From NCBI GenBank assembly GCA_963774265.1, contig CAVZDU010000003.1, positions 192,001-256,000 on the forward strand: DNA of 64,000 bases. The letters are read 5' to 3'. Under the pieces are notes generated by a model. That model made no database searches. It had not been told where the DNA came from and worked only from the letters and a program-made list of their open reading frames with translations. Position numbers and translations under genes: made by a program. This document shows, one piece after another, positions 1 to 64,000 of this stretch (position 1 is the first letter of the stretch; each line of letters begins with the position of its first letter). Source of the DNA: an uncultured Chloroflexia bacterium (lineage in GTDB: Bacteria > Chloroflexota > Anaerolineae > CG2-30-64-16).

Positions 1-533
1 GCGAGGACCACCGGCAAGTTGAACAGCGATCCCATGCTGGCGCGGATCGTCTTCGGGTCAAAGGGGTCCACGGCCGGTTCCAGGATCACCACCCCCGCCG
101 CGCCCACCGCGTCCGCGGTTCGGATCAGCCCGCCGAGGTTTCCGGGATCCTGGGGTCGGTCCAGCACCAAGACCAGGCGGTTTCCCGTTTGCGGGAGCGC
201 AGACAAGGACGTGTTAAAGGTTTGGAATGTTGCCACAATCCCCTGCGGCCCGTCGCGATCCGACAGCGCAGCCATCACCCCCGCGGTGACCTGGTGCAGA
301 TGCGCGCCTGCCGCCATGAACCGCTCGATGAGCGCCGGCGCCTGGGGTCCGCCGAACTGCTCGGGACAAAAGAAAACCGGCCCCGCGCTGAGGCCGGCGT
401 CCAGGGCCATGTGCAGCAACTGCAGCCCCTCGATCAGGAACAGCCCCTGCTCCTCCCGGTGCTTCCGCTGCCGCAGCTTCCGCGCCTCGACGATGTGGCG
501 GTTGGCCGTTGTGGTGATGGCGGGTGTGGTCAT
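1..533 (-). CDS. TrmH/SpoU family RNA 2'-O-methyltransferase (5' part; runs off the window)
   Basis: Not in the ORF track. Manual minus-strand translation from the ATG at 533 gives MTTPAITTTANRHIVEARKLRQRKHREEQGLFLIEG...LVLDRPQDPGNLGGLIRTADAVGA, the SpoU signature. Confidence 0.85.
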   Translation of the reverse strand, partial: MTTPAITTTANRHIVEARKLRQRKHREEQGLFLIEGLQLLHMALDAGLSAGPVFFCPEQFGGPQAPALIERFMAAGAHLHQVTAGVMAALSDRDGPQGIVATFQTFNTSLSALPQTGNRLVLVLDRPQDPGNLGGLIRTADAVGAAGVVILEPAVDPFDPKTIRASMGSLFNLPVVL

Positions 534-568
534 TTGGGATTCCAGGATTTCTGTCGTGCCCGCGATAG

Positions 569-674
569 GTAGAGACGTTGCATGCAACGTCTCTACGGAC
601 TGCCGCGCTGCAACGTCTCTACGGACTGCCGCGCTGCAACGTCTCTACGGACCGCCGCGCTGCAACATCTCTAC
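569..674. repeat. REP-like palindrome plus three tandem 26-bp half-site repeats
   Basis: Perfect 28-bp palindrome GTAGAGACGTTGCATGCAACGTCTCTAC at 569-596, then GGACYGCCGCGCTGCAACRTCTCTAC x3 (597-674). Confidence 0.9.
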
Positions 675-681
675 AATATGC

Positions 682-1257
682 CTACGATCCGAACGACGAG
701 AGCGCGCGGCGCAGCCGTTCCTCCACATCGGTCAGATCCCGCGGCAGCCCCTGCACGGCGCGCTGTGCCTCGACGATGCTGTAGCCCAGCGCGGTGAGCG
801 CGTCGATCACCGCCGCGTCCGCCTCGGTCAGCGCGGCCAGCCCCTCGGCGATCTCCACCTCGCCCATCTTGTCCTTCAGCTCCAGCACGATCTTCTGCGC
901 GGTCTTCTTGCCGATGCCGGGCACGCGCGCCAGGACCTCCGGCTGCTCCTGGCCGATCGCGAGGCGCAGCGCATCGGGGGCCATGTTGGAAAGGAGCGCA
1001 GCGCCAGCTTCGGCCCCACGCCCGGCACCGTGATGAACTTCTGGAAGAGGTCGAGCTCGTCCTCAGTCGCAAAGCCGATGAGGCTGAGCTCATCCTCGCG
1101 CACGACCAGGTGGGTGTGCAGAAGGATCGGTTCGCCCGGCCGGCCGCGGCCAGCAGCGGGCTGCGGTCACGAGCACCCGCAACCCCACGCCGCCGACCAT
1201 CACGATCAAGCTGTCGTTCGATTTGGCGTATATGACGCCTTCAAGGATAGAAATCAT
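682..1257 (-). CDS. ruvA: Holliday junction branch migration protein RuvA (frameshifted)
   Basis: Segments in different frames: MISILEGVI..., VREDELSLIGF...VPGVGPKLA, VPGIGKKTAQKIVLELKDK...DALTALGYS. Confidence 0.92.
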
Positions 1258-1765
1258 CAGGTCAGGGCTCCGCCGCGTTCATCAGTCGTCTCAGCCGCTG
1301 CGCTGTGCAGGTGGCAGATGGCAATGGCCACGGCATCCGCCGCATCGTCGGGCCGGGGGATGTGGTCCAGGTCGAGCAGCATGCGCACCATCTCCTGCAT
1401 CTGCCGCTTGTCAGCGCCGCCGTAACCCGACCAACGCCTGCTTGACCTCGGCGGGCTTGTATTCGTAGACCGCCAACCCCGCCTGCGCCGCGGCCAGCAA
1501 CACCACTCCCCGCGCCTGTCCAACCGTGAGCGCGGTCGTGACGTTGCGGCCGAAGAAGAGCTCCTCCACCGCCACCGCTTCCGGGCGATACTCGGCCATC
1601 AGCGCGCTCATCGCGGTGTAGAGCACATGCAGCCGCTCGGGCATCGGCTCCCCGGCTTCGGTCTCGATCACGCCATACGCACCAGGCGCACCTCGCCGCG
1701 CTCGTCCTCCGCCACCAGCCCATAGCCGGTCGTGGCGTGCCCGGATCAATCCCCAGGACGATCAC
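1257..1765 (-). CDS. ruvC: Crossover junction endodeoxyribonuclease RuvC (frameshifted)
   Basis: [20 protein letters not shown] and [14 protein letters not shown] motifs across frames. Confidence 0.92.
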
Positions 1766-1766
1766 T

Positions 1767-2519
1767 CTACCTCGATCTGCTCCAGCGCTTCGTCGCGTGA
1801 TCTCCAGGTTCGAGTAGACCTTCGCCACGTCGTCCAGCTCTTCGAGCGCCTCGACCAGGTTCATCACCTGGAGCGTGTCGGCCGGCTTGAGCGAGACCTA
1901 GCGTCTTGGGCACCATGGCGACCTCGGCGTCCTCGATCTTGATACTTCGCATCCAGGAACGCCTGGCGCACGGTCTGCAGATCGCTCGGCAGGGTGTAGA
2001 TTTCGGCCACCTCTTCGCCGAACTGCACATCCTCTGCGCCCGCATCCAGCGCCAACTCGAAGACCTTGTCCTGGTCCTTCAGGCCCTCATCGCGACGGTG
2101 ATATAGCCCTTCTGGTCGAACAGCCAGCCACGCTGCCCGACTCGCCCAGGTTGCCGCCCCCGCGGGTCAGCGCGCGGCGGATTTCGGACACGGTGCGATT
2201 CTTGTTGTCGGTGACCACCTGGATGAAGATCGCCACGCCGTGCGGGCCGTAGCCCTCGTAGGTGACCTCTTCGAGCTGCCGCGCCATCGCTGTCCAGCCC
2301 GGCCCCGCGCTTGATGGCCCGCTCGATGTTGTCCTTGGGCATGTTCTCGGCCTTGGCCTTGTCGACGATCAGGCGCAGCCGGAAGTTGAAGTTGGGATCG
2401 CCGCCCTCGCGCGCCGCCAACTGGATTTCACGCGCCAGCTTGGTGAACATCTGCCCGCGCTTGGCATCGCGCGCGCCCTTCTTGCGCTTGATCGTGGCCC
2501 ATTTTGAATGTCCAGACAT
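1767..2519 (-). CDS. yebC: YebC/PmpR family protein (frameshifted)
   Basis: [15 protein letters not shown]...[39 protein letters not shown]. Confidence 0.92.
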
Positions 2520-2552
2520 GAATGTATACCCCCTTGGTATGCGTCTGTTCCC

Positions 2553-2601
2553 ATAGAGGCGCCTCTCGTGGACGCCCCGGGCGGTGCGCAATCGCCCGCC
2601 C

Positions 2602-2605
<4 letters not shown>
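2553..2605. repeat. Degenerate REP-like doublet between pyrG and yebC
   Basis: ATAGAGGCGCCTCTCGTGGACGCCCCGGGCGGTGCGCAATCGCCCGCCCCTAC: GTAG-type end on the minus strand plus short GC-rich hairpins. Confidence 0.45.
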
Positions 2606-4311
<1,706 letters not shown>

Positions 4312-4509
4312 TTAAATGTCGGGTATTTGAGAACCATGCGTCGGGCGATCATGGATGTGTTCCTTGGAAGCTGAATCGGGCGCAGTATACCACGCCTGCG
4401 ATCAAAGTCATAACTCAGGCGCATCGAAGTCTCTTTGCCCGACCTTCAGTTCTGTGGTAGAGTCGTGTCGGAGCCGGTGGAACCCGACCCCTAGATTGGA
4501 GACCTCCCT

Positions 4510-7509
4510 TTGCCGCGCACCTACGTCGCGCTGGACCTTGAAACCACCGGACTTAATCCCGAAAAGGATGCCATTATCGAGGTCGGCGTCGTCAAATATC
4601 GAGATGGCCAACCGGTCGAAGAATTCGACACGCTCATCAACCCGGGCCGCCCGATCCCTTACGAGATCACCCTTATCACAGGCATTCGCAACGAGGACGT
4701 GCTCGGCAAGCCCTCGTTCGAGCGGATCGCCGTCGCATTGGAGCGGTTCGTCGGGTCCGCGGTCATCGTCGGTCACAACATCAGCTTCGACCTGGGGTTC
4801 CTGCGCGCGAAGGGGCTGTTCATCGAGAACCAGGGGTTGGACACCTGGGAGCTCGCTTCGGTCCTGATCCCTGCGCGTCCCTCCTACAGCCTCGGCAGCC
4901 TGGCCGTCCATTTCGGCATCCCTTCGCCCAGCCAGCACCGGGCGCTCAACGACGCGGAGGTCAGCGGCAGGCTCTTCGAGATCCTCTGTGAGCATGCCGG
5001 TCTGCTGCCCAAGGGAGTCCTGGCGGAGATTGTCCGGCTGGTGCATCGGAGCAACTGGCCCCTGGCCGAGGTCTTCATGGATGCAGCGCGGGCCGCGGGG
5101 CTGAATCGCGTTGCTGCTTCAGCTCCGCCCCTGGAACAAGTCGTCCCCTCGTGCAGCTTGTTTGACGCCTGGCAGTGCGCCGAGCCGATGACCCTCAACG
5201 ATCAATCCACGCCGGTCGATGTCGAGGAGCTGGCCGCCATGCTCCAGCCGGGCGGCGTATTTGCAGATCTCTTCCCGACCTACGAGCACCGTCCCCAGCA
5301 GGTGCAGATGCTCGAGGCCGTGGCCGAGGCCTTCAATATCGGGCATCATCTCATGGTCGAGGCCGGCACCGGCACCGGTAAGTCGGTCGCCTATCTCCTG
5401 CCAGCCATCGCTCACGCGGCCCAAAACAATGACCGGGTAGTCATCAGCACCAACACCATCAACCTGCAGGACCAGCTCTTTCGTAAGGATCTGCCCGACC
5501 TGCAGCGCGTGCTCGAACGCGCATGGGCGCGGAGCGAGCCGTTCCGGGCCACCCTGCTGAAGGGCCGCAGCAACTACCTGTGCACCGAGCGCTTCGAGTC
5601 GTTGCGCAGCCAGACCTCTCTGACGAACGACGAGCTGCGCGGTATGGTGCGCATCCTCTGTTGGTTGACCCAGACGCAGACGGGCGACCAGGCGGAGCTC
5701 TCCCTGCCCTTGCAGAGCGACCGCACGGTGTGGGGACAGGTGTCCGCTGCCAGTGAGGGGTGCTCGCTGGACCGGTGTGAGCGGGAGGTGCACGGCCGCT
5801 GTTACTTCTACCGCGCACGCAAGGCGGCTGAGGCGGCTCACGTGATCGTGGTCAACCACGCGCTGCTCATGGCCGATGCCGCGACCCAAAACCGGGTGCT
5901 CCCCGAATATCATCGGCTGATCGTCGATGAGGCGCACCACCTCGAGAACGCGGTCACGGAGCAGCTGTCGTTCCGCGCAGACAGGCTCTCGCTGGGCACC
6001 TGGCTGAGTGCGCTGTTTTCCCCGGGGAGCGGTGTGGGAGCCGGGAACGCCACGAGACGTCCTTCGACTGGGCCCGCCGGCTCTGCTCAGGATGCCTTGT
6101 GGGGCCAGGGCGCCGACACGACTGCGCCTGCCGGCTTCACTCAGGATGCTCATGTTGGGGTCCGCACCGGGTTGCTCGGCGACATCTCTGAGGCGCTCCG
6201 CCCCCACCTGCCGCCGCACATCTTCGAGCCCATCCAGAACGCTATTATTCAGACGCAGGCCGATGTGGCGGCCGCGCGCTCCCGGTTGGATTTCTTCTGG
6301 CAGGTGATCGAGGAATTCGTGCTAGATGCTGCGCCGCGCGGCGAGCGTGACGAGTACGACACGCGACTGCGCATCAACTCCGCTGTGCGCGCCCAGCCCG
6401 TTTGGGTCGATGTTGAGATCGCGTGGGACAACCTGGGCGCCGCGTGGCAGTTGCTGACGGATGACCTGGACGCGGTCAAGGTCGCGCTGCAGGATGTGCT
6501 GGTCGCCATGCCCGAGACCCGGCAGCTGGAACGGCTCACCGGCGAGCTGGTGGGAATCATGGCCCGGCTGGCCGAGACGGCCGCCGCGTTGGAAACCTGG
6601 GTGATGAGGCCAGACGGCAACCAGGTCTGTTGGGTGGAAGTGAACAACGGCGAGCGACAGCGCCGGCCGGTTTTGCGCATGGCGCCGGTGCATGTCGGCA
6701 ACCTCGTGCAGGACAACATCCTCTTTCGAAACGACACCGTCATCCTGACCTCAGCCACGCTGCGCACGGCCGGCTCATTCGACTACGTGCGAGACCGGCT
6801 GGCCGCGGTGGACGCAGACGTGACGTTCGTCGGCTCGCCCTTCGATTATAAGGAGAGCACGCTGCTCTACCTGCCCACCGATCTGCCTGAGCCCAACATG
6901 CCGGCCTTCCAGAACGTGGTCGAGAACGCGCTGGTCGCGCTGGCCAAGGCGTTGGAGGGTCGGACGCTGGCCCTGTTCACCAGCTACGCGCAGCTCAAGC
7001 GAACGGCCAGCGCGATCGGCCCGGCGCTGACCCAGGCGGGGATCACCGTCCTGGCGCAAGGCGCGGGCAGCTCACGCCACCAGTTGCTGGAGACGTTCAA
7101 GACGTCGAACAAGATGGTGCTGCTGGGCACGCGGAGCTTCTGGGAGGGGGTGGATGTGGTGGGACCGGCGCTCAGTGCGTTGGTGCTCGTGCGGCTGCCT
7201 TTCGCCGTGCCGAGCGACCCCATCGTGGCTGCGCGGTCGGAGACATTTGACGACCCGTTCCACCACTACCAGGTGCCCGACGCGATCCTGCGCTTCCGTC
7301 AGGGCTTCGGCCGGTTGATTCGCAGCAAGACCGACCGCGGCGTCGTTGTGGTCATGGACAAGCGTGTCACATCGAAGGGCTACGGGAAACTGTTCCTGGA
7401 GAGCCTGCCTGAGTGCACGGTCCAGCAGGCGCCGCTGATGAACCTGCCCCAGGTCGCGAAGGCGTGGGTGGATGCATCGGATGCCTCTTCAGGGCATCCG
7501 ATGCCGTAA
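4510..7509 (+). CDS. dinG: DinG family helicase with N-terminal DEDDh (DnaQ-like) exonuclease
   Basis: ALDLETTG, HNISFD, HRALNDA exonuclease motifs; EAGTGTGKS, KGRSNYLC, DEAHH, TSATL and QGFGRLIR helicase motifs. Confidence 0.93.
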   Translation: MPRTYVALDLETTGLNPEKDAIIEVGVVKYRDGQPVEEFDTLINPGRPIPYEITLITGIRNEDVLGKPSFERIAVALERFVGSAVIVGHNISFDLGFLRAKGLFIENQGLDTWELASVLIPARPSYSLGSLAVHFGIPSPSQHRALNDAEVSGRLFEILCEHAGLLPKGVLAEIVRLVHRSNWPLAEVFMDAARAAGLNRVAASAPPLEQVVPSCSLFDAWQCAEPMTLNDQSTPVDVEELAAMLQPGGVFADLFPTYEHRPQQVQMLEAVAEAFNIGHHLMVEAGTGTGKSVAYLLPAIAHAAQNNDRVVISTNTINLQDQLFRKDLPDLQRVLERAWARSEPFRATLLKGRSNYLCTERFESLRSQTSLTNDELRGMVRILCWLTQTQTGDQAELSLPLQSDRTVWGQVSAASEGCSLDRCEREVHGRCYFYRARKAAEAAHVIVVNHALLMADAATQNRVLPEYHRLIVDEAHHLENAVTEQLSFRADRLSLGTWLSALFSPGSGVGAGNATRRPSTGPAGSAQDALWGQGADTTAPAGFTQDAHVGVRTGLLGDISEALRPHLPPHIFEPIQNAIIQTQADVAAARSRLDFFWQVIEEFVLDAAPRGERDEYDTRLRINSAVRAQPVWVDVEIAWDNLGAAWQLLTDDLDAVKVALQDVLVAMPETRQLERLTGELVGIMARLAETAAALETWVMRPDGNQVCWVEVNNGERQRRPVLRMAPVHVGNLVQDNILFRNDTVILTSATLRTAGSFDYVRDRLAAVDADVTFVGSPFDYKESTLLYLPTDLPEPNMPAFQNVVENALVALAKALEGRTLALFTSYAQLKRTASAIGPALTQAGITVLAQGAGSSRHQLLETFKTSNKMVLLGTRSFWEGVDVVGPALSALVLVRLPFAVPSDPIVAARSETFDDPFHHYQVPDAILRFRQGFGRLIRSKTDRGVVVVMDKRVTSKGYGKLFLESLPECTVQQAPLMNLPQVAKAWVDASDASSGHPMP
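6065..6149 (+). repeat. In-frame imperfect 31-bp direct repeat inside dinG
   Basis: CGACTGGGCCCGCCGGCTCTGCTCAGGATGC (6065-6095) vs CGACTGCGCCTGCCGGCTTCACTCAGGATGC (6119-6149): 26/31 identical, 54-bp period. Confidence 0.8.
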
Positions 7510-7512
7510 GCC

Positions 7513-8775
7513 CTACGCTCGCGCGCCCATCTCCACCGCCACTACATCATAATAAGTCCCCGCGCCAAACCCGTCGAACAGCACATGGTCGCCCGTGCGC
7601 AGTTCGCGCAGCTTGCGGAGGAAGGCGATCATCGCTGAGGCCGCGCTGACGTTGCCGAAGTCGCTCAGCAGCCACGGCATGGGGAAGGAGATGCCCTCCT
7701 TCTGCAACTGCTTCGCCTTCAACAGGTTGATCTTGTAGTTCGCGTGGTGGACGATGGCCACGGCAATGTCCTTGCCGGGAGTCCCCTGGCGGCCCATGCG
7801 GTCACGGTACGCGCCGTAGGTCGAACGCACCGCGCTGACGCCGCTGCGCACGAACAGCTTGACCATGCCCATCGGGCCGGCCATCACCACCGGACCCGCG
7901 CCAACTGCCGGTTCGTGTTGCAGCCCGGCAAAGCGCAGCGAGTGCGCGCCCGTCTCCTGCACTTCGAGCAGGGACGCCCGGGAGTGCGGGTAGGTCATCC
8001 GGACCTGGAGCAGCCCCTCCGTGTCGTAGACCTCCTGGCTGCCGCCCGCGATGAACTCCATAGTCTGGCCGGGAATCAGGCCGAACATGCCCGCGCCATT
8101 GCCGAAGAGTTGGAGCGCTTGCGCGTCCTGCGTTTGGCGCATGACCCGGCTCAGCCCCTCGATGCCGCCCACCAGCACCTTCTTGCCCCGCAGCGCCTGG
8201 GCCAGGTTATGGCCCAAACCGGCCTCCGGGTTCAGCGCCAGGTTGAGCGCGGCCACTGAGCCATCACACGCCTTGTGGACGCTGACCTTCAAGCTGCGCT
8301 CGGGCACGCCTGCCTTGGCGGCGATGCGCTCGACATAATCCTGGCAGACCGGCGTCGTGATGCCGACTAGCAGCGCGTCTACTTCGGCCGGCTCCCACCC
8401 CGCGGCGTGGCTGGCCTCGGTGATGAAGCGCGCCCCGACCTCGATCTCGAGGTCCAGGTGTTCCTGGGCAGACAAGGCCGGCACGTGGTGCCGGTACAGG
8501 AAGCCTAGCTCGCCTACGTTCAACGGTCCATTGTCGCCGATGGAGTGGCCCAGGATGCTCTCCACCGTCGCGGTCAGTTCTGCGTTCGGGCAGCAGGCGC
8601 CCCACGTACCATACGCGCCGCCAAGGCCCACGGCGGGATTTGCCGCTTGCTCGATACCCAGGGGCACGCCCGGCCCCACGTCGATTGTTTCCACGTGTAC
8701 GCCCGGTCGCTCGAAGAATGAAGTGGCCGCCGTCGTCTCGCCTGTCTGCGCTGTGCTCTCGTTCATCTGCTCCAT
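7513..8775 (-). CDS. FabH/KAS III-like thiolase-fold condensing enzyme
   Basis: Putative Cys-His-Asn triad in HKACDG, HHANYKI and FGNVSAAS; LFGNGAG; C-terminal GFGAG. Confidence 0.75.
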   Translation of the reverse strand: MEQMNESTAQTGETTAATSFFERPGVHVETIDVGPGVPLGIEQAANPAVGLGGAYGTWGACCPNAELTATVESILGHSIGDNGPLNVGELGFLYRHHVPALSAQEHLDLEIEVGARFITEASHAAGWEPAEVDALLVGITTPVCQDYVERIAAKAGVPERSLKVSVHKACDGSVAALNLALNPEAGLGHNLAQALRGKKVLVGGIEGLSRVMRQTQDAQALQLFGNGAGMFGLIPGQTMEFIAGGSQEVYDTEGLLQVRMTYPHSRASLLEVQETGAHSLRFAGLQHEPAVGAGPVVMAGPMGMVKLFVRSGVSAVRSTYGAYRDRMGRQGTPGKDIAVAIVHHANYKINLLKAKQLQKEGISFPMPWLLSDFGNVSAASAMIAFLRKLRELRTGDHVLFDGFGAGTYYDVVAVEMGARA

Positions 8776-8888
8776 CCCATATCTACGATAGGCCGCTTTG
8801 GTCCGGTCCTATATCGGTATAACACCTTAACCTAAACATAGTAGCGCAGAAAGGTCGTACGAGCTAATTTCGACGGGCCTCTGACGGG

Positions 8889-11092
8889 CTATGCGTGCGA
8901 AGGCGTGCTGAACAGGACCAGGCTGCGTGCCTTCCAGTTTGTACTTCGTGCCTCCCTTGGCCGAATGGCGCCGGGTCGGAGGCAGCGCCTCCCGCGTGTC
9001 CAGCAGCACCTCCCACCGGTTCCCGCCTGACTGAACGGGCAGGACGAACGAGACGGCCTTCCAGGTGGGGTTGAGCAGGATCAGCAGCGTATCGTCGACG
9101 ACAGGACTGCCCCGTCGGTCGACCTCATCGATCGCATCGCCGGCCAGGCGGAGGCCGAGCGCGGCGGCCGTCTTTGGCTTGCCAGTCTGCGTCGACCATC
9201 TCTTGACCGTCGGGCCGGAACCAGGTCAGGTCCTTGACCTCGGAGCCGAGAATCTGGCCGGCCCTGGAAGAACGTGCGGCGGCGCAGGCCGGGATGCTGC
9301 TGGTTCAGGCGAACCAGGTATCGGGTGAACTCCAGCAGCTCTTCTCCGGGCGGTCGATGTTCCAATCGATCCAGGAGGTCTCGTTGTCCTGGCAGTAGGC
9401 ATTGTTGTTGCCGCGCTGGGTGCGGGCAATCTCGTCGCCGGCCTGGAGCATGGCGACGCCCTGGGACAACATCAGCGTGGCCAGGAAGTTGCGCATCTGG
9501 CGGCCGCGCAGCGCCAGGATGGCCGGATCGTCTGTCGGGCCTTCGACGCCGCAGTTCCAGCTTTCGTTGTCGTTCGTCCCGTCGCGGTTGCCCTCGCCGT
9601 TGGCGTCGTTGTGCTTCTCATTGTAGCTAACCAGGTCGGCCAGGGTGAAGCCATCGTGCGCGGTGACGAAGTTGATGCTGGCATAAGGGTGGCGGCCGCC
9701 CTTCTCATAGAGGTCCGGGCTGCCTGTCAGGCGATAGGCCATGCTTCCCACCTGCCCGGCATCGCCCTTCCAGAACCTACGGACCGTGTCCCGGTAGATG
9801 CCGTTCCACTCCGCCCACAGCACAGGGAAGTTGCCTACCTGGTAGCCCCCGGGGCCGGTGTCCCATGGCTCCGCAATCAGCTTCACCTGGGACAGCACGG
9901 GGTCCTGGTGGATGATGTCGAAGAAGGCGCCCAGCCGGTCGACTTCATGCAGCCCGCGCGCCAGCGCCGAGGCCAGGTCGAAGCGGAAGCCATCCACGTG
10001 CATCTCCAGGGCCCAATACCGCAGGCTGTCCATGATGAGCTGTAAGGTGCGCGGATTGACCGCGTTCAGCGTGTTGCCTGTGCCCGTATAATCGAAATAA
10101 TAGCGCGGATTGTCGCCGACCAGCCGGTAGTATGCCGCGTTGTCGATGCCCTTGAAGCAGACGGTGGGACCCAGGTGGTTGCCCTCGCCGGTGTGATTGT
10201 AGACGACGTCCAGGATCACCTCGATCCCCTCTCGGTGCAGCGTCCTCACCAGGGTCTTGAACTCAGTAACCTGTTGGCCCAACATGCCGCTGCTGCTGAA
10301 GCGGCTGTCCGGTGCGAAGAAACCGACGGAGTTGTAGCCCCAGTAGTTGGTGAGTCCTTTGTCGAGCAAGGACTTGTCGATCAGGCACTGGTGCACCGGC
10401 ATCAACTCGACGGCGGTCACGTCCAGTTTCAGCAGGTGTTCGAGGATCGCCGGGTGGGTGAGCCCGGCATACGTTCCGCGCAGCTCTGGAGGGACGGACG
10501 GATGGCGCGATCGGTGAAACCCTTGACGTGCATCTCATAGATCAGGGTCCTGTGCCAGGGCGTGTGCGGGGGCGAGTCGTTGCCCCAGCTGAACGCGGGA
10601 TCCACCACCATCGATCTGGGCATGTTTGGCCCGCTATCGCGTTCATCGAACGAGAGATCACCCTTAGGATCTCCGATTATGTAGCTAAACAGGGTATTGT
10701 CCCATTTCACGTGGCCCGAGATCGCTTTGGCGTAGGGGTCCATCAGGAGTTTGTTGGGGTTGAAGCGCTGACCGATCTCGGGCGTGTAGGGGCCGTGGAC
10801 CCGATAGCCGTACAACTGACCCGGCCGGATCGAGGGCAGGTAGGCATGCCAGACGTGGTCGGTGTACTCGGGCATGCGGATGCGTTCGAACTCCTGGCTC
10901 GCCTTCGGGGCCATCGAACAGGCAGAGGTCCACGGCGGTCGCGTTCTGAGAGAACAACGCGAAGTTGACGCCGGCACCATCCCATGTGGCGCCAAGCGGA
11001 TAAGGCCTGCCCGGCCAGATGGGCGTGCGGCGCTGGCCTGGGGCGACCGTGTTGTCGGGCGCCGGCTGGGGAATCGGTTGAGCTGGTAACAT
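8889..11092 (-). CDS. glgX: Glycogen debranching enzyme GlgX (frameshifted)
   Basis: [63 protein letters not shown]. Confidence 0.93.
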
Positions 11093-11160
11093 CTCCCCTC
11101 CATTGATCCATAGTCGCGGTTCGGGTCCTGCGGGGCCTCGAAGGTCCACTCCCGAGATGA

Positions 11161-11817
11161 TCAGGGAACTATCGCGATCTCCGCCAACCCTGCCAGCGTG
11201 AGGATGTCCTCGGTGTAGGCTGCCACCCGCATTGTTGAATCCATATAGGCATAGCTGTTGAGCCGGCCTGCCCATGTCACCGAATCCCCGATGCGGCGAT
11301 AGGGATACCCGTCGACCCCCTCTAGTTGGGCGCCCTCGTCTGACTTCCCGCGGAACACGATCGTGGTCCCGGGGATCCGGTCACCCTTGCGCACGGTGTA
11401 GCCCGTGGCGACCTTATAGGTGTACTGCGCTCCGGCAGGCACGGCTGCGGGCTGTGGGTTCGCGCCGCTGATCGTCACGTGGACCGTACCCACCGTCTGC
11501 AAACGCGAAGCGTCTGCCAGGATGATGCGCAGCGGCATGGAGACATCAACACCGGGCGCAAGCGTCGCCTTCCAATCCAGCGAGTCCCCCTGCTTCTTGA
11601 CCGCGGCCTGGTCATTGATCAAAACCTCGGCCCCCAGGTCCGAGTAGCCGACAAAGCGGATGTTGGAGCCCGGGATGCTCTCGCCCATGCCGATGGTCTG
11701 CTCGGTCGCGCCGTCGAACTTCAGCACGCTGCCGCCCCCGCCGCCGGGGATGAATGAACAGCCGGCGACGATCATGGCCAACAGCAGGGCCGCCGGAATA
11801 GACAAACGTCGAATCAT
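11161..11817 (-). CDS. Hypothetical lipoprotein
   Basis: Signal peptide with lipobox IVAG-C; two internally similar halves (IPGSNIRF / IPGTTIVF; GDSLDW / GDSVTW). Confidence 0.7.
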
Positions 11818-11830
11818 GTCGCTGCTCCTT

Positions 11831-13060
11831 CTAGGCATCGGTTTCAACCGATGCCGCCTCAACCGGTGGTGGCGCCATCTCTACAAGCCGCCCCGGCAAA
11901 GCCGCCAAGGACACCAGGCTGCCCACCAACGCGGCCCCCAATAGGGCGACGAACACAACAGCCGGCAAGTTCCCCCCCATGGCAGTTGCATTCGGCGGCC
12001 GGCTGCTCACCCCGAGACCCAGCCACGCGACGGTCACCGCACCGCCGTTCCATATCCCGTGCAAAAGAATCGAGACACCAAAAAGCGCGAGCGCCTTGCC
12101 CCAGCGCCTCTGCACCAGGCCGGTCTGCCACCCCAGCCCAGCCAGCGCGGAGGCCAGCACGTGGATCACCGCGACCCCGCTGCGAGCGGCCATCGCAATT
12201 GCCCAGCCCGATGGCTGAATCAGCGCCATCGCGCCGTTAGTGATGCCCTCGATCAGGGTGAATCCGGCGCCCGCGGCCGCGCCCAGCAAAAACGCGTCCA
12301 GTCGGGTCAGCGTGCGGCCCGACGCGTATACCAGGGGGACGGCCAGCGACTTGACGAATTCCTCGATCGCTGGGATGAGGACGGCCACCAGGAGCAGCCC
12401 GCCGGCCAGGACCACTGGCGATTTGAGGAGCGGCGCCAGGGCATCGAGCGTTTCCCCTCCGGCGCCGCCCGCGCCCTGGAAAACCCGGGCCGCGTCCTCG
12501 ACCCAGGTCGGGTTGATCGCATTGAGGACGAGAATGGCGGCAATCACGATCCCGGCCACCAGAATGACCTCGATGATCCCGGCCAGCCCCACGCCGCCCA
12601 ACGCGCCCCACGCCAGGCTCCCTACCCCGGCGCGGCGGCTGATCGCCCATCCCCGCCGTCGAGCGGCCCCTACGGGGATGGCGAGCATCAGCAGGCTGGC
12701 CAGGATGGCGGTGAGGATGTGGCTGAGCGCGACCGCCGGTTCGGCGCCGAGGTTAAACAGGGCTTGCCCGCCCGCCAGGACCACGACCAGCGCCAGGAGA
12801 AGCCAGCCCCACGCGGGCAGGCGGAAGGGCGCGGCGGGCCTGTCCGCCAGGCCGCGACCAGCGTGCCACGCCGCCAGCAGACCCAGCGCCGGCGCGACGC
12901 TGGCCAGCGACAGAGCCAGGACGCCCAGCATCAAGCCCTGACCATTCAGCACGCCGCGGCCCAGGATCATGAGCGCGGCCAGGACCACAGCCATGATCAG
13001 CGAGCCGGCCGCCGCGACGATGCCGCCGATCAAGGTCAGGCTAAGCAGTGTACGTCTCAT
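11831..13060 (-). CDS. PrsW family intramembrane glutamic protease
   Basis: Multi-TM protein with PAIEEFVK, GAGFTLIE and LLHGIWN motifs. Confidence 0.8.
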   Translation of the reverse strand: MRRTLLSLTLIGGIVAAAGSLIMAVVLAALMILGRGVLNGQGLMLGVLALSLASVAPALGLLAAWHAGRGLADRPAAPFRLPAWGWLLLALVVVLAGGQALFNLGAEPAVALSHILTAILASLLMLAIPVGAARRRGWAISRRAGVGSLAWGALGGVGLAGIIEVILVAGIVIAAILVLNAINPTWVEDAARVFQGAGGAGGETLDALAPLLKSPVVLAGGLLLVAVLIPAIEEFVKSLAVPLVYASGRTLTRLDAFLLGAAAGAGFTLIEGITNGAMALIQPSGWAIAMAARSGVAVIHVLASALAGLGWQTGLVQRRWGKALALFGVSILLHGIWNGGAVTVAWLGLGVSSRPPNATAMGGNLPAVVFVALLGAALVGSLVSLAALPGRLVEMAPPPVEAASVETDA

Positions 13061-13080
13061 CCGTTGATCCGTTTCGCGCC

Positions 13081-15570
13081 TCATCCCTTGCGTCCCCCCA
13101 GCAGGGTGCTCAGAATCACGCGGCCGGCCCCTTTGTCCAGGGGCTGGTTAAAGTTGCCACACTTAGGGCTTTGCACGCAACTCGGGCACCCTCCACTGCA
13201 CGGACAGGCCGTGATCACGTCCAGCGTCGCGCGCCACAGCTCGGGCAGCAGGTCGAATCCCTTCTCTGCGATGCCTACGCCGCCGGGGAACCCATCGTAG
13301 ATGAAGATCTGCGCAGTGTCGGTGTCCGGGTGACGGGGCGTGGAGAGCCCGCCGATGTCCCACCGGTCGCACATTGCGAACAGCGGCAGGATGCCGATTG
13401 CGGCGTGCTCGACCGCGTGGATGCCGCCCAGGAAGTCCATGCCCCGCGCTGCAAGCTGCGCGGGCAGCTCGGGGGACAGGTCCCACCACATCGCCACGGT
13501 CTCGTACTCGGTCATGGGCATGTCCAGCGGCTCCTCACCCAGCACAGTCTCGCTGAAATGCTGGATGCGGCGGTAACCGATCACCCGCGAACGCACCCGC
13601 ACCCGGCCCAGGTAGGCGAGGCCGGCCGGCGTCTCCCGGTGCTTGAGCGAGCGGACGATCCGCACGTCGTTAAGCTCACGAGCCTGGGTGTAATAGTCGA
13701 CCGGCGTCTGCTGCACGACCGCGTGGCGCAGGTCGTAGTTGAACTCGGTCACCAGGTACGAATCTCCCTGGTGCAGGTAGACCGCGCCAGGGTGGACGCG
13801 CTGCGGCGCGGTGGTGGCGCTCAGCTCCTCGATCATCTTGTAGGTGTTGTCCGCATCGAGCACTGCGAAGCGGTCGCCCTCCGCGTCTCGTAAATTGACA
13901 TCCTGCGCCGGGTAGTCGCCCGCGGTGTAGACCCACTTCTCACCGGTGTAGCGGAGCGTCTCGCTCTGTTCAAGTTGCACCATGGCGTCGACAAAGCCGG
14001 AGCCGAACAGCGCCTCGTCGTCCTGCCCGCCTTCGTCTGCGCGCAGCGGCGATTCGTGCGCGGCGCACGGCAGATGGCGCTGAAGGATATAGACGTTGTC
14101 AGGGTCAAGCAGCGCGTTCTCGCTCGGCTTGCCCAGCAGGACATCCGGGTGGCGCATGTAATACTGGTCCAGCGGGTTGTCCAGGGCGATGAGCATCGAG
14201 AGCGCCGCATCGGAGCCGCGTCCTGCGCGGCCCGCTTGCTGCCACATCGACGCGATCGTGCCCGGATATCCGACCAGCAGCGACGCATCCAGCCCGCCCA
14301 CGTCGATGCCCAGCTCCAACGCGGTCGTCGCGGTCACCCCCACCAGCCGGCCCCCGAACAGTTCGCGTTCGATACGCCGGCGGTCCTCCGCCATGTAGCC
14401 GGCACGATACGCCGCGATCCGCTCGGCCAGTTCGGGCCGCGTCTTGCTGAGTTGCTGCCGCGAATAGCGCAGGAGCAGCTCCGCGACCACGCGCGCTCGG
14501 GCGAAGGCGATCGTGCGCACTCCGCCGGAGACCAACTGCGTGAAGAGGTCCGCGGCCTCGTGGTTGGCGCTGCGCCGGCTGGTGCGCGCCTTGTCGATGA
14601 ACGGAGGGTTCCACAGTGCGAAGGTGCGGGGGCCGTGCGGCGATCCGTCGTCCGTGACCACCGTGACCGGCAGTCCCGTGAGCAGGGTGAAATGCTCGCC
14701 CGGGTTGGCGATCGTCGCGGAGGTCGCGATGAACTGGGGCGACACCGCAACGGATGCGCCTCCGGCGCGAAGCGGGTCGACGGATTCATGGCGACTTTCC
14801 ATGGACGATCTGTTGATCCGTTCAGCCCGAAGGGCATCCGTTGCGGCGAACTTTCTTCGCGTGCCCGTGGACCTCAGGATCGATGCGCGCGTGCGACGGG
14901 ATGGGTCCCCGTTCTGGTAGATGGCGCAAACGCGGCGCAAGCGGCGGAGCACGCACGCGACCTGCGAGCCGAAGACCCCCCGGTAGGTGTGCGCCTCGTC
15001 GATGACGACATAACGGAGGTGGCGGAAGAATTCGGCCCACAGCGGGTGGTTGGGGAGGATGCCCGCGTGGAGCATGTCGGGGTTGGTCAGCAGCACGCGT
15101 GCGTTCTTGCGGAGTCGCGGCCGGGCGCCTTGGGGCGTGTCGCCATCGTACGTTGCGGCCAGCGGATTGACGATCCCCTCGCCCGCGGCCTTGATCAGGA
15201 CGTGCCACTTGCCGAGCTGGTCCTGGGCCAGCGCCTTGGTGGGGTAGAGGTAGAGCGCTCGGGCGAGGGGATCGCGCGCCAGCGCCTCCAGCACGGGCAC
15301 GTTGAAGGCCAGCGTCTTGCCCGAAGCGGTCGATGTGGCAACCACTACGTTTTGGCCGGCCAGCACGAGGTTGATCGCCTCAGCCTGGTGCGTGTAGAGG
15401 CGGTCCGAGCCGGTGGCCCCGAGCGCGCGTTGAACCGGCGGGCTCAGTCGTCCGTGCAGATCTGCGTAGCGCGGCGAGCGCGCCGGAAAGGTCTGCGCGT
15501 GGACGATCTGCCCCGCGTAGCCTTTGGTGTGCCGCAGCGTGTTGAGAAAGGCGATCGGGTCGAATGGCAT
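13081..15570 (-). CDS. DEAH-box helicase with C-terminal DUF1998 (MrfA/YprA/Hrq1 family)
   Basis: TASGKT, PTKALAQDQ, DEAH, SAT, QQAGRAGR, HAVEH, YDGFPGGVG and the Zn motif CPCSGGCPSC. Confidence 0.92.
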   Translation of the reverse strand: MPFDPIAFLNTLRHTKGYAGQIVHAQTFPARSPRYADLHGRLSPPVQRALGATGSDRLYTHQAEAINLVLAGQNVVVATSTASGKTLAFNVPVLEALARDPLARALYLYPTKALAQDQLGKWHVLIKAAGEGIVNPLAATYDGDTPQGARPRLRKNARVLLTNPDMLHAGILPNHPLWAEFFRHLRYVVIDEAHTYRGVFGSQVACVLRRLRRVCAIYQNGDPSRRTRASILRSTGTRRKFAATDALRAERINRSSMESRHESVDPLRAGGASVAVSPQFIATSATIANPGEHFTLLTGLPVTVVTDDGSPHGPRTFALWNPPFIDKARTSRRSANHEAADLFTQLVSGGVRTIAFARARVVAELLLRYSRQQLSKTRPELAERIAAYRAGYMAEDRRRIERELFGGRLVGVTATTALELGIDVGGLDASLLVGYPGTIASMWQQAGRAGRGSDAALSMLIALDNPLDQYYMRHPDVLLGKPSENALLDPDNVYILQRHLPCAAHESPLRADEGGQDDEALFGSGFVDAMVQLEQSETLRYTGEKWVYTAGDYPAQDVNLRDAEGDRFAVLDADNTYKMIEELSATTAPQRVHPGAVYLHQGDSYLVTEFNYDLRHAVVQQTPVDYYTQARELNDVRIVRSLKHRETPAGLAYLGRVRVRSRVIGYRRIQHFSETVLGEEPLDMPMTEYETVAMWWDLSPELPAQLAARGMDFLGGIHAVEHAAIGILPLFAMCDRWDIGGLSTPRHPDTDTAQIFIYDGFPGGVGIAEKGFDLLPELWRATLDVITACPCSGGCPSCVQSPKCGNFNQPLDKGAGRVILSTLLGGRKG
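14745..14846. repeat. 102-bp imperfect palindrome inserted in frame in the helicase
   Basis: 13-bp perfect terminal inverted repeats CCGCAACGGATGC (14745-14757) and GCATCCGTTGCGG (14834-14846); the inner arms also pair imperfectly. Confidence 0.8.
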
Positions 15571-15653
15571 GATAGGCCGTATGAATAGTTCAGGGGTATT
15601 ATATCACGACGCGCAGGATGTCCGCGCCGGGTTCGGGCGCAGGTCTGCGCCCG

Positions 15654-15662
15654 TGCTATAAT
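15654..15662 (+). promoter_or_regulatory. Extended -10 element for the first AspT/YidE gene
   Basis: TGCTATAAT about 40 bp upstream of the ATG; an identical element precedes the paralog (20781-20789). Confidence 0.55.
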
Positions 15663-15700
15663 CGTGCCCTATCTGCCCATCGAGTAGATCGAGGTCAACC

Positions 15701-17320
15701 ATGAGTTCGCTTCCGACTGTGCAAATGCTGGTTGTCTTCGCCATCCTCGCCCTCGGTTCGTGGCTCGGCAGCCTCTCGTGGCGCGGCGTGTCCCTCGGCA
15801 ACTCCGCAGTCTTCTTCGTTGGCCTGGCGTTCGGCCATTTCGGGATGACCATCCCGAAGCCCGTGATGGATCTGGGCCTCCTGCTCTTCGTCTATGCGGT
15901 CGGACTGCAGGCCGGGCCGCGCTTCTTCCGCACGTTTCGGAGGCAGGGCCGTCAGTTTGTAAGTGTGGCCGCAGTCGCACTGGTGGTTGCGGGGATTGTC
16001 ACCCTCCTGCTCACGCGGCTGCTGAACCTGCCCTACGCCCTGGCTGCCGGGTTGTTCACCGGCGCGTTGACAAGTACGCCCTCGCTGGCCAGCGCGGTTG
16101 ACGCCGTCAGCCGGCTGGACCCGAGCCAGGCCGCTACGGTCTCGGTCGGTTACGGCATTGCGTTTCCGGTCAGCCTTGTGGGCGTGTCCCTCCTGATTCA
16201 GTTCCTGCCGAAGCTGCTGCGGCAGACGATCAGGCAGGCTGATGAGCTCTGGCTGTCGAGCCAGGCCGGCGAGCAGCCTCAACTGGCGAAGAAGCAGTTC
16301 AAGGTGGCGAACGTCAACCTGGACGGGAAGCGACTCGGTGATCTGGAGACGCACCGAGTGAGCCAGGTGAACGTCTCTCGCGTGCTGCAGAAGGGGCAGG
16401 TGGTCGCCGGCACGCCGGACGTAGTGCTCCACATGGGCGACGTTGTGCTGGCAGTGGGCGCGCCGGTGGAGCTGGAGAAGCTGCGGCTGCTCATCGGCGA
16501 AGAGGTGCAGGTCCCCATGCAGGTAAGCGGTCACGCCTCGAGCCGGGAGTTGCAAGTGACGGAGGCCAAGCTGGCCGGCAAGCGCCTGATGGACCTGCAC
16601 GTGTGGGACAGGTACGGGGTGATCATCACGCGCATCCGTCGCGCAGGCGTCGAAATCACCCCGGTGGGCGCCAGCACGCTGGAACTCGGAGATACCCTGC
16701 GCGTCGTGGGCGACGAGCCCGCGCTCGTCCAGTTCAGCCAGCTGGTCGGCCGGGACACGCGCAAGATCGATGAGACCAACATGGTGCCGTTCCTCATCGG
16801 CATCTTCCTCGGCATCGGCGTAGGGCTGATCTCGATCCCGCTCGCCAACGGTATGTCGATCAAACTGGGCGCCGCGGGCGGCGCGCTGCTGGTGAGCTTG
16901 TTGCTGGGGCACTTTGGCCACATCGGTCCGTTCCGCATGTACGTTCCGGTTGCGGCGAGGAACATCTCGCGCGAGTTAGGGCTGATGCTCTTTCTGGGCG
17001 GAGCCGGCGCGAATGCCGGGACGCAGTTGGTGAAGGTGATCAGTGAGGGGAGCGGCGCCTTATTCCTGGCGGGCGCGGCGATCACGCTCACCGCGTTCGC
17101 GGCGACAGTCATCCTCACGCGCCTGGTCTTCCGCATGAACCTGCTGTCGGTCCTGGGCCTGACTGCTGGCGTGATGACCAATGCATCCAGCCTGGCCTCC
17201 GCGGTCAGGCAGTCGGGCACCGATGTGCCTGCGGTGACCTACGCATCGATCTACCCGGTGGTGCTGATCTTCAAGATCCTGTTGGCGCAGATCCTGGTGC
17301 AGGTATTGCGGTTGCTGTAG
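15701..17320 (+). CDS. AspT/YidE/YbjL family antiporter with two TrkA-C domains (copy 1)
   Basis: LGLLLFVYAVGLQAGPRFF, GALTSTPSL, central TrkA-C repeats, ELGLMLFL, TYASIYP. Confidence 0.9.
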   Translation: MSSLPTVQMLVVFAILALGSWLGSLSWRGVSLGNSAVFFVGLAFGHFGMTIPKPVMDLGLLLFVYAVGLQAGPRFFRTFRRQGRQFVSVAAVALVVAGIVTLLLTRLLNLPYALAAGLFTGALTSTPSLASAVDAVSRLDPSQAATVSVGYGIAFPVSLVGVSLLIQFLPKLLRQTIRQADELWLSSQAGEQPQLAKKQFKVANVNLDGKRLGDLETHRVSQVNVSRVLQKGQVVAGTPDVVLHMGDVVLAVGAPVELEKLRLLIGEEVQVPMQVSGHASSRELQVTEAKLAGKRLMDLHVWDRYGVIITRIRRAGVEITPVGASTLELGDTLRVVGDEPALVQFSQLVGRDTRKIDETNMVPFLIGIFLGIGVGLISIPLANGMSIKLGAAGGALLVSLLLGHFGHIGPFRMYVPVAARNISRELGLMLFLGGAGANAGTQLVKVISEGSGALFLAGAAITLTAFAATVILTRLVFRMNLLSVLGLTAGVMTNASSLASAVRQSGTDVPAVTYASIYPVVLIFKILLAQILVQVLRLL

Positions 17321-17377
17321 GCGCGGTTCGGTGCCGCCCGTACGTTCGAAAATAGCATATATCATTAATTTGGGGGC

Positions 17378-17406
17378 TTGTATTTTAGAAAAAAATAGTC
17401 TATAAT
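17378..17406 (+). promoter_or_regulatory. Sigma70-type promoter for the LysM gene
   Basis: TTGTAT-17 bp-TATAAT in an AT-rich intergenic region, with a GGAGG RBS downstream. Confidence 0.65.
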
Positions 17407-17461
17407 TGCACAGATCATATATTCGGCAGGCCTTTCTAGTTTATGGAGGGGGTGTATCACT

Positions 17462-18178
17462 ATGAAATCGCCGCGTTACGTCGTTGTCTTGAAGTTGACA
17501 GTCGTCCTGCTTCTGCTCGGCGCCATATTGGCGCCGGCCGCATCTGCCGCAGGGGCGGCGGGGACAGGATGTCCTCCTGTCTACTACCGGATCCAGCGAG
17601 GTGACATTCTCGCACGCATCGCTTCGCGCTACGGGGTGTCGATGTGGCAGTTGCAGGAGTGGAACGGGATCCGCAATATCGATCGGATCTATGCTGGCAA
17701 CGTGCTGACCATCTACCCGGCCAGATGCGCCAAGCCCGCGCCCAAACCCGCGCCCTGGCCCGCGCACAAGCCTGCGCCCGCGCCTGCACCGATGATTTCA
17801 CTCCCGTCTGCACCCGTGATCTGGCACCCCTCTGGGCCTGTGACCTGGCCCGGCGGGTGCTGCGCCACACCGCACGCCGAACCGCGCTCGATGATCACAT
17901 CACCCGGTCCGAACGCGCACGTCTGGGGCGCGGTGACGATCACAGGCAGCGCGACGCATGCCAATTTCGCGTATTACAAGCTGGAGGTTGGTGCGGGCTC
18001 CAACCCCAACACCTGGTCCTGGTTTGCGGGTGGTCAGTCGCAGGTCTCATACGGCACCCTGGGAGTGCTCAACACCGGGATCCTGCCGTGTGGTGGCACC
18101 TATACTATCCGCCTGGTCGTTGTCGACACGACCGGCAATTACCCGACGCCGAGCCAGGTGACGATCGTCGTCCGCTGA
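17462..18178 (+). CDS. Secreted LysM domain protein with Pro-rich linker and Ig-like C-terminus
   Basis: Signal peptide; YRIQRGDILARIASRYGVSMWQLQEWNGIRNIDRIYAGNVLTI LysM domain. Confidence 0.85.
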   Translation: MKSPRYVVVLKLTVVLLLLGAILAPAASAAGAAGTGCPPVYYRIQRGDILARIASRYGVSMWQLQEWNGIRNIDRIYAGNVLTIYPARCAKPAPKPAPWPAHKPAPAPAPMISLPSAPVIWHPSGPVTWPGGCCATPHAEPRSMITSPGPNAHVWGAVTITGSATHANFAYYKLEVGAGSNPNTWSWFAGGQSQVSYGTLGVLNTGILPCGGTYTIRLVVVDTTGNYPTPSQVTIVVR

Positions 18179-18238
18179 CGGGTACTCTATCACTATACGT
18201 ATACCACGAGTATAGTCGATAGCGTGGACTCATTACTA

Positions 18239-18290
18239 TCTACTCTCTCTCCTCTCACCCCCCTTTAGGGGTGAGAGGAGAGAGAGTAGA
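18239..18290. repeat. Perfect 23-bp inverted repeat between convergent genes
   Basis: TCTACTCTCTCTCCTCTCACCCC-CCTTTA-GGGGTGAGAGGAGAGAGAGTAGA. Confidence 0.9.
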
Positions 18291-18462
18291 GTAGAGACGC
18301 CCTGATAACACAACAACAGCGAATGCCGTTGGATGGCTTCCTCCCCGCGGAGCTGTTGACCCGGGCCGGGCTGCGATGGCGGCGACTTCGTCCTGCAGGG
18401 TGCGCTTCCGCTGCCCTTCTCGCCGCTGCCCGGCAAGCGGCAGTTTTTCCCCGGCTAGCCCG

Positions 18463-20601
18463 CTAGCCCGGTTGCCCCGGCTGGGCAGGCCCGATGCGAT
18501 ACGGCCGCATCATCTCGTTATCCTCGTGCTCGACGATGTGGCAGTGCCAGACAAACTGGCCGGGCTGCTTGAACTGCACGCGGACGCGGGTGACCTCGCC
18601 CGGATAGGCAATGACCGTATCCTTGTAGCCGTTCTCCCACGGCTCGGGCGCCCTTGGCGCTGACCCGGAAACCAGCTCCACCATCCTGTCCGCCTCGTTC
18701 ACAAAGATCGTCTGTCGGTCCACAACCTCAAAAAGCACCTCGTGGATGTGCATAGGATGGGCATCGGCGGTGGCGTTGTAAAGCTCCCACACCTCAATCG
18801 CGCCGACAGCAGGATTCTCGGTGATCGGATCCGCCCACATATGCATCATCCATGCACTAGGGTCGGCGGCCGGATTGCCCATGACCGTGCCTAGCATCGC
18901 CGCTGCTGGCGCATCCGCGAAGTACATCGACATCTCTTCGATCAGCGCCAGCCGTCGCACTACCCCGCCGGTCAGAGGCACGATTGGCGGAAGTTGCAGG
19001 AATTGCGGTGGCGTGGTCGGATCTGGGGCCACTGCCGCGACGACCCTGAACTGCAACACCTGCCCGGTGGTGTCCAGGTCGGACACCGGGAAGCCCACAC
19101 CTGGGACGCCCCCGCCGTAGGGCTCGTCCGGGCCGATATTGCCCAGGATATGGTTGCCTGGCAGCACATTGGTGAAATCCACGATGACGTCCGCGCGTTC
19201 GGCCGGGCTCATGAGCAGCTTGCCCCCATTGAGGGCGGTCATGTTGACGGGTGCGGCCAGAAAACCACCCTCGTTGCCGATCTGCCACACCTCCACGCCC
19301 GGGATGCTGCTGAAGTCCAGGATCAGGAAGCGCGCGTCGCAGCCATTGAGGAAGCGGAAGCGATACCGCCGCTGCTCGACGGTCTGAAACGGCCAGGTGT
19401 TGCCGTTGACCATGATCGTGTTGCCGAAGAATTCCGGGTTCCAGATTGGCGAGATATCGGTTTGTGGGATGTACGGCCCGTCGATACCGTCAAAGAAGGC
19501 GCGGCTGTCCGGGTAGAAGAGTGAACCGTCGGCGTTAAACGAACGGTCCTGCACCGCGATGGGGATCTCGTAGTACGTCTTGTTCGACGGGAATTTGTCC
19601 CCCTCCTTAGGTGCGGGACCGGGCAGCACGGCCGCGGCGCCGGTGCGGGTGTCGAGAACCGCACCATCGCCTGCAGGACCGCCGCGGATCAAAAAGAACC
19701 CGGCGGGACCGGCATAGACATTGACGCGCGTCATGCCCAAGGTGTGGTCGTGATACCAGACAGTCGAGGCGCGCTGGCTGTTCGGGTATTGGAACACTGC
19801 AGTGCCCGGTGCCCACGCCGACTCGCCAGGCGCCACATAACCCTTTGAAGTCGCCTTGCCCTTGAAGAAATCGTACCAGGTCCCCTCGGGGGCATAGCCC
19901 GCCGGGATATTGTTGGCGGCCGGCAGGTACCACGCCTCGGCGTATCCATCGCTCTCGTCGCCGACACCGGCTGCACCATGGACATGCGTCACCATCGGGA
20001 CGGGACCGGTGTAAGGGCCGGGCGTAGAGGCAAATTCCGGTCGTGTGTCACGATCTGCGACGCCTCCCGGCGGGTTGGCCCAGTGCAGGGTCGGATCCAC
20101 CGGCAGCAGGTGGTAAAGAAAGTTGCCGCTGGAGTCAACCAGTTCGTTGATCCATTTGACGCGCACCGGCGTATTCCACTTTGCTTCGATGGTGAGCGAC
20201 GGTGCATTGTGCACCAGCAGCCCCTTCTTGCTGGCCGCCCTGACCGCGCCGTACCCCCAAACGGTCGTCACCGGCATTCCCTGGGGAAGAATCTGCTGAT
20301 CAAATTGCCTGACCGAAATCTCATAGTAGTCGACGTTCTTGCCGCCCCTCTGCTTGATCGTGCCGGCCTTCGGCATGACCGGTGGGATCAGGAGCGGCGT
20401 CATGAATTTCGGGATGTCTAGGGGTACCAGCGAGCCGCCCGGGATCTGGGCCAGGGCGCGTTTGGAGGCGCGGCGGGCCCGCCGCCGCACTTGCCCCGCT
20501 GCCGGGCCGGCGAGTGCACGTTCGAGGTCAATCCTGCCGACCAGGAACAAGCCTGCGCCGGCGGCCAGGGAGTACTTGATAAAGTTTCGTCTGCTCGTCA
20601 T
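18463..20601 (-). CDS. Tat-exported multicopper oxidase (CotA/bilirubin oxidase-like)
   Basis: SRRNFIK Tat motif; Cu ligands THVHG, WYHDH, HPMHIH and HCHIVEHEDNEMM. Start placed at the ATG 20601 behind a GGAGG RBS. Confidence 0.92.
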   Translation of the reverse strand: MTSRRNFIKYSLAAGAGLFLVGRIDLERALAGPAAGQVRRRARRASKRALAQIPGGSLVPLDIPKFMTPLLIPPVMPKAGTIKQRGGKNVDYYEISVRQFDQQILPQGMPVTTVWGYGAVRAASKKGLLVHNAPSLTIEAKWNTPVRVKWINELVDSSGNFLYHLLPVDPTLHWANPPGGVADRDTRPEFASTPGPYTGPVPMVTHVHGAAGVGDESDGYAEAWYLPAANNIPAGYAPEGTWYDFFKGKATSKGYVAPGESAWAPGTAVFQYPNSQRASTVWYHDHTLGMTRVNVYAGPAGFFLIRGGPAGDGAVLDTRTGAAAVLPGPAPKEGDKFPSNKTYYEIPIAVQDRSFNADGSLFYPDSRAFFDGIDGPYIPQTDISPIWNPEFFGNTIMVNGNTWPFQTVEQRRYRFRFLNGCDARFLILDFSSIPGVEVWQIGNEGGFLAAPVNMTALNGGKLLMSPAERADVIVDFTNVLPGNHILGNIGPDEPYGGGVPGVGFPVSDLDTTGQVLQFRVVAAVAPDPTTPPQFLQLPPIVPLTGGVVRRLALIEEMSMYFADAPAAAMLGTVMGNPAADPSAWMMHMWADPITENPAVGAIEVWELYNATADAHPMHIHEVLFEVVDRQTIFVNEADRMVELVSGSAPRAPEPWENGYKDTVIAYPGEVTRVRVQFKQPGQFVWHCHIVEHEDNEMMRPYRIGPAQPGQPG

Positions 20602-20839
20602 GGTGGGTCCTCCATCTTCGGGTCGGCGAATCAATCTGACAATAGTACAACTTACATAGTACAAATATCTAACAAGTGACAACGTAATATTGACTACAAT
20701 AGATTCCCTTGAGAAAGTTGTGCAAGTAATGCACAATTGGACCGCGGCCGGGTCTTTGTAGTGCTGGTTCACACGCCCCATGCTATAATTCAATCTGTCC
20801 TGTAGACCCATTGAATTTGTGTTTCACACAGAGGCAGAT

Positions 20840-22453
20840 ATGAGCTCACTCTTCGCCGAGCAGATGCTCGTCCTCTTCGCGATCCTTGCCATCGGCTCGT
20901 GGCTCGGAGGTCTAACCTGGCGCGGCGTGTCCCTTGGCACAGCCGCTGTGTTTTTTGTCGGTTTGGCGTTCGGCCACTTCGGGCTGACCATTCCCAAGCC
21001 GGTGATGGACCTGGGCCTGCTGCTCTTCGTCTATGCGGTTGGCCTGCAGGCCGGCCCGCGCTTCTTCCGTACTTTCAAGAAGCAGGGCCGCGAGTTCGTG
21101 ATTGTGTCCCTGGCCGCGCTCCTGGCCGCGGGCATTGTAACCGTGCTGCTGGCGCGGCTGCTGGGCTATTCCTATGCGCTGGCCGCGGGCATGTTCACCG
21201 GCGCGGTGACGAACACCCCCGCGCTGGCCGGCGCGATCGACGCCGTCGGCCGACTGGATTCGGAGCAGGCCGCCACGGTCTCGGTCGGCTACGGCATCGC
21301 GTACCCGTTCAGTATTGTGGGCGTGACAATTCTGGTCTCGTTCCTGCCCAAGATACTGCGCCGGCCGGTGAAACAGGCCGAGGAAGACTGGCTGGCGAGC
21401 CAGGCAGGCGAGCAACCTCTGCTGGTCAAGAAGCAGTTCAAGATCACGAACGACAACCTGGAGGGCAAGCGGCTGGGTAATTTAGACACCCACCGGGTCA
21501 GCCAGGTGAACGTCTCGCGCATCCAGCAGAAGGGGAAGGTGGTGACAGGCACGCCGGACGTCGTGCTCCATGTGGGCGACATCTTACTGGCGGTGGGTAC
21601 GGAGACAGAGCTGGAGAAGCTGCGGCTGCTCATCGGCGATGAGGTGCAAGTCCAGATGGAGCCCAGCACGCAGACCGTCACCCGCGAGATGCACGTCACC
21701 GAGTCGAAGCTGGCCGGCAAGCGCCTGATGGACCTGCGCGTGTGGGATAACTACGCGGTTGTTATCACGCGCATCCGCCGCGCGGGCGTCGAGCTTGCGC
21801 CGGTGGGCACCAGCACGCTGGAGTTCGGCGATACTCTGCGGGTCGTCGGTGACGCGACGGTGGTTGATGAGTTCGCCCGCCTGGTCAGCGGGGACGCGCG
21901 CAAGATCGATGAGACCAACATGGTGCCGTTCCTTATCGGCATCCTGCTCGGCATCCTCGTAGGGCAGATTGCGATTCCGCTGGTGAATGGGATGTCGATC
22001 AAACTGGGCACCGTGGGCGGCGCGCTCATCGTGAGCCTGCTGCTGGGCCACTTTGGCCGGGTCGGTCCGTTCCGCATGTACGTCCCTGTCGCGGCCAGGA
22101 ACATTTCGCGCGAGCTAGGGCTGATGCTCTTCTTGGGCGGTGCGGGCGCAAATGCCGGCACGCAATTGGCCAAGGTGGTTCAGGCGCAGGGCGCCGGTGT
22201 CTTCCTGGCAGGAGCCGCGATCACCCTCACCGCCACGTGCGTCACCATCATTGTGACGCACCTGATCTTCAGGATGAACCTGCTTTCGGTGATCGGCCTG
22301 ACCGCTGGTGTGATGACGAATCCCCCGGCCCTGGCCGCCGCCGAAAACCAGACGACGACCGGTGTGCCCGCGGTGACCTACGCCAGCGCATTTCCGGTCG
22401 TGTTGATTTTCAAGATCGTGCTCGCGCAGATCCTCGTGCAGCTGCTGCGGTGA
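20840..22453 (+). CDS. AspT/YidE/YbjL family antiporter (copy 2)
   Basis: Collinear paralog of 15701..17320 with long identical peptide blocks. Confidence 0.9.
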   Translation: MSSLFAEQMLVLFAILAIGSWLGGLTWRGVSLGTAAVFFVGLAFGHFGLTIPKPVMDLGLLLFVYAVGLQAGPRFFRTFKKQGREFVIVSLAALLAAGIVTVLLARLLGYSYALAAGMFTGAVTNTPALAGAIDAVGRLDSEQAATVSVGYGIAYPFSIVGVTILVSFLPKILRRPVKQAEEDWLASQAGEQPLLVKKQFKITNDNLEGKRLGNLDTHRVSQVNVSRIQQKGKVVTGTPDVVLHVGDILLAVGTETELEKLRLLIGDEVQVQMEPSTQTVTREMHVTESKLAGKRLMDLRVWDNYAVVITRIRRAGVELAPVGTSTLEFGDTLRVVGDATVVDEFARLVSGDARKIDETNMVPFLIGILLGILVGQIAIPLVNGMSIKLGTVGGALIVSLLLGHFGRVGPFRMYVPVAARNISRELGLMLFLGGAGANAGTQLAKVVQAQGAGVFLAGAAITLTATCVTIIVTHLIFRMNLLSVIGLTAGVMTNPPALAAAENQTTTGVPAVTYASAFPVVLIFKIVLAQILVQLLR

Positions 22454-22500
22454 CTGTGACTCCGAAAACGGGGGAATCTGTTGCCTAAGATTTGGACCCC

Positions 22501-23759
22501 TCAGCCCTCCTGGCTGTCGACCTCCCGGATCAACTCACCAGCATATTGAAGCAGGAGCTGGCCGCGTGCGGGGGCGACGCTGCGCGTTTCCAGATAACGC
22601 TCGAGCATTTGGGCGGGGGTGAGCGCCTCGACGGAGATGCCGCCGAGCGGGTCGCGCGACCGGCGCCGGACGTCGCGTTGGATCGCAGCGATGTCGTACG
22701 CGTCCCTCAAGGCAAGCTTGATCTCCCGGTCGACCAGCCGTGCCTCCTGTGCTTCGTCGAGCACAATTCGCAGCCGCACGACCGTCTGCGAAAGATCGCC
22801 GGCCGCCGCGATGCGCTCGGCAACCAACGCGGTGGGATCCTGGGAGTCGCGCACGTCGACCTCGATCGTGCGGAACGGCCGGGCTGGTCGACGATGCTTT
22901 TCCTGGAAATGCCAGATCGTCTGCACCTCGCCGATAGTCGCGACGACCCACCCTTTAGGTTCTTGTTCCTCGCCGAAGTCGATGCGTTCGATGCTGCCGC
23001 TGTAGATGATGGGCGGCTGCTGGTCGCGGTTCAGGCTTTGGTGCTTGTGGATGTGGCCCAGCGCGACGTAACGCCAGACCGGGTCGGCCAGGCTGCGCCC
23101 CGATCGACCGCCACATCGCGGCCCATCATGATGTTGTGTTCCGACCCGTGGCTGGCCTCGTTGACGCTGAAATGACCCACGAGGATGGCCGGCGTCTCCT
23201 TATCCAGCCGCGCCTGGTCAGCCAGGGCCATGATGCGGCTGGTCAGCCGTTCGCTCAGCAGCCGGTCCAGCTCGTCCAGGCTCTTGCCCTCGCCCTCCTC
23301 CCGCGGAATGTGGTCCTGGCGCAGCGGGTACGGCGCAGTCGCGACTTGCAGGCGCTGGCCGCGGCGGCAGGTGATGGTCCGCAGCGCGTAGTCGGCCCCG
23401 ACGTAGACGTTGGGCACGCTCAGCGTATCGAAAATGCTGATCGATGTGGCGCGCCGTTGCACCGGCGGCAAATCGTGGTTGCCCACGAGCAGCACTACAG
23501 GCATGCCCGCGTCCGCAAGGCGCTTGATGCGTCGCGCGAACTCCCGCTGGAAGGTCGGATTGGGATCGCGCGTCTTGTACACGTCGCCCGCGAAGACGAA
23601 CAGATCGACGTCCTGCTCGATGGCATAGTCGATCATATCGGTGAGCCGCCGCAGGAAGTCCATCACCCGACCATTGATGCCCGTTTCAGGGTCCATCCGG
23701 CCGTAATTTTCCATGCCGATGTGGAGGTCGGCGGTGTGGAGGAGCTTGATGGGTTGCAT
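22501..23759 (-). CDS. sbcD: Mre11/SbcD family nuclease (frameshifted)
   Basis: LLHTADLHIG, AGDVY, VGNHD, VGHFSV and ALGHIHKHQ phosphoesterase motifs, YSGSIERIDF. Confidence 0.9.
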
Positions 23760-23768
23760 GTCTCTCTC

Positions 23769-25559
23769 TTAGTCGAACCCGGTAAAGTCCGGGATGCGAC
23801 CAGTCCGTTTATCGAGTGCCTGCAGATCTTCGGCGCGTTCGTCCGCCTCTCGGAAGCCCATCGCCTTGTAGAACTCCATGTCGTAGCGCCGCGTCTGGAC
23901 GACGACCGGCATCGGCACGGCGTGGCCCAGGATGAGCGCCTGCTCCTGGGTGTCCAGCCGGGCCAGCACCTCGCGCAGCCCTCGCCGTCCGCTGACGCCC
24001 GACAGCACGGCCTTGATGTCCTCCGGGTTGTCCAGCAGCATCGTCACCCGCGTGCCGATCTGCGACATCACCTCCGGGTCGATGCCGCTGGGCCGCTGGT
24101 CGACGATGAAGAGCGTCACGTTGTACTTGCGCAGCTCGCGGGCGATGGTGCCGAAGATCGTGTTGCCGCGCGATGGTCGGGTCGAGGAACTTGTGCGCCT
24201 CCTCGATGGTGATCACCAGCGGGATGCGGCTCTTTGCCGGCCTCGCCGAACGACTCCTCTTTCCTCTCGACGTACTGCCGGTGGATGCGCCGGGTGAGGA
24301 AGTTCGCCACCAGGATGTATGCGCCGAGGTCCGAGCCGTAGCGGCCGAACTCCAGCACGACGTTGCGTGCCTGCCTCGATGTACTTCATGATCCGGCCCG
24401 ACCGAGTCGTCGAGCGCCTTCGGCTTGAGGAAGCAGTAGTTGCGCATCCGCTCGAAGCGGCGGCGCAGCGCGGCCAGGGTGTTCTGGCCCTGGCCGAGTG
24501 TCCTCGGCCAGCGCCTTCAGGCCTCTCGACTTCCTTGCCGGTGTCGGGGTCGAAGCCGCCGTAGGCGTCCACCCAGCCGTCGTCCAGGAAGTTGGTCAGC
24601 CAGTCGTGCCCGAACTTGCGGAAGAGCGCATAGACCGCGCCCACCTGCGGCTCGGAGAGGTTCAGGATGCCTGCCAGCATCTCCAGGTCCTCCGGCTCGA
24701 TCTGGTCGTAGCCGATGTTGACGGTGTAGTCGGGGTTGGAGCCGCGGCGCCGCGACGATTCATCGTCCAGGGTGAAGATGCTGACCTGGCCGGGGAAGAT
24801 CTGCTTGAGCCCCTTGACCCGGCTGATCTGCTCCGAGCTGCCCTCCCAGCCGTACTCGTTGTGCATGTCGAAGATCAGGTTGACCGCCACGCGCTCGCTG
24901 GATCACGCCTGCCAGCAGCAGCCGCGCGAGGAAGGTCTTGCCCGTGCCCGACTTGCCGAAGACGCCGCTCGAGCGCTCGACCAGCCGCTCCAGGTTCAGC
25001 GTGATCTTGACGCTCTCCATGTCCAGCGGCGCGCCGATGTGGAAGAAGTGCGCGTCCTTCGCGCCGACCTTGCGCTCACCCTCCTCGCCGAAGACCTGAT
25101 CGACCTCGGCCTGGCTGGCGGTGGAGACGGGCGTGAAGTGCTCCGGCACGGTCTTCACCGGCTTGGGCTCGTCCTTGCCCTCTTCTCCAGGATCAGCAGC
25201 GGGCTGAGGTGCACCGTGCCGAAGGTGGTCGTGCCCTGGTAGATGTCCGCCAGGAACGGGTCGGATAGTCGGGCGGCTGCTTGGCGATCATCGGGTTGGT
25301 GCTGTCGAGCGCCACATCGGTGATCATGCAGAAGAAGCGCGCGCTGCGCCCGCGCGCGACGACGTAGCGGCCCACGGCCAGCTCTTCGAGGGAGACTGCC
25401 GCGGTCGAGCTTGACCTCCAGCCCTTCGGACAGCGACCCGCCGATGACCACCCCAAGCTGCTCCCGCGCGCCGGCATTCGCCTTGAGTGCGGCCACTTCT
25501 TCGGCCCGCGACTTGAGATCGTCGAATGAGATGTCGGTATCGAGTGCGTTGTTCATCAT
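23769..25559 (-). CDS. herA: HerA family ATPase (frameshifted)
   Basis: N-terminal HAS-like region, Walker A GKSGTGKT, IFDMHNEY, ITIEEAHKFL, IAREL..IVDQRPS. Confidence 0.88.
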
Positions 25560-25584
25560 GCTTACGTCCGGGCGGTCTGTGCGA

Positions 25585-27087
25585 CTACAGCGTTTCGTAT
25601 TTCGTCGTCAGATAGTTGATATACGGCTCAATCGTCATCTCCCGCCCCGTCACGCGCGGGACGAGCTCTGCCGCGGTGAACTTCGCGCCGTGGCGATAGA
25701 TGTTTTCGCGCAGCCACCCGAGCAACACATCGAAGCGGCCCGCGCGTATCTCTGCCGGGATCTCCCCATGCGCTGCGAGCGCGGCATCGTAGAACATGCC
25801 GCTTAAGATGTTGCCCAGCGTGTAGCCCTGGAATGCGCCGCCGATGAACCCGCTGTACCAGTGAACGTCCTGCATGCAGCCATTCCTGTCGTTCGGCGGC
25901 TCGATGCCCAGGTCGCTGTGATATCGCGCGTTCCACGCGTCCGGCAAATCCTTGATGGACAGCTTGTCCTCGAGCATATCCAGCTCAAGGTCGAAGCGGA
26001 TCATCACATGGAGGTTATAGGTCAACTCATCGGCCTCGGTGCGGATGAGCGAGCGCTGGACCCTGTTGACCGCCTTGTGGAACGTGCTGAGCGATACATC
26101 GGCCAGTTGCGCGGGGAAGGTGGCCTGCGCCTTCGGGTAGGAGAGCTCCCAAAAACCAATGCTGCGGCCGACGATGTTCTCCCACAACCGCGATTGGCTT
26201 TCATGCACGCCTGAAGACGTGCCCTGGCCCAGCGGCCCCGCTTCGAAGGCAGGGCCGATGCCTTGCTCGTACATCGCGTGCCCCGCTTCGTGGATCGTGC
26301 TGAACAGCGAATAGCTGAGATCATGCTCGTCGATGCGTGTGGTGATGCGGATGTCGCCGGCACCCAGGCCGGTGGTGTACGGGTGCGCGCTCTTGTCCAG
26401 CCGGCCGCGGCCGAAGTCGTAACCGATCTGCCGGGCGATGTCCAGGTTGAACTGCCACTGCTCGGCCTCCGGGTAATGCTGCCGCAGGCAAGCATCGTCC
26501 GCCGGGGCCCGGGCGGTGACCCGGTCCACCAGGGGCGCGAGGCGCGCGCGCAGCTCCGCAAAGAGCGGGCGGATCACCGCAACGGTCATACCGTAGTCGG
26601 CCTCGTCGATCAGAGGATCCGCGACATGGGCGAAAGGCGCGAAATACTCGGCGTAGCGGCGGCTCAGTTCCACCGTCTTTTCGAGCAAGGGGCGCACCTT
26701 GCCAAAGTCATTCTCCGGACGGGCGTGCTCCCAGGTCACGTAGGACTGATTCTGGTGGCTGTACAACTCGGCGATGAACTGGGACGGGACTTTGACCGAG
26801 CGCTCGTACTCGCGCCGCGCCACGCGGAGATACGCCGCGTCGTCATGGTCGGGGGGCAGCGAGTTCGCGTAGGGCTGGAGCTCATCGAGCAGCCGGCCGT
26901 TCACCGGGTCGATGAATCGCTCGTGCGCCAGTTGGCCCAGCAATGCCAGCTGGCGGCCTCGCCCCTCCGCTCCGCCCGGGGGCATGTACGTGGTCTGATC
27001 CCAATACAGGACGCCGCCAGCGTTGCGCAGGTCGTAGACGTCGGTCAAACGTTTCTTGAGTTCCTGCAGTTTCTTTTCGGTCATCAT
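25585..27087 (-). CDS. M32 family carboxypeptidase
   Basis: HPY, DIRITT, HEAGH, HESQ, IRTEAD, GCMQDVHW. Confidence 0.93.
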   Translation of the reverse strand: MMTEKKLQELKKRLTDVYDLRNAGGVLYWDQTTYMPPGGAEGRGRQLALLGQLAHERFIDPVNGRLLDELQPYANSLPPDHDDAAYLRVARREYERSVKVPSQFIAELYSHQNQSYVTWEHARPENDFGKVRPLLEKTVELSRRYAEYFAPFAHVADPLIDEADYGMTVAVIRPLFAELRARLAPLVDRVTARAPADDACLRQHYPEAEQWQFNLDIARQIGYDFGRGRLDKSAHPYTTGLGAGDIRITTRIDEHDLSYSLFSTIHEAGHAMYEQGIGPAFEAGPLGQGTSSGVHESQSRLWENIVGRSIGFWELSYPKAQATFPAQLADVSLSTFHKAVNRVQRSLIRTEADELTYNLHVMIRFDLELDMLEDKLSIKDLPDAWNARYHSDLGIEPPNDRNGCMQDVHWYSGFIGGAFQGYTLGNILSGMFYDAALAAHGEIPAEIRAGRFDVLLGWLRENIYRHGAKFTAAELVPRVTGREMTIEPYINYLTTKYETL

Positions 27088-27869
27088 TCTGTCTTCCGAT
27101 GCGCCTGGGTGGCCGTGGCCTGGGCCGACGCCAGGATGAGAATATCCTGGATGTTGACGTGTGGCGGTCGCGTGACTGCCCAGACGATCGCGTCCGCAAT
27201 GTCTTCGGGCGATAGGGGCTGCAAGCCCTGGTACACCTTCCTGGCGCGCTGCTCGTCGCCGTGGAAGCGTACGATGCTGAACTCCGTCTCCACCATGCCG
27301 GGCTCCACATTCGTGACGCGCACGCCGCTACCCAATAGATCGATCTTCAGAGCGCGGCTAAGCATACCAACCGCCGCCTTGGTCGCGCAATAAACGGTCC
27401 CGCCTGCATACGGATCGCGACCGGCCACCGACCCGATATTGACCACATGGCCGTGGCCCCGCTCGACCATGCCGGGGAGAATGGCGCGTGAGACATAGAG
27501 CAGGCCCTTGATGTTCGTGTCGACCATCTCGTCCCAGTCCTGGATGCTGCCCGCATGCAGCGGATTGAGGCCGCGCGAGAGACCCGCGTTGTTAACGAGC
27601 ACCGCGACCGCCTGCCACTCGGCAGGCAGATTGCCGAACGCGGCAGCCACGGCCTCCTGATCCCGCACATCGAGCGGGATGCACAACGATTCCGTGCCGT
27701 GCGCCGCTTTGAGCTCGCCCGCGAGTTCCTCCAGCCGTTCGATCCGCCGCGCAGCCAGGATCAAGCGCATGCCTTCTGTAGCCAACGCGCTGGCGCTGGC
27801 CATGCCGATGCCCGAGCTCGCGCCTGTGACGAGTGCTATCTGGCCGTTGAGTGAGGTCTTTGGTGACAT
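27084..27869 (-). CDS. NADP-dependent SDR oxidoreductase (YdfG-like)
   Basis: TGASSGIG, ARR, NNAG, YCATK, EPGMVETEFS. Confidence 0.9.
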   Translation of the reverse strand: MSPKTSLNGQIALVTGASSGIGMASASALATEGMRLILAARRIERLEELAGELKAAHGTESLCIPLDVRDQEAVAAAFGNLPAEWQAVAVLVNNAGLSRGLNPLHAGSIQDWDEMVDTNIKGLLYVSRAILPGMVERGHGHVVNIGSVAGRDPYAGGTVYCATKAAVGMLSRALKIDLLGSGVRVTNVEPGMVETEFSIVRFHGDEQRARKVYQGLQPLSPEDIADAIVWAVTRPPHVNIQDILILASAQATATQAHRKTE

Positions 27870-27898
27870 GAATGGTGCTCCTCGATTGAATTCAGCTT

Positions 27899-28501
27899 TC
27901 AACGCAATTGCTTCAGTATACCGTCCAGGCGGGTTAGGTCCAATGCCAACAGCCGAGCCAACTCCCGGCCCGCGCTGATCAGGTACTGCTCGCGTTCCAT
28001 GAGTGACGGTCGCGCCTCACTCGCCATCCGCAACGCCGCGACGATGATCTGGTCGACGGGCGCATCGAGCGCCGGCAGAAGCAGCCTGATCCAGTCATGG
28101 CGCTCGGTGAAGCGCACCCATTCCGCGTTGTTGCAGGTGTAGATCTCGTCCAGCGTGCGGGGTGGCTGCGGCGGCAGGCGGTGATAGACAGCGTTTGCCT
28201 CGCCGTGGCCCACGATGATGACGTCCACGATGATGGGCACCTGGCGTTTTTGGCGCTGGTCTTCGATGATTTCCGCACTCTCCACACCCGCCGCGACCAA
28301 TTGGCGCACAAATGCGTCATCCTCGATGGTGACGTTGCAGGTCATGCCGTAGACGACGCGGCCGCTGCGGCCGGTCGCCTTTAGCAGCGCGCCGAGCTTC
28401 GGGGTCATTACGTCCTGTTCGGCGATGAGTTGGCGGCAGCCCACCGTGAAATTGGCCGTACTGGCGCGCAAGACGCGTCCGACCTGGATTTCTCCGTCCA
28501 T
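27899..28501 (-). CDS. Stand-alone HAS-barrel domain protein
   Basis: N-terminal GRVLRAST beta-barrel pattern with LPPQPP motif; directly downstream of nurA. Confidence 0.65.
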   Translation of the reverse strand: MDGEIQVGRVLRASTANFTVGCRQLIAEQDVMTPKLGALLKATGRSGRVVYGMTCNVTIEDDAFVRQLVAAGVESAEIIEDQRQKRQVPIIVDVIIVGHGEANAVYHRLPPQPPRTLDEIYTCNNAEWVRFTERHDWIRLLLPALDAPVDQIIVAALRMASEARPSLMEREQYLISAGRELARLLALDLTRLDGILKQLR

Positions 28502-28502
28502 T

Positions 28503-29717
28503 TCATCTCCCTGGGGTGCGGCCGGTCATGAGCTTGTTGCTGGCCTTGACCGAAATCTCGGGCATGAGTCCGTTGCGCAGCATGACCTGCGTCAGGAGCG
28601 AATCGAGCTCCCCCTTGTCGCCTTGTGTGACCACTGCTAACTCGTGGGCGCGCGCGAGGACGTACGGGTAGGCCGTGGGCTCGCAATTGGCGTAGATGGC
28701 TGCCTGGGCCACGTCGAGCCAGTCGGGGCGGGCCGCGACCCAACCGGGCATCTCGATGCGGGCGACGGCTGAGCGCTCAGCCCGCGCTGGGTGTGCGAGA
28801 TTGAGATAGGCGAAGGCGACGCGATCGCCGTCAGACCTCGCCTGGTAGCGGTCGTTGGCATTCGTATAAGGCGTAAAGAGTCCAGTGCGCTCATTCGGAG
28901 CGAGGTCGCCGAAGAGAACCCGGTCCGTCAAGCCGATGAAACCTCCCCGGCGCAGAGCCTCGCGGGTGATCTTCTCGATGGGCAGGTTCAGCAGCTCGAG
29001 AATGCGCAGGACGAAAGCGCTGCCGGGCCGATCGACATAACCGATCGGGATGGCGTGGGCCTTACGCAGCCGGGCCAGTTGAGCGATCACGAAGTCGATC
29101 TCTTCGTTGATCCTGTCCGATCGCTGAGGATCGGGCCGCAACCAGGGGAGGAGCGGTCCGTCGACCAGCGCGACGATGGGCGTTGAAAGGTCGCCGCCCA
29201 GGGCCGCCCGTTCCAGTTCGGCCAATCTTGCCAGCGCCTCAATTTCGCGGCGGCTGCGGATCAGGCTGATGTCCTCGTTGCTGACGAGTTGACCTTCGTC
29301 GTCATAGACATCGTCGTCTTCGAAATGGATTTCGGGCGTACTATCGGTGGCAGGTGCAAGCCCGGAACCTTTGCGCAGAACGATAGTTCCCGTGTTAACA
29401 AGAAAATACGTCGTGATCGCATGGCGGTCCGGGAAGATCTGGCTTCCGTCCGCAGCGATGAGGATGACGTCAGCCGTTTCCATCGCAACGCGGCGGCGTT
29501 CGTCCAGCCGCTCGCCAAGCGGCTTGGCGCCGCGCCGCCATTCATCGATCTCGCGGGCCTTTTCGATCTTGCGATGCAGTTCTTCGGTCACGTGCGGGTT
29601 CGCGGCGAGTAGTCCCAGGGCTTCTGCGCCGCGCTTCTGAGCATCGTCCCGGCGCTGCGCTATTTTCTCGCCCATGGCATCCACCTGGCCGGTCAAGCGG
29701 TTCAATTCCAGGGTCAA
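28503..29717 (-). CDS. nurA: NurA family DNA double-strand break repair nuclease
   Basis: AADGSQ, LVDGPL, GYVDRP and YPYVLARAHELAVV motifs; TTG start with GGAG RBS. Confidence 0.88.
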   Translation of the reverse strand: MTLELNRLTGQVDAMGEKIAQRRDDAQKRGAEALGLLAANPHVTEELHRKIEKAREIDEWRRGAKPLGERLDERRRVAMETADVILIAADGSQIFPDRHAITTYFLVNTGTIVLRKGSGLAPATDSTPEIHFEDDDVYDDEGQLVSNEDISLIRSRREIEALARLAELERAALGGDLSTPIVALVDGPLLPWLRPDPQRSDRINEEIDFVIAQLARLRKAHAIPIGYVDRPGSAFVLRILELLNLPIEKITREALRRGGFIGLTDRVLFGDLAPNERTGLFTPYTNANDRYQARSDGDRVAFAYLNLAHPARAERSAVARIEMPGWVAARPDWLDVAQAAIYANCEPTAYPYVLARAHELAVVTQGDKGELDSLLTQVMLRNGLMPEISVKASNKLMTGRTPGR

Positions 29718-29733
29718 CGACTCCTCCGTTAGC

Positions 29734-29758
29734 CGAACAGATATTCGTCGGCATTATA
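29734..29758 (-). promoter_or_regulatory. nurA promoter -10 with adjacent LexA (Cheo)-like box
   Basis: TATAAT on the minus strand at 29753-29758; CGAACAGATATTCG at 29734-29747, one mismatch to CGAAC-N4-GTTCG. Confidence 0.55.
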
Positions 29759-29785
29759 ACGTGAGGTTGCGCTGCACGCAAGCGA

Positions 29786-29814
29786 TTGACAAATCGCGGC
29801 CACTGGCTTAGAAT
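29786..29814 (+). promoter_or_regulatory. Sigma70-type promoter
   Basis: TTGACA-17 bp-TAGAAT upstream of the 29857 gene. Confidence 0.7.
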
Positions 29815-29856
29815 TCATATATAGGCTTTTTTTGCTTTAGACTAAGGAGCATCCTC

Positions 29857-32154
29857 ATGGCCGAACCTCTCCGCTCTTCAGTGGGGCAGTTCAGCAGCTC
29901 GGGCGGGCGTTGGCAGCCGCGCGGCCAGAACCTGCGCGCGGTTGAACCGGCGCTCGATCATCCGCGGGCGGAACGGGGCAGCCTGTACATTCTCATCGAG
30001 GTGACCGGCGCTGGCGGCGGTCACGCGGCCCTGTATCGACAACTTCTGACCGCAGCCCAGACGGCTTTCTATGAAGTAGGCGACACCGTGGAGGTCGCGT
30101 TGCGACAGGCGGTCCGCGAGGTGCAGGCCGTTCTACGGCGCGCCAACGAGGCGCTGCCCGAGGCGCAATGGCGCGCGGGGCTGAGCATGGTGGTGCGCTA
30201 CGGTCCTCACCTGGTCATTGGCCAGGCTGGGCCTGCGCTGCTGTTGGTCAGTCACCCCAAGACCGTAGACGTGTTCCCCGCCAAGCAGGGCGAGTCTGGC
30301 CCTGCGCTGGGTGGTCTGGAGCGTCCCGAGATGGTCGTCTACGACGGCAACGTCGAGCCGGGCAGCATGGTGCTGATGGCGCAGAGCGACTGGACAGAGC
30401 AGGCCAAACTGGAGGCGCTGGCTGTAGCCGCGGCTGCTCCGAGCGTGAGTCAGGCGACGCAATACCTGGGCCAACTGGCCGGCCGCGCCGACCTGAGCGC
30501 GTTACTCATCGCGTTCGATTATGACATCCCTTCTGTAAAGGCAGGTGCGGACGGCCTCAGACCCCTTGAGGGTGGCGCAACCGGCGTTATGGCAGAGGCT
30601 GAACAGCCCCCGGCTGAACCTGTCAGGCCGCAGGGCAAGGGATTGTTCGGCGGGTTGTTTGGCAGGGGTCGGCCGGCAGAGCGCGTTGAGCCGGAAACAG
30701 CCGAGGAGGCGCGGCTCGACACGGAGAGGGAGCTGGAATCCGAACCTGAGCTTGAAGTCATCATTCCGTCTGCGGTGAAGCCAACGATCACACCGTCATC
30801 CCCTGCCGTCATATCCGAGCCAGCCCCATCGCTCGAGGAGAGACGCGCTGCCGCGGCAGCTGAGGAACGCCAGCGAACGGCGTGGGAGCAGAGAGTCGCA
30901 GTGGAGTCCGAGGCGCCCGACGCGGCGGAGTCCGCACCCCTCGAATCGGAGCCGCTGGAGCTGTCCGCACCTCCGCGCCGCAGCGCGTGGCCGCTTGTGC
31001 TGGCTTTGATCTTTATCCCCCTGTTGATCGTGGCTGTCGTGGTGGGCATGTTGTTCGCCCGCACACGTGCCGCGGATGCCCAGTTTGCCGAAGTGCTGGC
31101 GGGAGCAAACAACGTCATCAGCCAGGCCGAGCAATCCGCCGACGATGCCATCGCAGCCCAGCGGCTCGCAGGGGCCAAGGAGTTCCTGGATCAGGCCAAG
31201 GCGCTGCGACCGAACGATGCCCAGTTGACCGAGATGGTTACCCGCTACGAAAACCTGGTCATGCGAGTGGAGAAGATTACTCCTTTGTATGGGATCGTGC
31301 CGCTGTGGCCGTTCAAGGCGGAGGCAGGCCATCAACTCGACCGCGTGATGGTGACCGGCGAATCGGTGTTTGTCCTGGACAGGGCGACTAACCAGGTCAA
31401 TCGCTTCACCCGCTCGACATTGGGTGACAGCGTCAAACCCGCGGGCGACAGACCAGTGGTGCAAAAGGGCGACCCGGTGGGTGATAAGACTCTTGGCGAC
31501 CTGATCGACATGACGTGGATCGACGCGGCAACCGCGAACCAGCGGAGCATGTTGCACGTGCTAGACGCGACCGGTGAGCTGGTGGGCTATGATGAAGTGT
31601 ACGGGCAGAAGCGGCTCATCATCAACCGGGCGAAGTGGGTCACGGCGCAGCTCATCTCGGGGTACAACGGCAACCTGTACGTGGCCGATCCTGGTGCGGA
31701 TCAAGTCTGGCGTTATGCTCCGACTGCGAACGGCTACGAAGGCGAACCCACCGCCTGGTTTGAGGATGCCAAAAAGCCTGATATGGCGGGCCTGGTTGGT
31801 ATGGCCATCGATGGACACATCTGGTTGCTGCACTCGGACGGCCGGCTGCTAAAATTCTTGAGCGGCGAACAACGTTCATTTGTGTTGGATCAGCTACCGA
31901 CCCCGCTCAACGGCCCAACTGCGTTGGCACTGTCGCAGGAAGGGGACCGGTTGTATGTGGCTGACCCCGGCAATAGCCGCATCATCGAGGCGACCAAGGA
32001 TGGCAAGTTCCTGCGCCAGTTCAAAGCGCGCGAAGGAACACTCCTTTCCGGCGTCCGTCACCTGTTCCTGGACGAATCCAAGGGGATGTTCTACATCCTG
32101 ACCGCCGATGAGCTGTACAAAGCCAGCGTCCCGCAGGCGGCGCAGACCCCTTAA
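29857..32154 (+). CDS. Bitopic membrane protein: degenerate PP2C-like N-terminus, Pro/Glu-rich linker, TM helix, NHL-like beta-propeller
   Basis: Single TM (WPLVLALIFIPLLIVAVVVGMLF); LYVADPG repeats and GKFLRQF. The N-terminal fold assignment is tentative. Confidence 0.6.
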   Translation: MAEPLRSSVGQFSSSGGRWQPRGQNLRAVEPALDHPRAERGSLYILIEVTGAGGGHAALYRQLLTAAQTAFYEVGDTVEVALRQAVREVQAVLRRANEALPEAQWRAGLSMVVRYGPHLVIGQAGPALLLVSHPKTVDVFPAKQGESGPALGGLERPEMVVYDGNVEPGSMVLMAQSDWTEQAKLEALAVAAAAPSVSQATQYLGQLAGRADLSALLIAFDYDIPSVKAGADGLRPLEGGATGVMAEAEQPPAEPVRPQGKGLFGGLFGRGRPAERVEPETAEEARLDTERELESEPELEVIIPSAVKPTITPSSPAVISEPAPSLEERRAAAAAEERQRTAWEQRVAVESEAPDAAESAPLESEPLELSAPPRRSAWPLVLALIFIPLLIVAVVVGMLFARTRAADAQFAEVLAGANNVISQAEQSADDAIAAQRLAGAKEFLDQAKALRPNDAQLTEMVTRYENLVMRVEKITPLYGIVPLWPFKAEAGHQLDRVMVTGESVFVLDRATNQVNRFTRSTLGDSVKPAGDRPVVQKGDPVGDKTLGDLIDMTWIDAATANQRSMLHVLDATGELVGYDEVYGQKRLIINRAKWVTAQLISGYNGNLYVADPGADQVWRYAPTANGYEGEPTAWFEDAKKPDMAGLVGMAIDGHIWLLHSDGRLLKFLSGEQRSFVLDQLPTPLNGPTALALSQEGDRLYVADPGNSRIIEATKDGKFLRQFKAREGTLLSGVRHLFLDESKGMFYILTADELYKASVPQAAQTP

Positions 32155-32172
32155 CAATCATCCTACGGAACC

Positions 32173-32216
32173 AAAAAGCCAGGCGCGCCGTCTCTTGTGA
32201 GGCGGCGCTGCTTTTT
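32173..32216. terminator. Intrinsic terminator
   Basis: GCGCCGTCTC-TTGT-GAGGCGGCGC stem flanked by an A-tract and a T-tract. Confidence 0.65.
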
Positions 32217-32283
32217 GCGCGTTAGCGCGGGCCGCGCCCGCAATCTTTGGGTCGAAACATCCTTCAAGGTATAATTGATTGCC

Positions 32284-33714
32284 ATGTCTGAAAATCAGCC
32301 TTCATCGAGCCGCCGATCGTTGTGGTCGGGGCTCATACTCGGTGGATTGCTCACCGTTTTCGTAGCGATGTTAGCCTACGTCGCTTACCTGTTTCTTTCC
32401 TGGGGGCAGGTTGCTGCACAGCAAGCCCCCGAGATGGCGCCGCTTGCCTTGCCGCAGATCATGCGACCGGCAGCTGAGAACGCAGTCCAACTGACCTCAG
32501 CCGAGTCGTCCCTCTTCCGGCCGGCGGGCCGCGCTCAGCAGGATGAGCCGGCTGCAGCCGTAAAACGCACGACCATCTTGCTGTTGGGCGTTGACGCACG
32601 CCCCGGGCAGACGATCGCACGCACGGATTCCATTATCTTGCTGACTTTCAACCCCGAAACAAGTGCAGCGGGCATGTTGTCGATCCCTCGCGACTTGAAG
32701 GTGCGGCCGACTGCACTGAATCGCGACATGAAGATCACCTCGGTGTTCCCCGCAGGTGAGGCGGCAGGCTATCCCGGCGGGGGCCCGGCGCTGCTTGAAG
32801 AGACGATCAGTGAGCTGCTGGGCTACTCGGTCGACTACTACGTAGTAGTCAACTTCGACGGTTTCAAAGACATTATAGACCTGATTGGCGGCGTCGAGAT
32901 CACTGTGCCGTACGAGATCTATGACGACAAGTACCCCGATGAGAAATACGGCTATCTACCGCCAGTGCATTTCCTTCCTGGCAAGCAACTCATGGACGGT
33001 GACACGGCGCTGAAATATGCGCGCACCCGCCATGCCGACAACGACTACGCGCGCGCCGGGCGCCAACAACAGGTCATCATGGCCATCAAGGATAAAGTGA
33101 CGGCGCAAGGACAGATGGCGGCCCTGCTGCCGCGGCTCCCGGGTCTGGCTGTGGCCATGGCCAACTCGGTTCAGACGGATGTGTCGGTCGACAAGGCGAT
33201 TGGCCTGGCGCGTGCCATTGATAAGATGGATTTGAACAATATCGCGCGCGTCGTCATCGATCCGAAGATGGGCCGCGTCATACCGAATGACCCGGAGCTG
33301 GGCTACACGCTCGTGCCTGACCTGACGAAGGTGCGCGCGGCCGCGGATGCGATCTTCGCCGATGTTGCGGCGGGGCCATCCCCGGAAGAGGTGGCTCGCC
33401 AGACAATCCAGGCCGAGGCTGCACGCATCGTGCTGCTCAACGGTACGCAGGAGAAAGGTCTGGCCTCGAAACTGCAAGCCACGCTGATCACCCAGGGCTA
33501 CAACGTTACCACCGTAGGCAACGCGGATAATGCGGATTACGGCGAGTCCGAGCTGGTGATCCATGGGGAGATTAAGACAGCCACCGTGAATGCCCTGATG
33601 AATTGGTTTGGTATCACGGAGGATCGGGTGAGCACCCAGCCGGCTGCGGAGGACAGGGATATCACCGTAGTCGTCGGTGACGATCAAGTGCAGGCGCAAC
33701 TGGCGAAACCCTGA
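32284..33714 (+). CDS. LCP (LytR-CpsA-Psr) family protein with LytR C-terminal domain
   Basis: ILLLGVD, RTDSIIL, SIPRDL, ALKYARTRH, DYARAGRQQ, VLLNGT. Confidence 0.92.
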   Translation: MSENQPSSSRRSLWSGLILGGLLTVFVAMLAYVAYLFLSWGQVAAQQAPEMAPLALPQIMRPAAENAVQLTSAESSLFRPAGRAQQDEPAAAVKRTTILLLGVDARPGQTIARTDSIILLTFNPETSAAGMLSIPRDLKVRPTALNRDMKITSVFPAGEAAGYPGGGPALLEETISELLGYSVDYYVVVNFDGFKDIIDLIGGVEITVPYEIYDDKYPDEKYGYLPPVHFLPGKQLMDGDTALKYARTRHADNDYARAGRQQQVIMAIKDKVTAQGQMAALLPRLPGLAVAMANSVQTDVSVDKAIGLARAIDKMDLNNIARVVIDPKMGRVIPNDPELGYTLVPDLTKVRAAADAIFADVAAGPSPEEVARQTIQAEAARIVLLNGTQEKGLASKLQATLITQGYNVTTVGNADNADYGESELVIHGEIKTATVNALMNWFGITEDRVSTQPAAEDRDITVVVGDDQVQAQLAKP

Positions 33715-33782
33715 GCCCCGGGCGAGCATATGACAGCCGTCATTGCGGTTTGCACCCTCGTGTGGTAACACGAGGGTACTCG

Positions 33783-34160
33783 ATGTTAAAGGCTGGTGTC
33801 ATGCAGCTTCGCGATGTGCTGGCGGCCCTGGGAGCTCGCCCCATCTCCCCTAATGTCAATCTGTGCACCGAAGTACGAGCAGGGTTTGCGGCTGACTTGA
33901 TGAGCGACGCGCTTCGTTATGATTTGTCAGAGGCCCTGCTGGTGTCAGGGTTGGCGAATCCCCAAGTGGTGCGCACGGCCGAGATGGCCGATGTGGCCGC
34001 CATCCTGATGGTGCGGGGCAAAACTCCGACCCCGGAAACCTTAGAACTGGCCGCGGAAATCGGCGTTCCCTTTTTGGGCACCGAATTGACGATGTTTGAA
34101 TCGTGTGGTCGTCTGTACGCCGCCGGCCTGCCAGCCTGCAAGGCTTTTCACGGCAACTAA
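33783..34160 (+). CDS. DRTGG domain protein
   Basis: AADLMSDAL, GLANPQVVRTAEMAD, VRGK, MFESCGRLY. Confidence 0.85.
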   Translation: MLKAGVMQLRDVLAALGARPISPNVNLCTEVRAGFAADLMSDALRYDLSEALLVSGLANPQVVRTAEMADVAAILMVRGKTPTPETLELAAEIGVPFLGTELTMFESCGRLYAAGLPACKAFHGN

Positions 34161-35113
34161 TGAGCCCATCTGAAGTATTCAAAGCCCAGGAGTTAGTCTA
34201 CGAGCTAAAGATCGGCGATATCATGACGCGCCGATTGATCAGCGTGACCCCTGAGACAACGATGCGCGAGGTGAAGCAGGTGCTGCGCGACCATCGCATC
34301 TCTGGCCTGCCGGTCATGCGAGACAATCACCTTGTGGGCATCGTCAGCATCGAGAATGTGATTCAGGCCCTCGAGCTGAATGACCTGGACGCAGATGTCA
34401 ATCGTTACATGTCGAGCCTGGTTCACACCATCGGTGAGAGCGAGTCCGCGGTCCGCGCGCTGAACGTTTTTTCGCGCGCTGCAGTCGGCCGGCTGCCTGT
34501 GGTGGACGAAGAGAGGCGGCTGGTTGGCATCCTGACGCCGGGAGATATTACGCGCGGGGTGTTGCGCGCGTTGGAGCGGGCGTATCACGAGGAAGAGATC
34601 CGCAAATATCGCGTGCGTCATCTTTTCGAGGACGTCAGCTCGGACCGGACGAGTCTGATCCTGCGCTATGATATCGCCTTGCGAGACTTTACCCGTGCTG
34701 GCCGCGCATCCAGCCAACTCAAGCAGACGCTTGTCCGGCTGGGTGTGGATCCCCGCATCGTCCGCCGCGTAGCGATCGTGTCCTACGAAGCCGAGATGAA
34801 CATCGTCATTCACAGCGACAGCGGCGGCAACATCGTGGCGGAAATCAACCCTGACCTGATCGCGATCCTGGCGTATGACTCGGGCCCCGGTATTGAAGAC
34901 GTGCAGCGCGCCATGCAGCCCGGCTGGAGCACTGCGCCGGACTGGATTCGTGAGATGGGCTTTGGCGCGGGCATGGGGCTGGTCAACATCAAAGCGACGG
35001 CCGATGAAATGTACCTTGATTCATGGCCGCACAAGAGCACCAAACTGGAAGCTGTCATCTATCTGAAACCCGGGGAGGGTAAGACAAGCAATGAGACTGA
35101 CGGAAGTAGTTGA
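34160..35113 (+). CDS. CBS-pair plus HATPase (anti-sigma/Ser kinase-like) fusion
   Basis: Two CBS repeats (ISGLPV, VGRLPVVD), then YEAEMN, DSGPGI and GFGAGMGL. Confidence 0.85.
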   Translation: MSPSEVFKAQELVYELKIGDIMTRRLISVTPETTMREVKQVLRDHRISGLPVMRDNHLVGIVSIENVIQALELNDLDADVNRYMSSLVHTIGESESAVRALNVFSRAAVGRLPVVDEERRLVGILTPGDITRGVLRALERAYHEEEIRKYRVRHLFEDVSSDRTSLILRYDIALRDFTRAGRASSQLKQTLVRLGVDPRIVRRVAIVSYEAEMNIVIHSDSGGNIVAEINPDLIAILAYDSGPGIEDVQRAMQPGWSTAPDWIREMGFGAGMGLVNIKATADEMYLDSWPHKSTKLEAVIYLKPGEGKTSNETDGSS

Positions 35114-35426
35114 CGCGCTGGATCTGCGCGTGGCCTCAGGAGCCAGCCATCTCGACGTCGAAGTGACCGGTGGTTACACCTCCGATCTGTTGAGTTGCGC
35201 GATGGCAGGTGCTGCCCAGGGCAGCCTGTGGATCACTCTGCAGGCGCATCTGAACGTGGTGGCCGTGGCAAGCCTGAACGAGCTGGCCGGTGTGATTGTG
35301 ACCGAGGGGAAGCCGGTGTCGAATGAGACAGCCCTCAAGGCTGAGGAAGAAGGCGTGGCGCTACTCTTGACCCCGCTGACTTCGTACCAGGTTGCGGGGC
35401 GGCTCTGGGATCTGGGGGTCAGGTGA
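35091..35426 (+). CDS. DRTGG/HPr-kinase N-terminal-like protein
   Basis: GGYTSDLLS, WITLQAHLNVVAVA. Confidence 0.8.
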   Translation: MRLTEVVDALDLRVASGASHLDVEVTGGYTSDLLSCAMAGAAQGSLWITLQAHLNVVAVASLNELAGVIVTEGKPVSNETALKAEEEGVALLLTPLTSYQVAGRLWDLGVR

Positions 35427-36151
35427 TCTACGCTGATCTGCACCTGCACACCGTCCTGTCGCCGTGCGCCGAGGTGGAGATGGTGCCGCCGCTCATCGTC
35501 CGGCGGGCGCTGGCGCTGGGGTTGGGGCTTCTTGCGGTCACCGACCATAACGCGGCAGCGAATTGCGCGGCAATGATGGCCGCGGCAGAGGGCACAGGGC
35601 TGGTGGTCCTGCCCGGGATGGAGATGCAGACCGCGGAGGAGGTGCATTTGCTGTGCCTCTTCGAGACGCTCGAACAGGCACTCACGTGGCAGGGTACGGT
35701 CTTCGACCATCTGCCGGACGCGCCGAACCCGGAGGATCTTCTGGGCGGGCAGTATGTGGTGGACCGCGAGGGCGACTATGTGCGGACCGAGGACCGGCTG
35801 CTCGCGACGTCGACTGATTTGGCGCTGGAAGAGGCGATTCGTCGGGTGACAGCCCTTGGGGGGCTGGCTATCCCCGCGCACATCGACCGGCCATCCTTTA
35901 GCCTGCTCTCGAACCTGGGATTTGTGCCGCCGGCCCTCCCTGCACCGGCGCTGGAGATCTTCCGCCTGACGGAGCCCGCCGAATTGCTCGCAAAGCATCC
36001 GGCCGTTGGCCGGTATCCCCTGGTCAGGAATAGCGACGCGCACCAGTTGAGCGATATGCGGCGCGGGATTGCGTTTGAGGCGGAGACCGCCTCATTCGGA
36101 ACGTTGCAGGCTGCATTGGCGAGACCGGACGGTGTCTCCCTGCAAGCCTGA
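35423..36151 (+). CDS. PHP domain phosphoesterase
   Basis: DLHLHT, TDHN, EEVH, PAHIDR, NSDAH. Confidence 0.88.
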   Translation: MIYADLHLHTVLSPCAEVEMVPPLIVRRALALGLGLLAVTDHNAAANCAAMMAAAEGTGLVVLPGMEMQTAEEVHLLCLFETLEQALTWQGTVFDHLPDAPNPEDLLGGQYVVDREGDYVRTEDRLLATSTDLALEEAIRRVTALGGLAIPAHIDRPSFSLLSNLGFVPPALPAPALEIFRLTEPAELLAKHPAVGRYPLVRNSDAHQLSDMRRGIAFEAETASFGTLQAALARPDGVSLQA

Positions 36152-36198
36152 CGGTCCAGCGAGGTATGACATGCGTCATTTTACGTTATGGCGCGATA

Positions 36199-36237
36199 TG
36201 TTATACTGCACAATTGCCTACGTGGCATATTTCACGA
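36199..36237 (+). promoter_or_regulatory. Extended -10 and candidate Rex operator upstream of nuoE
   Basis: TGTTATACT at 36199-36207; ACGTGGCATATTTCACGA at 36220-36237 resembles TTGTGAA-N4-TTCACAA. Confidence 0.4.
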
Positions 36238-36253
36238 TCGGACGATCCTGCTC

Positions 36254-36727
36254 ATGATTGAAGACCTCACGACTCTCGATTTCGCTCCCCTGGACAAGGT
36301 CCTTGAGGAGTACGCCGGCCAGAAGGGCGCAGTCATCCCTATCCTGCAGCATGTTCAGGATGCCTACGGATTCCTGCCCAAGGAGGTCCTGGGCGAGATC
36401 TCGAAGCGGACGGGCATCCCGGTGAGCCGGCTGATCGGGGTGGCGACTTTCTACGCCCAATTCCGGCTGAACCGCTGCGGTAAGCACCTGATTCGCATCT
36501 GTGATGGCACCGCCTGTCATGTCCGCGGCGCGTCCAAGTGCATCGAGACAGTGGAGAAACAACTTGGTGTGCCCGCCGGCGGCACATCTGATGATTACGA
36601 GTACACGATGGAAATCGTCTACTGCCTGGGTTCCTGCGGCCTGGCGCCAGTGGCGGTGATTGACGACAAGGTGTACGGCCGTTTGACGCCGAACGTCCTC
36701 GTACAGCAACTCGAGACGCTTGGATAG
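36254..36727 (+). CDS. NuoE/HydC-like [2Fe-2S] subunit
   Basis: VATFYAQF, CDGTACHVRG, CLGSCGLAP. Confidence 0.92.
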   Translation: MIEDLTTLDFAPLDKVLEEYAGQKGAVIPILQHVQDAYGFLPKEVLGEISKRTGIPVSRLIGVATFYAQFRLNRCGKHLIRICDGTACHVRGASKCIETVEKQLGVPAGGTSDDYEYTMEIVYCLGSCGLAPVAVIDDKVYGRLTPNVLVQQLETLG

Positions 36728-36889
36728 TAGGGGAGTTGCGCGCCCGTAGGGGTGTTGCATGCCCGTAGAGACGTTGCATGCCCGTAGGGGCGTTGCATGC
36801 CCGTAGAGACGTTGACATGCCCGTAGAGACGTTGACATGCCCGTAGAGACGTTGCATGCCCGTAGAGACGTTGCATGCAACGTCTCTAC
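36727..36889. repeat. Seven tandem 19-20 bp REP half-sites ending in a complete 28-bp palindrome
   Basis: Units GTAGRGRYGTTG(A)CATGCCC x7 (the first is degenerate), then GTAGAGACGTTGCATGCAACGTCTCTAC at 36862-36889, identical to 569-596. Confidence 0.92.
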
Positions 36890-36902
36890 AGAGTCATAGA
36901 TT

Positions 36903-37478
36903 ATGCTGGAGCTGGCTCTGCACATACTGGATATCCTGCAAAATACGGTCGAGGCCGGCGCAACTCGCGTCAGACTCAGCATCGTGGAGGATCAGCCCGC
37001 AGACCGCCTGACTATCACCGTGACCGACAATGGACGCGGAATGGACGAACAAACCGCGCGGCGGGTGCTGAACCCCTTCTACACCACCCGCACAACTCGT
37101 CACGTGGGCCTTGGATTGCCGCTGTTTGCCGCCGCAGCGGAGGGAGCCGGCGGAGGACTGAGCATCCGCTCGCAGCCAGGACAGGGGACTACGGTCGAAA
37201 CCACGTTTCAACTGAGTCACCCAGACCGGCAGCCGCTCGGTGATATGGCGGGGACGCTGCTGGCATTTCTTCTGACCGGGCAGGCGCCGGATCTCGTGTA
37301 TGCGCATCACGTGCTCACCAACCAGGTTTCTGCCAGCAACCTGGTTAGTGAGAACGAATTTTCATTTGACATCGCCGACATTCGTGCCGAACTTGACGGC
37401 GTGCCACTGAATCAACCCCGGGTGGCGCAGTGGCTGGCGGAGTTCTTGGCCGAAGGCGAAGCAGAACTCATTCATTGA
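36903..37478 (+). CDS. HATPase_c (histidine kinase-like ATPase) protein
   Basis: ELALHILDILQN, DNGRGM, PFYTTRTTRHVGLGL, HPDRQPLG. Confidence 0.88.
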   Translation: MLELALHILDILQNTVEAGATRVRLSIVEDQPADRLTITVTDNGRGMDEQTARRVLNPFYTTRTTRHVGLGLPLFAAAAEGAGGGLSIRSQPGQGTTVETTFQLSHPDRQPLGDMAGTLLAFLLTGQAPDLVYAHHVLTNQVSASNLVSENEFSFDIADIRAELDGVPLNQPRVAQWLAEFLAEGEAELIH

Positions 37479-37488
37479 GGTAAACCAT

Positions 37489-37863
37489 ATGCCCAAGCTC
37501 AAGTCCCTGGATGACCTGAGGCGCATCCGTGAGGACGCGCAACAAACCCTGAAGACACGACTGGACACCGGTACGACCATCATCGTGGGCATGGGCACCT
37601 GCGGCATCGCGGCCGGTGCGCGCGACACGATGCACGCCATCCTGGATGAGCTGGCCCAGCGCAATATTGACGCCCACGTGACCACCGTCGGCTGCATCGG
37701 CCAGTGCGTCAAGGAGCCATTGGTCGATATCGAACAGGCAGGCCAGCCGCGCATCACGTATGCCAACGTCCGGCCTGATATGGTGTCACGCCTGATCGAA
37801 GAGCATCTGATAAATGGCCAGCCGGTCGAAGAGTGGATCGTCGGCCGTATGGATAAGAATTGA
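37489..37863 (+). CDS. Thioredoxin-like [2Fe-2S] ferredoxin (HydD-like)
   Basis: VGMGTCGIAAGA, VGCIGQCVKEP. Confidence 0.88.
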   Translation: MPKLKSLDDLRRIREDAQQTLKTRLDTGTTIIVGMGTCGIAAGARDTMHAILDELAQRNIDAHVTTVGCIGQCVKEPLVDIEQAGQPRITYANVRPDMVSRLIEEHLINGQPVEEWIVGRMDKN

Positions 37864-37877
37864 CAGGGGAGCAGCCA

Positions 37878-38345
37878 ATGGAACAATTCAACAGCATCGA
37901 GGCCGTGATCAATCGGGCGATCGAGCTCGAGGTCGAGGCCGTGACCATGTACAGCAATGCAGCACAGACGATCAAGGATGACGCCGTGCGCCAGCGTCTG
38001 CTGGAGATGGCCGCGCAGGAGCGGGGACACAAGACCAAGCTGGAGGATATCCTCGCGGGCAACGTGCGCTGGGCCATCCGGCGCTCCAAGGCCGAGCCGG
38101 TGACAGACCTGCGCCTGAGCGATCACCTGGTCGGCGGGTCGCTGGATCCCAAGGCCGACTACCAGGACGTGCTCCTCTTTGCCGCGCAGCGCGAGAAGGC
38201 CGCACACGAATTCTACAAGGCAATGGGTGAGATGATCGACGACAAGCTCGTCCAGAACCTCTTCGAGATGCTGGCCACCGAAGAACTGCGCCATAAGTAC
38301 GTGCTTGAAAAGACGTACGAAGAGGTTGTTTACAAGGACATCTAA
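37878..38345 (+). CDS. Ferritin-like (rubrerythrin family) di-iron protein
   Basis: E..A...Y / ERGH and E..A..FY / ELRH paired motifs; no rubredoxin Cys. Confidence 0.8.
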   Translation: MEQFNSIEAVINRAIELEVEAVTMYSNAAQTIKDDAVRQRLLEMAAQERGHKTKLEDILAGNVRWAIRRSKAEPVTDLRLSDHLVGGSLDPKADYQDVLLFAAQREKAAHEFYKAMGEMIDDKLVQNLFEMLATEELRHKYVLEKTYEEVVYKDI

Positions 38346-38347
38346 GC

Positions 38348-41300
38348 ATGGATAGCAACCTGTTTACGAACTCAGCTACCGAGGGCCCGCGCATCGATCC
38401 ACTGCTCCGCGCCGAAGTGCTGATCTGCGGCGGCACGGGCTGCCACTCCTCCAACTCGCATGAGGTCACGATGGCGATGGAGGCCGAGGTGGCCCGGCGT
38501 GGGCTGGCCGGGGAAGTACGCGTCGTGCCCACCGGCTGCCGCGGCTTCTGCTCCATGGGTCCGGTCATGATGATCTACCCCGAGGGCATCCTCTACTGCC
38601 AGGTGCAGCCCAGCGACGTGCCCGAGATCGTCGAGGAGACGCTGCTCAAGGGCCGCCAGGTCAAGCGCCTCACCTATGAGGAACCGATCCAGCACAAGGC
38701 GCTGCCGTTTTACCACGACATTCCGTTCTACGGCAAACAGATCCGCATCGCGCTCCGCAACTGCGGCCTGATCAACCCGGAGAGCATCGACGAGTACATC
38801 GCACACGATGGCTATGCTGCGCTGGGCAAGGTCTTGACCAGCATGTCGCCGGATGATGTGCTGCGCGAGATGAAGGATTCGGGGCTGCGCGGCCGCGGCG
38901 GCGCGGGCTTCCTGACCGGCCTGAAGTGGGAGTTCGCGCGGCGCAGCGCAGAACTTCCCCAAGTATGTCGATCTGCAACGCCGACGAGGGCGACCCGGGC
39001 GCGTTCATGGATCGCTCGATCCTGGAAGGTGACCCGCACAGCCTGATGGAAGGCATGACCATCGCCGGCTACGCGATCGGCGCCGCGCGAGGGGTACATC
39101 TACTGCCGCGCCGAATACCCGCTGGCAATCGCACCGCCTGAAGACGGCCATCGCGCAGGCGCACGAGTATGGCCTGCTTGGGCGAGAACATCCTGGGCAG
39201 TCGACTTCTCCTTCGATCTGAAGGTCAAAGAGGGCGCAGGCGCCTTCGTCTGCGGCGAAGAAACTGCGCTGATGGCCTCCATCGAGGGCAAGCGCGGCGA
39301 GCCGCGGCCCCGCCCGCCGTTCCCTGCCGTCGCCGGCCTCTGGAACAAGCCCTCCAACGTCAACAACGTCAAGAGCTACGCCATGACGCCCCAGATCATC
39401 CTGAAGGGCGCGGCATGGTTCAAGGCCATCGGCCCGGAGAAGTCGCCCGGCACCGCGATCTTCGCCCTGACCGGCAAGATCAACAACACCGGCCTGATCG
39501 AAGTGCCGATGGGCATCCCCCTGGGCGAGATCATCTTCGACGTGGGCGGCGGCATCCCCAAGGGCAAGCCGTTCAAGGCCGTGCAGACGGGCGGCCCGCT
39601 GGGCGGCTGTCTGCCGGCTTCGGCGCTGAACACGCCGGTCGACTTCGACTCACTGACCGCTGCGGGCGCGACCATGGGCTCGGGCGGCATGATCGTCGTC
39701 GACGACGACACCTGCATGGTGGAGTTCGCCAAGTACTTCCTGCAGTTCGCCACCGCCGAGTCGTGCGGCAAGTGCGTGCCCTGCCGGGTCGGCGGCATGC
39801 GGCTGCTGGAGGTCCTCGACGCGGATCACCGAGGGCAAGGGCACGCGCGCGGACGTGGACACGATCAAGTACATCTCGGCCAACATGCAGGCGGCCTCGC
39901 TGTGCTCGCTGGGCCAGCTGACCCCCGGCCCGGTGATGTCGGCCATCCGCTTCTTCGAGCAGGAGTTCCTCGACCACATCGACGACAAGAACTGCCCGGC
40001 CGGCCAATGCAAGCCGCTGGTGCGCGCCAAGTGCATCAACGCCTGCCCGGCCGGCGTCGAGAGCCCGGCCTACCTGGCGCTGGTGGCCCAGGGCCGCTAC
40101 GCCGAGGGGCTGGAAATCCATCGCCAGCGCAACCCGTTCGCCCTCGATCTGCGGCCGCGTCTGCCCGGCGTTCTGCGAGCAGAAGTGCCGCCGCGGCGAG
40201 ATCGACGAGCCGATCAGCATCCGCCTGGTCAAGCGCTTCATGGCCGATCACGAGGTCGCAGGCCCCGTGGACCCCCGAGCACATCGAAGCCTGCCAAGCG
40301 GTCAGAAGGTCGCCGTTGTGGGCGCCGGCCCGGCCGGCCTGACCGCGGCGCTGCGCCTGGCGCAACGGGGCTACCGGGTGACGTGGTCTTCGAGAAGCTG
40401 CCTATCCCGGGCGGCATGATGACGGTCGGCATCCCGGAGTACCGCCTGCCCACGCGAGCCGCTCTTCGCCGAGATCGAGAACATCCAGCGTGCCGGCGTG
40501 GAGATCCGCTGCAACCAGGCGCTGGGCAGCGACTTCACGCTCGACGACCTGTTCGAACGAGACGGCTACAACGCCGTGGTGCTGGCCATCGGCGCGCACA
40601 GCAGCCGCAAGCTGGGCATCCCTGGCGAGGAGAAGGCCGGCGTCGTCCACGGCACCGACTTCCTGCGCGAGGTCGGCCTGATCAACCGGTGGCGGCGGCG
40701 ACGGCCAGCACTCATGCCGGCAGTCGCCGGCAAGCGTGTGGCCGTGGTCGGCGGCGGCGACGTGGCCCTCGACGCGGCACGCACCGCCTGGCGGCTGGGC
40801 GCCAACGAGGTCCACGTCATCTACCGGCGCCAGCGCGCAGGACATGCCCGCCTATGCCGAGGAAGTGCACGCGGCGATACGACGAAGGCATCCAGTTCCA
40901 CTTCCTGGCCAACCCGGTGCAGGTGCTGGGCGACGGTCACGTGACCGGCGTCGTGGTGCAGCGGCAGCGGCTGGGCGATTTCGACAACGGCGGCCGGCGG
41001 CGGCCCGTGCCTGCGGAGGGCGACGACTTCACGCTGGATGTCGACGTGTTGATCCCGGCCATCGGCCAGACCACCGACACCGTCGTGGATGCAGCAGGCC
41101 GGCATCAAAGTCAGCCGATCCAGCACGTTCGACGTCGGTGACGCGTACAACACGTCGCGGGCGCGGCGTCTTCGCCGCTGGCGACGCCGTGAGCGGGCCG
41201 GCGACGGTGATCGAGGCGGTGGCCCAGGGCAACCTGGTGGCCGTCGCGGTCGATCACTGGCTCAAGACGGCCCAGTATGACGAAGCCGCGCTACGAAACC

Positions 41301-41540
41301 GAGCGGCCCGACATCGCCCAGTACTTCAGCCTGGATGACTATGCCAATGCCCACCGGCCGCATGTGCCCGAATTGGCGCTGACCGAGCGGCACGGCACCT
41401 TCCGGGAAGTGGAATTGGGCTTCGACGAACACACGGCGCGCGAGGAAGCCAAGCGCTGCCTGCGCTGTGACCTGGAGTGGCTGGACTTCATGAAGTTGCC
41501 GAAGCCCGAGGCAATAGAAGCCGTAGAAAGGAGCCTGTGA
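38348..41540 (+). CDS. NuoF/HydB-like FMN subunit fused to a GltD-like FAD/NAD(P)H module (frameshifted)
   Basis: N-terminal 2Fe-2S (ICGGTGC...GCRGFC), [44 protein letters not shown], then [46 protein letters not shown]. The NuoF-to-GltD junction is in one frame (ORF 39855..41141). Confidence 0.85.
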
Positions 41541-41544
41541 CCCA

Positions 41545-44439
41545 ATGGCGGTTGTAAACATTACCATCAATGGGATCAAACTCCAGGCACAAATGGGCCA
41601 GACCGTCTACCAGGCGGCCGCGGCCGCCGGGATCGACATCCCGGTGCTGTGCCACCATCCGGCGCTGCCGCCGGAGGGCGCGTGCCGCGTCTGCCTGGTG
41701 GAGATCGAGAAGCAGCGCAACCTCCAGCCGGCCTGCACCTTCCCCGTCACCGAGGGCATGGTCGTCCACACCCATTCGCCCAAGGTGCTGCGAGGCGCGC
41801 AAGTTCGTGCTGGAGCTGATCATCTCCGACCATCCGCTGGACTGCATGACGTGCGAAGCGACGGGCGACTGCCGGCTTGCAGGACCTGGCCTACGAGTAC
41901 GAGGTCAAGGGGGACGAGTACGCCGGCGGCGTGCAGCACGACTATCCCATCGACGACCCGAACCCGTTCATCCAGGTGGATCGCAACAAGTGCATCCTCT
42001 GCCGGCGGTGCGTGCGGGCGTGCAACTACATCAACGGCGTCGAGGCGATCAGCGATCGTCTACCGCGGGTTCAACGCGCAAGATCGCGTTCGGCATGGAC
42101 TCCACGATGGAGGACAGCCCGTGCGAGTTCTGCGGGAGCTGCGTCGAGGTGTGCCCGATCGGCCGCGCTCTGGCCCAAGATGAGCATGGGCAAGGGCCGC
42201 GCCTGGCAGCTCAAGACAGGTGGAGACGATCTGCTCCTATTGCGGCGTCGGCTGCCAGCTGAATCTGCACGTGCGCGGACAACGAGATCGTCAAGGTGAC
42301 GGGCGCCGACGGCCCGTCCAATCACGGCTTCTACCTGCGTCAAGGGCCGCTTCGGTTACGATTACGTCAATCACTCGGATCGGCTGAGCAAGCCGCTGGT
42401 GCGGCGGTATCTGCTGGACGGCGGGACGAAGCCCACACGTCCACAGACGCAGGACGATGGTCACGATCGTCAGTCGCCCCCAATCCAGCGATCGGAATTC
42501 GTCGAGACCGACTGGGACACAGGCGCTCGACCTCGTCGCCCGCAAATTCGCCGAGACCAAGCAGACGCACGGCGGCGATGCGTTCGCGGCGCTCTGGCTT
42601 CGGCCCGCTGCACCAACGAGGAGAACTTCCTCATCATGAAGCTGACCCGACAGGTGATGCAGACGCACAATATCGACCATTGTGCGCGGCTCTGACACAG
42701 CGCTACCGTCACCGGTCTGGTGACAACGCTTCGGCTCTGGGGCCATGACCAACCCGTTCGAGGATATCGCCAAGAACGCGCAAGTGCCTCTTCATCATCG
42801 GCTCGAACACCACCGAGCAGCATCCGGTGTTCGGCATGCAACTGCGCCAGGCGGTCAAGCAGCGCGGGCGTGCCGCTCATCGTGGCCGATCCGCGGCGCA
42901 TCCCGATCACGCAATACGCGACGATCCATCTGCGCCACAAGCCCGGCACCGATACGGCACTGCTCAACGGCCTGATGCATGTGTTGATCACCGAGGACCT
43001 GTACGATCACGACTTCGTGGCGAACCGCACCGAGGGCTTCGAGGATCTCAAGGCCAAGATGGCCGAGTACACGCCCGAGCGCGTGGCCTGGATCTGCGGC
43101 GTGAAGGCGGACGACATCCGCAAGGCGGCGCGGCTGATGGCTGCGCATCGGCCCGGCGCGCTGATGTATGCGATGGGCATCACCCAGCACACCAGCGGCC
43201 ACGGCAACGTGATGAGCTGCGCCAACCTGCAGATGCTGCTGGGCAACATGGGCGTGTCGGGCGGCGGCGTCAATCCGCTGCGCGGCCAATCCAACGTGCA
43301 GGGCGCATGCGACATGGGCGGCCTGCCCAACTACTACACCGGCTACCAGAACGTGGCGCTCGAAGCCAGCCGCAAGAAATTCGAGGCGGCCTGGGGCGTC
43401 GCTGCCGCCGGTGGATAAGCCGGGCCTGACCGTGGTCGAGATGATGAACGCGGCCGAGCACGGGCCAGATCAAGGCGATGTACGTCGTCGGCGAGAATCC
43501 GATGCTCTCCGACCCCGACCTGCAACCACGTGCGCCACTGCTTGCAGTCGCTGGATTTCCTGGTGGTGCAGGATCATCTTCATGACCGAAACCGCGCAAC
43601 TGGCCGATGTGGTGCTGCCGGGCTCGTCGTTCGCGGAGAAGGACGGCACCTTCACCAACAGCGAGCGGCGCGTGCAGCTGGTGCGCCGCGCTCTGAATCC
43701 GCTGGGCGAAACTCGGCCCGATTGGGAGATCATCGCCGAACTGGGCCAGCGTACAGCGGCGCTCGAGGCCGGCGCCCTGAGAGCGCCGCAGCGACGGTCG
43801 CCGCGGCGCCGCACGGCTCGTGGGATTACATGAACCCGGCCGAGATCATGGACGAGATCGCCGACGCTGACGCCGAGCTACGGCGGCATCCGCCATGCAC
43901 CGGCTGGAGAAGCTGGCAGGCCTGCAATGGCCGTGCCCCGACGAGAAGCATCCCGGCACGCCGATCCTGCACGTCGGCAAGTTCACGCGCGGGCTGGGCA
44001 AGCTTCCAGCCGATGGACTTCCTGCCGCCGGTCGAACTGCCGGACGAAGACATATCCGCTGCTGCTGACCACCGGCCGCGTGCTGTATCATTATCACACC
44101 GGCACGCTGACCCGGCGCTCCCAGGGGCTGGCGGCCATCTATCCGGAAGGGCTTGATCGAGATGCACCCGGAGGACGCGGCACGGTTGGATGTGGTCGAA
44201 CGGCGAGATGGTGCAGGTCGCCAGCCGCCGCGGCCAGGTGAACGTCAAAGACCGATGTCACCGAGAAGATCCAGCCGGGCGTGGTCTTCATGACCTTCCA
44301 CTTCGCCGAGAGCGCGGCCAACTTCCTCACCAACCCGGCGCTCGACCCGGTGGCGAAGATCCCGGAGTTCAAGGCGTGCGCGGTGAAGGTGAGCAAGCTT
44401 CCCGCCGTGAGTGCGAGACGTGCTGAGGCAGACGAGTAG
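41545..44439 (+). CDS. fdhF: Selenocysteine-containing formate dehydrogenase alpha subunit with NuoG-like Fe-S N-terminus (frameshifted)
   Basis: [89 protein letters not shown]. Confidence 0.9.
42693..42730 (+). promoter_or_regulatory. Sec UGA codon and bacterial SECIS hairpin
   Basis: TGA at 42693-42695; AGCG...GTCACC-GGTCT-GGTGAC...CGCT stem-loop with a G-led apical loop starting 19 nt after the UGA. Confidence 0.8.
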
Positions 44440-44490
44440 ACGAGTAGACGAGTGACCTTGGACGACTCGTTCTCGTTGTACGTTCGTCTG
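44430..44490. repeat. Octamer tandem repeat with an imperfect inverted partner
   Basis: (AGACGAGT)x3 at 44430-44453, overlapping the fdh stop codon, followed by ACTCGTTCTCGTTGTACGTTCGTCT. Confidence 0.6.
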
Positions 44491-44540
44491 TCGATCATTT
44501 GTCACGACATATCTCATTCTGACAAGGGAGGCATCATCGC

Positions 44541-45433
44541 ATGGCAAACGGAGAAATCAACATCGATGCCTTGATGCCGCCGCAGATGGCCGCCAAGGCC
44601 GAGGCGATCGGCATCAAGAAGGCGAACCTGGACTTCTGGACGATGTTCGCGCTGGCGATCCTGGCCGGCGCATTCATTGGCGCAGGGGCGCATCTTCGCC
44701 ACCACGGTATGGACGGGCGGCGGCCGGCGCTGCCCTACGGCGTGAACCGCCTGCTGGGCGGCCTGGTCTTCTGCCTCGGCCTTATCCTGGTCGTCGTGGC
44801 CGGCGCCGAGCTGTTCACCGGCAACAACCTGATCGTCATGGCGCTGGGCGAGCCGGAAAGGTCAGCACCGGCAAGTTGCTGCGCAACTGGGGCATCGTCT
44901 ATGCTGGCAACTTCGTCGGCGCGCTTGATCACCGCGGTCATCATGCTGTTGGCGCCAGCAGTACACGTTCGGCAAGGGCAGCGTCGGGCCTGACCGCGCT
45001 GAACATCGCCAATGCCAAAGTCGACCCTGGACTCCCGTCCAGGCGTTCTTCCTGGGCATCATGTGTAACGCGCTGGTGTGCATGGCCGTCTGGCTGTGCT
45101 ACAGCGCCCGCAGCACCACCGACAAGATCCTGGCGATCATCTTCCCGATCAGCGCGTTCGTGGCGGCGGGCTTCGAGCACAGCATCGCCAACATGTACTT
45201 CATCCCGATCGGGCTGTTGATCAAGCAGTTTGCGCCGGCATCCTTCTGGGCCGCTGATGCGTTGGCGAAGGCCACCCCAGCCGCCATCACGATTGATTCG
45301 TTTGCCAAGCTGACCTGGGGCAACTTCTTCCTCAACAACCTGATTCCGGTGACGATCGGCAACATCGTCGGCGGCGCAGGGCTGGTGGGCGGTGGTGTAC
45401 TGGTTCGCCTATCTGCGGACGAAGAAATCCTGA
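44541..45433 (+). CDS. Formate/nitrite transporter (FdhC/FocA family; frameshifted)
   Basis: LAILAGAFI, GAELFTGN, GIMCNALVC, GFEHSIANM, VTIGNIVGG. Confidence 0.92.
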
Positions 45434-45459
45434 CGCGCGAACTGAGCGGTGCACTACAC

Positions 45460-45497
45460 AAAAGAGGGCGAAGCGATCACTCGCTTCGCCCTTGCTT
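45460..45497. terminator. Probable bidirectional terminator
   Basis: AGGGCGAAGCGA-TCAC-TCGCTTCGCCCT between convergent genes. Confidence 0.7.
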
Positions 45498-45516
45498 ATT
45501 GCGATACGCGTGTTGA

Positions 45517-45702
45517 CTATCGTCTCGGGGGGATGATCAGCCACATCAAAAGGTAGGGCACCATTCCTGGCAGGCCGCCGGGGATCAGCAGAATCAGGAA
45601 GATCAGGCGGAAGACCCCCGGATTGATGCCGAAGAACGCGCCCAGCCCGCCGCACACACCCGCTACGATACCATTCTGTCGTCTCAGTTGATTAGTATTC
45701 AT
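45517..45702 (-). CDS. PspC domain protein
   Basis: LRRQNGIVAGVCGGLGAFFGI...YLLMWLIIP. Confidence 0.85.
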   Translation of the reverse strand: MNTNQLRRQNGIVAGVCGGLGAFFGINPGVFRLIFLILLIPGGLPGMVPYLLMWLIIPPRR

Positions 45703-45845
45703 GGCTCCTCTCTGACTTGCACTCCAACCAATTCTCTTTACGGATTTCGAGCCGGGAAGTTTCAGAGTAGCTCGACTCGTCACGATGGGTTGGACATCAT
45801 CGCGCACAGGACTATAATGGCAGTATCCGGCTGGACAGAGGCTGC

Positions 45846-48096
45846 ATGGCCGTCATTCGTCGTCATCGATCCGCGCTGCTCATCACGTGCCTTTTTGTGG
45901 CGCTCGGCATCATCTATAGCGTAACGAGTCCGTTGTTCGAGCCCAGCGACGAGCACAATCACTACCCCTTCGTCCAACATCTGGCGACAGGCGGCGGGTT
46001 GCCGATCCAGCGCGCCGGCGAGAAGACGCTGTGGGGGCAAGAGGGCAGCCAGCCGCCGCTCTACTACGCCGTGTCCGCGCTGCTCACAGCAGGGATCAAC
46101 ACCGGCGACATGTCCGCGCTCCTGGTTCGCAACCCGCACGCTCAGAGCGGCGTTCCGGGGACCCCTGACAACGCAAATATGTTCATCCACACGGAACGGG
46201 AGGCATTTCCCTGGCGCGACACTGCGCTGGCCGTACACCTGGTCCGGTTCTTTTCCGTGCTGCTGGGCGTTGGGACGATCCTCTGCACCTACACCCTCGC
46301 GCTCTGGCTGTTCCCCGACCGGCCGGCCATCGCCGCAGGGGCGATGGCGATCAATGCCTTCATCCCGATGTTTGTCTTCATCAGCGCCTCGGTTAACAAC
46401 GATAACCTGGTGATCTTCCTCTCCTCGCTGAGCCTGGTCCTGCTGGTTCGCGTGATCCAGCGTGAGGCGACGCCGTGGCTGCTGCTGGGGCTGGGCAGCG
46501 TCATCGGCCTGGCGTGCCTGACGAAGCTGAGTGCGCTGGGGCTGCTGCCGCTGGCGTGCCTGGCGCTGGCCCTGGCCGCGCTGAGGCGTGGTCCGGTTGA
46601 CCGCGCGAGCATCGTCAGATGGGCCGGCCAATGCACTCTGGTGATCATTCCCGCGGTCATCATCGCGGGATGGTGGTATGTGCGCAACCAGCAGCTCTAC
46701 GGCGATCCGCTCGGGCTGAACGCGATGGTCGCCGTCGCCGGGGGCCGCCCGCCGCTCCGCACGCTGTCTGATCTGCTCGGCGAGTTTCAAGGGTTCCGCT
46801 ACAGCTTCTGGGGCGTGTTAGGCGGGTTTCAACATCTTGCTCCGCCCGGCCTGGGTCTATGTCCTGCTCGATCTCTTGTCAGTGACCGCGTTGGTCGGGC
46901 TGGTGGCATGGGCATGGCGAACGTGGAGGCGGCACGTGCCTGCGCCGATGGCGGAGCTGTTGTTGCTCGCTGCCTGGATCGTCGTCGAGGCGGTCGCGCT
47001 GCTGCGCTGGACATCGCTGACGCTGGCCTCACAGGGACGGCTGATGTTCGCCGCGCTCGCCCCGATCTGCCTCTTCCTGGCGTTGGGCCTGACCGGGCTG
47101 CTGGCGCCGCGGCGCCAATGGGTCGCGACGTGGGGCATCGGCGGGCTGCTGTTTCTCTTGGCTGCCGCCACGCCCTTCGCGGCGATCCGGCCGGCCTATG
47201 AGCCCGGAGCGCTGCTGACCGCGGCCGACGTGCCCGCATCCGCGCTGCGCTTCGACGTGGATTACGGCGGGGTGATGCGGCTGTTGGCTTTCGAGGTGGG
47301 CAAGGAGCGCGTGCACCCCGGCGATGTGCTGACCGTGACACTCTATTGGCAGGCGCTGGCGCCGATGAGCGAGGATTTCAGCATCTCCCTGCAGATGTTC
47401 AGCTGGCAGCAGGCGTTGGGCCAGCACGACAGCTATCCGGACCGCGGCGACCGGCCCACCAGCCAACTCACACCCGGCCAGGTCGTGCGAGACACTCATT
47501 TCATCCCCGTTCAGGGGGATGCCAAAGGCCCGACGCCGGCCTGGATCTCCGTCGGGCTGTACCGGTTTAGCACCCTGGAGAAGCTGCCCGCGACGGATGC
47601 GCAGGGCCAACCGGTCGTCTTCCCCATCCTGACCAAGATCCCATTGGACACGCCCGCGCCCACCCTGACCGGCACGCTTCCCGGCCCACCCGACGCCAAT
47701 CTCGACGGTCGCGTGCGATTGGTCGGTTATGATCTGGCGAGCAACCGCATCCGTCCCGGCCAGGAGATGACCGTGACGCTCTACTGGCAGACGACTGCGG
47801 CGCTGGGCGCAGATTATACCGTCTTCGTTCACCTGCGGGATGAGGAGAACCGGACGGCAGCCCAGACCGATGCGGCGCCGCTTCGGGGCTTTTACCCGAC
47901 ATCGGCGTGGCAGCCGGGGGAGTTTCTCGGTGACACGCAGCGCCTGGTGCTGCCGGGCGATCTGCGCCCGGGGCGTTACCGCGTCTTCGCGGGCCTGTAC
48001 GACGCGAGGACCGGCGAGCGCCTTTCCGTGCTGAATTCGGCCGGCCAGCCGGTCGCGAACGAGCTGCTCGTCGCGACTGTGGAAGCCATCGATTGA
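45846..48096 (+). CDS. GT-C fold (GT39/ArnT-like) membrane glycosyltransferase with C-terminal extracellular repeats (one frameshift near 46830)
   Basis: PSDEHNH, QPPLYY, SVNND, LTK, WWYVRN; two VTLYW...VHL beta domains. Confidence 0.75.
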
Positions 48097-48160
48097 TATA
48101 CAATAGACTGACCCCAACGAATGCATGCAGGCGACTGACCGAAGGTGCAAGGAGGCATGA

Positions 48161-48691
48161 TTGACAACCATTTCCGTATCAACAGTTTCCCAGCGCATCA
48201 CAATGCGCATCAACGGTGAGCGGCGCGAGTTCGAGGTCGGACGCGATCTCCTGCCCACGACCACCCTCTCGGCGTTCTTGCGGGAGCGGCTCGGCTACAC
48301 CGGCCTGAAGATCAGTTGTGACGAAGGCGCCTGCGGCGCGTGCACGATCATCATGGACGGCAAGGCGGTCCTGTCGTGCATGCTGCTGGCCGTGGAAGCG
48401 GACGGCCATGACCTGCTGACCATCGAAGGCCTGCCGGACGACGATCCGGTGATCGAGGCCTTCGCCGAGCAGTGCGAGCCGGGCCACGGCACCGCGCTGC
48501 AGTGCGGCTACTGCACCCCCGGCTTTGTCATGACGGCCCGCGCCCTGCTCAACGAGAATCCCTCGCCGACCCTGGACGAGGTGAAGGAAGCGCTCTCCGG
48601 CAATCTCTGCCGCTGCGGCTGCTACGCGGGCATCGCCATGGCGGTCAGGCATGCTGCCGAGAAGATCGCAGCGAGAGGAGGACGGGCATGA
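48161..48691 (+). CDS. Xanthine dehydrogenase family 2x[2Fe-2S] small subunit
   Basis: CDEGACGACT, QCGYCTPG, NLCRC. Confidence 0.92.
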   Translation: MTTISVSTVSQRITMRINGERREFEVGRDLLPTTTLSAFLRERLGYTGLKISCDEGACGACTIIMDGKAVLSCMLLAVEADGHDLLTIEGLPDDDPVIEAFAEQCEPGHGTALQCGYCTPGFVMTARALLNENPSPTLDEVKEALSGNLCRCGCYAGIAMAVRHAAEKIAARGGRA

Positions 48692-51046
48692 GCGCACCCT
48701 ACAAACCCCGTGTCCCGCGCCAGTTCGTCGGCGGCTATCGCCCGCGCATCGACGCGGTCGAAAAGGCGCACGGCCGCGCCCCCTACGCCGACGACATGAT
48801 CTCCGAGCGCAACTACCCCGGTCTGCTCCATGCGCGGGTGCTGCGCAGCCCTTATCCCCGCGCCAGGATCAAGCACCTCGACACCACCAAGGCCGCGGCG
48901 CTGCCGGGCGTCAAGGCCATCCTGACCTACCAGGACCCGGAGGTCGCGCGCCTCAAGCCGACCAACGCCGGCTGGACCGACGCGGTCGACACGGTCAGCT
49001 ACGACAAGATGATGTGGCGCAAATTCCGCGACCGCCGCGTGCTGGGCGACTACGCCGACCTGGGCCGGCGACGAGGTGGGCGTCGCGATCGCCGCGGAGA
49101 GCGAGCAGATCGCGGAGCAGGCGCTGCGGCTGGTCGAGGTCGAGTGGGAGCAGCTGCCCTTCGTGCTCGATCCGCTCGCGGCGATGCAGCCCGGCGCGCC
49201 GGTCATCCACCCGCAGATCGCCGAGCACAACGTGCTCCCGCCCGATCCGGTCGGCGGTCCGGATGTCTTCCTGAACAAGGGCGATGTGGAGCAGGGCTTC
49301 GCCGCCGCGGATGTCGTCCTCGAGATGGACACCAGCCACCACAACCCGACGCAAGGCTCCCTCGATCCCTGGTGCTGCGTGGCCGAGTGGCAAGACGGAC
49401 CGGCTGACCGTTGTCTCCAATTCCTACGCGGCCGACCAGACCCGCATGCACGTCAGCCAGATGCTGGAGCTGCCGATCCACAAGGTGCGGGTCATCAGCA
49501 AGTACGTGGGCGGGCAGTTCGGCCGGGGCGACACCGGCGATCAGCCGTTCTTCCTCTTCACCGCGCTGCTGGCGAAGAAGGCCGGGCGGCCCGTCAAGTT
49601 CAAGCACACGCGGCGGGACAGCTTCCACGACACCCGGCAGGCGCGCGCTCTACCACTGCAAGGTGGGCGCCACGGCCGACGGCACGATCACCGCGCTCCA
49701 TTTCAAGTCCATCGGCGACATCGGCGCGCACGCCGACCACTCGGTCTTCGCGCTGAAATTCGCCCCGGCCGAGATCTCGGAGGCCGCGCTGGCCCCGATT
49801 CCCAACATCAAGATGGAATCCTATGCCGTCTACACCAACCACATCCCCGGCTGCATGATGCGCGGGGTGGGCAATTCCCAGTTCAACTTCATCTTCGGCC
49901 GGATGATCGATGGCCTGGCCGAGCGGCTGGATATGGACCCGATCGAGCTGGCGATCAAGAACTTCGGGCACGAATGGGGCACCTGCCCGGATCAGAGCCT
50001 GACGGCGGTGCTGGAGACGGGCGCGCAGCGCATCGGCTGGGCCGAGAAGCGGCACAAGCCCGGCGCAGGCCCGCTCTACGAGGGCGTCAAGAGGCGCGGG
50101 GTGGGCTTCTCCCTGCATCCCGGCTGGCATGCCGAGTGGCAGGAAGAGCGCCGCGGGCAGGTGCAGGCGAAGATCACCCTCTACCCGGACGGCACGGTCA
50201 CGCTGGACGCGCCCACCGTGGAGACCGGCACCGGCTCGAACACCTGCAATGTGCTTGGCTGCGCCGAGGCGCTCGGCTTCCTGGGCGTCCGCCCGGAGGA
50301 CATCACCTGGGTCTCGACCGTGGACACCGATAGCGGCATGCGCGACTGCGTGCAGACCGACAGCGCCGTCTCCTTCCTGCAGTCCGAGGTGCTGGCGGTG
50401 GCGGCGCGAGGAGCTGAAGGAGAAGCTGCTCGCTCTCGCGGCCCCTGTCCTCGGGGTCCCGGCCGACCAGTTGACCATCGACCGGACGGCCAGATCATCG
50501 GGCCGGGGCGCAGCATCAGCGTGAAGGAGCTGCTGTGGCAGGGCGACCTGGTGCCGCTGTCGGTGATGGTGAGCCGGCGGCCCTCGAGCGAAGAAGACCG
50601 GCGTGCCGTACATCGCCAGTTTCGCCGAGGTGGAGGTGGACACCGGCACCGGCCGCACGCAGGTGCTCAAGCTGGTCATCATCAACGACTGTGGGACGGT
50701 CATGTACGCCTCCGGCGCGGAGGCCCAGCAGATCGGCGGCCAGGTCATGGCCATCGGCGAGGCGCTGACCGAGGAGATGATCTACGACCCGGTGCGCGGC
50801 GTGCCGCTGAACTTCAACTTCATCGACTACAAGATGCCGACCATCCTCGACATGCCGGCGATCGAGCCGGTGCTCCTGGAGGTGTGGCGGGGCGCGGGCG
50901 AGTATGGCGCGTGCGGCATCGGCGAAGGCACGCTGACCTGCACCCCACGGGCCATCGCCAACGCGGTCTACAACGCCATCGGCGCCCGGGTCGATGAAAT
51001 CCCCCTGACGCCGGAAAAAGTGCTCCGGGCCTTGGGCAAGATTTGA
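48688..51046 (+). CDS. Xanthine dehydrogenase family molybdopterin-binding large subunit (frameshifted)
   Basis: VLRSPYPRARI, VGGQFG, MRGVG, ETGTG, DYKMPT, GIGEG, AIANAVYNAIG. Confidence 0.88.
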
Positions 51047-51055
51047 GGTGACGCC

Positions 51056-53434
51056 ATGACACTCCAGCCTTTCAAGTACGTCCCGGCTGACTCGCTGCAG
51101 GCGGCAGAGGCGCTGCTGCAGGAACACGGCGAAGGGGCCGCGGTGATCGCGGGCGGCACCGATCTGCTCGGCGCGCTCAAGGATGCCATCCACGACGACC
51201 CCTCCGGAGCTCCTGATCGGCCTCAAGCCGCTGACGGATCTGCGCTACGTGAACGCCGATGCCCGACGGGGTGCGCATCGGCAGCCTCACCACGCTCGCC
51301 GAGATCGCGCAAACACCCGGTCATCCGGCAGACCTATCCGCTCCTCGCCGAGGCCGCGCGCAGCGTGGCCTCGCCGCAGATTCGCAACGTCGCGACCATC
51401 GCCGGCAACCTCTGCCAGGAGCCCCGCTGCTGGTACTACCGCAACCCCGACAACACCTTCGACTGCCTGCGCAAGGGCGGCAAGACGGTGCGACGCGTTG
51501 TTCGCCGAGAATCGCTACCACTCCATCTTCGGCGGCATGTGCGTCAGCGCCGCGCCGTGCGTCACCGGCTGCCCCATCCACAACGACATCCCCGCGTACA
51601 TGGCCAAGCTCCGCGCCGGCGAGCTCGACGAAGCGGTGGCGATCCTGCTGCGCACCAACCCGCTGCCGGCGATCACGGGCCGGGTCTGTCCGCACACCTG
51701 CGAGACGGACTGCAACCGGTTCGACTACGACGAGCCGGTGTCGATCCGCGACGTCGAGCGCTTCCTGGGCGACTATGCGCTGGAACACGCCGAGGACCTC
51801 TACCGGCCGCCCGCGGCGGAATCGGGCAAGCGGGTGGCGATCGTCGGCGCGGGCCCGGCCGGGCTGACCGCGGCCTACTTCCTGCGGCAGGCCGGGCATG
51901 ACGTGACGGTCTTCGACCAGATGCCCGAGGCCGGCGGCATGCTGACCTACAGCATCCCGGCCTACCGCCTGCCCAAGGACGTCATGGCGGCCCAGGTCCA
52001 CGCGCTCGAAGGCATGGGCATCCGCTTCGAGCTGGGCGCGGCCGCTCGGCAGCGACGGCGCTGTCGCTGGACGACCTCAGGGAGCGCTATCGAGAGCGTG
52101 TTCCTGGCGACCGGTCTCTGGAACGGGAAGACGCTCAGGCTGGAGAAGGGCGAGTTGCTCGACTCCGGCCTGAAATTCCTGATCGACGTCCAGGTCGGCG
52201 GCAGCGCGCAGCCGAGCGTGGGCGAGCGAGTGCTGGTGATCGGCGGCGGCAGCGTGGCGGTGGATGTGGCGCTCACCGCGCGGCGCCTCGGCGCGACCGA
52301 GGTGACGATGGCCTGCCTGGAGAGCCTGGAGACGATGCCGGCCATCCCCGAGGATGTCGAGCAGGCGCTGGAGGAAGGGATCACCATCCTGCCCTCGTGG
52401 GGACCCCAGCGCGTCGTGGAGCAGGACGGGAAGCTGACCGGCATGGAGCTGGTGCGCTGCACCTCGGTCTTCGACAAAGACGGGCGTTTCGCGCCGACCT
52501 TCGATCCCGCGGTCAAGACCATGGTCGAGGCGGACCAGATCCTGGTCGCCATCGGCCAGGCCGCCGATCTCTCGTATGCCGAGCCCGGGCTGCAAGACGG
52601 AGCGCGGGCTGCTCGTGGCCGACAAGGTGACCGGCGCGACGGCCATGCCGGGCGTCTTTGCGGGCGGCGACGTCACCGGCAGCTCCGCGACGATGGTGCA
52701 GGCGATGGCTTCGGGGCAAAGGGCCGCGGCATCCATCGACGCGTACTTCGCCCGCGTGCAGCCCGAACCTGCCCGCCCGAGCCACGTCCCGCTGGTCATC
52801 AACGAGGCTGCGCTGCCGGCCAGCCAGCGGGTCCATGCCCCGCGCCTGCCGGTGGATCAGCGCACCCTCCTCGCCGAAGACTGCGGCGACCCTGTCGCTC
52901 GACCTGCTGGAACGCGAGCCGACCCGCTGCGCCAACTGCGGCTGCGTGGCGGTCAGCGCCTCGGACCTCGCGCCGGCCCTCGTCGCGCTCCGCGCGACGG
53001 TGAAGACCACCCAGCGGCGCCTGCCGGCCGAGGATCTCTTCACCGCGGCCGAGAGCAAGACGACGGTCCTGGCGCCGGACGAGCTGATCGAGGAGATCGA
53101 GATCCCCGCGCCGCCGCCGGGGAGCCACCAGGCCTATCACAAGTTCCGCATCCGCAACGCGATCGACTTCCCCATCGTCGGCGTCGCCTTCTGCGCGGAC
53201 ATGCAGGAGGGCAGATTCCACGATGCGCGGGTCGTGCTCGGGGCGGTCGCGCCCGTCCCGTTGGCCGCGCGTGCGGTCGAGGCGCTGCTGGAGGGTCAGG
53301 CGCCGAGCGAGGCGTTGGCGCAGGAGGCCGCCAGCCTGGCGGTCAGGGACGCGCAGCCGCTCGCGCGGAACCGGCTCAAGGTGGAGGTGGTGAAGGCGCT
53401 GGTCAGGAAGGCGATCCTGGGCGCCGCGGGCTGA
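51056..53434 (+). CDS. XDH-family FAD subunit ([4Fe-4S] PaoB/HcrB type) with an internal GltD-like module (frameshifted)
   Basis: AGGTDL, ASPQIRNVATIAGNLCQEPRCWYYR; insert CVTGCP..TGRVCPHTCE, GAGPAG, GGGSVAVD, GVFAGGD; then CVAVSASDLAPAL and KFRIRNAIDF. Confidence 0.85.
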
Positions 53435-53818
53435 GCGGGGCACACATCTCAATTCGGGGGCATGATCGGGGCTGAAGCCCGCCGAGGTGAAGAGAAGGCG
53501 GTGGGCAACGCGGTCAGAAACGGGCGCTTGAGCACGGGCCGGGTGCGAGGCTGATGGTATGCCAGGGTCAACTTGAAGTCGGGACGTTGGCCTACTGGCC
53601 GTCAGGTTACTTGACCAGCTTCGCCAGCGCCGCCAGATCCTCGGCATTGCTAATCAGGATGCCGTTTTCTGCAAGCGTGTCAATCTTCGTCTGACCGTCC
53701 GGCGAGGGATACGGCTCGATACGCGTGAAGGCCGACACGGGGATCACGCGCCCCTGCGCGGTCAGGCGGCGCCTGTAGCCTGGTTTCATCCATTTGATCA
53801 CCCCAGGGTGCGGACGCG

Positions 53819-54659
53819 CTACCCGCTCTGTCGGTCGGCACGCAGATGGCACCGCTTGTACTTCAGCCCGCTGCCACACCAACAGGGATCGTTGCGGCCG
53901 AATTTCCTCCGGGCCGGCGCCGCCACAATCTCCCGAGGCAGGAAGTCAGGGACGGCAGGCGGCACGGGCTTCGGACGCGGTTCGTGGCGCTCCTGAAGCG
54001 CTTCAATCTCCGTCCACACGGCATCGCGCTCGGCCGGTTTGCCCCACGCATCATACATGTCTGCGAGCCGTTCCAGGAGATCGGTGCGGTCTTGCAGATT
54101 CGGCCGATCCAAGGCGCGCCGCAGGATAGCCTCGGCTGTCGCGTACTCCTTCGGCGAGTCGTCCAGCAACCAATAGCGGTCGGCCCAGCCGATGTAGCCC
54201 CAGGCTTCGTCGGGCAGGCGTTCGACCAACGCTCCGAACACGGTCTCTGCCTCGGCGCGCCGATCGAGTATCCCAGAGCGCCTCCCCTTCGGCGCGACGC
54301 ATGTTGACGTAGACCAGGTCGCTCTCGTCGGGAAAAAGCGCCAGAAACTCACGCACATAGCGCACGCGCGCCTCGTGATAGTGCGGGGCCTCTCGACCCG
54401 CATTGCCCAATTCCATCTCAAAGTCCTGGCACCAGTTGGCCACGTGTTCTGCCAGGCCCCGGTGTCGCCGGTCAAAGGCTGCAGTGCTGCGGATGTCCGC
54501 GGTTGTCATCTGGCTGACAACTTCCCACGCCAGGAGCCACTGGTCGCAGCCTGCTGCCGTTTTGCCGTGCCGGACCAACCCATAGCCACCCCTAATATCG
54601 GCATTGAGTTGGCGTAGCAGTTCCCGTTGTGTTGGATGCGATGTTATCGTTGTCTCCAT
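53819..54659 (-). CDS. TPR-like protein with C-terminal SEC-C motif (frameshifted)
   Basis: Two overlapping ORFs that join; C-terminal KFGRNDPCWCGSGLKYKRCH. Confidence 0.7.
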
Positions 54660-54751
54660 ATGACGATCTCCTCGACTGGGCCGACGTCCTTCTGGACGCG
54701 CGCCGCAACGCGGGTCACGAGTTCAGCTTTCTCGATGCGCTGCTCCATCAT
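54644..54751 (-). pseudogene. Possible truncated HU-like DNA-binding protein N-terminus
   Basis: MEQRIEKAELVTRVAARVQKDVGPVEEIV resembles HU helix 1-2, then an early stop. Confidence 0.3.
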
Positions 54752-54770
54752 CGGCCATGTCTCCGCTCTA

Positions 54771-55040
54771 TCAGGCGTTTCCTGACCATCGCGTCAGCAC
54801 GCGCGCGACCTGGACCTCGACCTCCGCTCGCGCGTCCCTACGCTCATATCCCTGACTGAGAAGCAGGTCGTAGTTCGTCTCAGAATGACGCACGCGCGAT
54901 GACCGCCAGCCGCACGGCCTCGGCATCCAGTTCCTTCGCCGCCGCGCTCCGGCCGACCCGGCCGCTGTACTTGCGGCAGGCGTGTTCGGCAATGACGCGC
55001 TCGCGACCAGCCGGTCCGGCACTTACAGTGGGTGTCCTTG
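54771..55040 (-). pseudogene. DUF2293-like C-terminal fragment
   Basis: Across frames: HACRKYSGRVGRSAAAKELDAEAVRLAVIA-RVRHSETNYDLLLSQGYERRDARAEV. Confidence 0.55.
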
Positions 55041-55056
55041 GTCATTGCCAATTGTC

Positions 55057-55773
55057 TCAAACGACCATTTCGTCAGAATAGATTAGCATGGCGGCTCTCG
55101 CCATGCAACGATTCGCCTCCTCTGGCTTTTCCTGGTCAGAGTAAACGCCGGCCAAAGCGCGCAGAGCGTATCCATTGTTGGGATCTCTCCGGAGAACCTT
55201 GTCGAGAATGCTCTTGGCCTCTTGCAGGCGCCTCTGATCACGGTAGACCGCCGCTAATCCTACATGGGCGACAGGAGTATCATGAAGAGCGAGAGCCTCT
55301 TGGTAGAGTCTTTCTGCATCGGCCCAACGTTGGCAGCGCCGATATGCGGCCGCCAACATGGTTAGTGCTTCCGGCCTTCGGTCCAACTCACAGGCTCGCA
55401 AGAGCGCAGCGATCTCGCCATCCAGGTCGCCGCGCCGTCTGGCATCCTGAGCCGCAGAGAAGGCATGACCATAAGACCTGATCTTTTTGAGATTCTGGAG
55501 TTGCGTGGCTTGGCGGAGCTTCTGTTCGACGCGCTCCAGCCCGTTTTCTGCAATCCGAGTGCCCGGTCGGAGTGCGAGCACGCGCGAGTAGAGCTCATGG
55601 GCTTTCTGCAAGTCCTCGCGAAGTTCGTGGCATTTGGCAAGACGCAGTTGGGAATCCACATCGTTCGGCGCGATGGCCAGAATTTGTTCGTTGACCTGCA
55701 GCGCTACATCGCTCCAGTTGCTCGCCTTTGCGAGATCAACCGCTCGCTGTCTCAGCGCATCGAGTTGGGACAT
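55057..55773 (-). CDS. Tetratricopeptide repeat protein
   Basis: Repeated LA...A...Y...L...P TPR pattern. Confidence 0.8.
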   Translation of the reverse strand: MSQLDALRQRAVDLAKASNWSDVALQVNEQILAIAPNDVDSQLRLAKCHELREDLQKAHELYSRVLALRPGTRIAENGLERVEQKLRQATQLQNLKKIRSYGHAFSAAQDARRRGDLDGEIAALLRACELDRRPEALTMLAAAYRRCQRWADAERLYQEALALHDTPVAHVGLAAVYRDQRRLQEAKSILDKVLRRDPNNGYALRALAGVYSDQEKPEEANRCMARAAMLIYSDEMVV

Positions 55774-55839
55774 GGCGATTCTCCGTGAAAGCCGTTTGCA
55801 TCCGGAGGGTGCAGACGGCTCTCTTGCTTCTATGCGACT

Positions 55840-57015
55840 TTACTGGCTAGCCGTACCTGGCGTCGTCCCCAGCGGACTGCCGCGTTGGTCGACGGGCACA
55901 AACTTGAGGTCAATCGGGCCCACGTACACCGATGTGGGCCGGATGAGCCGGTTATCTGCATATTGCTCCAGGATGTGCGCGATCCAGCCTGCGGTGCGCG
56001 TGGCCGCAAACACCGTCGTGAAGTACTCCGGCGGAATCCCCATGGCGTGCTGGACCGTGGCCGAGTAGAAGTCGACGTTCGGGTAGATGCCCTTCGCCTG
56101 GAGCACCTCTCGCTCGACCCGCTGCGCGATGTCGTGCAAATGCATCTGGTTGTTCGCCTGGCAAAGCTGCTCGGAATAGTAGCGCAGGTGCGGGGTGCGC
56201 GGGTCCTCTGTACGATAGACGCGGTGGCCGAAACCCATAATTCGTTTCTTGCTTTCCAGCATGCCCGCAATGTAGGCCTGGACGGTCTCCGCGTCTGGGA
56301 TGTCCAGGATCATTTCCATGACACGTTGATTCGCGCCCCCGTGCAGGGGGCCCTTGAGCGAGCCGAGCGCGGCCGAGAGCGCGGAGTGCATGTCGCTGAG
56401 GGTGCTGGCGACCACACGCGCCGTGAAGGTGCTGGCGTTCAACTCGTGATCCGCCAGCAACACCATCAGCACCTCCATGGCCTTCTGCTCCAGCTCGGTC
56501 GGCGGCGTGCCGCGCAGCATGTACAAGAAGTTCGCGGGCACATCGTCGGTGGGGTCGGGCGACAACAGCGGCATGCCGCTCCGGATGCGGTGCAAGTCGG
56601 CGATGATCGTGGGCACCTGGGCCACCAGGCGCCGGGCCTTGCGCAAGTTTGCGGCCGGTGAGATGTCCTCCACATCAGGATCGAAGTTCGCCAACATGCT
56701 GACCGCGGTGCGCAGGACGGCCATGGGATGGCTGTGGCGGGGGGTCAGCCTGATCATCTCGACCACCTGGCTGGGCAGCCGCATTTCCGCAACCAGCTCG
56801 GAGCGGAAGGCATCACGCTCCGCCCGCGATGGCAGGCGGCCGCGCCAAAGAAGAAAGACCGTTTCCGAGTAGCTCATGGCCTCGGCAATGTCGTGGATAT
56901 CGTACCCCTGGTACAACAACTGGCCATGGACTCCGTCCACATAAGAGATGCTCGACTCTGCGGCGATCACCCCTTCCAGCCCGCGGACGGCGACCGATCC
57001 GTTTCCTGTCTTCAT
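55840..57015 (-). CDS. Citrate synthase / 2-methylcitrate synthase family
   Basis: GLEGV, DHELNAST, GPLHGGAN, GFGHRVY, NVDFYS. Confidence 0.92.
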   Translation of the reverse strand: MKTGNGSVAVRGLEGVIAAESSISYVDGVHGQLLYQGYDIHDIAEAMSYSETVFLLWRGRLPSRAERDAFRSELVAEMRLPSQVVEMIRLTPRHSHPMAVLRTAVSMLANFDPDVEDISPAANLRKARRLVAQVPTIIADLHRIRSGMPLLSPDPTDDVPANFLYMLRGTPPTELEQKAMEVLMVLLADHELNASTFTARVVASTLSDMHSALSAALGSLKGPLHGGANQRVMEMILDIPDAETVQAYIAGMLESKKRIMGFGHRVYRTEDPRTPHLRYYSEQLCQANNQMHLHDIAQRVEREVLQAKGIYPNVDFYSATVQHAMGIPPEYFTTVFAATRTAGWIAHILEQYADNRLIRPTSVYVGPIDLKFVPVDQRGSPLGTTPGTASQ

Positions 57016-57146
57016 GATTGCTGGGTCCTTTCGAGCTGACCATAAAGCCAGCAAAACTTACCGAAGCATACTATAGCCGGGAAACGGCGACACGCATAAT
57101 TCGATCGACTACTGGTTGGCCAGAAGCATGACGAGGTCTTCGATCA

Positions 57147-59537
57147 TCAAGGTTGCGGTGTCAACGTCAGCGTGGACTCCGCGTGCTTCTCCACCTGGTC
57201 GCGCGTCCATGGCATCGGGTGGTACTCGCCCTGTAGCCACAGCCCGACCTGGTCGTCATAATGCGGGCTGCCAAGCTGGCCAGATTGGCCGATTGGGGCA
57301 ACCGCCTGGCTGCTATCGAGGTCGCCCAGATCAATGATGTAGCGCATCGAAGGGGACCAGGCGTCATTGTCGTAGGATGCGCTGGGCAGGATTGCAGTCT
57401 GTAACGGCGTATCTGTGTCACCGCCGACGGGCAGCGGCCCGCGGTTGAATACCTGGTCAAGCGGCTTCTGGACACTGAGGGCATGCGCGAAGGTGATCCG
57501 GTGGAGACGACCCCACTGCCATCCGGTCGGGTCCGGGCCAAGTTCTGATCGCAAGGATGTCACAGCCTCGACCAGGCAGCGCCTGAGCAGCGCGTCGCGG
57601 CCGCCGGCCTGGCCGATCCACCAGGAGTCGGGATCGCGGAGCAGGCGCAGCAGGACCACGGTGTCATGGCCGTAGAATTCGTTAGTGGGTTTCAGAATCG
57701 GGTGGAAAGCCTGGCCCAGCCACCGCTGGGTTAGCTCCGGGCCCAGGACGGGCCCGAACAGGCCATGCACGAGGGACCTGCGGGCCACCTCGTACAGGGT
57801 CCCGCCCACCGAGTCCGTGCTCAGCCGGCCGTCCCAGTCGCCCAGCAACTCTAGGGCCAGTCCCAGATCCCCCTTCTCATGCGGGCCACCTGCCTGCGAG
57901 AATATCTCCCGCACCAGCTTCACGAATTCGAGCCCGGGCAGGCAGGTGACGTCCATTTGCATCTCGCGACAGTCCACCGCGGTGATCTTGCCCCGGCTGT
58001 CGATCATCTCAGCCAGCCGGCATGCGCGGTAGCCGTTCATCCACGCATTGCCCAGGTAATAAGGGTAATCGTCGGGAGCAATCCGGTTATTGCTGTGCAA
58101 CACGTAGCCGGCCCGCGGATTAAGGGCATGCGGCATTTCCTCGAACGGCACTTCGCCGATCCACTCGTGCTCGCCCGTCCATCCGGGCGCAGGGACCTGG
58201 CCCTGCCCCTTGGCCCGAATCGGTGTCCTGCCGGTCGCCCAGTAGCCGATGTTGCCCTGGACATCCGCGTAGGAGATGCTGAGCTGTGGGGCTTCGATGC
58301 GCCGCATCGCCTCAACAAACTCGTCCCAGGTCCGCGCCCGGCCCAACATGGAAAAGCCATGGATGGCTGGACCAGGGCGAAGGGCCATGGAGTTGACCGC
58401 GAGGCGTTGGGCCGGTTCCCCGATCGCATCCGAGATGACCGGCCCGTGCCGGGTAATGGTTACCGGCTCCACATGGGACTCGGCCCGGCCTTTTACCCGG
58501 ATTGTCTCCGGGATCACCTCTGCCTCCAGCCAGTCGCCTGCACATTGGTAGCGCCTGGGGTTCTCCGGGTCGAATTTCTCGACGAAGAGATCCTCGCAGT
58601 CCGTGAAAGCCAGTGTGATGCCCCAGGCGATATGTGCATTGTGGCCGACAAGCACCATCGGCGTGCCCGGCAGGGAGACCCCAGTCAGCCGTAGATCGCC
58701 GGCCTCCAGATGAGCCTCGTACCAGGTGCCGGGCACAGTCAGCGGCAGATGCATGTCGTTGCAGAGGATGGGATGGCCGGTAGCGCTGCGCTCGGGGGAG
58801 ATGGCCCACGAATTGCTGCCCATGCTTCTTTTCAGGAAGAGATCCCCCGCTCCCAGCAGCGCCCCCTCGGCCAGCCGGTTCATCTCTATGCCGGCCGGCA
58901 ACACAGCGGGGTTGCCCGCCGCGTCCGTGATTTCGAGCTCCGCGGCCCGTTCGGGTCCCAAGGCCGCGATCAACTGAGCGCGCACGATCTCGCTATACCA
59001 GGCATGGGACAGTTGCCAGATCATGACGCGGGCGAACGCCATGGTGTCTTCAATCTCCCAGGGTTCCGCGGTGTGGCGCAGCAGTGTGAACTCCACCGGC
59101 AGCCCGCGCTTGCCGGCCTGGTTGTCCAGGAAGGCATTGACGCCCTTGACATAAGCTCGGAACCTATGCTGGTCCTCTTCGGGCAGGATTGCCCAGTCAG
59201 CGCGTCCCAACCGGTCGAAGCCGAACGTGCGGCTGGCGCGGTCCGTGTCCAGTGCCAGGCTGCCGAGCATCTCGCTCAGGCGCCCTCGCGCTATGCGGCG
59301 GTTAAGTTCCATCTGCCACAGGCGGTCCTGTGCGTGGACGAATCCCAGGGCAAAGAAGGCATCAAGCTCATTTGAGGCGTAGATATGGGGCACGCCCCAG
59401 CGATCGCGGATGATTTCCACCGGACCCATCAGCCCCGAGAGACTGAGGGTGCCGCCGACCTGGGGCAGCCTGCGCCGTCCCAGCCACGATAAACCCGTGC
59501 GCAAGAGCCGTCCTGAGAACTTGTCAAGCGAAGACAT
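57147..59537 (-). CDS. Penicillin acylase family Ntn hydrolase
   Basis: IRDRWGVPHIYA, AQDRLWQM, GSNSWA (nucleophile Ser), NDMHL, GQSG...SPHYDDQ. Confidence 0.92.
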   Translation of the reverse strand: MSSLDKFSGRLLRTGLSWLGRRRLPQVGGTLSLSGLMGPVEIIRDRWGVPHIYASNELDAFFALGFVHAQDRLWQMELNRRIARGRLSEMLGSLALDTDRASRTFGFDRLGRADWAILPEEDQHRFRAYVKGVNAFLDNQAGKRGLPVEFTLLRHTAEPWEIEDTMAFARVMIWQLSHAWYSEIVRAQLIAALGPERAAELEITDAAGNPAVLPAGIEMNRLAEGALLGAGDLFLKRSMGSNSWAISPERSATGHPILCNDMHLPLTVPGTWYEAHLEAGDLRLTGVSLPGTPMVLVGHNAHIAWGITLAFTDCEDLFVEKFDPENPRRYQCAGDWLEAEVIPETIRVKGRAESHVEPVTITRHGPVISDAIGEPAQRLAVNSMALRPGPAIHGFSMLGRARTWDEFVEAMRRIEAPQLSISYADVQGNIGYWATGRTPIRAKGQGQVPAPGWTGEHEWIGEVPFEEMPHALNPRAGYVLHSNNRIAPDDYPYYLGNAWMNGYRACRLAEMIDSRGKITAVDCREMQMDVTCLPGLEFVKLVREIFSQAGGPHEKGDLGLALELLGDWDGRLSTDSVGGTLYEVARRSLVHGLFGPVLGPELTQRWLGQAFHPILKPTNEFYGHDTVVLLRLLRDPDSWWIGQAGGRDALLRRCLVEAVTSLRSELGPDPTGWQWGRLHRITFAHALSVQKPLDQVFNRGPLPVGGDTDTPLQTAILPSASYDNDAWSPSMRYIIDLGDLDSSQAVAPIGQSGQLGSPHYDDQVGLWLQGEYHPMPWTRDQVEKHAESTLTLTPQP

Positions 59538-59551
59538 GTGAAGACCTCCGA

Positions 59552-60996
59552 TCAGTTCCAAACCGTTGCCAGGATCTCCTGAACCTTTTGCTTCTTCTCA
59601 GGCGCAAGCGGCTTGGGCCTGTAGCTCCTTGATGATCTTCTTGGTCTTGGCGTTCAGCCGTTGACCCAGCGTGGTGCTGCCCGCGGCCAGCCACTGCGGC
59701 CGGATCTTGCGGTCGAGCAGCTTGGGGAACCAGAAGTCGCGGTAGTGGGCGCGTGTGGCGTCGGTGCCCAGGAAGTTGCCGCCGGGGCCGACCCGATCCA
59801 GCTCTTCCACCAGCAGCGTCTCGTCGTTGACGTCGATCCCCTTCATCAGGTGGTTTGTCATCGCCACCAGCTCGTCGGTCAGCACGATCATCTCGTAGGA
59901 GCCGGTCAGGCCGCTCTCCATGTAGCCCACGTCGTGGATCAGGTTGGCGCCGGTGAGCTTGGCCATCATCACCGACAGCGTGGCCTCGACCGCGGCCTGC
60001 TCGTCCATCACCTTGGCGTCGGAGCAGCCGGCGTAGCCCCAGGTTGGGAGGCCGTACTTGCGGCCCAACTGTGCGACGGCCGCCTTGGTGAGCTGGAACT
60101 CGGGCGAGGCGTAGCAGATCTGCATCGAGCCCATGTCCATGTGGTGCAGGCCCGCGCCGAAGACGAACGGCGCGCCGGGCCGGCGCAGCTGGTGCACGAC
60201 GAGGCTGCTCATGATCTCGGCTACCGACATCACCAGGCCGCCGGCCATCGTGATCGGCGCGGTAGCGCCCATCTGCGGGCCCGGCGAGTGTACGACGGGC
60301 AGCCGGTAGTCGGCCATCAGCAGCAGCTTGTCCATTGCCGTCTCGGATTGCTTCAGCGGCGAGCTGGGCTCGGAGTAGAGCAGGATGTGCTGCTGCTCGG
60401 CCAGGGCCTCGTAACCGCCGGCGACCGCAGCCGCCATGTCGATCGCGCGCTGGCAGCTCGCCTTGTCGTTCGTGACGAAGACGAGCGGCTTGCTGGTATG
60501 CTCCAGCATCAGCGCCATCTGCGCATCGTAGGTGGCGTGCGCCGGCACATCCGACGGGATGCCGATGGACATGACAAAGCTGATATTCGGCAGGGCATCG
60601 CACAGATGATAGCCGTTGATGAGATCGGCCTGGGTGAACGGCCGGTGCTCGCCGGTATCGGGATCGAGGAAGTTCAGACAGTCTGAGCCGGTGCCGAAGT
60701 TGACCTTGGTGCCTTCGAGAAAGACGGCCGGCGCGCCGTCGCGGTCGCACATGATGATCCGGCTGGGCGACGGTGGCGATAGCGTCTTCGACCATCGCAG
60801 CGCTGATCTTGACCAGGTTGCCATCCGAGACAAAGGCTCCGGCGCCGTGCAGCATTTCGATGGCTTCTTCGTGGAAAAATCGGATGCCGGTGCGGCGCAG
60901 CGTCTCCAATGCGGCCAGATGCAAATCCTGCATCTGCGACTCCGACAGGACAGCAAACTGAGGTGAGTTGAACGAGACTGAGTTCGCGGTTTTCAT
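59552..60996 (-). CDS. Trimethylamine methyltransferase MttB superfamily, non-pyrrolysine (frameshifts near both ends)
   Basis: SSPL, MGATAPIT, GAPFVFG, YAGCSDAK, GANLIHDVGYMESG, VGPGGNFL. Confidence 0.88.
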
Positions 60997-61043
60997 GCCT
61001 TGGAGGCTCCTTTGAGTTGAGTCGGAGGCGGATCAGCCAGCCG

Positions 61044-62282
61044 CTAAGGCGCGCAGGCTAATAGAGGGATTTCCATTTCTTCGCGCGTCAGGCCGCCGTG
61101 ATGCCCGGAGAAAATCTGCTCGAACCGACCCTTCTCATACCACCATACCGACTCCCCGCGATAGGGAAGAATGACCAGGTTGCCGGCGCGGCCCAGGAAG
61201 GGCTCGGCGGGGAGTTGGGCGCCGAAGAAACCGGACGCGATCAAGTCCGCGGTGCGATAGACGACTGCCCGGCCTTCCAACCGCCGCGCCAGGAAGTCCT
61301 GGGCCTCGTCGAGCGCTTCGTCCCGCACATACAGGAAGAAGTCGCGCGGCGCGCCTGCAGGAACCAGCGGCCGGCCCAATCGGTCGGCTTTGAAGGTGCG
61401 CTCGATCCCACGGAAGTCCGGATCTCTGTTGAGGTAGATGGTCGTTGCGGGATCGATTTCGACCTCGCCATGGTCGGCGGTGAGCAACACCAGCGTGTCG
61501 CCGCCACCGATCCGCGAGAGGAACAGGCGTTCCAATGTCACCAGGAACGTGTCGATCTCGGCTTCGATCTGGGGTGAGTCCGGCCCGCACAGATGGGCCA
61601 GGGCGTCGATCCTGTCGAAGTAGAGCACAAAGTAGGCCGGACCTTGTGAGCGGAGCAGCGCCGTGCGCAGGTTGACCAGCGCTTCGGGCAGGGTGTGGTA
61701 GCCGGCCGGTGTCGCACCTCGGAATACGTGCTCGGAGTAGGTGGATTGCGTGTATTCCTTGTGTTGGAAGACTGTCGACGTCACCCCACCTTGGGCCAAC
61801 TGTTGATAGAGCGTCCGATTCGGCAGGATGCGAGCCGGGTCGACCCTCGCAGACTTGAGCTGCTCGCGGTCTTTTGTGCCGGCAAATGAATAGAGCAGTG
61901 GGACGATGATCGCATCTACTTCCGGCTCGTAGTACTGCCATTCATAGACGCCGCTTTGACCAACTTCCAGGCCCGTGTGCAGGCAAGTGATGTGTCCAGC
62001 CGTGGCTGATGGAAACTGTGAGGTGAATTTGGTGACGGTGCCGTGATCCCGGAAGCGACGCAATGTGGGGTTGGCATCGGCGAATCGCTCGAAGAAGCGC
62101 CAGCCGAAGCCATCAGCCAGGATGACGACGACCTTCCGATAGGACCGCGGCAGCCCGGCCAGCACTTCCGGCGCAAGCACAATGGGTCCGCGGCCGAGCA
62201 GCCCCGCGATGCTGCCCGGCACGGCAGTGAAGTTGAAGCCATCGTAGGCCGGCTTGACAAACGCGGGATCGAGATGGAACAC
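61044..62282 (-). CDS. Alkaline phosphatase superfamily nucleotide pyrophosphatase/phosphodiesterase
   Basis: ILADGFG, FPSAT, DALAH, TADHG, GHHGG. Confidence 0.85.
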   Translation of the reverse strand: MFHLDPAFVKPAYDGFNFTAVPGSIAGLLGRGPIVLAPEVLAGLPRSYRKVVVILADGFGWRFFERFADANPTLRRFRDHGTVTKFTSQFPSATAGHITCLHTGLEVGQSGVYEWQYYEPEVDAIIVPLLYSFAGTKDREQLKSARVDPARILPNRTLYQQLAQGGVTSTVFQHKEYTQSTYSEHVFRGATPAGYHTLPEALVNLRTALLRSQGPAYFVLYFDRIDALAHLCGPDSPQIEAEIDTFLVTLERLFLSRIGGGDTLVLLTADHGEVEIDPATTIYLNRDPDFRGIERTFKADRLGRPLVPAGAPRDFFLYVRDEALDEAQDFLARRLEGRAVVYRTADLIASGFFGAQLPAEPFLGRAGNLVILPYRGESVWWYEKGRFEQIFSGHHGGLTREEMEIPLLACAP

Positions 62283-62352
62283 GCTGAATGCCCTCCGTTC
62301 GTTGCCAGGCCGGTCCCGCCGCTGGCGTATCCTGGCGCCAGCGCTATTTTGA

Positions 62353-63741
62353 TTATCGCCAGGACAAGACGCGTTCGTCTACTTTGTTGTACTGCAAATT
62401 GATCCCCTTCAGGGTGCTGGCAGTGAAGAGTGGCCGCTGCGAGCTCCCGTCCGCGTTCATGACCCAGATCTCCCACTTGCCCGTGCGATCCGTGACGAAT
62501 GTGATCTGCTTGCCGTCCGGCGACCAGGCCGGCGCGGCATTGTTCCACTGAGAAGCTGCCTGGCCCTTGAGCTGAGCATCAACAGCGATGCTCAGGGGGG
62601 TCTCCGTCAACCGTTTGCGGCCGCTCCCGTCGGCGTTCATGACATGGATTTCAAGATGATCGTGCTGATCGTAGGTCAGCGCGACCTTCGTGCCGTCGGG
62701 TGAGTAGATTGGCGACCGGTCGGAGGTGTCTGTCGTCACAGCCCAATTCGCATCGCGCTTGACATCCATGCTTTGCAGCCCCGTGCGCGCTTTGTAGAGC
62801 ACCTGCCAATCGTTTGTCGGATTCCAGGTGGGTGAGAAGGCATATACATCGCTGGGCAAGTCCCGGGGGGCCCCGTCGTTTACAGTAATGACGCGCAGCG
62901 ACCACTGCGGATTAGCAAGCAGGTTGTAGCATGGCACCAGCGTCTCCTTTGGACCTTCCGGTGTTTGGATGGTCCAGGGACAATCGAACAGGACGACGGG
63001 AGAAGTCGGCGGGTTAAGGAAAACCGGCACGGCCTCGGATTCTACCGTTCCGCCATTCTGCTGGTTCACAACAATCTGCGTGCCATCGGGAGACCACGTG
63101 GGCGATTTCGCCTGGCGTAAATCACCGGAAATCATTCGTTCGCCGCTGCCATCCACGTTGATCACCCACAGGCTGCCCGCAGAACCGGCGCTGCTGCTCG
63201 ACCAGCGTGTGAAAGCTACCATGCGTCCGTCGGGGGACAAAGCCGGATCCATCCCCGTCGTCAGCTTGCGCAAGCCCGACCCATTGCTGCTGATCACATA
63301 GATCCACCCGCCGCTGCTTTCCTGGAAAACGATGGTTTTGCCGCTTACAGGCTTTGTGGCTGTCGTCGCAGTGCGTGCAGGAACCGCGGGAGCTGCAACT
63401 TCCGGCGTCTTGTCCGTAGCCCCGCTGACCTTCACCAGGGCGGTGGAACCGCTCACCCAGCCTGTCTTTCCGTCGGTCAGGGCAATCTGCCACCACCCGC
63501 TTGCACTATGCCGGCCAACGATCGCGATGTCGACGCCCTGCTTGAGTCCGCCGATCACGGGATAGTTGGTCCCCGGTCCCGAGCGCACATTGAGCGCTCG
63601 AGTGAGCACGGTCAGGCCCGGGCCGCCCGTGTCCTGCGCGCCCGTGGACGGGACCAGCAAAACGCCCACCAACAGCACCGCCAACAACACAACCGCAGTG
63701 AAGCGATACGCACCTCGACGGTTCCACGCACTGGCTTTCAT
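62353..63741 (-). CDS. Secreted SH3b + TolB/PD40 beta-propeller protein
   Basis: Signal peptide, LNVRSGPGTNY...GWVS SH3b, repeated P.WSPDG motifs. Confidence 0.85.
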   Translation of the reverse strand: MKASAWNRRGAYRFTAVVLLAVLLVGVLLVPSTGAQDTGGPGLTVLTRALNVRSGPGTNYPVIGGLKQGVDIAIVGRHSASGWWQIALTDGKTGWVSGSTALVKVSGATDKTPEVAAPAVPARTATTATKPVSGKTIVFQESSGGWIYVISSNGSGLRKLTTGMDPALSPDGRMVAFTRWSSSSAGSAGSLWVINVDGSGERMISGDLRQAKSPTWSPDGTQIVVNQQNGGTVESEAVPVFLNPPTSPVVLFDCPWTIQTPEGPKETLVPCYNLLANPQWSLRVITVNDGAPRDLPSDVYAFSPTWNPTNDWQVLYKARTGLQSMDVKRDANWAVTTDTSDRSPIYSPDGTKVALTYDQHDHLEIHVMNADGSGRKRLTETPLSIAVDAQLKGQAASQWNNAAPAWSPDGKQITFVTDRTGKWEIWVMNADGSSQRPLFTASTLKGINLQYNKVDERVLSWR

Positions 63742-63834
63742 TTTCTAGCTCCTCCCGGCACGCAGCCGCATAAGTCAGGATCATTGTACCACAACGAACA
63801 TCACAGCTGTGTAGCGAACTAAGCGATTTTTTGC

Positions 63835-64000
63835 TCAAACCCTTCGTCCGGCCAACGCCATGAAGACATCTTCCAGGGTCGGGTCTGCCGGCTCGACCTG
63901 CGCGCTAAACCCCATCCCCTCGAGCGTCGACTGCAAAGAATCCGCCGTGTGCTGGCCGGCCAGCGTGATGGCATGCAGGTGATCTCCGCGCAAGCCCACC
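63835..64000 (-). CDS. 3' end of a probable ABC transporter ATP-binding protein (partial)
   Basis: Minus-strand ...VEPADPTLEDVFMALAGRRV*, the typical ABC-2 ATPase C-terminal motif. Confidence 0.65.
   Translation of the reverse strand, partial: VGLRGDHLHAITLAGQHTADSLQSTLEGMGFSAQVEPADPTLEDVFMALAGRRV

Follow-up and report, generated by a model that had tools for sequence, protein, structure and literature searches.

A NuoF::GltD fusion in a predicted selenocysteine formate dehydrogenase operon of an uncultured Anaerolineae bacterium

Introduction

Bfu/HydABC enzymes play a central part in how anaerobes conserve energy, and the mechanism by which they bifurcate electrons is still debated. In an uncultured Anaerolineae bacterium, a predicted operon of 11 genes (33801-45433, + strand, of a 64,000-nt stretch referred to here as the window) joins the regulators and NuoE/NuoF-type subunits known from hydrogenase operons to a selenocysteine (Sec) formate dehydrogenase. 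Set against the BfuABC family as defined in Schut et al. 2022 (PMC9304861), the enzyme is an uncharacterized new variant of the known Bfu/HydABC family. A natural variant with an NADPH/FAD module in place of the ferredoxin-reducing domain provides a direct test of the role of the low-potential branch.

Operon organization

The genes run DRTGG, CBS-kinase, DRTGG, PHP, NuoE, HATPase, [2Fe-2S] ferredoxin, di-iron ferritin-like protein, NuoF::GltD, Sec-FdhA and FocA (Table 1). The initial annotation had listed this order in a single direction, and Pfam searches of the window ORFs recovered every element in the same order and on the + strand. The boundaries given initially were accurate to ~20 nt (the operon likely starts at ATG 33801, and FocA ends at 45433). 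It had also reported no H-cluster or NiFe subunit, and Pfam found no such family among the 26 ORFs scanned.

The ORF of the first DRTGG protein spans 33750-34160 and has 84% identity to its ortholog in genome G004 when counted from the G004 ATG. The G004 NuoE ortholog scored 141.2 bits on the NuoE equivalog NF005722 (cut-off 141). Residues E18, E48-x-x-H51, E106 and E136-x-x-H139 of the ferritin-like protein were invariant in 12 orthologs. The 19-nt tandem repeat after NuoE has expanded in this genome alone, and in a three-way alignment it shows up as inserts of 29, 49, and 24 nt that only the window has. Dispersed copies of the repeat also occur elsewhere in the genome. Promoter-like sites inside the operon, at 36180 and 37860, were no more frequent than in shuffled sequences, and the hairpin just 3' of FocA is probably the end of the transcription unit.

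Table 1 Features of the predicted operon, in window coordinates.
Feature	Position	Strand	Evidence
DRTGG-domain protein 1, first gene	33801..34160	+	ATG 33801; Pfam DRTGG 20.3 bits, E 4.9e-4, below gathering score
2x CBS + HATPase_c_2 regulator (anti-sigma/kinase-like)	34103..35113	+	CBS 92.6 bits, HATPase_c_2 22.7 bits; 79% identity to G004
DRTGG-domain protein 2	35091..35426	+	Pfam DRTGG 24.2 bits; 83% identity to G004
PHP-domain phosphoesterase-like protein	35423..36151	+	Pfam PHP 28.7 bits
NuoE/HydC/BfuC-type [2Fe-2S] subunit	36188..36727	+	Pfam 2Fe-2S_thioredx 157 bits
19-nt tandem repeat, 7.1 copies, NuoE-HATPase spacer	36742..36878	.	TRF
Stand-alone HATPase_c, histidine-kinase-like ATPase	36903..37478	+	Pfam HATPase_c 64.9 bits
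HydD-like thioredoxin-fold [2Fe-2S] ferredoxin	37489..37863	+	2Fe-2S_thioredx 20.3 bits, weak; 87% identity to G004
Di-iron ferritin/rubrerythrin-like protein	37878..38345	+	Rubrerythrin 49.9 bits, Ferritin_2; ORF from 37860
NuoF::GltD (BfuB::GltD) fusion, frame-broken	38348..41540	+	Fragments: Complex1_51K, SLBB, NADH_4Fe-4S, Fer4_20
Sec formate dehydrogenase alpha, NuoG-like N-terminus (BfuA type 1), frame-broken	41545..44426	+	Pfam fragments
Sec codon (TGA 42693-42695) and SECIS-like hairpin	42690..42749	+	Rfam SECIS_3
FocA-type formate channel, frame-broken	44541..45433	+	Three Form_Nir_trans fragments
GC-rich palindromic hairpin, 12-bp stem, just 3' of FocA	45465..45492	.	Terminator-like scan; listed for minus strand

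Integrity of the reading frames

The initial annotation mentioned indels, and these do exist in the deposited sequence. Compared with both G002 and G004, genomes of the same genus with intact orthologs, the interval 38948-45459 has 1-2 extra nt at 55 window-specific sites and lacks one nt at 2 others, none of them at homopolymers, and fragmentation of the genes starts at 38.9 kb. Frame-shifting insertions and deletions number 19 and 0 in NuoF::GltD, 25 and 2 in the formate dehydrogenase gene and 7 and 1 in focA. These three genes thus have 51 insertions and 3 deletions, the eight upstream genes have none, and three control genes had 0/0, 0/0, and 1/1. Such a pattern might be expected of a real pseudo-operon, in which NuoF::GltD, formate dehydrogenase, and FocA were inactivated while the regulators stayed intact. 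The window-specific substitutions in the formate dehydrogenase gene are likewise less biased toward third positions (68/46/96 by codon position, vs 33/21/131 for G002).

We nevertheless consider gene decay highly improbable. Decaying bacterial genes are usually biased toward deletions, opposite to the 55:2 ratio here, and there were no nonsense substitutions in ~2300 codons. When read in the G004 frame, NuoF::GltD (86% amino acid identity, substitutions third-position-biased) and FocA contain no internal stop, and the only stop in formate dehydrogenase (82% identity) is the TGA at codon 380. Nucleotide identity of the broken genes to G004 (81-82%) equals or exceeds that of their intact neighbors. 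Unrelated genes of the window have comparable patches of insertions at 1787-3350 and 23772-24896, the xanthine-dehydrogenase-like genes downstream are also fragmented, so that the patch extends into the next operon, and selA and acsB are frame-broken elsewhere in the same MAG (10 contigs, 84% complete). Related metagenome contigs do not have the extra bases. No sequencing runs holding this strain were found (best share of words 0.08). Because insertion-dominated patches also occur in unrelated genes and no stop other than the Sec TGA is present, the frameshifts are most likely long-read assembly errors, and the genes of the organism itself are probably intact. The weaker third-position bias in formate dehydrogenase may come from misalignment around indels or from base-call errors, with some real relaxation also possible. 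Since the broken frames are most likely such errors, annotation pipelines would miss or mis-call this operon.

Anatomy of the NuoF::GltD fusion

The domain content proposed initially (an FMN/NADH site, an FAD/NADPH-type GltD module, Sec formate dehydrogenase, and FocA) agreed with profile searches of the G004 orthologs. The G004 fusion is intact, 1053 aa long, and collinear with the window copy. Its NuoF half contains 2Fe-2S_thioredx at residues 11-94 (32.6 bits), Complex1_51K at 172-340 (152 bits), SLBB at 22.7 bits (under its cut-off, 27), and NADH_4Fe-4S at 455-538 (95 bits). The GltD half follows with Fer4_20 at 546-632 (80 bits), starting 8 residues past the end of NADH_4Fe-4S, and Pyr_redox_2 at 647-951 (131 bits). 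Pfam did not detect Pyr_redox_2 in the window fragments, where the GltD part was located by tblastn with the G004 ortholog. The N-terminal [2Fe-2S] domain has Cys29, Cys61, and Cys65 conserved at ≥90% in 21 sequences, and the window fragment at 38348-39046 matches the same family.

No Fer4-type Pfam family, the signature of the C-terminal 2x[4Fe-4S] domain of BfuB (IPR017896), was found in the 1053-aa G004 protein. The best PDB match of the NuoF half was 7t2r_B, HydB of the A. mobile NiFe-HydABCSL (E 2e-239), and its alignments to four HydB structures end ~50 residues short of their C-termini (542/597, 548/599, 576/630, and 570/626). The GltD half best matched the NfnA/StnC NADPH modules 9n5u_A, 9bov_A, and 8oh5_C (E 1e-98 to 1e-110), and scored 450 bits on NF009410, below the cut-off of 516. 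Eight GltD cysteines are invariant (C544/549/557/561 and C596/600/604/608). The module also contains a YRR...MPA stretch, whose arginines presumably select NADPH. At the level of predicted domains, then, a complete GltD/NfnB-type module, comprising 2x[4Fe-4S], FAD, and a site for NAD(P)H, stands where BfuB otherwise has its ferredoxin-like 2x[4Fe-4S] C-terminus. No published description of a NuoF::GltD fusion was found, and literature and database searches returned no characterized complex of the operon's composition, in line with the initial annotation.

Formate dehydrogenase and formate channel

G004 FdhA passed the Fdh-alpha model TIGR01591 with 804.8 bits (cut-off 666.25). Fragments of Fer2_4, NADH-G_4Fe-4S_3, Fer4, Molybdopterin, and Molydop_binding were found by Pfam in the window copy, and because FdhA carries this NuoG-like iron-sulfur N-terminus, it is itself the BfuA subunit. 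The window, G002, and G004 share the Sec TGA, in the context ARL-U-HS. SECIS_3 at this codon scored 32.2 bits (E 6e-4), under the Rfam gathering score of 63. The Sec machinery is encoded, with selB (293 bits), selA (506), and selD (382) each above cut-off and a tRNA-Sec present. G004 FocA was borderline on TIGR04060 (290.7 bits vs a cut-off of 290.1) and scored 268 bits on PF01226. The initial annotation had suggested a role in interspecies formate transfer. Since the genome encodes formate-THF ligase and acetyl-CoA synthase, a role as the CO2 reductase of the Wood-Ljungdahl pathway is just as possible.

Proposed electron path and its alternatives

We propose that the complex is probably a cytoplasmic HydABC/Bfu-type enzyme, a Sec formate dehydrogenase/CO2 reductase predicted to link formate/CO2 to both NAD(H) and NADP(H), because the GltD clusters take the place of the ferredoxin-like domain of HydB/BfuB. 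Formate, moved by FocA, would deliver electrons to the Sec-Mo/W center, from which they would pass through the FdhA clusters to FMN and reduce NAD+. In known Bfu enzymes, the low-potential path runs from NuoE cluster C1 to the ferredoxin-like B3/B4 clusters of HydB and on to ferredoxin, as given in PMC12018979. Here, with NuoE as the BfuC subunit, the second branch would end at FAD and NADP(H), not ferredoxin, for a predicted net reaction of 2 formate + NAD+ + NADP+ <-> 2 CO2 + NADH + NADPH. For CO2 reduction, NADPH could pull the oxidation of NADH, so that no ferredoxin would be needed as long as formate stays low. The proposed path runs through neither the HydD-like ferredoxin nor the di-iron protein. 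The DRTGG, CBS-kinase, PHP, and HATPase proteins may control the operon as in hydrogenase operons.

The catalytic part of FdhA has as its nearest solved structures the NAD-dependent, non-bifurcating FdsA (9wxb_B and 6tg9_A, E about 1e-225 to 1e-230), which would suit a simple NAD(P)+-dependent enzyme whose two nicotinamide sites are not energetically coupled, and where GltD gives NADP(H) an independent way in or out. Formate at standard potential reduces both NAD+ and NADP+ exergonically, so coupling would be unnecessary. Formate dehydrogenases with a GltD-type NADP-binding subunit have also been reported, such as Fdh3 of T. onnurineus (PMC8965080). Several features make this dual-cofactor enzyme rather unlikely: the NuoF half retains the N-terminal [2Fe-2S] domain and is much nearer to bifurcating HydB/BfuB (E 2e-239) than to FdsB (E 1e-116 to 1e-130), GltD occupies the very point at which the low-potential branch ends, and bifurcating HydABCSL-type [NiFe] hydrogenases share the NuoF::GltD subunit.

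Alternatively, the [4Fe-4S] clusters of GltD could still have ferredoxin as a substrate (a free one or the HydD-like protein of the operon), giving a formate dehydrogenase plus Nfn-type transhydrogenase that handles formate, NAD, NADP, and ferredoxin. NfnSL uses the two clusters of its GltD/NfnL-type module as a ferredoxin wire, according to PMC12018979 and PMC5736913, and the gene for the small [2Fe-2S] ferredoxin is a conserved member of the operon. Against this, the first of the eight GltD cysteines lies only 6 residues past the NuoF [4Fe-4S] domain, so the clusters are predicted to bridge the core and FAD rather than to face outward. The HydD-like ferredoxin gene, kept in fusion operons, is also found in plain HydABC operons and is therefore not specific to the fusion. 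We regard a four-substrate enzyme as quite improbable, and retain formate/CO2-NAD(H)-NADP(H) coupling as the preferred reading.

Comparison with known complexes

HydABC and HydABCSL. The complex has the same NuoE-type BfuC as the [NiFe]-HydABCSL of Acetomicrobium mobile (7t2r) and the [FeFe]-HydABC enzymes (7q4v, 8a6t, and 7p5h), the same NuoF-type BfuB with N-terminal [2Fe-2S], FMN site, and [4Fe-4S] motif, a catalytic subunit that likewise begins with a BfuA-type, NuoG-like region, and the same DRTGG/CBS-kinase/PHP/HATPase/HydD cassette. It differs in that BfuB is without the B3/B4 ferredoxin-reducing domain and has the GltD module (FAD and NAD(P)H site) instead, and in that the third substrate is formate rather than H2. 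The thioredoxin-like [2Fe-2S] domain at the N-terminus of BfuB is absent from Nqo1-type NuoF, as stated in PMC9304861, where the family is also defined by bifurcation of electrons among NAD+, ferredoxin, and a third substrate.

Fdh-Bfu. The same source describes a predicted Type 1 enzyme from Carboxydothermus hydrogenoformans and, from Gottschalkia acidurici, the characterized Type 3 HylABC-FdhF2. These also wire a Sec/W or Mo formate dehydrogenase to a BfuBC core, and Type 1 shares with our complex a pterin domain within BfuA. Theirs is a canonical BfuB that uses ferredoxin and NAD+, whereas here BfuB is fused to GltD, and FdhF2 of G. acidurici is a subunit of its own, in contrast to FdhA as BfuA.

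StnABC/NfnABC. These complexes (8oh5, 9bov, and 9n5u) also have a GltD NADPH/FAD module, which carries two [4Fe-4S] clusters and is joined to a BfuBC core. According to PMC10482914 and PMC12018979, GltD is inserted in BfuA and feeds the mid-potential path, the ferredoxin-like domain of BfuB is kept, and the formate dehydrogenase-like domain is catalytically dead. Membership in this group is ruled out for our complex, where GltD is on the C-terminus of BfuB and FdhA keeps Sec-His and passes the formate dehydrogenase equivalog model.

FdsABG(D). The soluble enzymes of Rhodobacter capsulatus and Cupriavidus (6tg9/6tga, 6vw7, and 9wxb) have a similar catalytic part and NuoE/NuoF-like partners. They have Cys instead of Sec and are without the GltD module, the regulatory cassette, and FocA, and FdsB is without the extra BfuB clusters by the account of PMC9304861.

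Occurrence and exchange of the catalytic partner

A search for the architecture in other genomes, as the initial annotation had advised, found that it recurs across the class, and that two Firmicutes loci (L024 and L030) have the formate dehydrogenase architecture without GltD. The NuoF::GltD junction was present in 67/201 genomes of the class sample. Among 60 fusion loci examined, the fusion was followed by formate dehydrogenase in 18, the [NiFe] HydABCSL type in 19, and other partners in 9, with 14 cut by the contig end. We therefore keep only part of the earlier idea of a hydrogenase chassis "rebuilt" around formate dehydrogenase: the chassis is common to both enzymes, but these near-equal counts (18 vs 19) do not give the change a direction. 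The closest relatives have the same NuoF::GltD chassis with a hydrogenase, but of the [NiFe] HydABCSL type and not the [FeFe] type expected. In G007, a genome of the same genus, the orthologous chassis (fusion 84% identical) carries the hydrogenase, and in G007, G003, G016, G011, G019, and L019 the cassette is followed by BfuA and the NiFe small and large subunits. Sister genomes of this bacterium have BfuA, HydS, and HydL on the same chassis, as in HydABCSL.

On a broader reading, which we hold less likely than not, BfuB::GltD enzymes may form a class of ferredoxin-independent flavin-based bifurcation/confurcation with NADP(H) as the low-potential partner, found in about a third of Anaerolineae and in members of several other phyla, that makes formate or H2 from NADH and NADPH and in which formate dehydrogenase, [NiFe], and HdrA/FrhB-type heads are swapped on one jointly regulated chassis. 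Should these enzymes indeed need no ferredoxin, models of how abundant fermenters of digesters, wetlands, and sediments produce formate and H2 would have to be revised.

The association of the regulatory and NuoE/HATPase/ferredoxin/NuoF cassette with HydABC-type hydrogenases, stated in the initial annotation, was borne out in 72 plain-HydB loci from many phyla, 37 of which had at least three regulator classes. [FeFe] HydA was downstream in 9 of the 11 plain-HydB loci sampled for it.

Operon structure and surroundings

The operon (33801-45433 of the window G000:C3:192001-256000, + strand) belongs to a MAG of 5.5 Mb on 10 contigs (84% complete, GC ~64%). Pfam searches of + strand ORFs at 33.7-45.5 kb returned, in order, DRTGG, two CBS domains with HATPase_c_2, DRTGG, PHP, a NuoE-type [2Fe-2S] protein, HATPase_c, a small thioredoxin-like [2Fe-2S] protein, a rubrerythrin/ferritin-like protein, NuoF fragments, Fer4_20, a formate dehydrogenase (FDH) alpha subunit, and a formate/nitrite transporter, with no match to an H-cluster or [NiFe] family among these ORFs. 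This bore out the gene order of the initial annotation, which had described a hydrogenase-type operon chassis rebuilt around a Sec formate dehydrogenase. We refer to the regulator cassette plus NuoE and NuoF::GltD as the chassis, and to the catalytic subunits it carries as the head.

Operon genes overlapped or were separated by ≤36 nt with two exceptions, ~115 nt ahead of FocA and a 175-nt spacer between NuoE and HATPase occupied by a 19-nt tandem repeat. A strong palindromic hairpin lies 3' of FocA. At 33755-33778, 23 nt 5' of the first ATG, a perfect palindrome with 10-bp arms (ACCCTCGTGT-GGTA-ACACGAGGGT) could serve as an operator or terminate transcription of the LCP-family gene upstream. 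The 19-nt unit forms 7.1 tandem copies at 36742-36878, is genome-specific at this site, and recurs in small arrays at 582-660 (minus strand) and on contigs C1, C2, and C5; with 19 matches (≤2 mismatches) on 4 contigs of its own genome, it resembles a dispersed repeat of the REP type. Genes on both flanks are unrelated to the operon. Downstream are a PMT-like membrane protein and a xanthine-dehydrogenase/aldehyde-oxidase-family cluster (48161-53003) encoding a [2Fe-2S] subunit and a Mo-binding subunit whose frame is broken, followed within the same interval by a separate 606-aa GltD-like protein (Fer4_20 and Pyr_redox_2).

Broken reading frames

The eight upstream operon genes were intact, and NuoF::GltD, FdhA, and FocA were fragmented in the deposited sequence. 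We scored indels by three-way alignment of the window to two same-genus genomes with intact genes, G002 and G004. Between 38948 and 45459 there were 55 window-specific insertions of 1-2 nt, three longer insertions, and two one-nt deletions, none at homopolymers; 33700-38900 had zero 1-2 nt events. Patches of frameshifts were located by gene-by-gene alignment to G004, a GC3 phase-switch scan being too noisy, and also occurred in unrelated genes (see table). The patch starting at 38948 ran on into the xanthine-dehydrogenase-like genes, up to ~51 kb. The genes broken by these patches have intact counterparts in the syntenic G004 region, and genes between patches were clean. Single-base insertion patches affected ~15 kb of the 64-kb window, and the MAG gene calls within them are therefore unreliable.

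Read in G004's frame, NuoF::GltD (1053 codons, 86% amino acid identity) and FocA (83%) had no internal stop, and the sole stop in FdhA (82%) was the Sec TGA. Window-specific substitutions by codon position were third-position-biased in NuoF::GltD (24/22/91); FdhA had a weaker bias (68/46/96), which is only partly explained. Loss of function in these genes is nonetheless an unlikely reading given the dominance of insertions, the patches in unrelated genes, and the otherwise stop-free frames, and the window indels are very probably uncorrected long-read errors. Single bases were missing from relatives' contigs at 40145, 40453/40455, 42727, 42784, 42869, 43574, and 44001, each no more than 7 nt from a window-specific insertion; these contigs are short, come from four wetland or soil metagenomes, and represent related organisms of a different strain. 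Elsewhere in the genome, selA and acsB were likewise frame-broken. Among sequencing runs searched for a sample of the window's words, the best share was 0.08, and no RNA run was among the matches.

Domains, indel counts, and loci with a third kind of head
Gene or locus	Feature	Position	Insertions/deletions	Basis
NuoF::GltD, 1053 residues	N-terminal thioredoxin-like [2Fe-2S]	11-94		G004
NuoF::GltD	FMN domain (followed by SLBB)	172-340		G004
NuoF::GltD	NuoF [4Fe-4S]	455-538		G004
NuoF::GltD	Fer4_20	546-632		G004
NuoF::GltD	FAD/NAD(P)H domain	647-951		G004
NuoF::GltD	frame-shifting indels		19/0	alignment to G004
FdhA	frame-shifting indels		25/2	alignment to G004
FocA	frame-shifting indels		7/1	alignment to G004
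Window control gene 1	frame-shifting indels		0/0	alignment to G004
Window control gene 2	frame-shifting indels		0/0	alignment to G004
Window control gene 3	frame-shifting indels		1/1	alignment to G004
Unrelated genes	insertion-dominated patch	1787-3350	12/4
Unrelated genes	insertion-dominated patch	23772-24896	6/0
L175	short BfuA (Fer2_4 + Fer4), HdrA-like/MvhD fusion, FrhB-like after NuoF::GltD	10300-14365
L176	same set	2301-6358
L178	same set	5335-9791

Subunit architecture

The solved structure nearest to the NuoF half of the G004 fusion was HydB from the bifurcating [NiFe]-HydABCSL of A. mobile (7t2r_B, E 2e-239), with [FeFe] HydB proteins also close. The alignments to HydB (4/4) stopped ~50 residues short of the HydB C-terminus; the unaligned stretch is the ferredoxin-like B3/B4 domain, and a domain search found no ferredoxin-type Fer4 domain in the 1053-residue protein. 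Eight invariant GltD-cluster cysteines directly follow the NuoF domain, and for the GltD half the best structural matches were NADPH modules from NfnA and StnC (9n5u_A, 9bov_A, 8oh5_C).

FdhA of G004 (950 residues) contained Fer2_4, NuoG-type and Fer4 clusters, Molybdop_Fe4S4, Molybdopterin, and Molydop_binding. Its score exceeded the cut-off of the FDH-alpha equivalog model, and among solved structures it was nearest to FdsA-type enzymes. The Sec codon was kept in 3/3 genomes (the window, G002, and G004) and covered by a sub-threshold SECIS_3 match; the genome also encodes selA, selB, selD, and tRNA-Sec. FocA of G004 narrowly passed its equivalog model. The di-iron motif of the ferritin-like protein was complete across 12 orthologs, and a weak NCBIfam match to PRK12775, annotated as a fusion of GltD with ferritin, hints that the di-iron protein may belong with the GltD module.

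Exchange of heads on one chassis

The same-genus genome G007 carried the orthologous cassette from the regulators through NuoF::GltD (84% identical to the G004 fusion), followed by a 585-aa NuoG-like BfuA and [NiFe] small and large subunits. A second, divergent G007 cluster 14 kb away contained NuoE, NuoF::GltD (58%), and an FDH (~55%). The NiFe type was also found in G003, G006 (partial), G016, G011, G019, and the named MAG L019. A search for the window's own architecture, as the initial annotation had suggested, recovered the FDH-type operon in G002, G004, G014, G025, G026, G028, and L021. The window's genome has this one fusion gene only, and the nearest named relative judged by that gene is an 'Anaerolineae bacterium' MAG (82% identical).

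We compared a 230-aa junction probe to 201 genomes sampled evenly from the class. It matched 80/201 genomes at E ≤ 1e-40, spanning the junction in 67 of those 80 (by count of the matches listed); junction-spanning matches were partial in the window's genome, G122, and G198. At 60 fusion loci, the downstream partner was an FDH catalytic subunit in 18 (two of them with HydS/HydL within 7 kb as well) and HydS/HydL in 19; nine had other partners, and contig ends cut 14. At least three regulator classes lay upstream of 10/18 FDH loci and 14/19 NiFe loci. The other partners included short BfuA, HdrA-MvhD-like, and FrhB-like proteins at three loci (see table), which make up a third head type for the NuoF::GltD flavoprotein. 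Outside the class, the fusion occurred in MAGs labelled Smithella, Bacillota, Armatimonadota, Nitrospiraceae, Actinomycetota, and Dehalococcoidia. The protein database held thousands of candidates, and 113/120 of the best clusters contained both the FMN-domain family and Fer4_20.

To look for a recombination junction in FdhA, we compared its N-terminus (L010:9201-9500) with L109:8801-9100 and L099:8611-8900. Over its first 60-80 residues, FdhA was equally similar to NiFe-type BfuA (72-95%) and to other FDHs. In G016, which belongs to another genus, the NiFe-operon BfuA was 85-95% identical to this [2Fe-2S] domain, with identity falling to 25-40% past residue 100. This similarity is suggestive but fits recombination and constraint alike: either the heads were swapped after the [2Fe-2S] domain, or the domain has been held constant by the shared core.

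Regulator cassette at plain HydB loci

The regulator cassette was present in 37/72 loci with plain HydB, and 9/11 of those sampled contained [FeFe] HydA. These counts sustain the premise that the cassette accompanies HydABC [FeFe]-hydrogenases; a search for literature on DRTGG with hydrogenases found nothing useful. The other two loci, L024 (Clostridiaceae MAG) and L030 (unclassified bacterium), had the DRTGG/PHP/HATPase/HydD cassette, plain HydB, FDH, and FocA, with the FDH ORF ending near residue 352-361, presumably at a Sec codon. At these loci, in another phylum, an FDH sits on the hydrogenase chassis with no GltD fusion. FDH heads appear to have arisen more than once on the chassis. Repeated origin has been argued for Fdh-Bfu in general (Schut et al. 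2022, PMC9304861).

Comparison with known systems and proposed mechanism

The operon belongs to the Bfu/HydABC family but lacks the ferredoxin-type C-terminal domain, one of the features that define BfuB. Unlike in Stn/NfnABC, where GltD is attached elsewhere, the FDH here is predicted to be live. HylABC-FdhF2 of G. acidurici has another subunit layout and no NuoF::GltD fusion; FdsABG differs in nearly everything, although its catalytic fold is alike. A literature search, with most subscription journals outside it, found no description of a NuoF/HydB::GltD fusion or of an FDH with one, in agreement with the initial annotation, to which no characterised complex of this exact composition was known. 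The available parts of PMC5736913, PMC7325909, PMC11406978, PMC6037941, and PMC6349859 do not mention the fusion. New here are the exchange of FDH and [NiFe] heads on an orthologous chassis within a single genus, the tally of fusion partners across the class, and the attribution, made with high confidence, of the damage in the window copy to assembly. The initial observation is thereby confirmed and its interpretation partly supported.

In Bfu enzymes, as described in PMC12018979, electrons from the third substrate pass through BfuA and cluster B1 to FMN, the site of NAD+ reduction, and the low-potential branch runs from NuoE cluster C1 through B3/B4 of the BfuB ferredoxin-like domain to ferredoxin. 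Here the two GltD clusters, FAD, and nicotinamide site substitute for that domain. With GltD in its place, the most economical reading puts NADP(H) at the end of the low-potential branch, and the enzyme would link formate/CO2, NAD(H), and NADP(H). We infer this coupling and cofactor specificity, as well as the roles of the HydD-like ferredoxin, di-iron protein, and regulators.

The CO2/formate potential is ~-430 mV (standard), and in vivo those of NAD and NADPH are ~-280 and ~-380 mV. At these values, joint oxidation of NADH and NADPH could reduce CO2 only with formate in the tens-of-micromolar range or below, a limit with which a dedicated FocA would be consistent. Formate-THF ligase and acetyl-CoA synthase are encoded in the genome, in which no canonical pyruvate formate-lyase was found; a CO2-reductase role in the Wood-Ljungdahl pathway is therefore equally possible.

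Other redox and selenoprotein genes

One gene for a [NiFe] hydrogenase large subunit contains a single in-frame TGA (G000:C3:86307-87860, in the window's genome) and probably belongs to a [NiFeSe] enzyme. Its product and that of selD, which also has one in-frame TGA (G000:C1:464620-465552), would be further selenoproteins of this organism. Two more clusters pair NuoF (without GltD) with FDH-like or NuoG-like genes (G000:C1:1120766-1125104 and C1:1298097-1302667), and contigs C5 and C8 hold two NuoE/NuoF/BfuA-like clusters. The organism has several Bfu-type modules.

What the first reader, a model, noticed from the sequence alone, without database searches (positions are those of the whole stretch)
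51056..53434. Whole GltD-like flavoenzyme inserted inside the FAD subunit of a xanthine-oxidase-family enzyme
Seen: the PaoB/HcrB-type [4Fe-4S] loop (CQEPRCWYYR...C...C...HSIFGG) is interrupted before CVAVSASD by about 470 codons encoding Fe-S, FAD and NAD(P)H-binding motifs. Both junctions read through in single ORFs. The second Rossmann fold ends in ACLES rather than YRR, hinting at NAD(H). Inference: a two-flavin molybdoenzyme that could bifurcate or confurcate electrons. It is the second GltD-module fusion to a molybdo/tungsto-enzyme system within about 12 kb. I know of no characterised example.
Basis: partly seen in the sequence, partly recalled or inferred. Interest (0 to 1): 0.75.

Follow-up and report, generated by a model that had tools for sequence, protein, structure and literature searches.

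The report
Two-flavin molybdoenzyme with built-in NADH adaptor
This gene encodes a real and widespread form of a molybdenum enzyme subunit that carries a second flavin enzyme spliced into it, most likely as a straight wire that lets it trade electrons with NADH, and a gut enzyme of apparently the same design has already been described.

Summary
The insertion is real. A 467-codon GltD-like module interrupts the [4Fe-4S] loop of a PaoB/HcrB-type FAD subunit. The gene here carries nine one-base frameshifts that look like sequencing errors; intact ~789-aa homologs are common (106 of 120 listed hits in one search, 113 of 120 in another), named from Chloroflexota, Clostridia and Synergistaceae. Both flavin sites and the ligands of three [4Fe-4S] clusters are conserved. 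In a confident model the split host refolds as a whole PaoB/HcrB subunit. The insert is a circularly permuted GltD cassette with the same boundaries as in StnC/NfnA, where it is a non-bifurcating end of a linear wire. Best reading: an unbranched chain NAD(H)–FAD–3x[4Fe-4S]–FAD–2x[2Fe-2S]–Mo that gives an otherwise NAD-independent enzyme type a nicotinamide port. Bifurcation is unlikely: no second exit path or partner was found. 'No characterised example' is probably wrong. Enterocloster UxdC (urolithin 10-dehydroxylase; same gene order, two predicted FADs, activity shown by heterologous expression) matches the description, although I could not compare its sequence. Substrate and direction of this enzyme are unknown.

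The parts
48161..48691 (+). Two-[2Fe-2S] small subunit (XdhC/PaoA/HcrC type)
   Evidence: Pfam Fer2 + Fer2_2; NCBIfam gamma-subunit models, all under cut-off
48688..51046 (+). Molybdopterin catalytic subunit, frameshifted in this sequence; ATGA overlap with the Fe-S gene
   Evidence: Pfam Ald_Xan_dh_C, MoCoBD_1/2 in pieces; 737/782 identical to intact P0269 with 6 insertional shifts; best PDB match of P0269 is HcrA 1rm6_A, E 3e-63; under every NCBIfam cut-off
51056..51536 (+). Host FAD subunit, N-terminal part (residues 1-159): AGGTD and GNL FAD motifs; host-cluster Cys124, Cys136, Cys144
   Evidence: Pfam FAD_binding_5; residues mapped; 52% identical to the uninserted sister P0234
51537..52942 (+). 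Inserted circularly permuted GltD/NfnB-like cassette (residues 160-626): proximal cluster C171/C210/C214/E233, distal cluster C167/C218/C622/C625, FAD Rossmann fold, second Rossmann fold ending in ACLES
   Evidence: Fer4_20 + Pyr_redox_2; aligns to NfnA 9bov_A 97-567 (Z 47.0, rmsd 2.4, 456 aligned) and StnC 8oh5_C 98-567 (Z 45.4, rmsd 2.5, 457 aligned); proximal ligands by alignment to NfnA C108/C147/C151/K170; distal ligands inferred from the GltD/NfnB pattern (recalled)
52943..53434 (+). Host FAD subunit, C-terminal part (residues 627-789): fourth host-cluster Cys627 and CO_deh_flav_C domain
   Evidence: Pfam; C627 invariant in 110/110 of A1 and 110/110 of the set; 50% identical to P0234 161-322
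36188..44250 (+). Separate upstream NuoE/NuoF-like + FdhA + formate-transporter cluster whose NuoF-like gene ends in another permuted GltD module (YRR type); context only, not shown to be part of this enzyme; end coordinate approximate
   Evidence: Pfam, NCBIfam, tblastn 37% to the insert at 40026-40818, YRR and C-terminal RCxxC read in ORFs 40498-40944 and 41277-41540

Best explanation
The three genes encode one xanthine-oxidase-family enzyme (Fe-S, Mo and FAD subunits) whose FAD subunit has taken up a permuted GltD cassette as a built-in NAD(H) terminal. Electrons run in one unbranched chain: NAD(H) - cassette FAD - proximal [4Fe-4S] - distal [4Fe-4S] - host [4Fe-4S] - host FAD - two [2Fe-2S] - Mo. 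The cassette FAD converts hydride into single electrons. It replaces the ferredoxin or other carrier that HcrB/PaoB-type subunits need because they do not use NAD directly. Shown: anatomy, conservation of ligands, refolding of the host in a model, cassette identity. Inferred: the order of cofactors, NAD over NADP, and the absence of a branch. Direction and substrate are open. A reductive dehydroxylation of an aromatic compound (as for Hcr, Ucd and Uxd) is my first guess; oxidative hydroxylation with NAD+ as acceptor uses the same wire.
For: C625 (distal cluster) and C627 (host cluster) are invariant and two residues apart, which implies the two clusters are adjacent (inference). The model's host halves superpose on whole 5y6q_B (317/330 aligned, rmsd 1.8, Z 38.6), PaoB 5g5g_B (306/316, rmsd 2.1, Z 36.5) and HcrB 1rm6_B (307/323, rmsd 2.1, Z 36.4). 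The insert matches StnC/NfnA at the same boundaries; there the FAD is the non-bifurcating end of a linear path (PMC10482914; PMC11829005). PaoABC does not use NAD+ (PMC3958847) and Hcr uses reduced ferredoxin (PMC12771579). UxdC is proposed to shuttle electrons from distal to proximal FAD through 4Fe-4S clusters, and uxdFOC confers dehydroxylation (PMC12658268). NADH alone drives the related Ucdh. Non-YRR motifs go with NAD(H) in DsrL. The best PDB match of the Mo subunit is HcrA.
Against: No coordinates were available, so no cofactor distance was measured. The cassette keeps two NfnB-like features: Glu as fourth ligand of the proximal cluster (109/110 in A1; Lys in StnC and Csac NfnA) and Arg303 (109/110). 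The Mo subunit scores higher on XdhA models (399.9 bits) than on HcrA (340.8), all under cut-off, so direction is not settled. It is only 27% identical to the Mo partner of another fused subunit, so substrate does not carry over from Uxd. CLE-to-NAD is an analogy; the residue sets quoted for DsrL-1 start with S/T, not C.
Confidence: 0.8

Rival explanations
1. Bifurcating or confurcating molybdoenzyme: the cassette FAD splits NAD(P)H electrons, sending a low-potential one down the clusters to Mo and a high-potential one to another acceptor; or the host FAD merges two inputs.
For: Two flavins. The NfnB Arg and the Glu cluster ligand are kept. Aromatic dehydroxylation by Hcr uses reduced ferredoxin.
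Against: No NfnS-type [2Fe-2S]/FAD partner among the 76 window ORFs scanned with Pfam (43, 33) or next to the gene in L001. No BfuBC core in this operon. The Arg is also present in non-bifurcating StnC (R239). The closest solved cassettes are non-bifurcating. Ucdh works with NADH alone.
Confidence: 0.08
2. Two-port enzyme: the linear wire exists, but ferredoxin can still dock at the host or distal cluster, or NAD(P) can still reach the host FAD, giving side activities (ferredoxin:NAD oxidoreductase or transhydrogenase) without true bifurcation.
For: The host loop is the ferredoxin-side entry in Hcr (recalled; one search gives ferredoxin as donor). The host FAD motifs are intact.
Against: The cassette is attached at exactly this loop and should cover it (inference). 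PaoB-type subunits do not use NAD+.
Confidence: 0.1
3. Artefact or decayed gene: a misassembly, or a pseudogene with a dead flavin site.
For: Nine frameshifts in this copy.
Against: Intact homologs with the same order in three searches (counted in 25 and 53) and an intact copy in genome locus L001. All shifts are insertions, there are no stops, and all 40 checked positions match the intact homolog. Neighbouring genes are broken the same way. An artefact for the family is excluded; only this one copy could still be a pseudogene.
Confidence: 0.02

Closest known systems
Uxd (UxdFOC), urolithin 10-hydroxy dehydroxylase of Enterocloster (PMC12658268)
   Same: Gene order Fe-S, Mo, FAD. The FAD subunit is described as longer, with an added 4Fe-4S domain and FAD/NAD(P) domain, two FADs at opposite ends in an AF3 model, and a proposed linear shuttle. 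The operon confers activity in C. sporogenes.
   Different: Sequence not compared (supplement unreadable). In the sections read the paper does not describe an insertion, a permutation or the nucleotide used. The window's enzyme sits in a clade with Chloroflexota-labelled members and has an unknown substrate.
4-hydroxybenzoyl-CoA reductase HcrCAB (1rm6), PaoABC (5g5g), Methylobacillus aldehyde oxidase (5y6q)
   Same: Three-subunit plan; FAD subunit fold with the extra [4Fe-4S] loop; Mo subunit closest to HcrA among solved chains.
   Different: No inserted cassette. Hcr uses ferredoxin and PaoABC does not use NAD+. HcrA and HcrB equivalog cut-offs are not reached.
StnC (8oh5) and NfnA of NfnABC (9bov, 9n5u)
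   Same: The same permuted GltD cassette, from xPC to RCxxCGC, embedded in a larger host.
   Different: The host is NuoG-like and feeds a BfuBC bifurcating core. YRR (NADPH) instead of CLE; Lys instead of Glu at the proximal cluster in StnC and Csac NfnA.
NfnB/NfnL of NfnAB (4ylf, 5jca) and GltD (2vdc, 6s6s)
   Same: FAD and nucleotide Rossmann folds, two-cluster domain, conserved Arg and Glu ligand.
   Different: Alignments stop near residue 564: the CxxC segment is at the C-terminal end here. No NfnA/NfnS partner was found. YRR is absent.

Membership tests
Xanthine-oxidase-family FAD subunit, PaoB/HcrB [4Fe-4S] type | FAD_binding_5 + CO_deh_flav_C forming one complete fold | tested here: met
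   Pfam; 306-317 residues superpose on 5y6q_B, 5g5g_B and 1rm6_B at rmsd 1.8-2.1
Xanthine-oxidase-family FAD subunit, PaoB/HcrB [4Fe-4S] type | Four-Cys loop for an extra [4Fe-4S] cluster | tested here: met
   C124, C136 and C627 110/110 and C144 109/110 in A1; all four 110/110 in the set; they align to the four loop Cys of PaoB through P0234; that these are the PaoB ligands is recalled
Xanthine-oxidase-family FAD subunit, PaoB/HcrB [4Fe-4S] type | Adjacent Mo and 2x[2Fe-2S] subunit genes | tested here: met
   Both directly upstream in the window; Mo gene directly upstream in L001, where the contig ends before an Fe-S gene could be seen
4-hydroxybenzoyl-CoA reductase (HcrA/HcrB equivalogs) | Score above curated cut-off | tested here: not met
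   P0001 154 vs 404.55 (the insertion splits the match); P0269 340.8 vs 994.55
Uxd-type two-FAD enzyme | Order Fe-S, Mo, FAD; FAD subunit with added 4Fe-4S and FAD/NAD(P) domains | tested here: met
   Window against the text of PMC12658268 sections 7 and 8
Uxd-type two-FAD enzyme | Sequence homology and the same insertion site as UxdC | not testable with these tools
Uxd-type two-FAD enzyme | Reductive dehydroxylation of an aromatic substrate | not testable with these tools
   Needs an assay; Mo partners within the family are as low as 27% identical
StnC/NfnA-type permuted GltD cassette | xPC...GRVCP...Rossmann folds...RCxxCGC with the CxxC at the C-terminal end | tested here: met
StnC/NfnA-type permuted GltD cassette | YRR motif for NADP(H) | tested here: not met
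   ACLES in the window; xLE in 98 of 110, YRR in 11 of 110, other in 1 of 110 of A1
NfnAB/NfnSL bifurcating enzyme | Arg at the FAD and Glu-ligated proximal cluster | tested here: met
   R303 and E233, each 109/110 and 110/110; sequence only, and the Arg is not diagnostic
NfnAB/NfnSL bifurcating enzyme | Small subunit with [2Fe-2S] and FAD as the high-potential branch | tested here: inconclusive
   None among 76 window ORFs scanned or beside the gene in L001; the rest of the genome was not seen
NfnAB/NfnSL bifurcating enzyme | Crossed flavin potentials and coupled ferredoxin reduction | not testable with these tools
   Needs biochemistry
Bfu (BfuABC) bifurcating family | BfuBC core in the same operon | tested here: not met
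   The three-gene operon has none; the NuoE/NuoF-like genes lie about 7-12 kb upstream with FdhA, separated by unrelated genes; definition from PMC9304861

The most novel reading that the evidence does not exclude
The cassette FAD, which keeps the NfnB-type Arg and Glu-ligated proximal cluster, bifurcates NADH. The low-potential electron runs through three [4Fe-4S] clusters and the host FAD to molybdenum to drive a hard aromatic dehydroxylation without ferredoxin, and the high-potential one leaves to an acceptor encoded elsewhere. That would make this widespread family, to my knowledge, the first xanthine-oxidase-type enzymes with a bifurcating flavin in their own FAD subunit.
Probability: 0.07. 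Interest if true: 0.85.

Novelty: new member of a known kind. Interest (0 to 1): 0.4.

Why it matters
It extends a design so far reported, in the papers I could search, only for a gut urolithin enzyme to a broad family in anaerobes, with very different catalytic subunits and so probably many unknown substrates. It shows how the design is built: one portable, circularly permuted GltD cassette plugged in next to a cysteine ligand of a host Fe-S cluster, as in StnC/NfnA. Both CLE and YRR versions exist in the family, which offers a natural pair for testing NAD versus NADP coupling. It does not, on present evidence, add a new bifurcating enzyme.

Tried and rejected
Misassembly or pseudogene: rejected for the family. 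C161 as fourth host ligand: rejected, since it is Cys in only 77 of 110 and 5 of 110. Cofactor distances: the model's coordinates are not on the script machine, so none were measured. Plasmids: 151 records match, none over 80% of the query. Independent insertion in the HcrB-like P0152: its insert falls away from the other fused inserts in two trees, but an AU test on 41 rows chosen from the 114 did not reject one clade (p 0.081), so this is not shown. UxdC sequence: not obtained. Literature: 8 completed searches gave Uxd as the only such architecture and no report of bifurcation in one; I judged most listed papers by title and abstract start only, and most subscription journals are outside the library. 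The metagenome and viral contig collections stayed unchecked. No complex prediction was run.

Full report
Observation. The region 48161-53434 holds three same-strand genes of a xanthine-oxidase-family enzyme: a [2Fe-2S] subunit, a molybdopterin subunit and an FAD subunit. In the FAD gene the loop CQEPRCWYYR...C...C...HSIFGG is followed by Fer4_20 and Pyr_redox_2 domains, and only then by CVAVSASD and the CO_deh_flav_C domain. The inserted stretch is residues 160-626 of the nearest intact homolog P0001 (789 aa), or 467 codons, at window 51537-52942. Each junction lies within one ORF in the correct frame.

Alignment to P0001 needs nine one-base insertions, no stops, and gives 716 of 789 identities. 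The Mo gene needs six insertions and no stops, with 737 of 782 identities to P0269. All 40 cofactor-related positions checked are unchanged. Genes from about 38 to 53 kb are fragmented alike, while citrate synthase and penicillin amidase further on are whole. Sequencing error is the simplest reading (inference).

Is it real elsewhere? Yes. Searching with the C-terminal host part among longer proteins gave 274 hits; 106 of the 120 listed have host-N, insert and host-C in order, and 14 lack the N part. Among 50%-identity representatives, 31 of 150 listed have that order, down to 36% identity. A search with the Anaerovoracaceae copy gave 113 of 120. The few names given include Chloroflexi, Anaerolineaceae, Clostridia, Angelakisella massiliensis, Lachnospiraceae and Synergistaceae, plus one Paceibacterota label. 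In L001 the intact gene follows a Mo-subunit gene directly. As an indirect sign of linkage, 23 of 120 fused proteins share an exact contig length with a listed Mo-subunit homolog, 14 of 37 among contigs of 20 kb or more. An uninserted sister, P0234 (325 aa, 52% and 50% identical to the two host halves), reads HSIFG-x4-CVAV and pins the insertion point.

Anatomy. In alignment A1 (110 sequences) C124, C136, C167, C171, C210, C214, C218, C622, C625 and C627 are invariant; C144, E233 and R303 are kept in 109. A second set of 110 agrees, with C167 at 108. C161 is not conserved, so C627 is the fourth host ligand. Both FAD sites keep their motifs. An AlphaFold2 model of P0001 has mean pLDDT 91.7 and pTM 0.88. 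Its two host halves superpose together on entire solved subunits: 5y6q_B 317 of 330 residues, PaoB 306 of 316, HcrB 307 of 323, rmsd 1.8-2.1. The insert superposes on NfnA 97-567 (Z 47.0, rmsd 2.4, 456 aligned) and StnC 98-567 (Z 45.4, rmsd 2.5, 457 aligned), better than on NfnB or GltD (Z 33.7-38.2, ending near residue 564-570). The insert is therefore not plain GltD. It is the circularly permuted form, with the RCxxC segment moved to the end, so that its two ends meet at the distal cluster (inference).

Mechanism. C625 of the distal cluster and C627 of the host cluster are two residues apart, so the clusters should be neighbours (inference; no distances were measured). That gives one chain: NAD(H), cassette FAD, proximal, distal and host [4Fe-4S], host FAD, two [2Fe-2S], Mo. 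In StnC the same cassette is the non-bifurcating start of a linear path (PMC10482914, passages), and in Csac NfnA the FAD is at the end of the chain, which the authors call incompatible with bifurcation (PMC11829005, passages). Subunits with this loop do not use NAD directly: PaoABC does not use NAD+ (PMC3958847, passages) and Hcr takes reduced ferredoxin (PMC12771579, passages). The cassette thus most likely supplies a nicotinamide port. ACLES replaces YRR; in DsrL, YRR marks NADP(H) and other triplets NAD(H) (PMC7596348, passages). In A1, 98 of 110 are xLE and 11 are YRR; the YRR members group together in the insert trees, along with two unfused YRR proteins.

Against my reading. The cassette keeps Glu at the proximal cluster, as NfnB does, where StnC and Csac NfnA have Lys, and it keeps the FAD Arg. 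The Arg is not diagnostic. A partner for a second branch was not found among 76 window ORFs scanned or beside the gene in L001, but the rest of the genome was not seen. No BfuBC core, the defining feature of Bfu enzymes (PMC9304861, passages and part of section 5), lies in this operon. Direction is unsettled: the Mo subunit is closest to HcrA among solved chains (E 3e-63) but scores higher on XdhA models, and under every cut-off. It is 27% identical to the Mo partner in L001.

What is known. PMC12658268 (sections 7, 8 and 10 read whole, other passages; supplement unreadable) and its preprint 10.1101/2025.08.06.668933 (passages) describe uxdFOC of Enterocloster. The gene order is the same. UxdC is longer than UcdC and carries an added 4Fe-4S domain and FAD/NAD(P) domain, and two FADs are modelled at opposite ends. 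The authors propose that 4Fe-4S clusters shuttle electrons from the distal to the proximal FAD, and the operon confers urolithin 10-dehydroxylation in C. sporogenes. This fits the present family closely, but I could not compare sequences; the unseen supplement holds the accessions and bears directly on membership. My eight searches found no other example and no claim of bifurcation in such an enzyme, within a library that lacks most subscription journals.

Verdict. What this finding adds is the insertion site, the permuted cassette shared with StnC/NfnA, the breadth of the family, its CLE and YRR versions, and a Chloroflexota-labelled clade with an unknown substrate. Novelty: new member of a known kind, conditional on UxdC being homologous (my estimate about 0.85). 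Interest 0.4.

Noticed in passing
window 38348-41540: A NuoF/HydB-like gene ends in a permuted GltD module (YRR type, C-terminal RCxxC), seemingly in place of the usual C-terminal ferredoxin domain (recalled). It is followed by FdhA and a formate transporter, and preceded by NuoE-like, kinase, thioredoxin-like ferredoxin and rubrerythrin-like genes. Possibly an NAD/NADP-coupled formate dehydrogenase.
   Followed up: partly
protein P0152: An HcrB-like host (TIGR03195 212 bits, under cut-off) with the cassette at a different junction and a shorter loop; perhaps a second, independent insertion. The trees suggest it but the AU test does not reject one origin (p 0.081).
   Followed up: partly
protein P0128: A 1730-aa chain joining the Mo subunit to the cassette-bearing FAD subunit; no [2Fe-2S] domain detected. 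A real fusion or a read-through artefact.
   Followed up: no
L022 5822-16127: An unfused arrangement: a GltD-like protein, a plain XdhB and an HcrA-like Fe-S/Mo fusion (799 bits, under cut-off) lie next to a bzdO benzoyl-CoA reductase gene in a Latescibacterota genome.
   Followed up: partly
window Mo subunit, 48688-51046: Where HcrA has TTQVP this clade has SNSYA (Tyr aligned to Gln; the seven listed variants of the motif all keep SNSY). That this Gln lies near the Mo is recalled; the change may point to an unusual substrate or chemistry.
   Followed up: no
proteins P0253, P0205, P0163: Unfused or differently fused cassettes nested among the fused inserts, one joined to a pyruvate:ferredoxin oxidoreductase gamma-type domain, which suggests the cassette moves between hosts.
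   Followed up: no
window 36550-36880: Near-identical repeated units between the NuoE-like and kinase genes, seen as repeated peptides in overlapping reading frames; not analysed.
   Followed up: no
window 15701-22453: Two paralogous Asp-Al_Ex/TrkA_C transporter genes flank a LysM protein and a Tat-exported multicopper oxidase.
   Followed up: no
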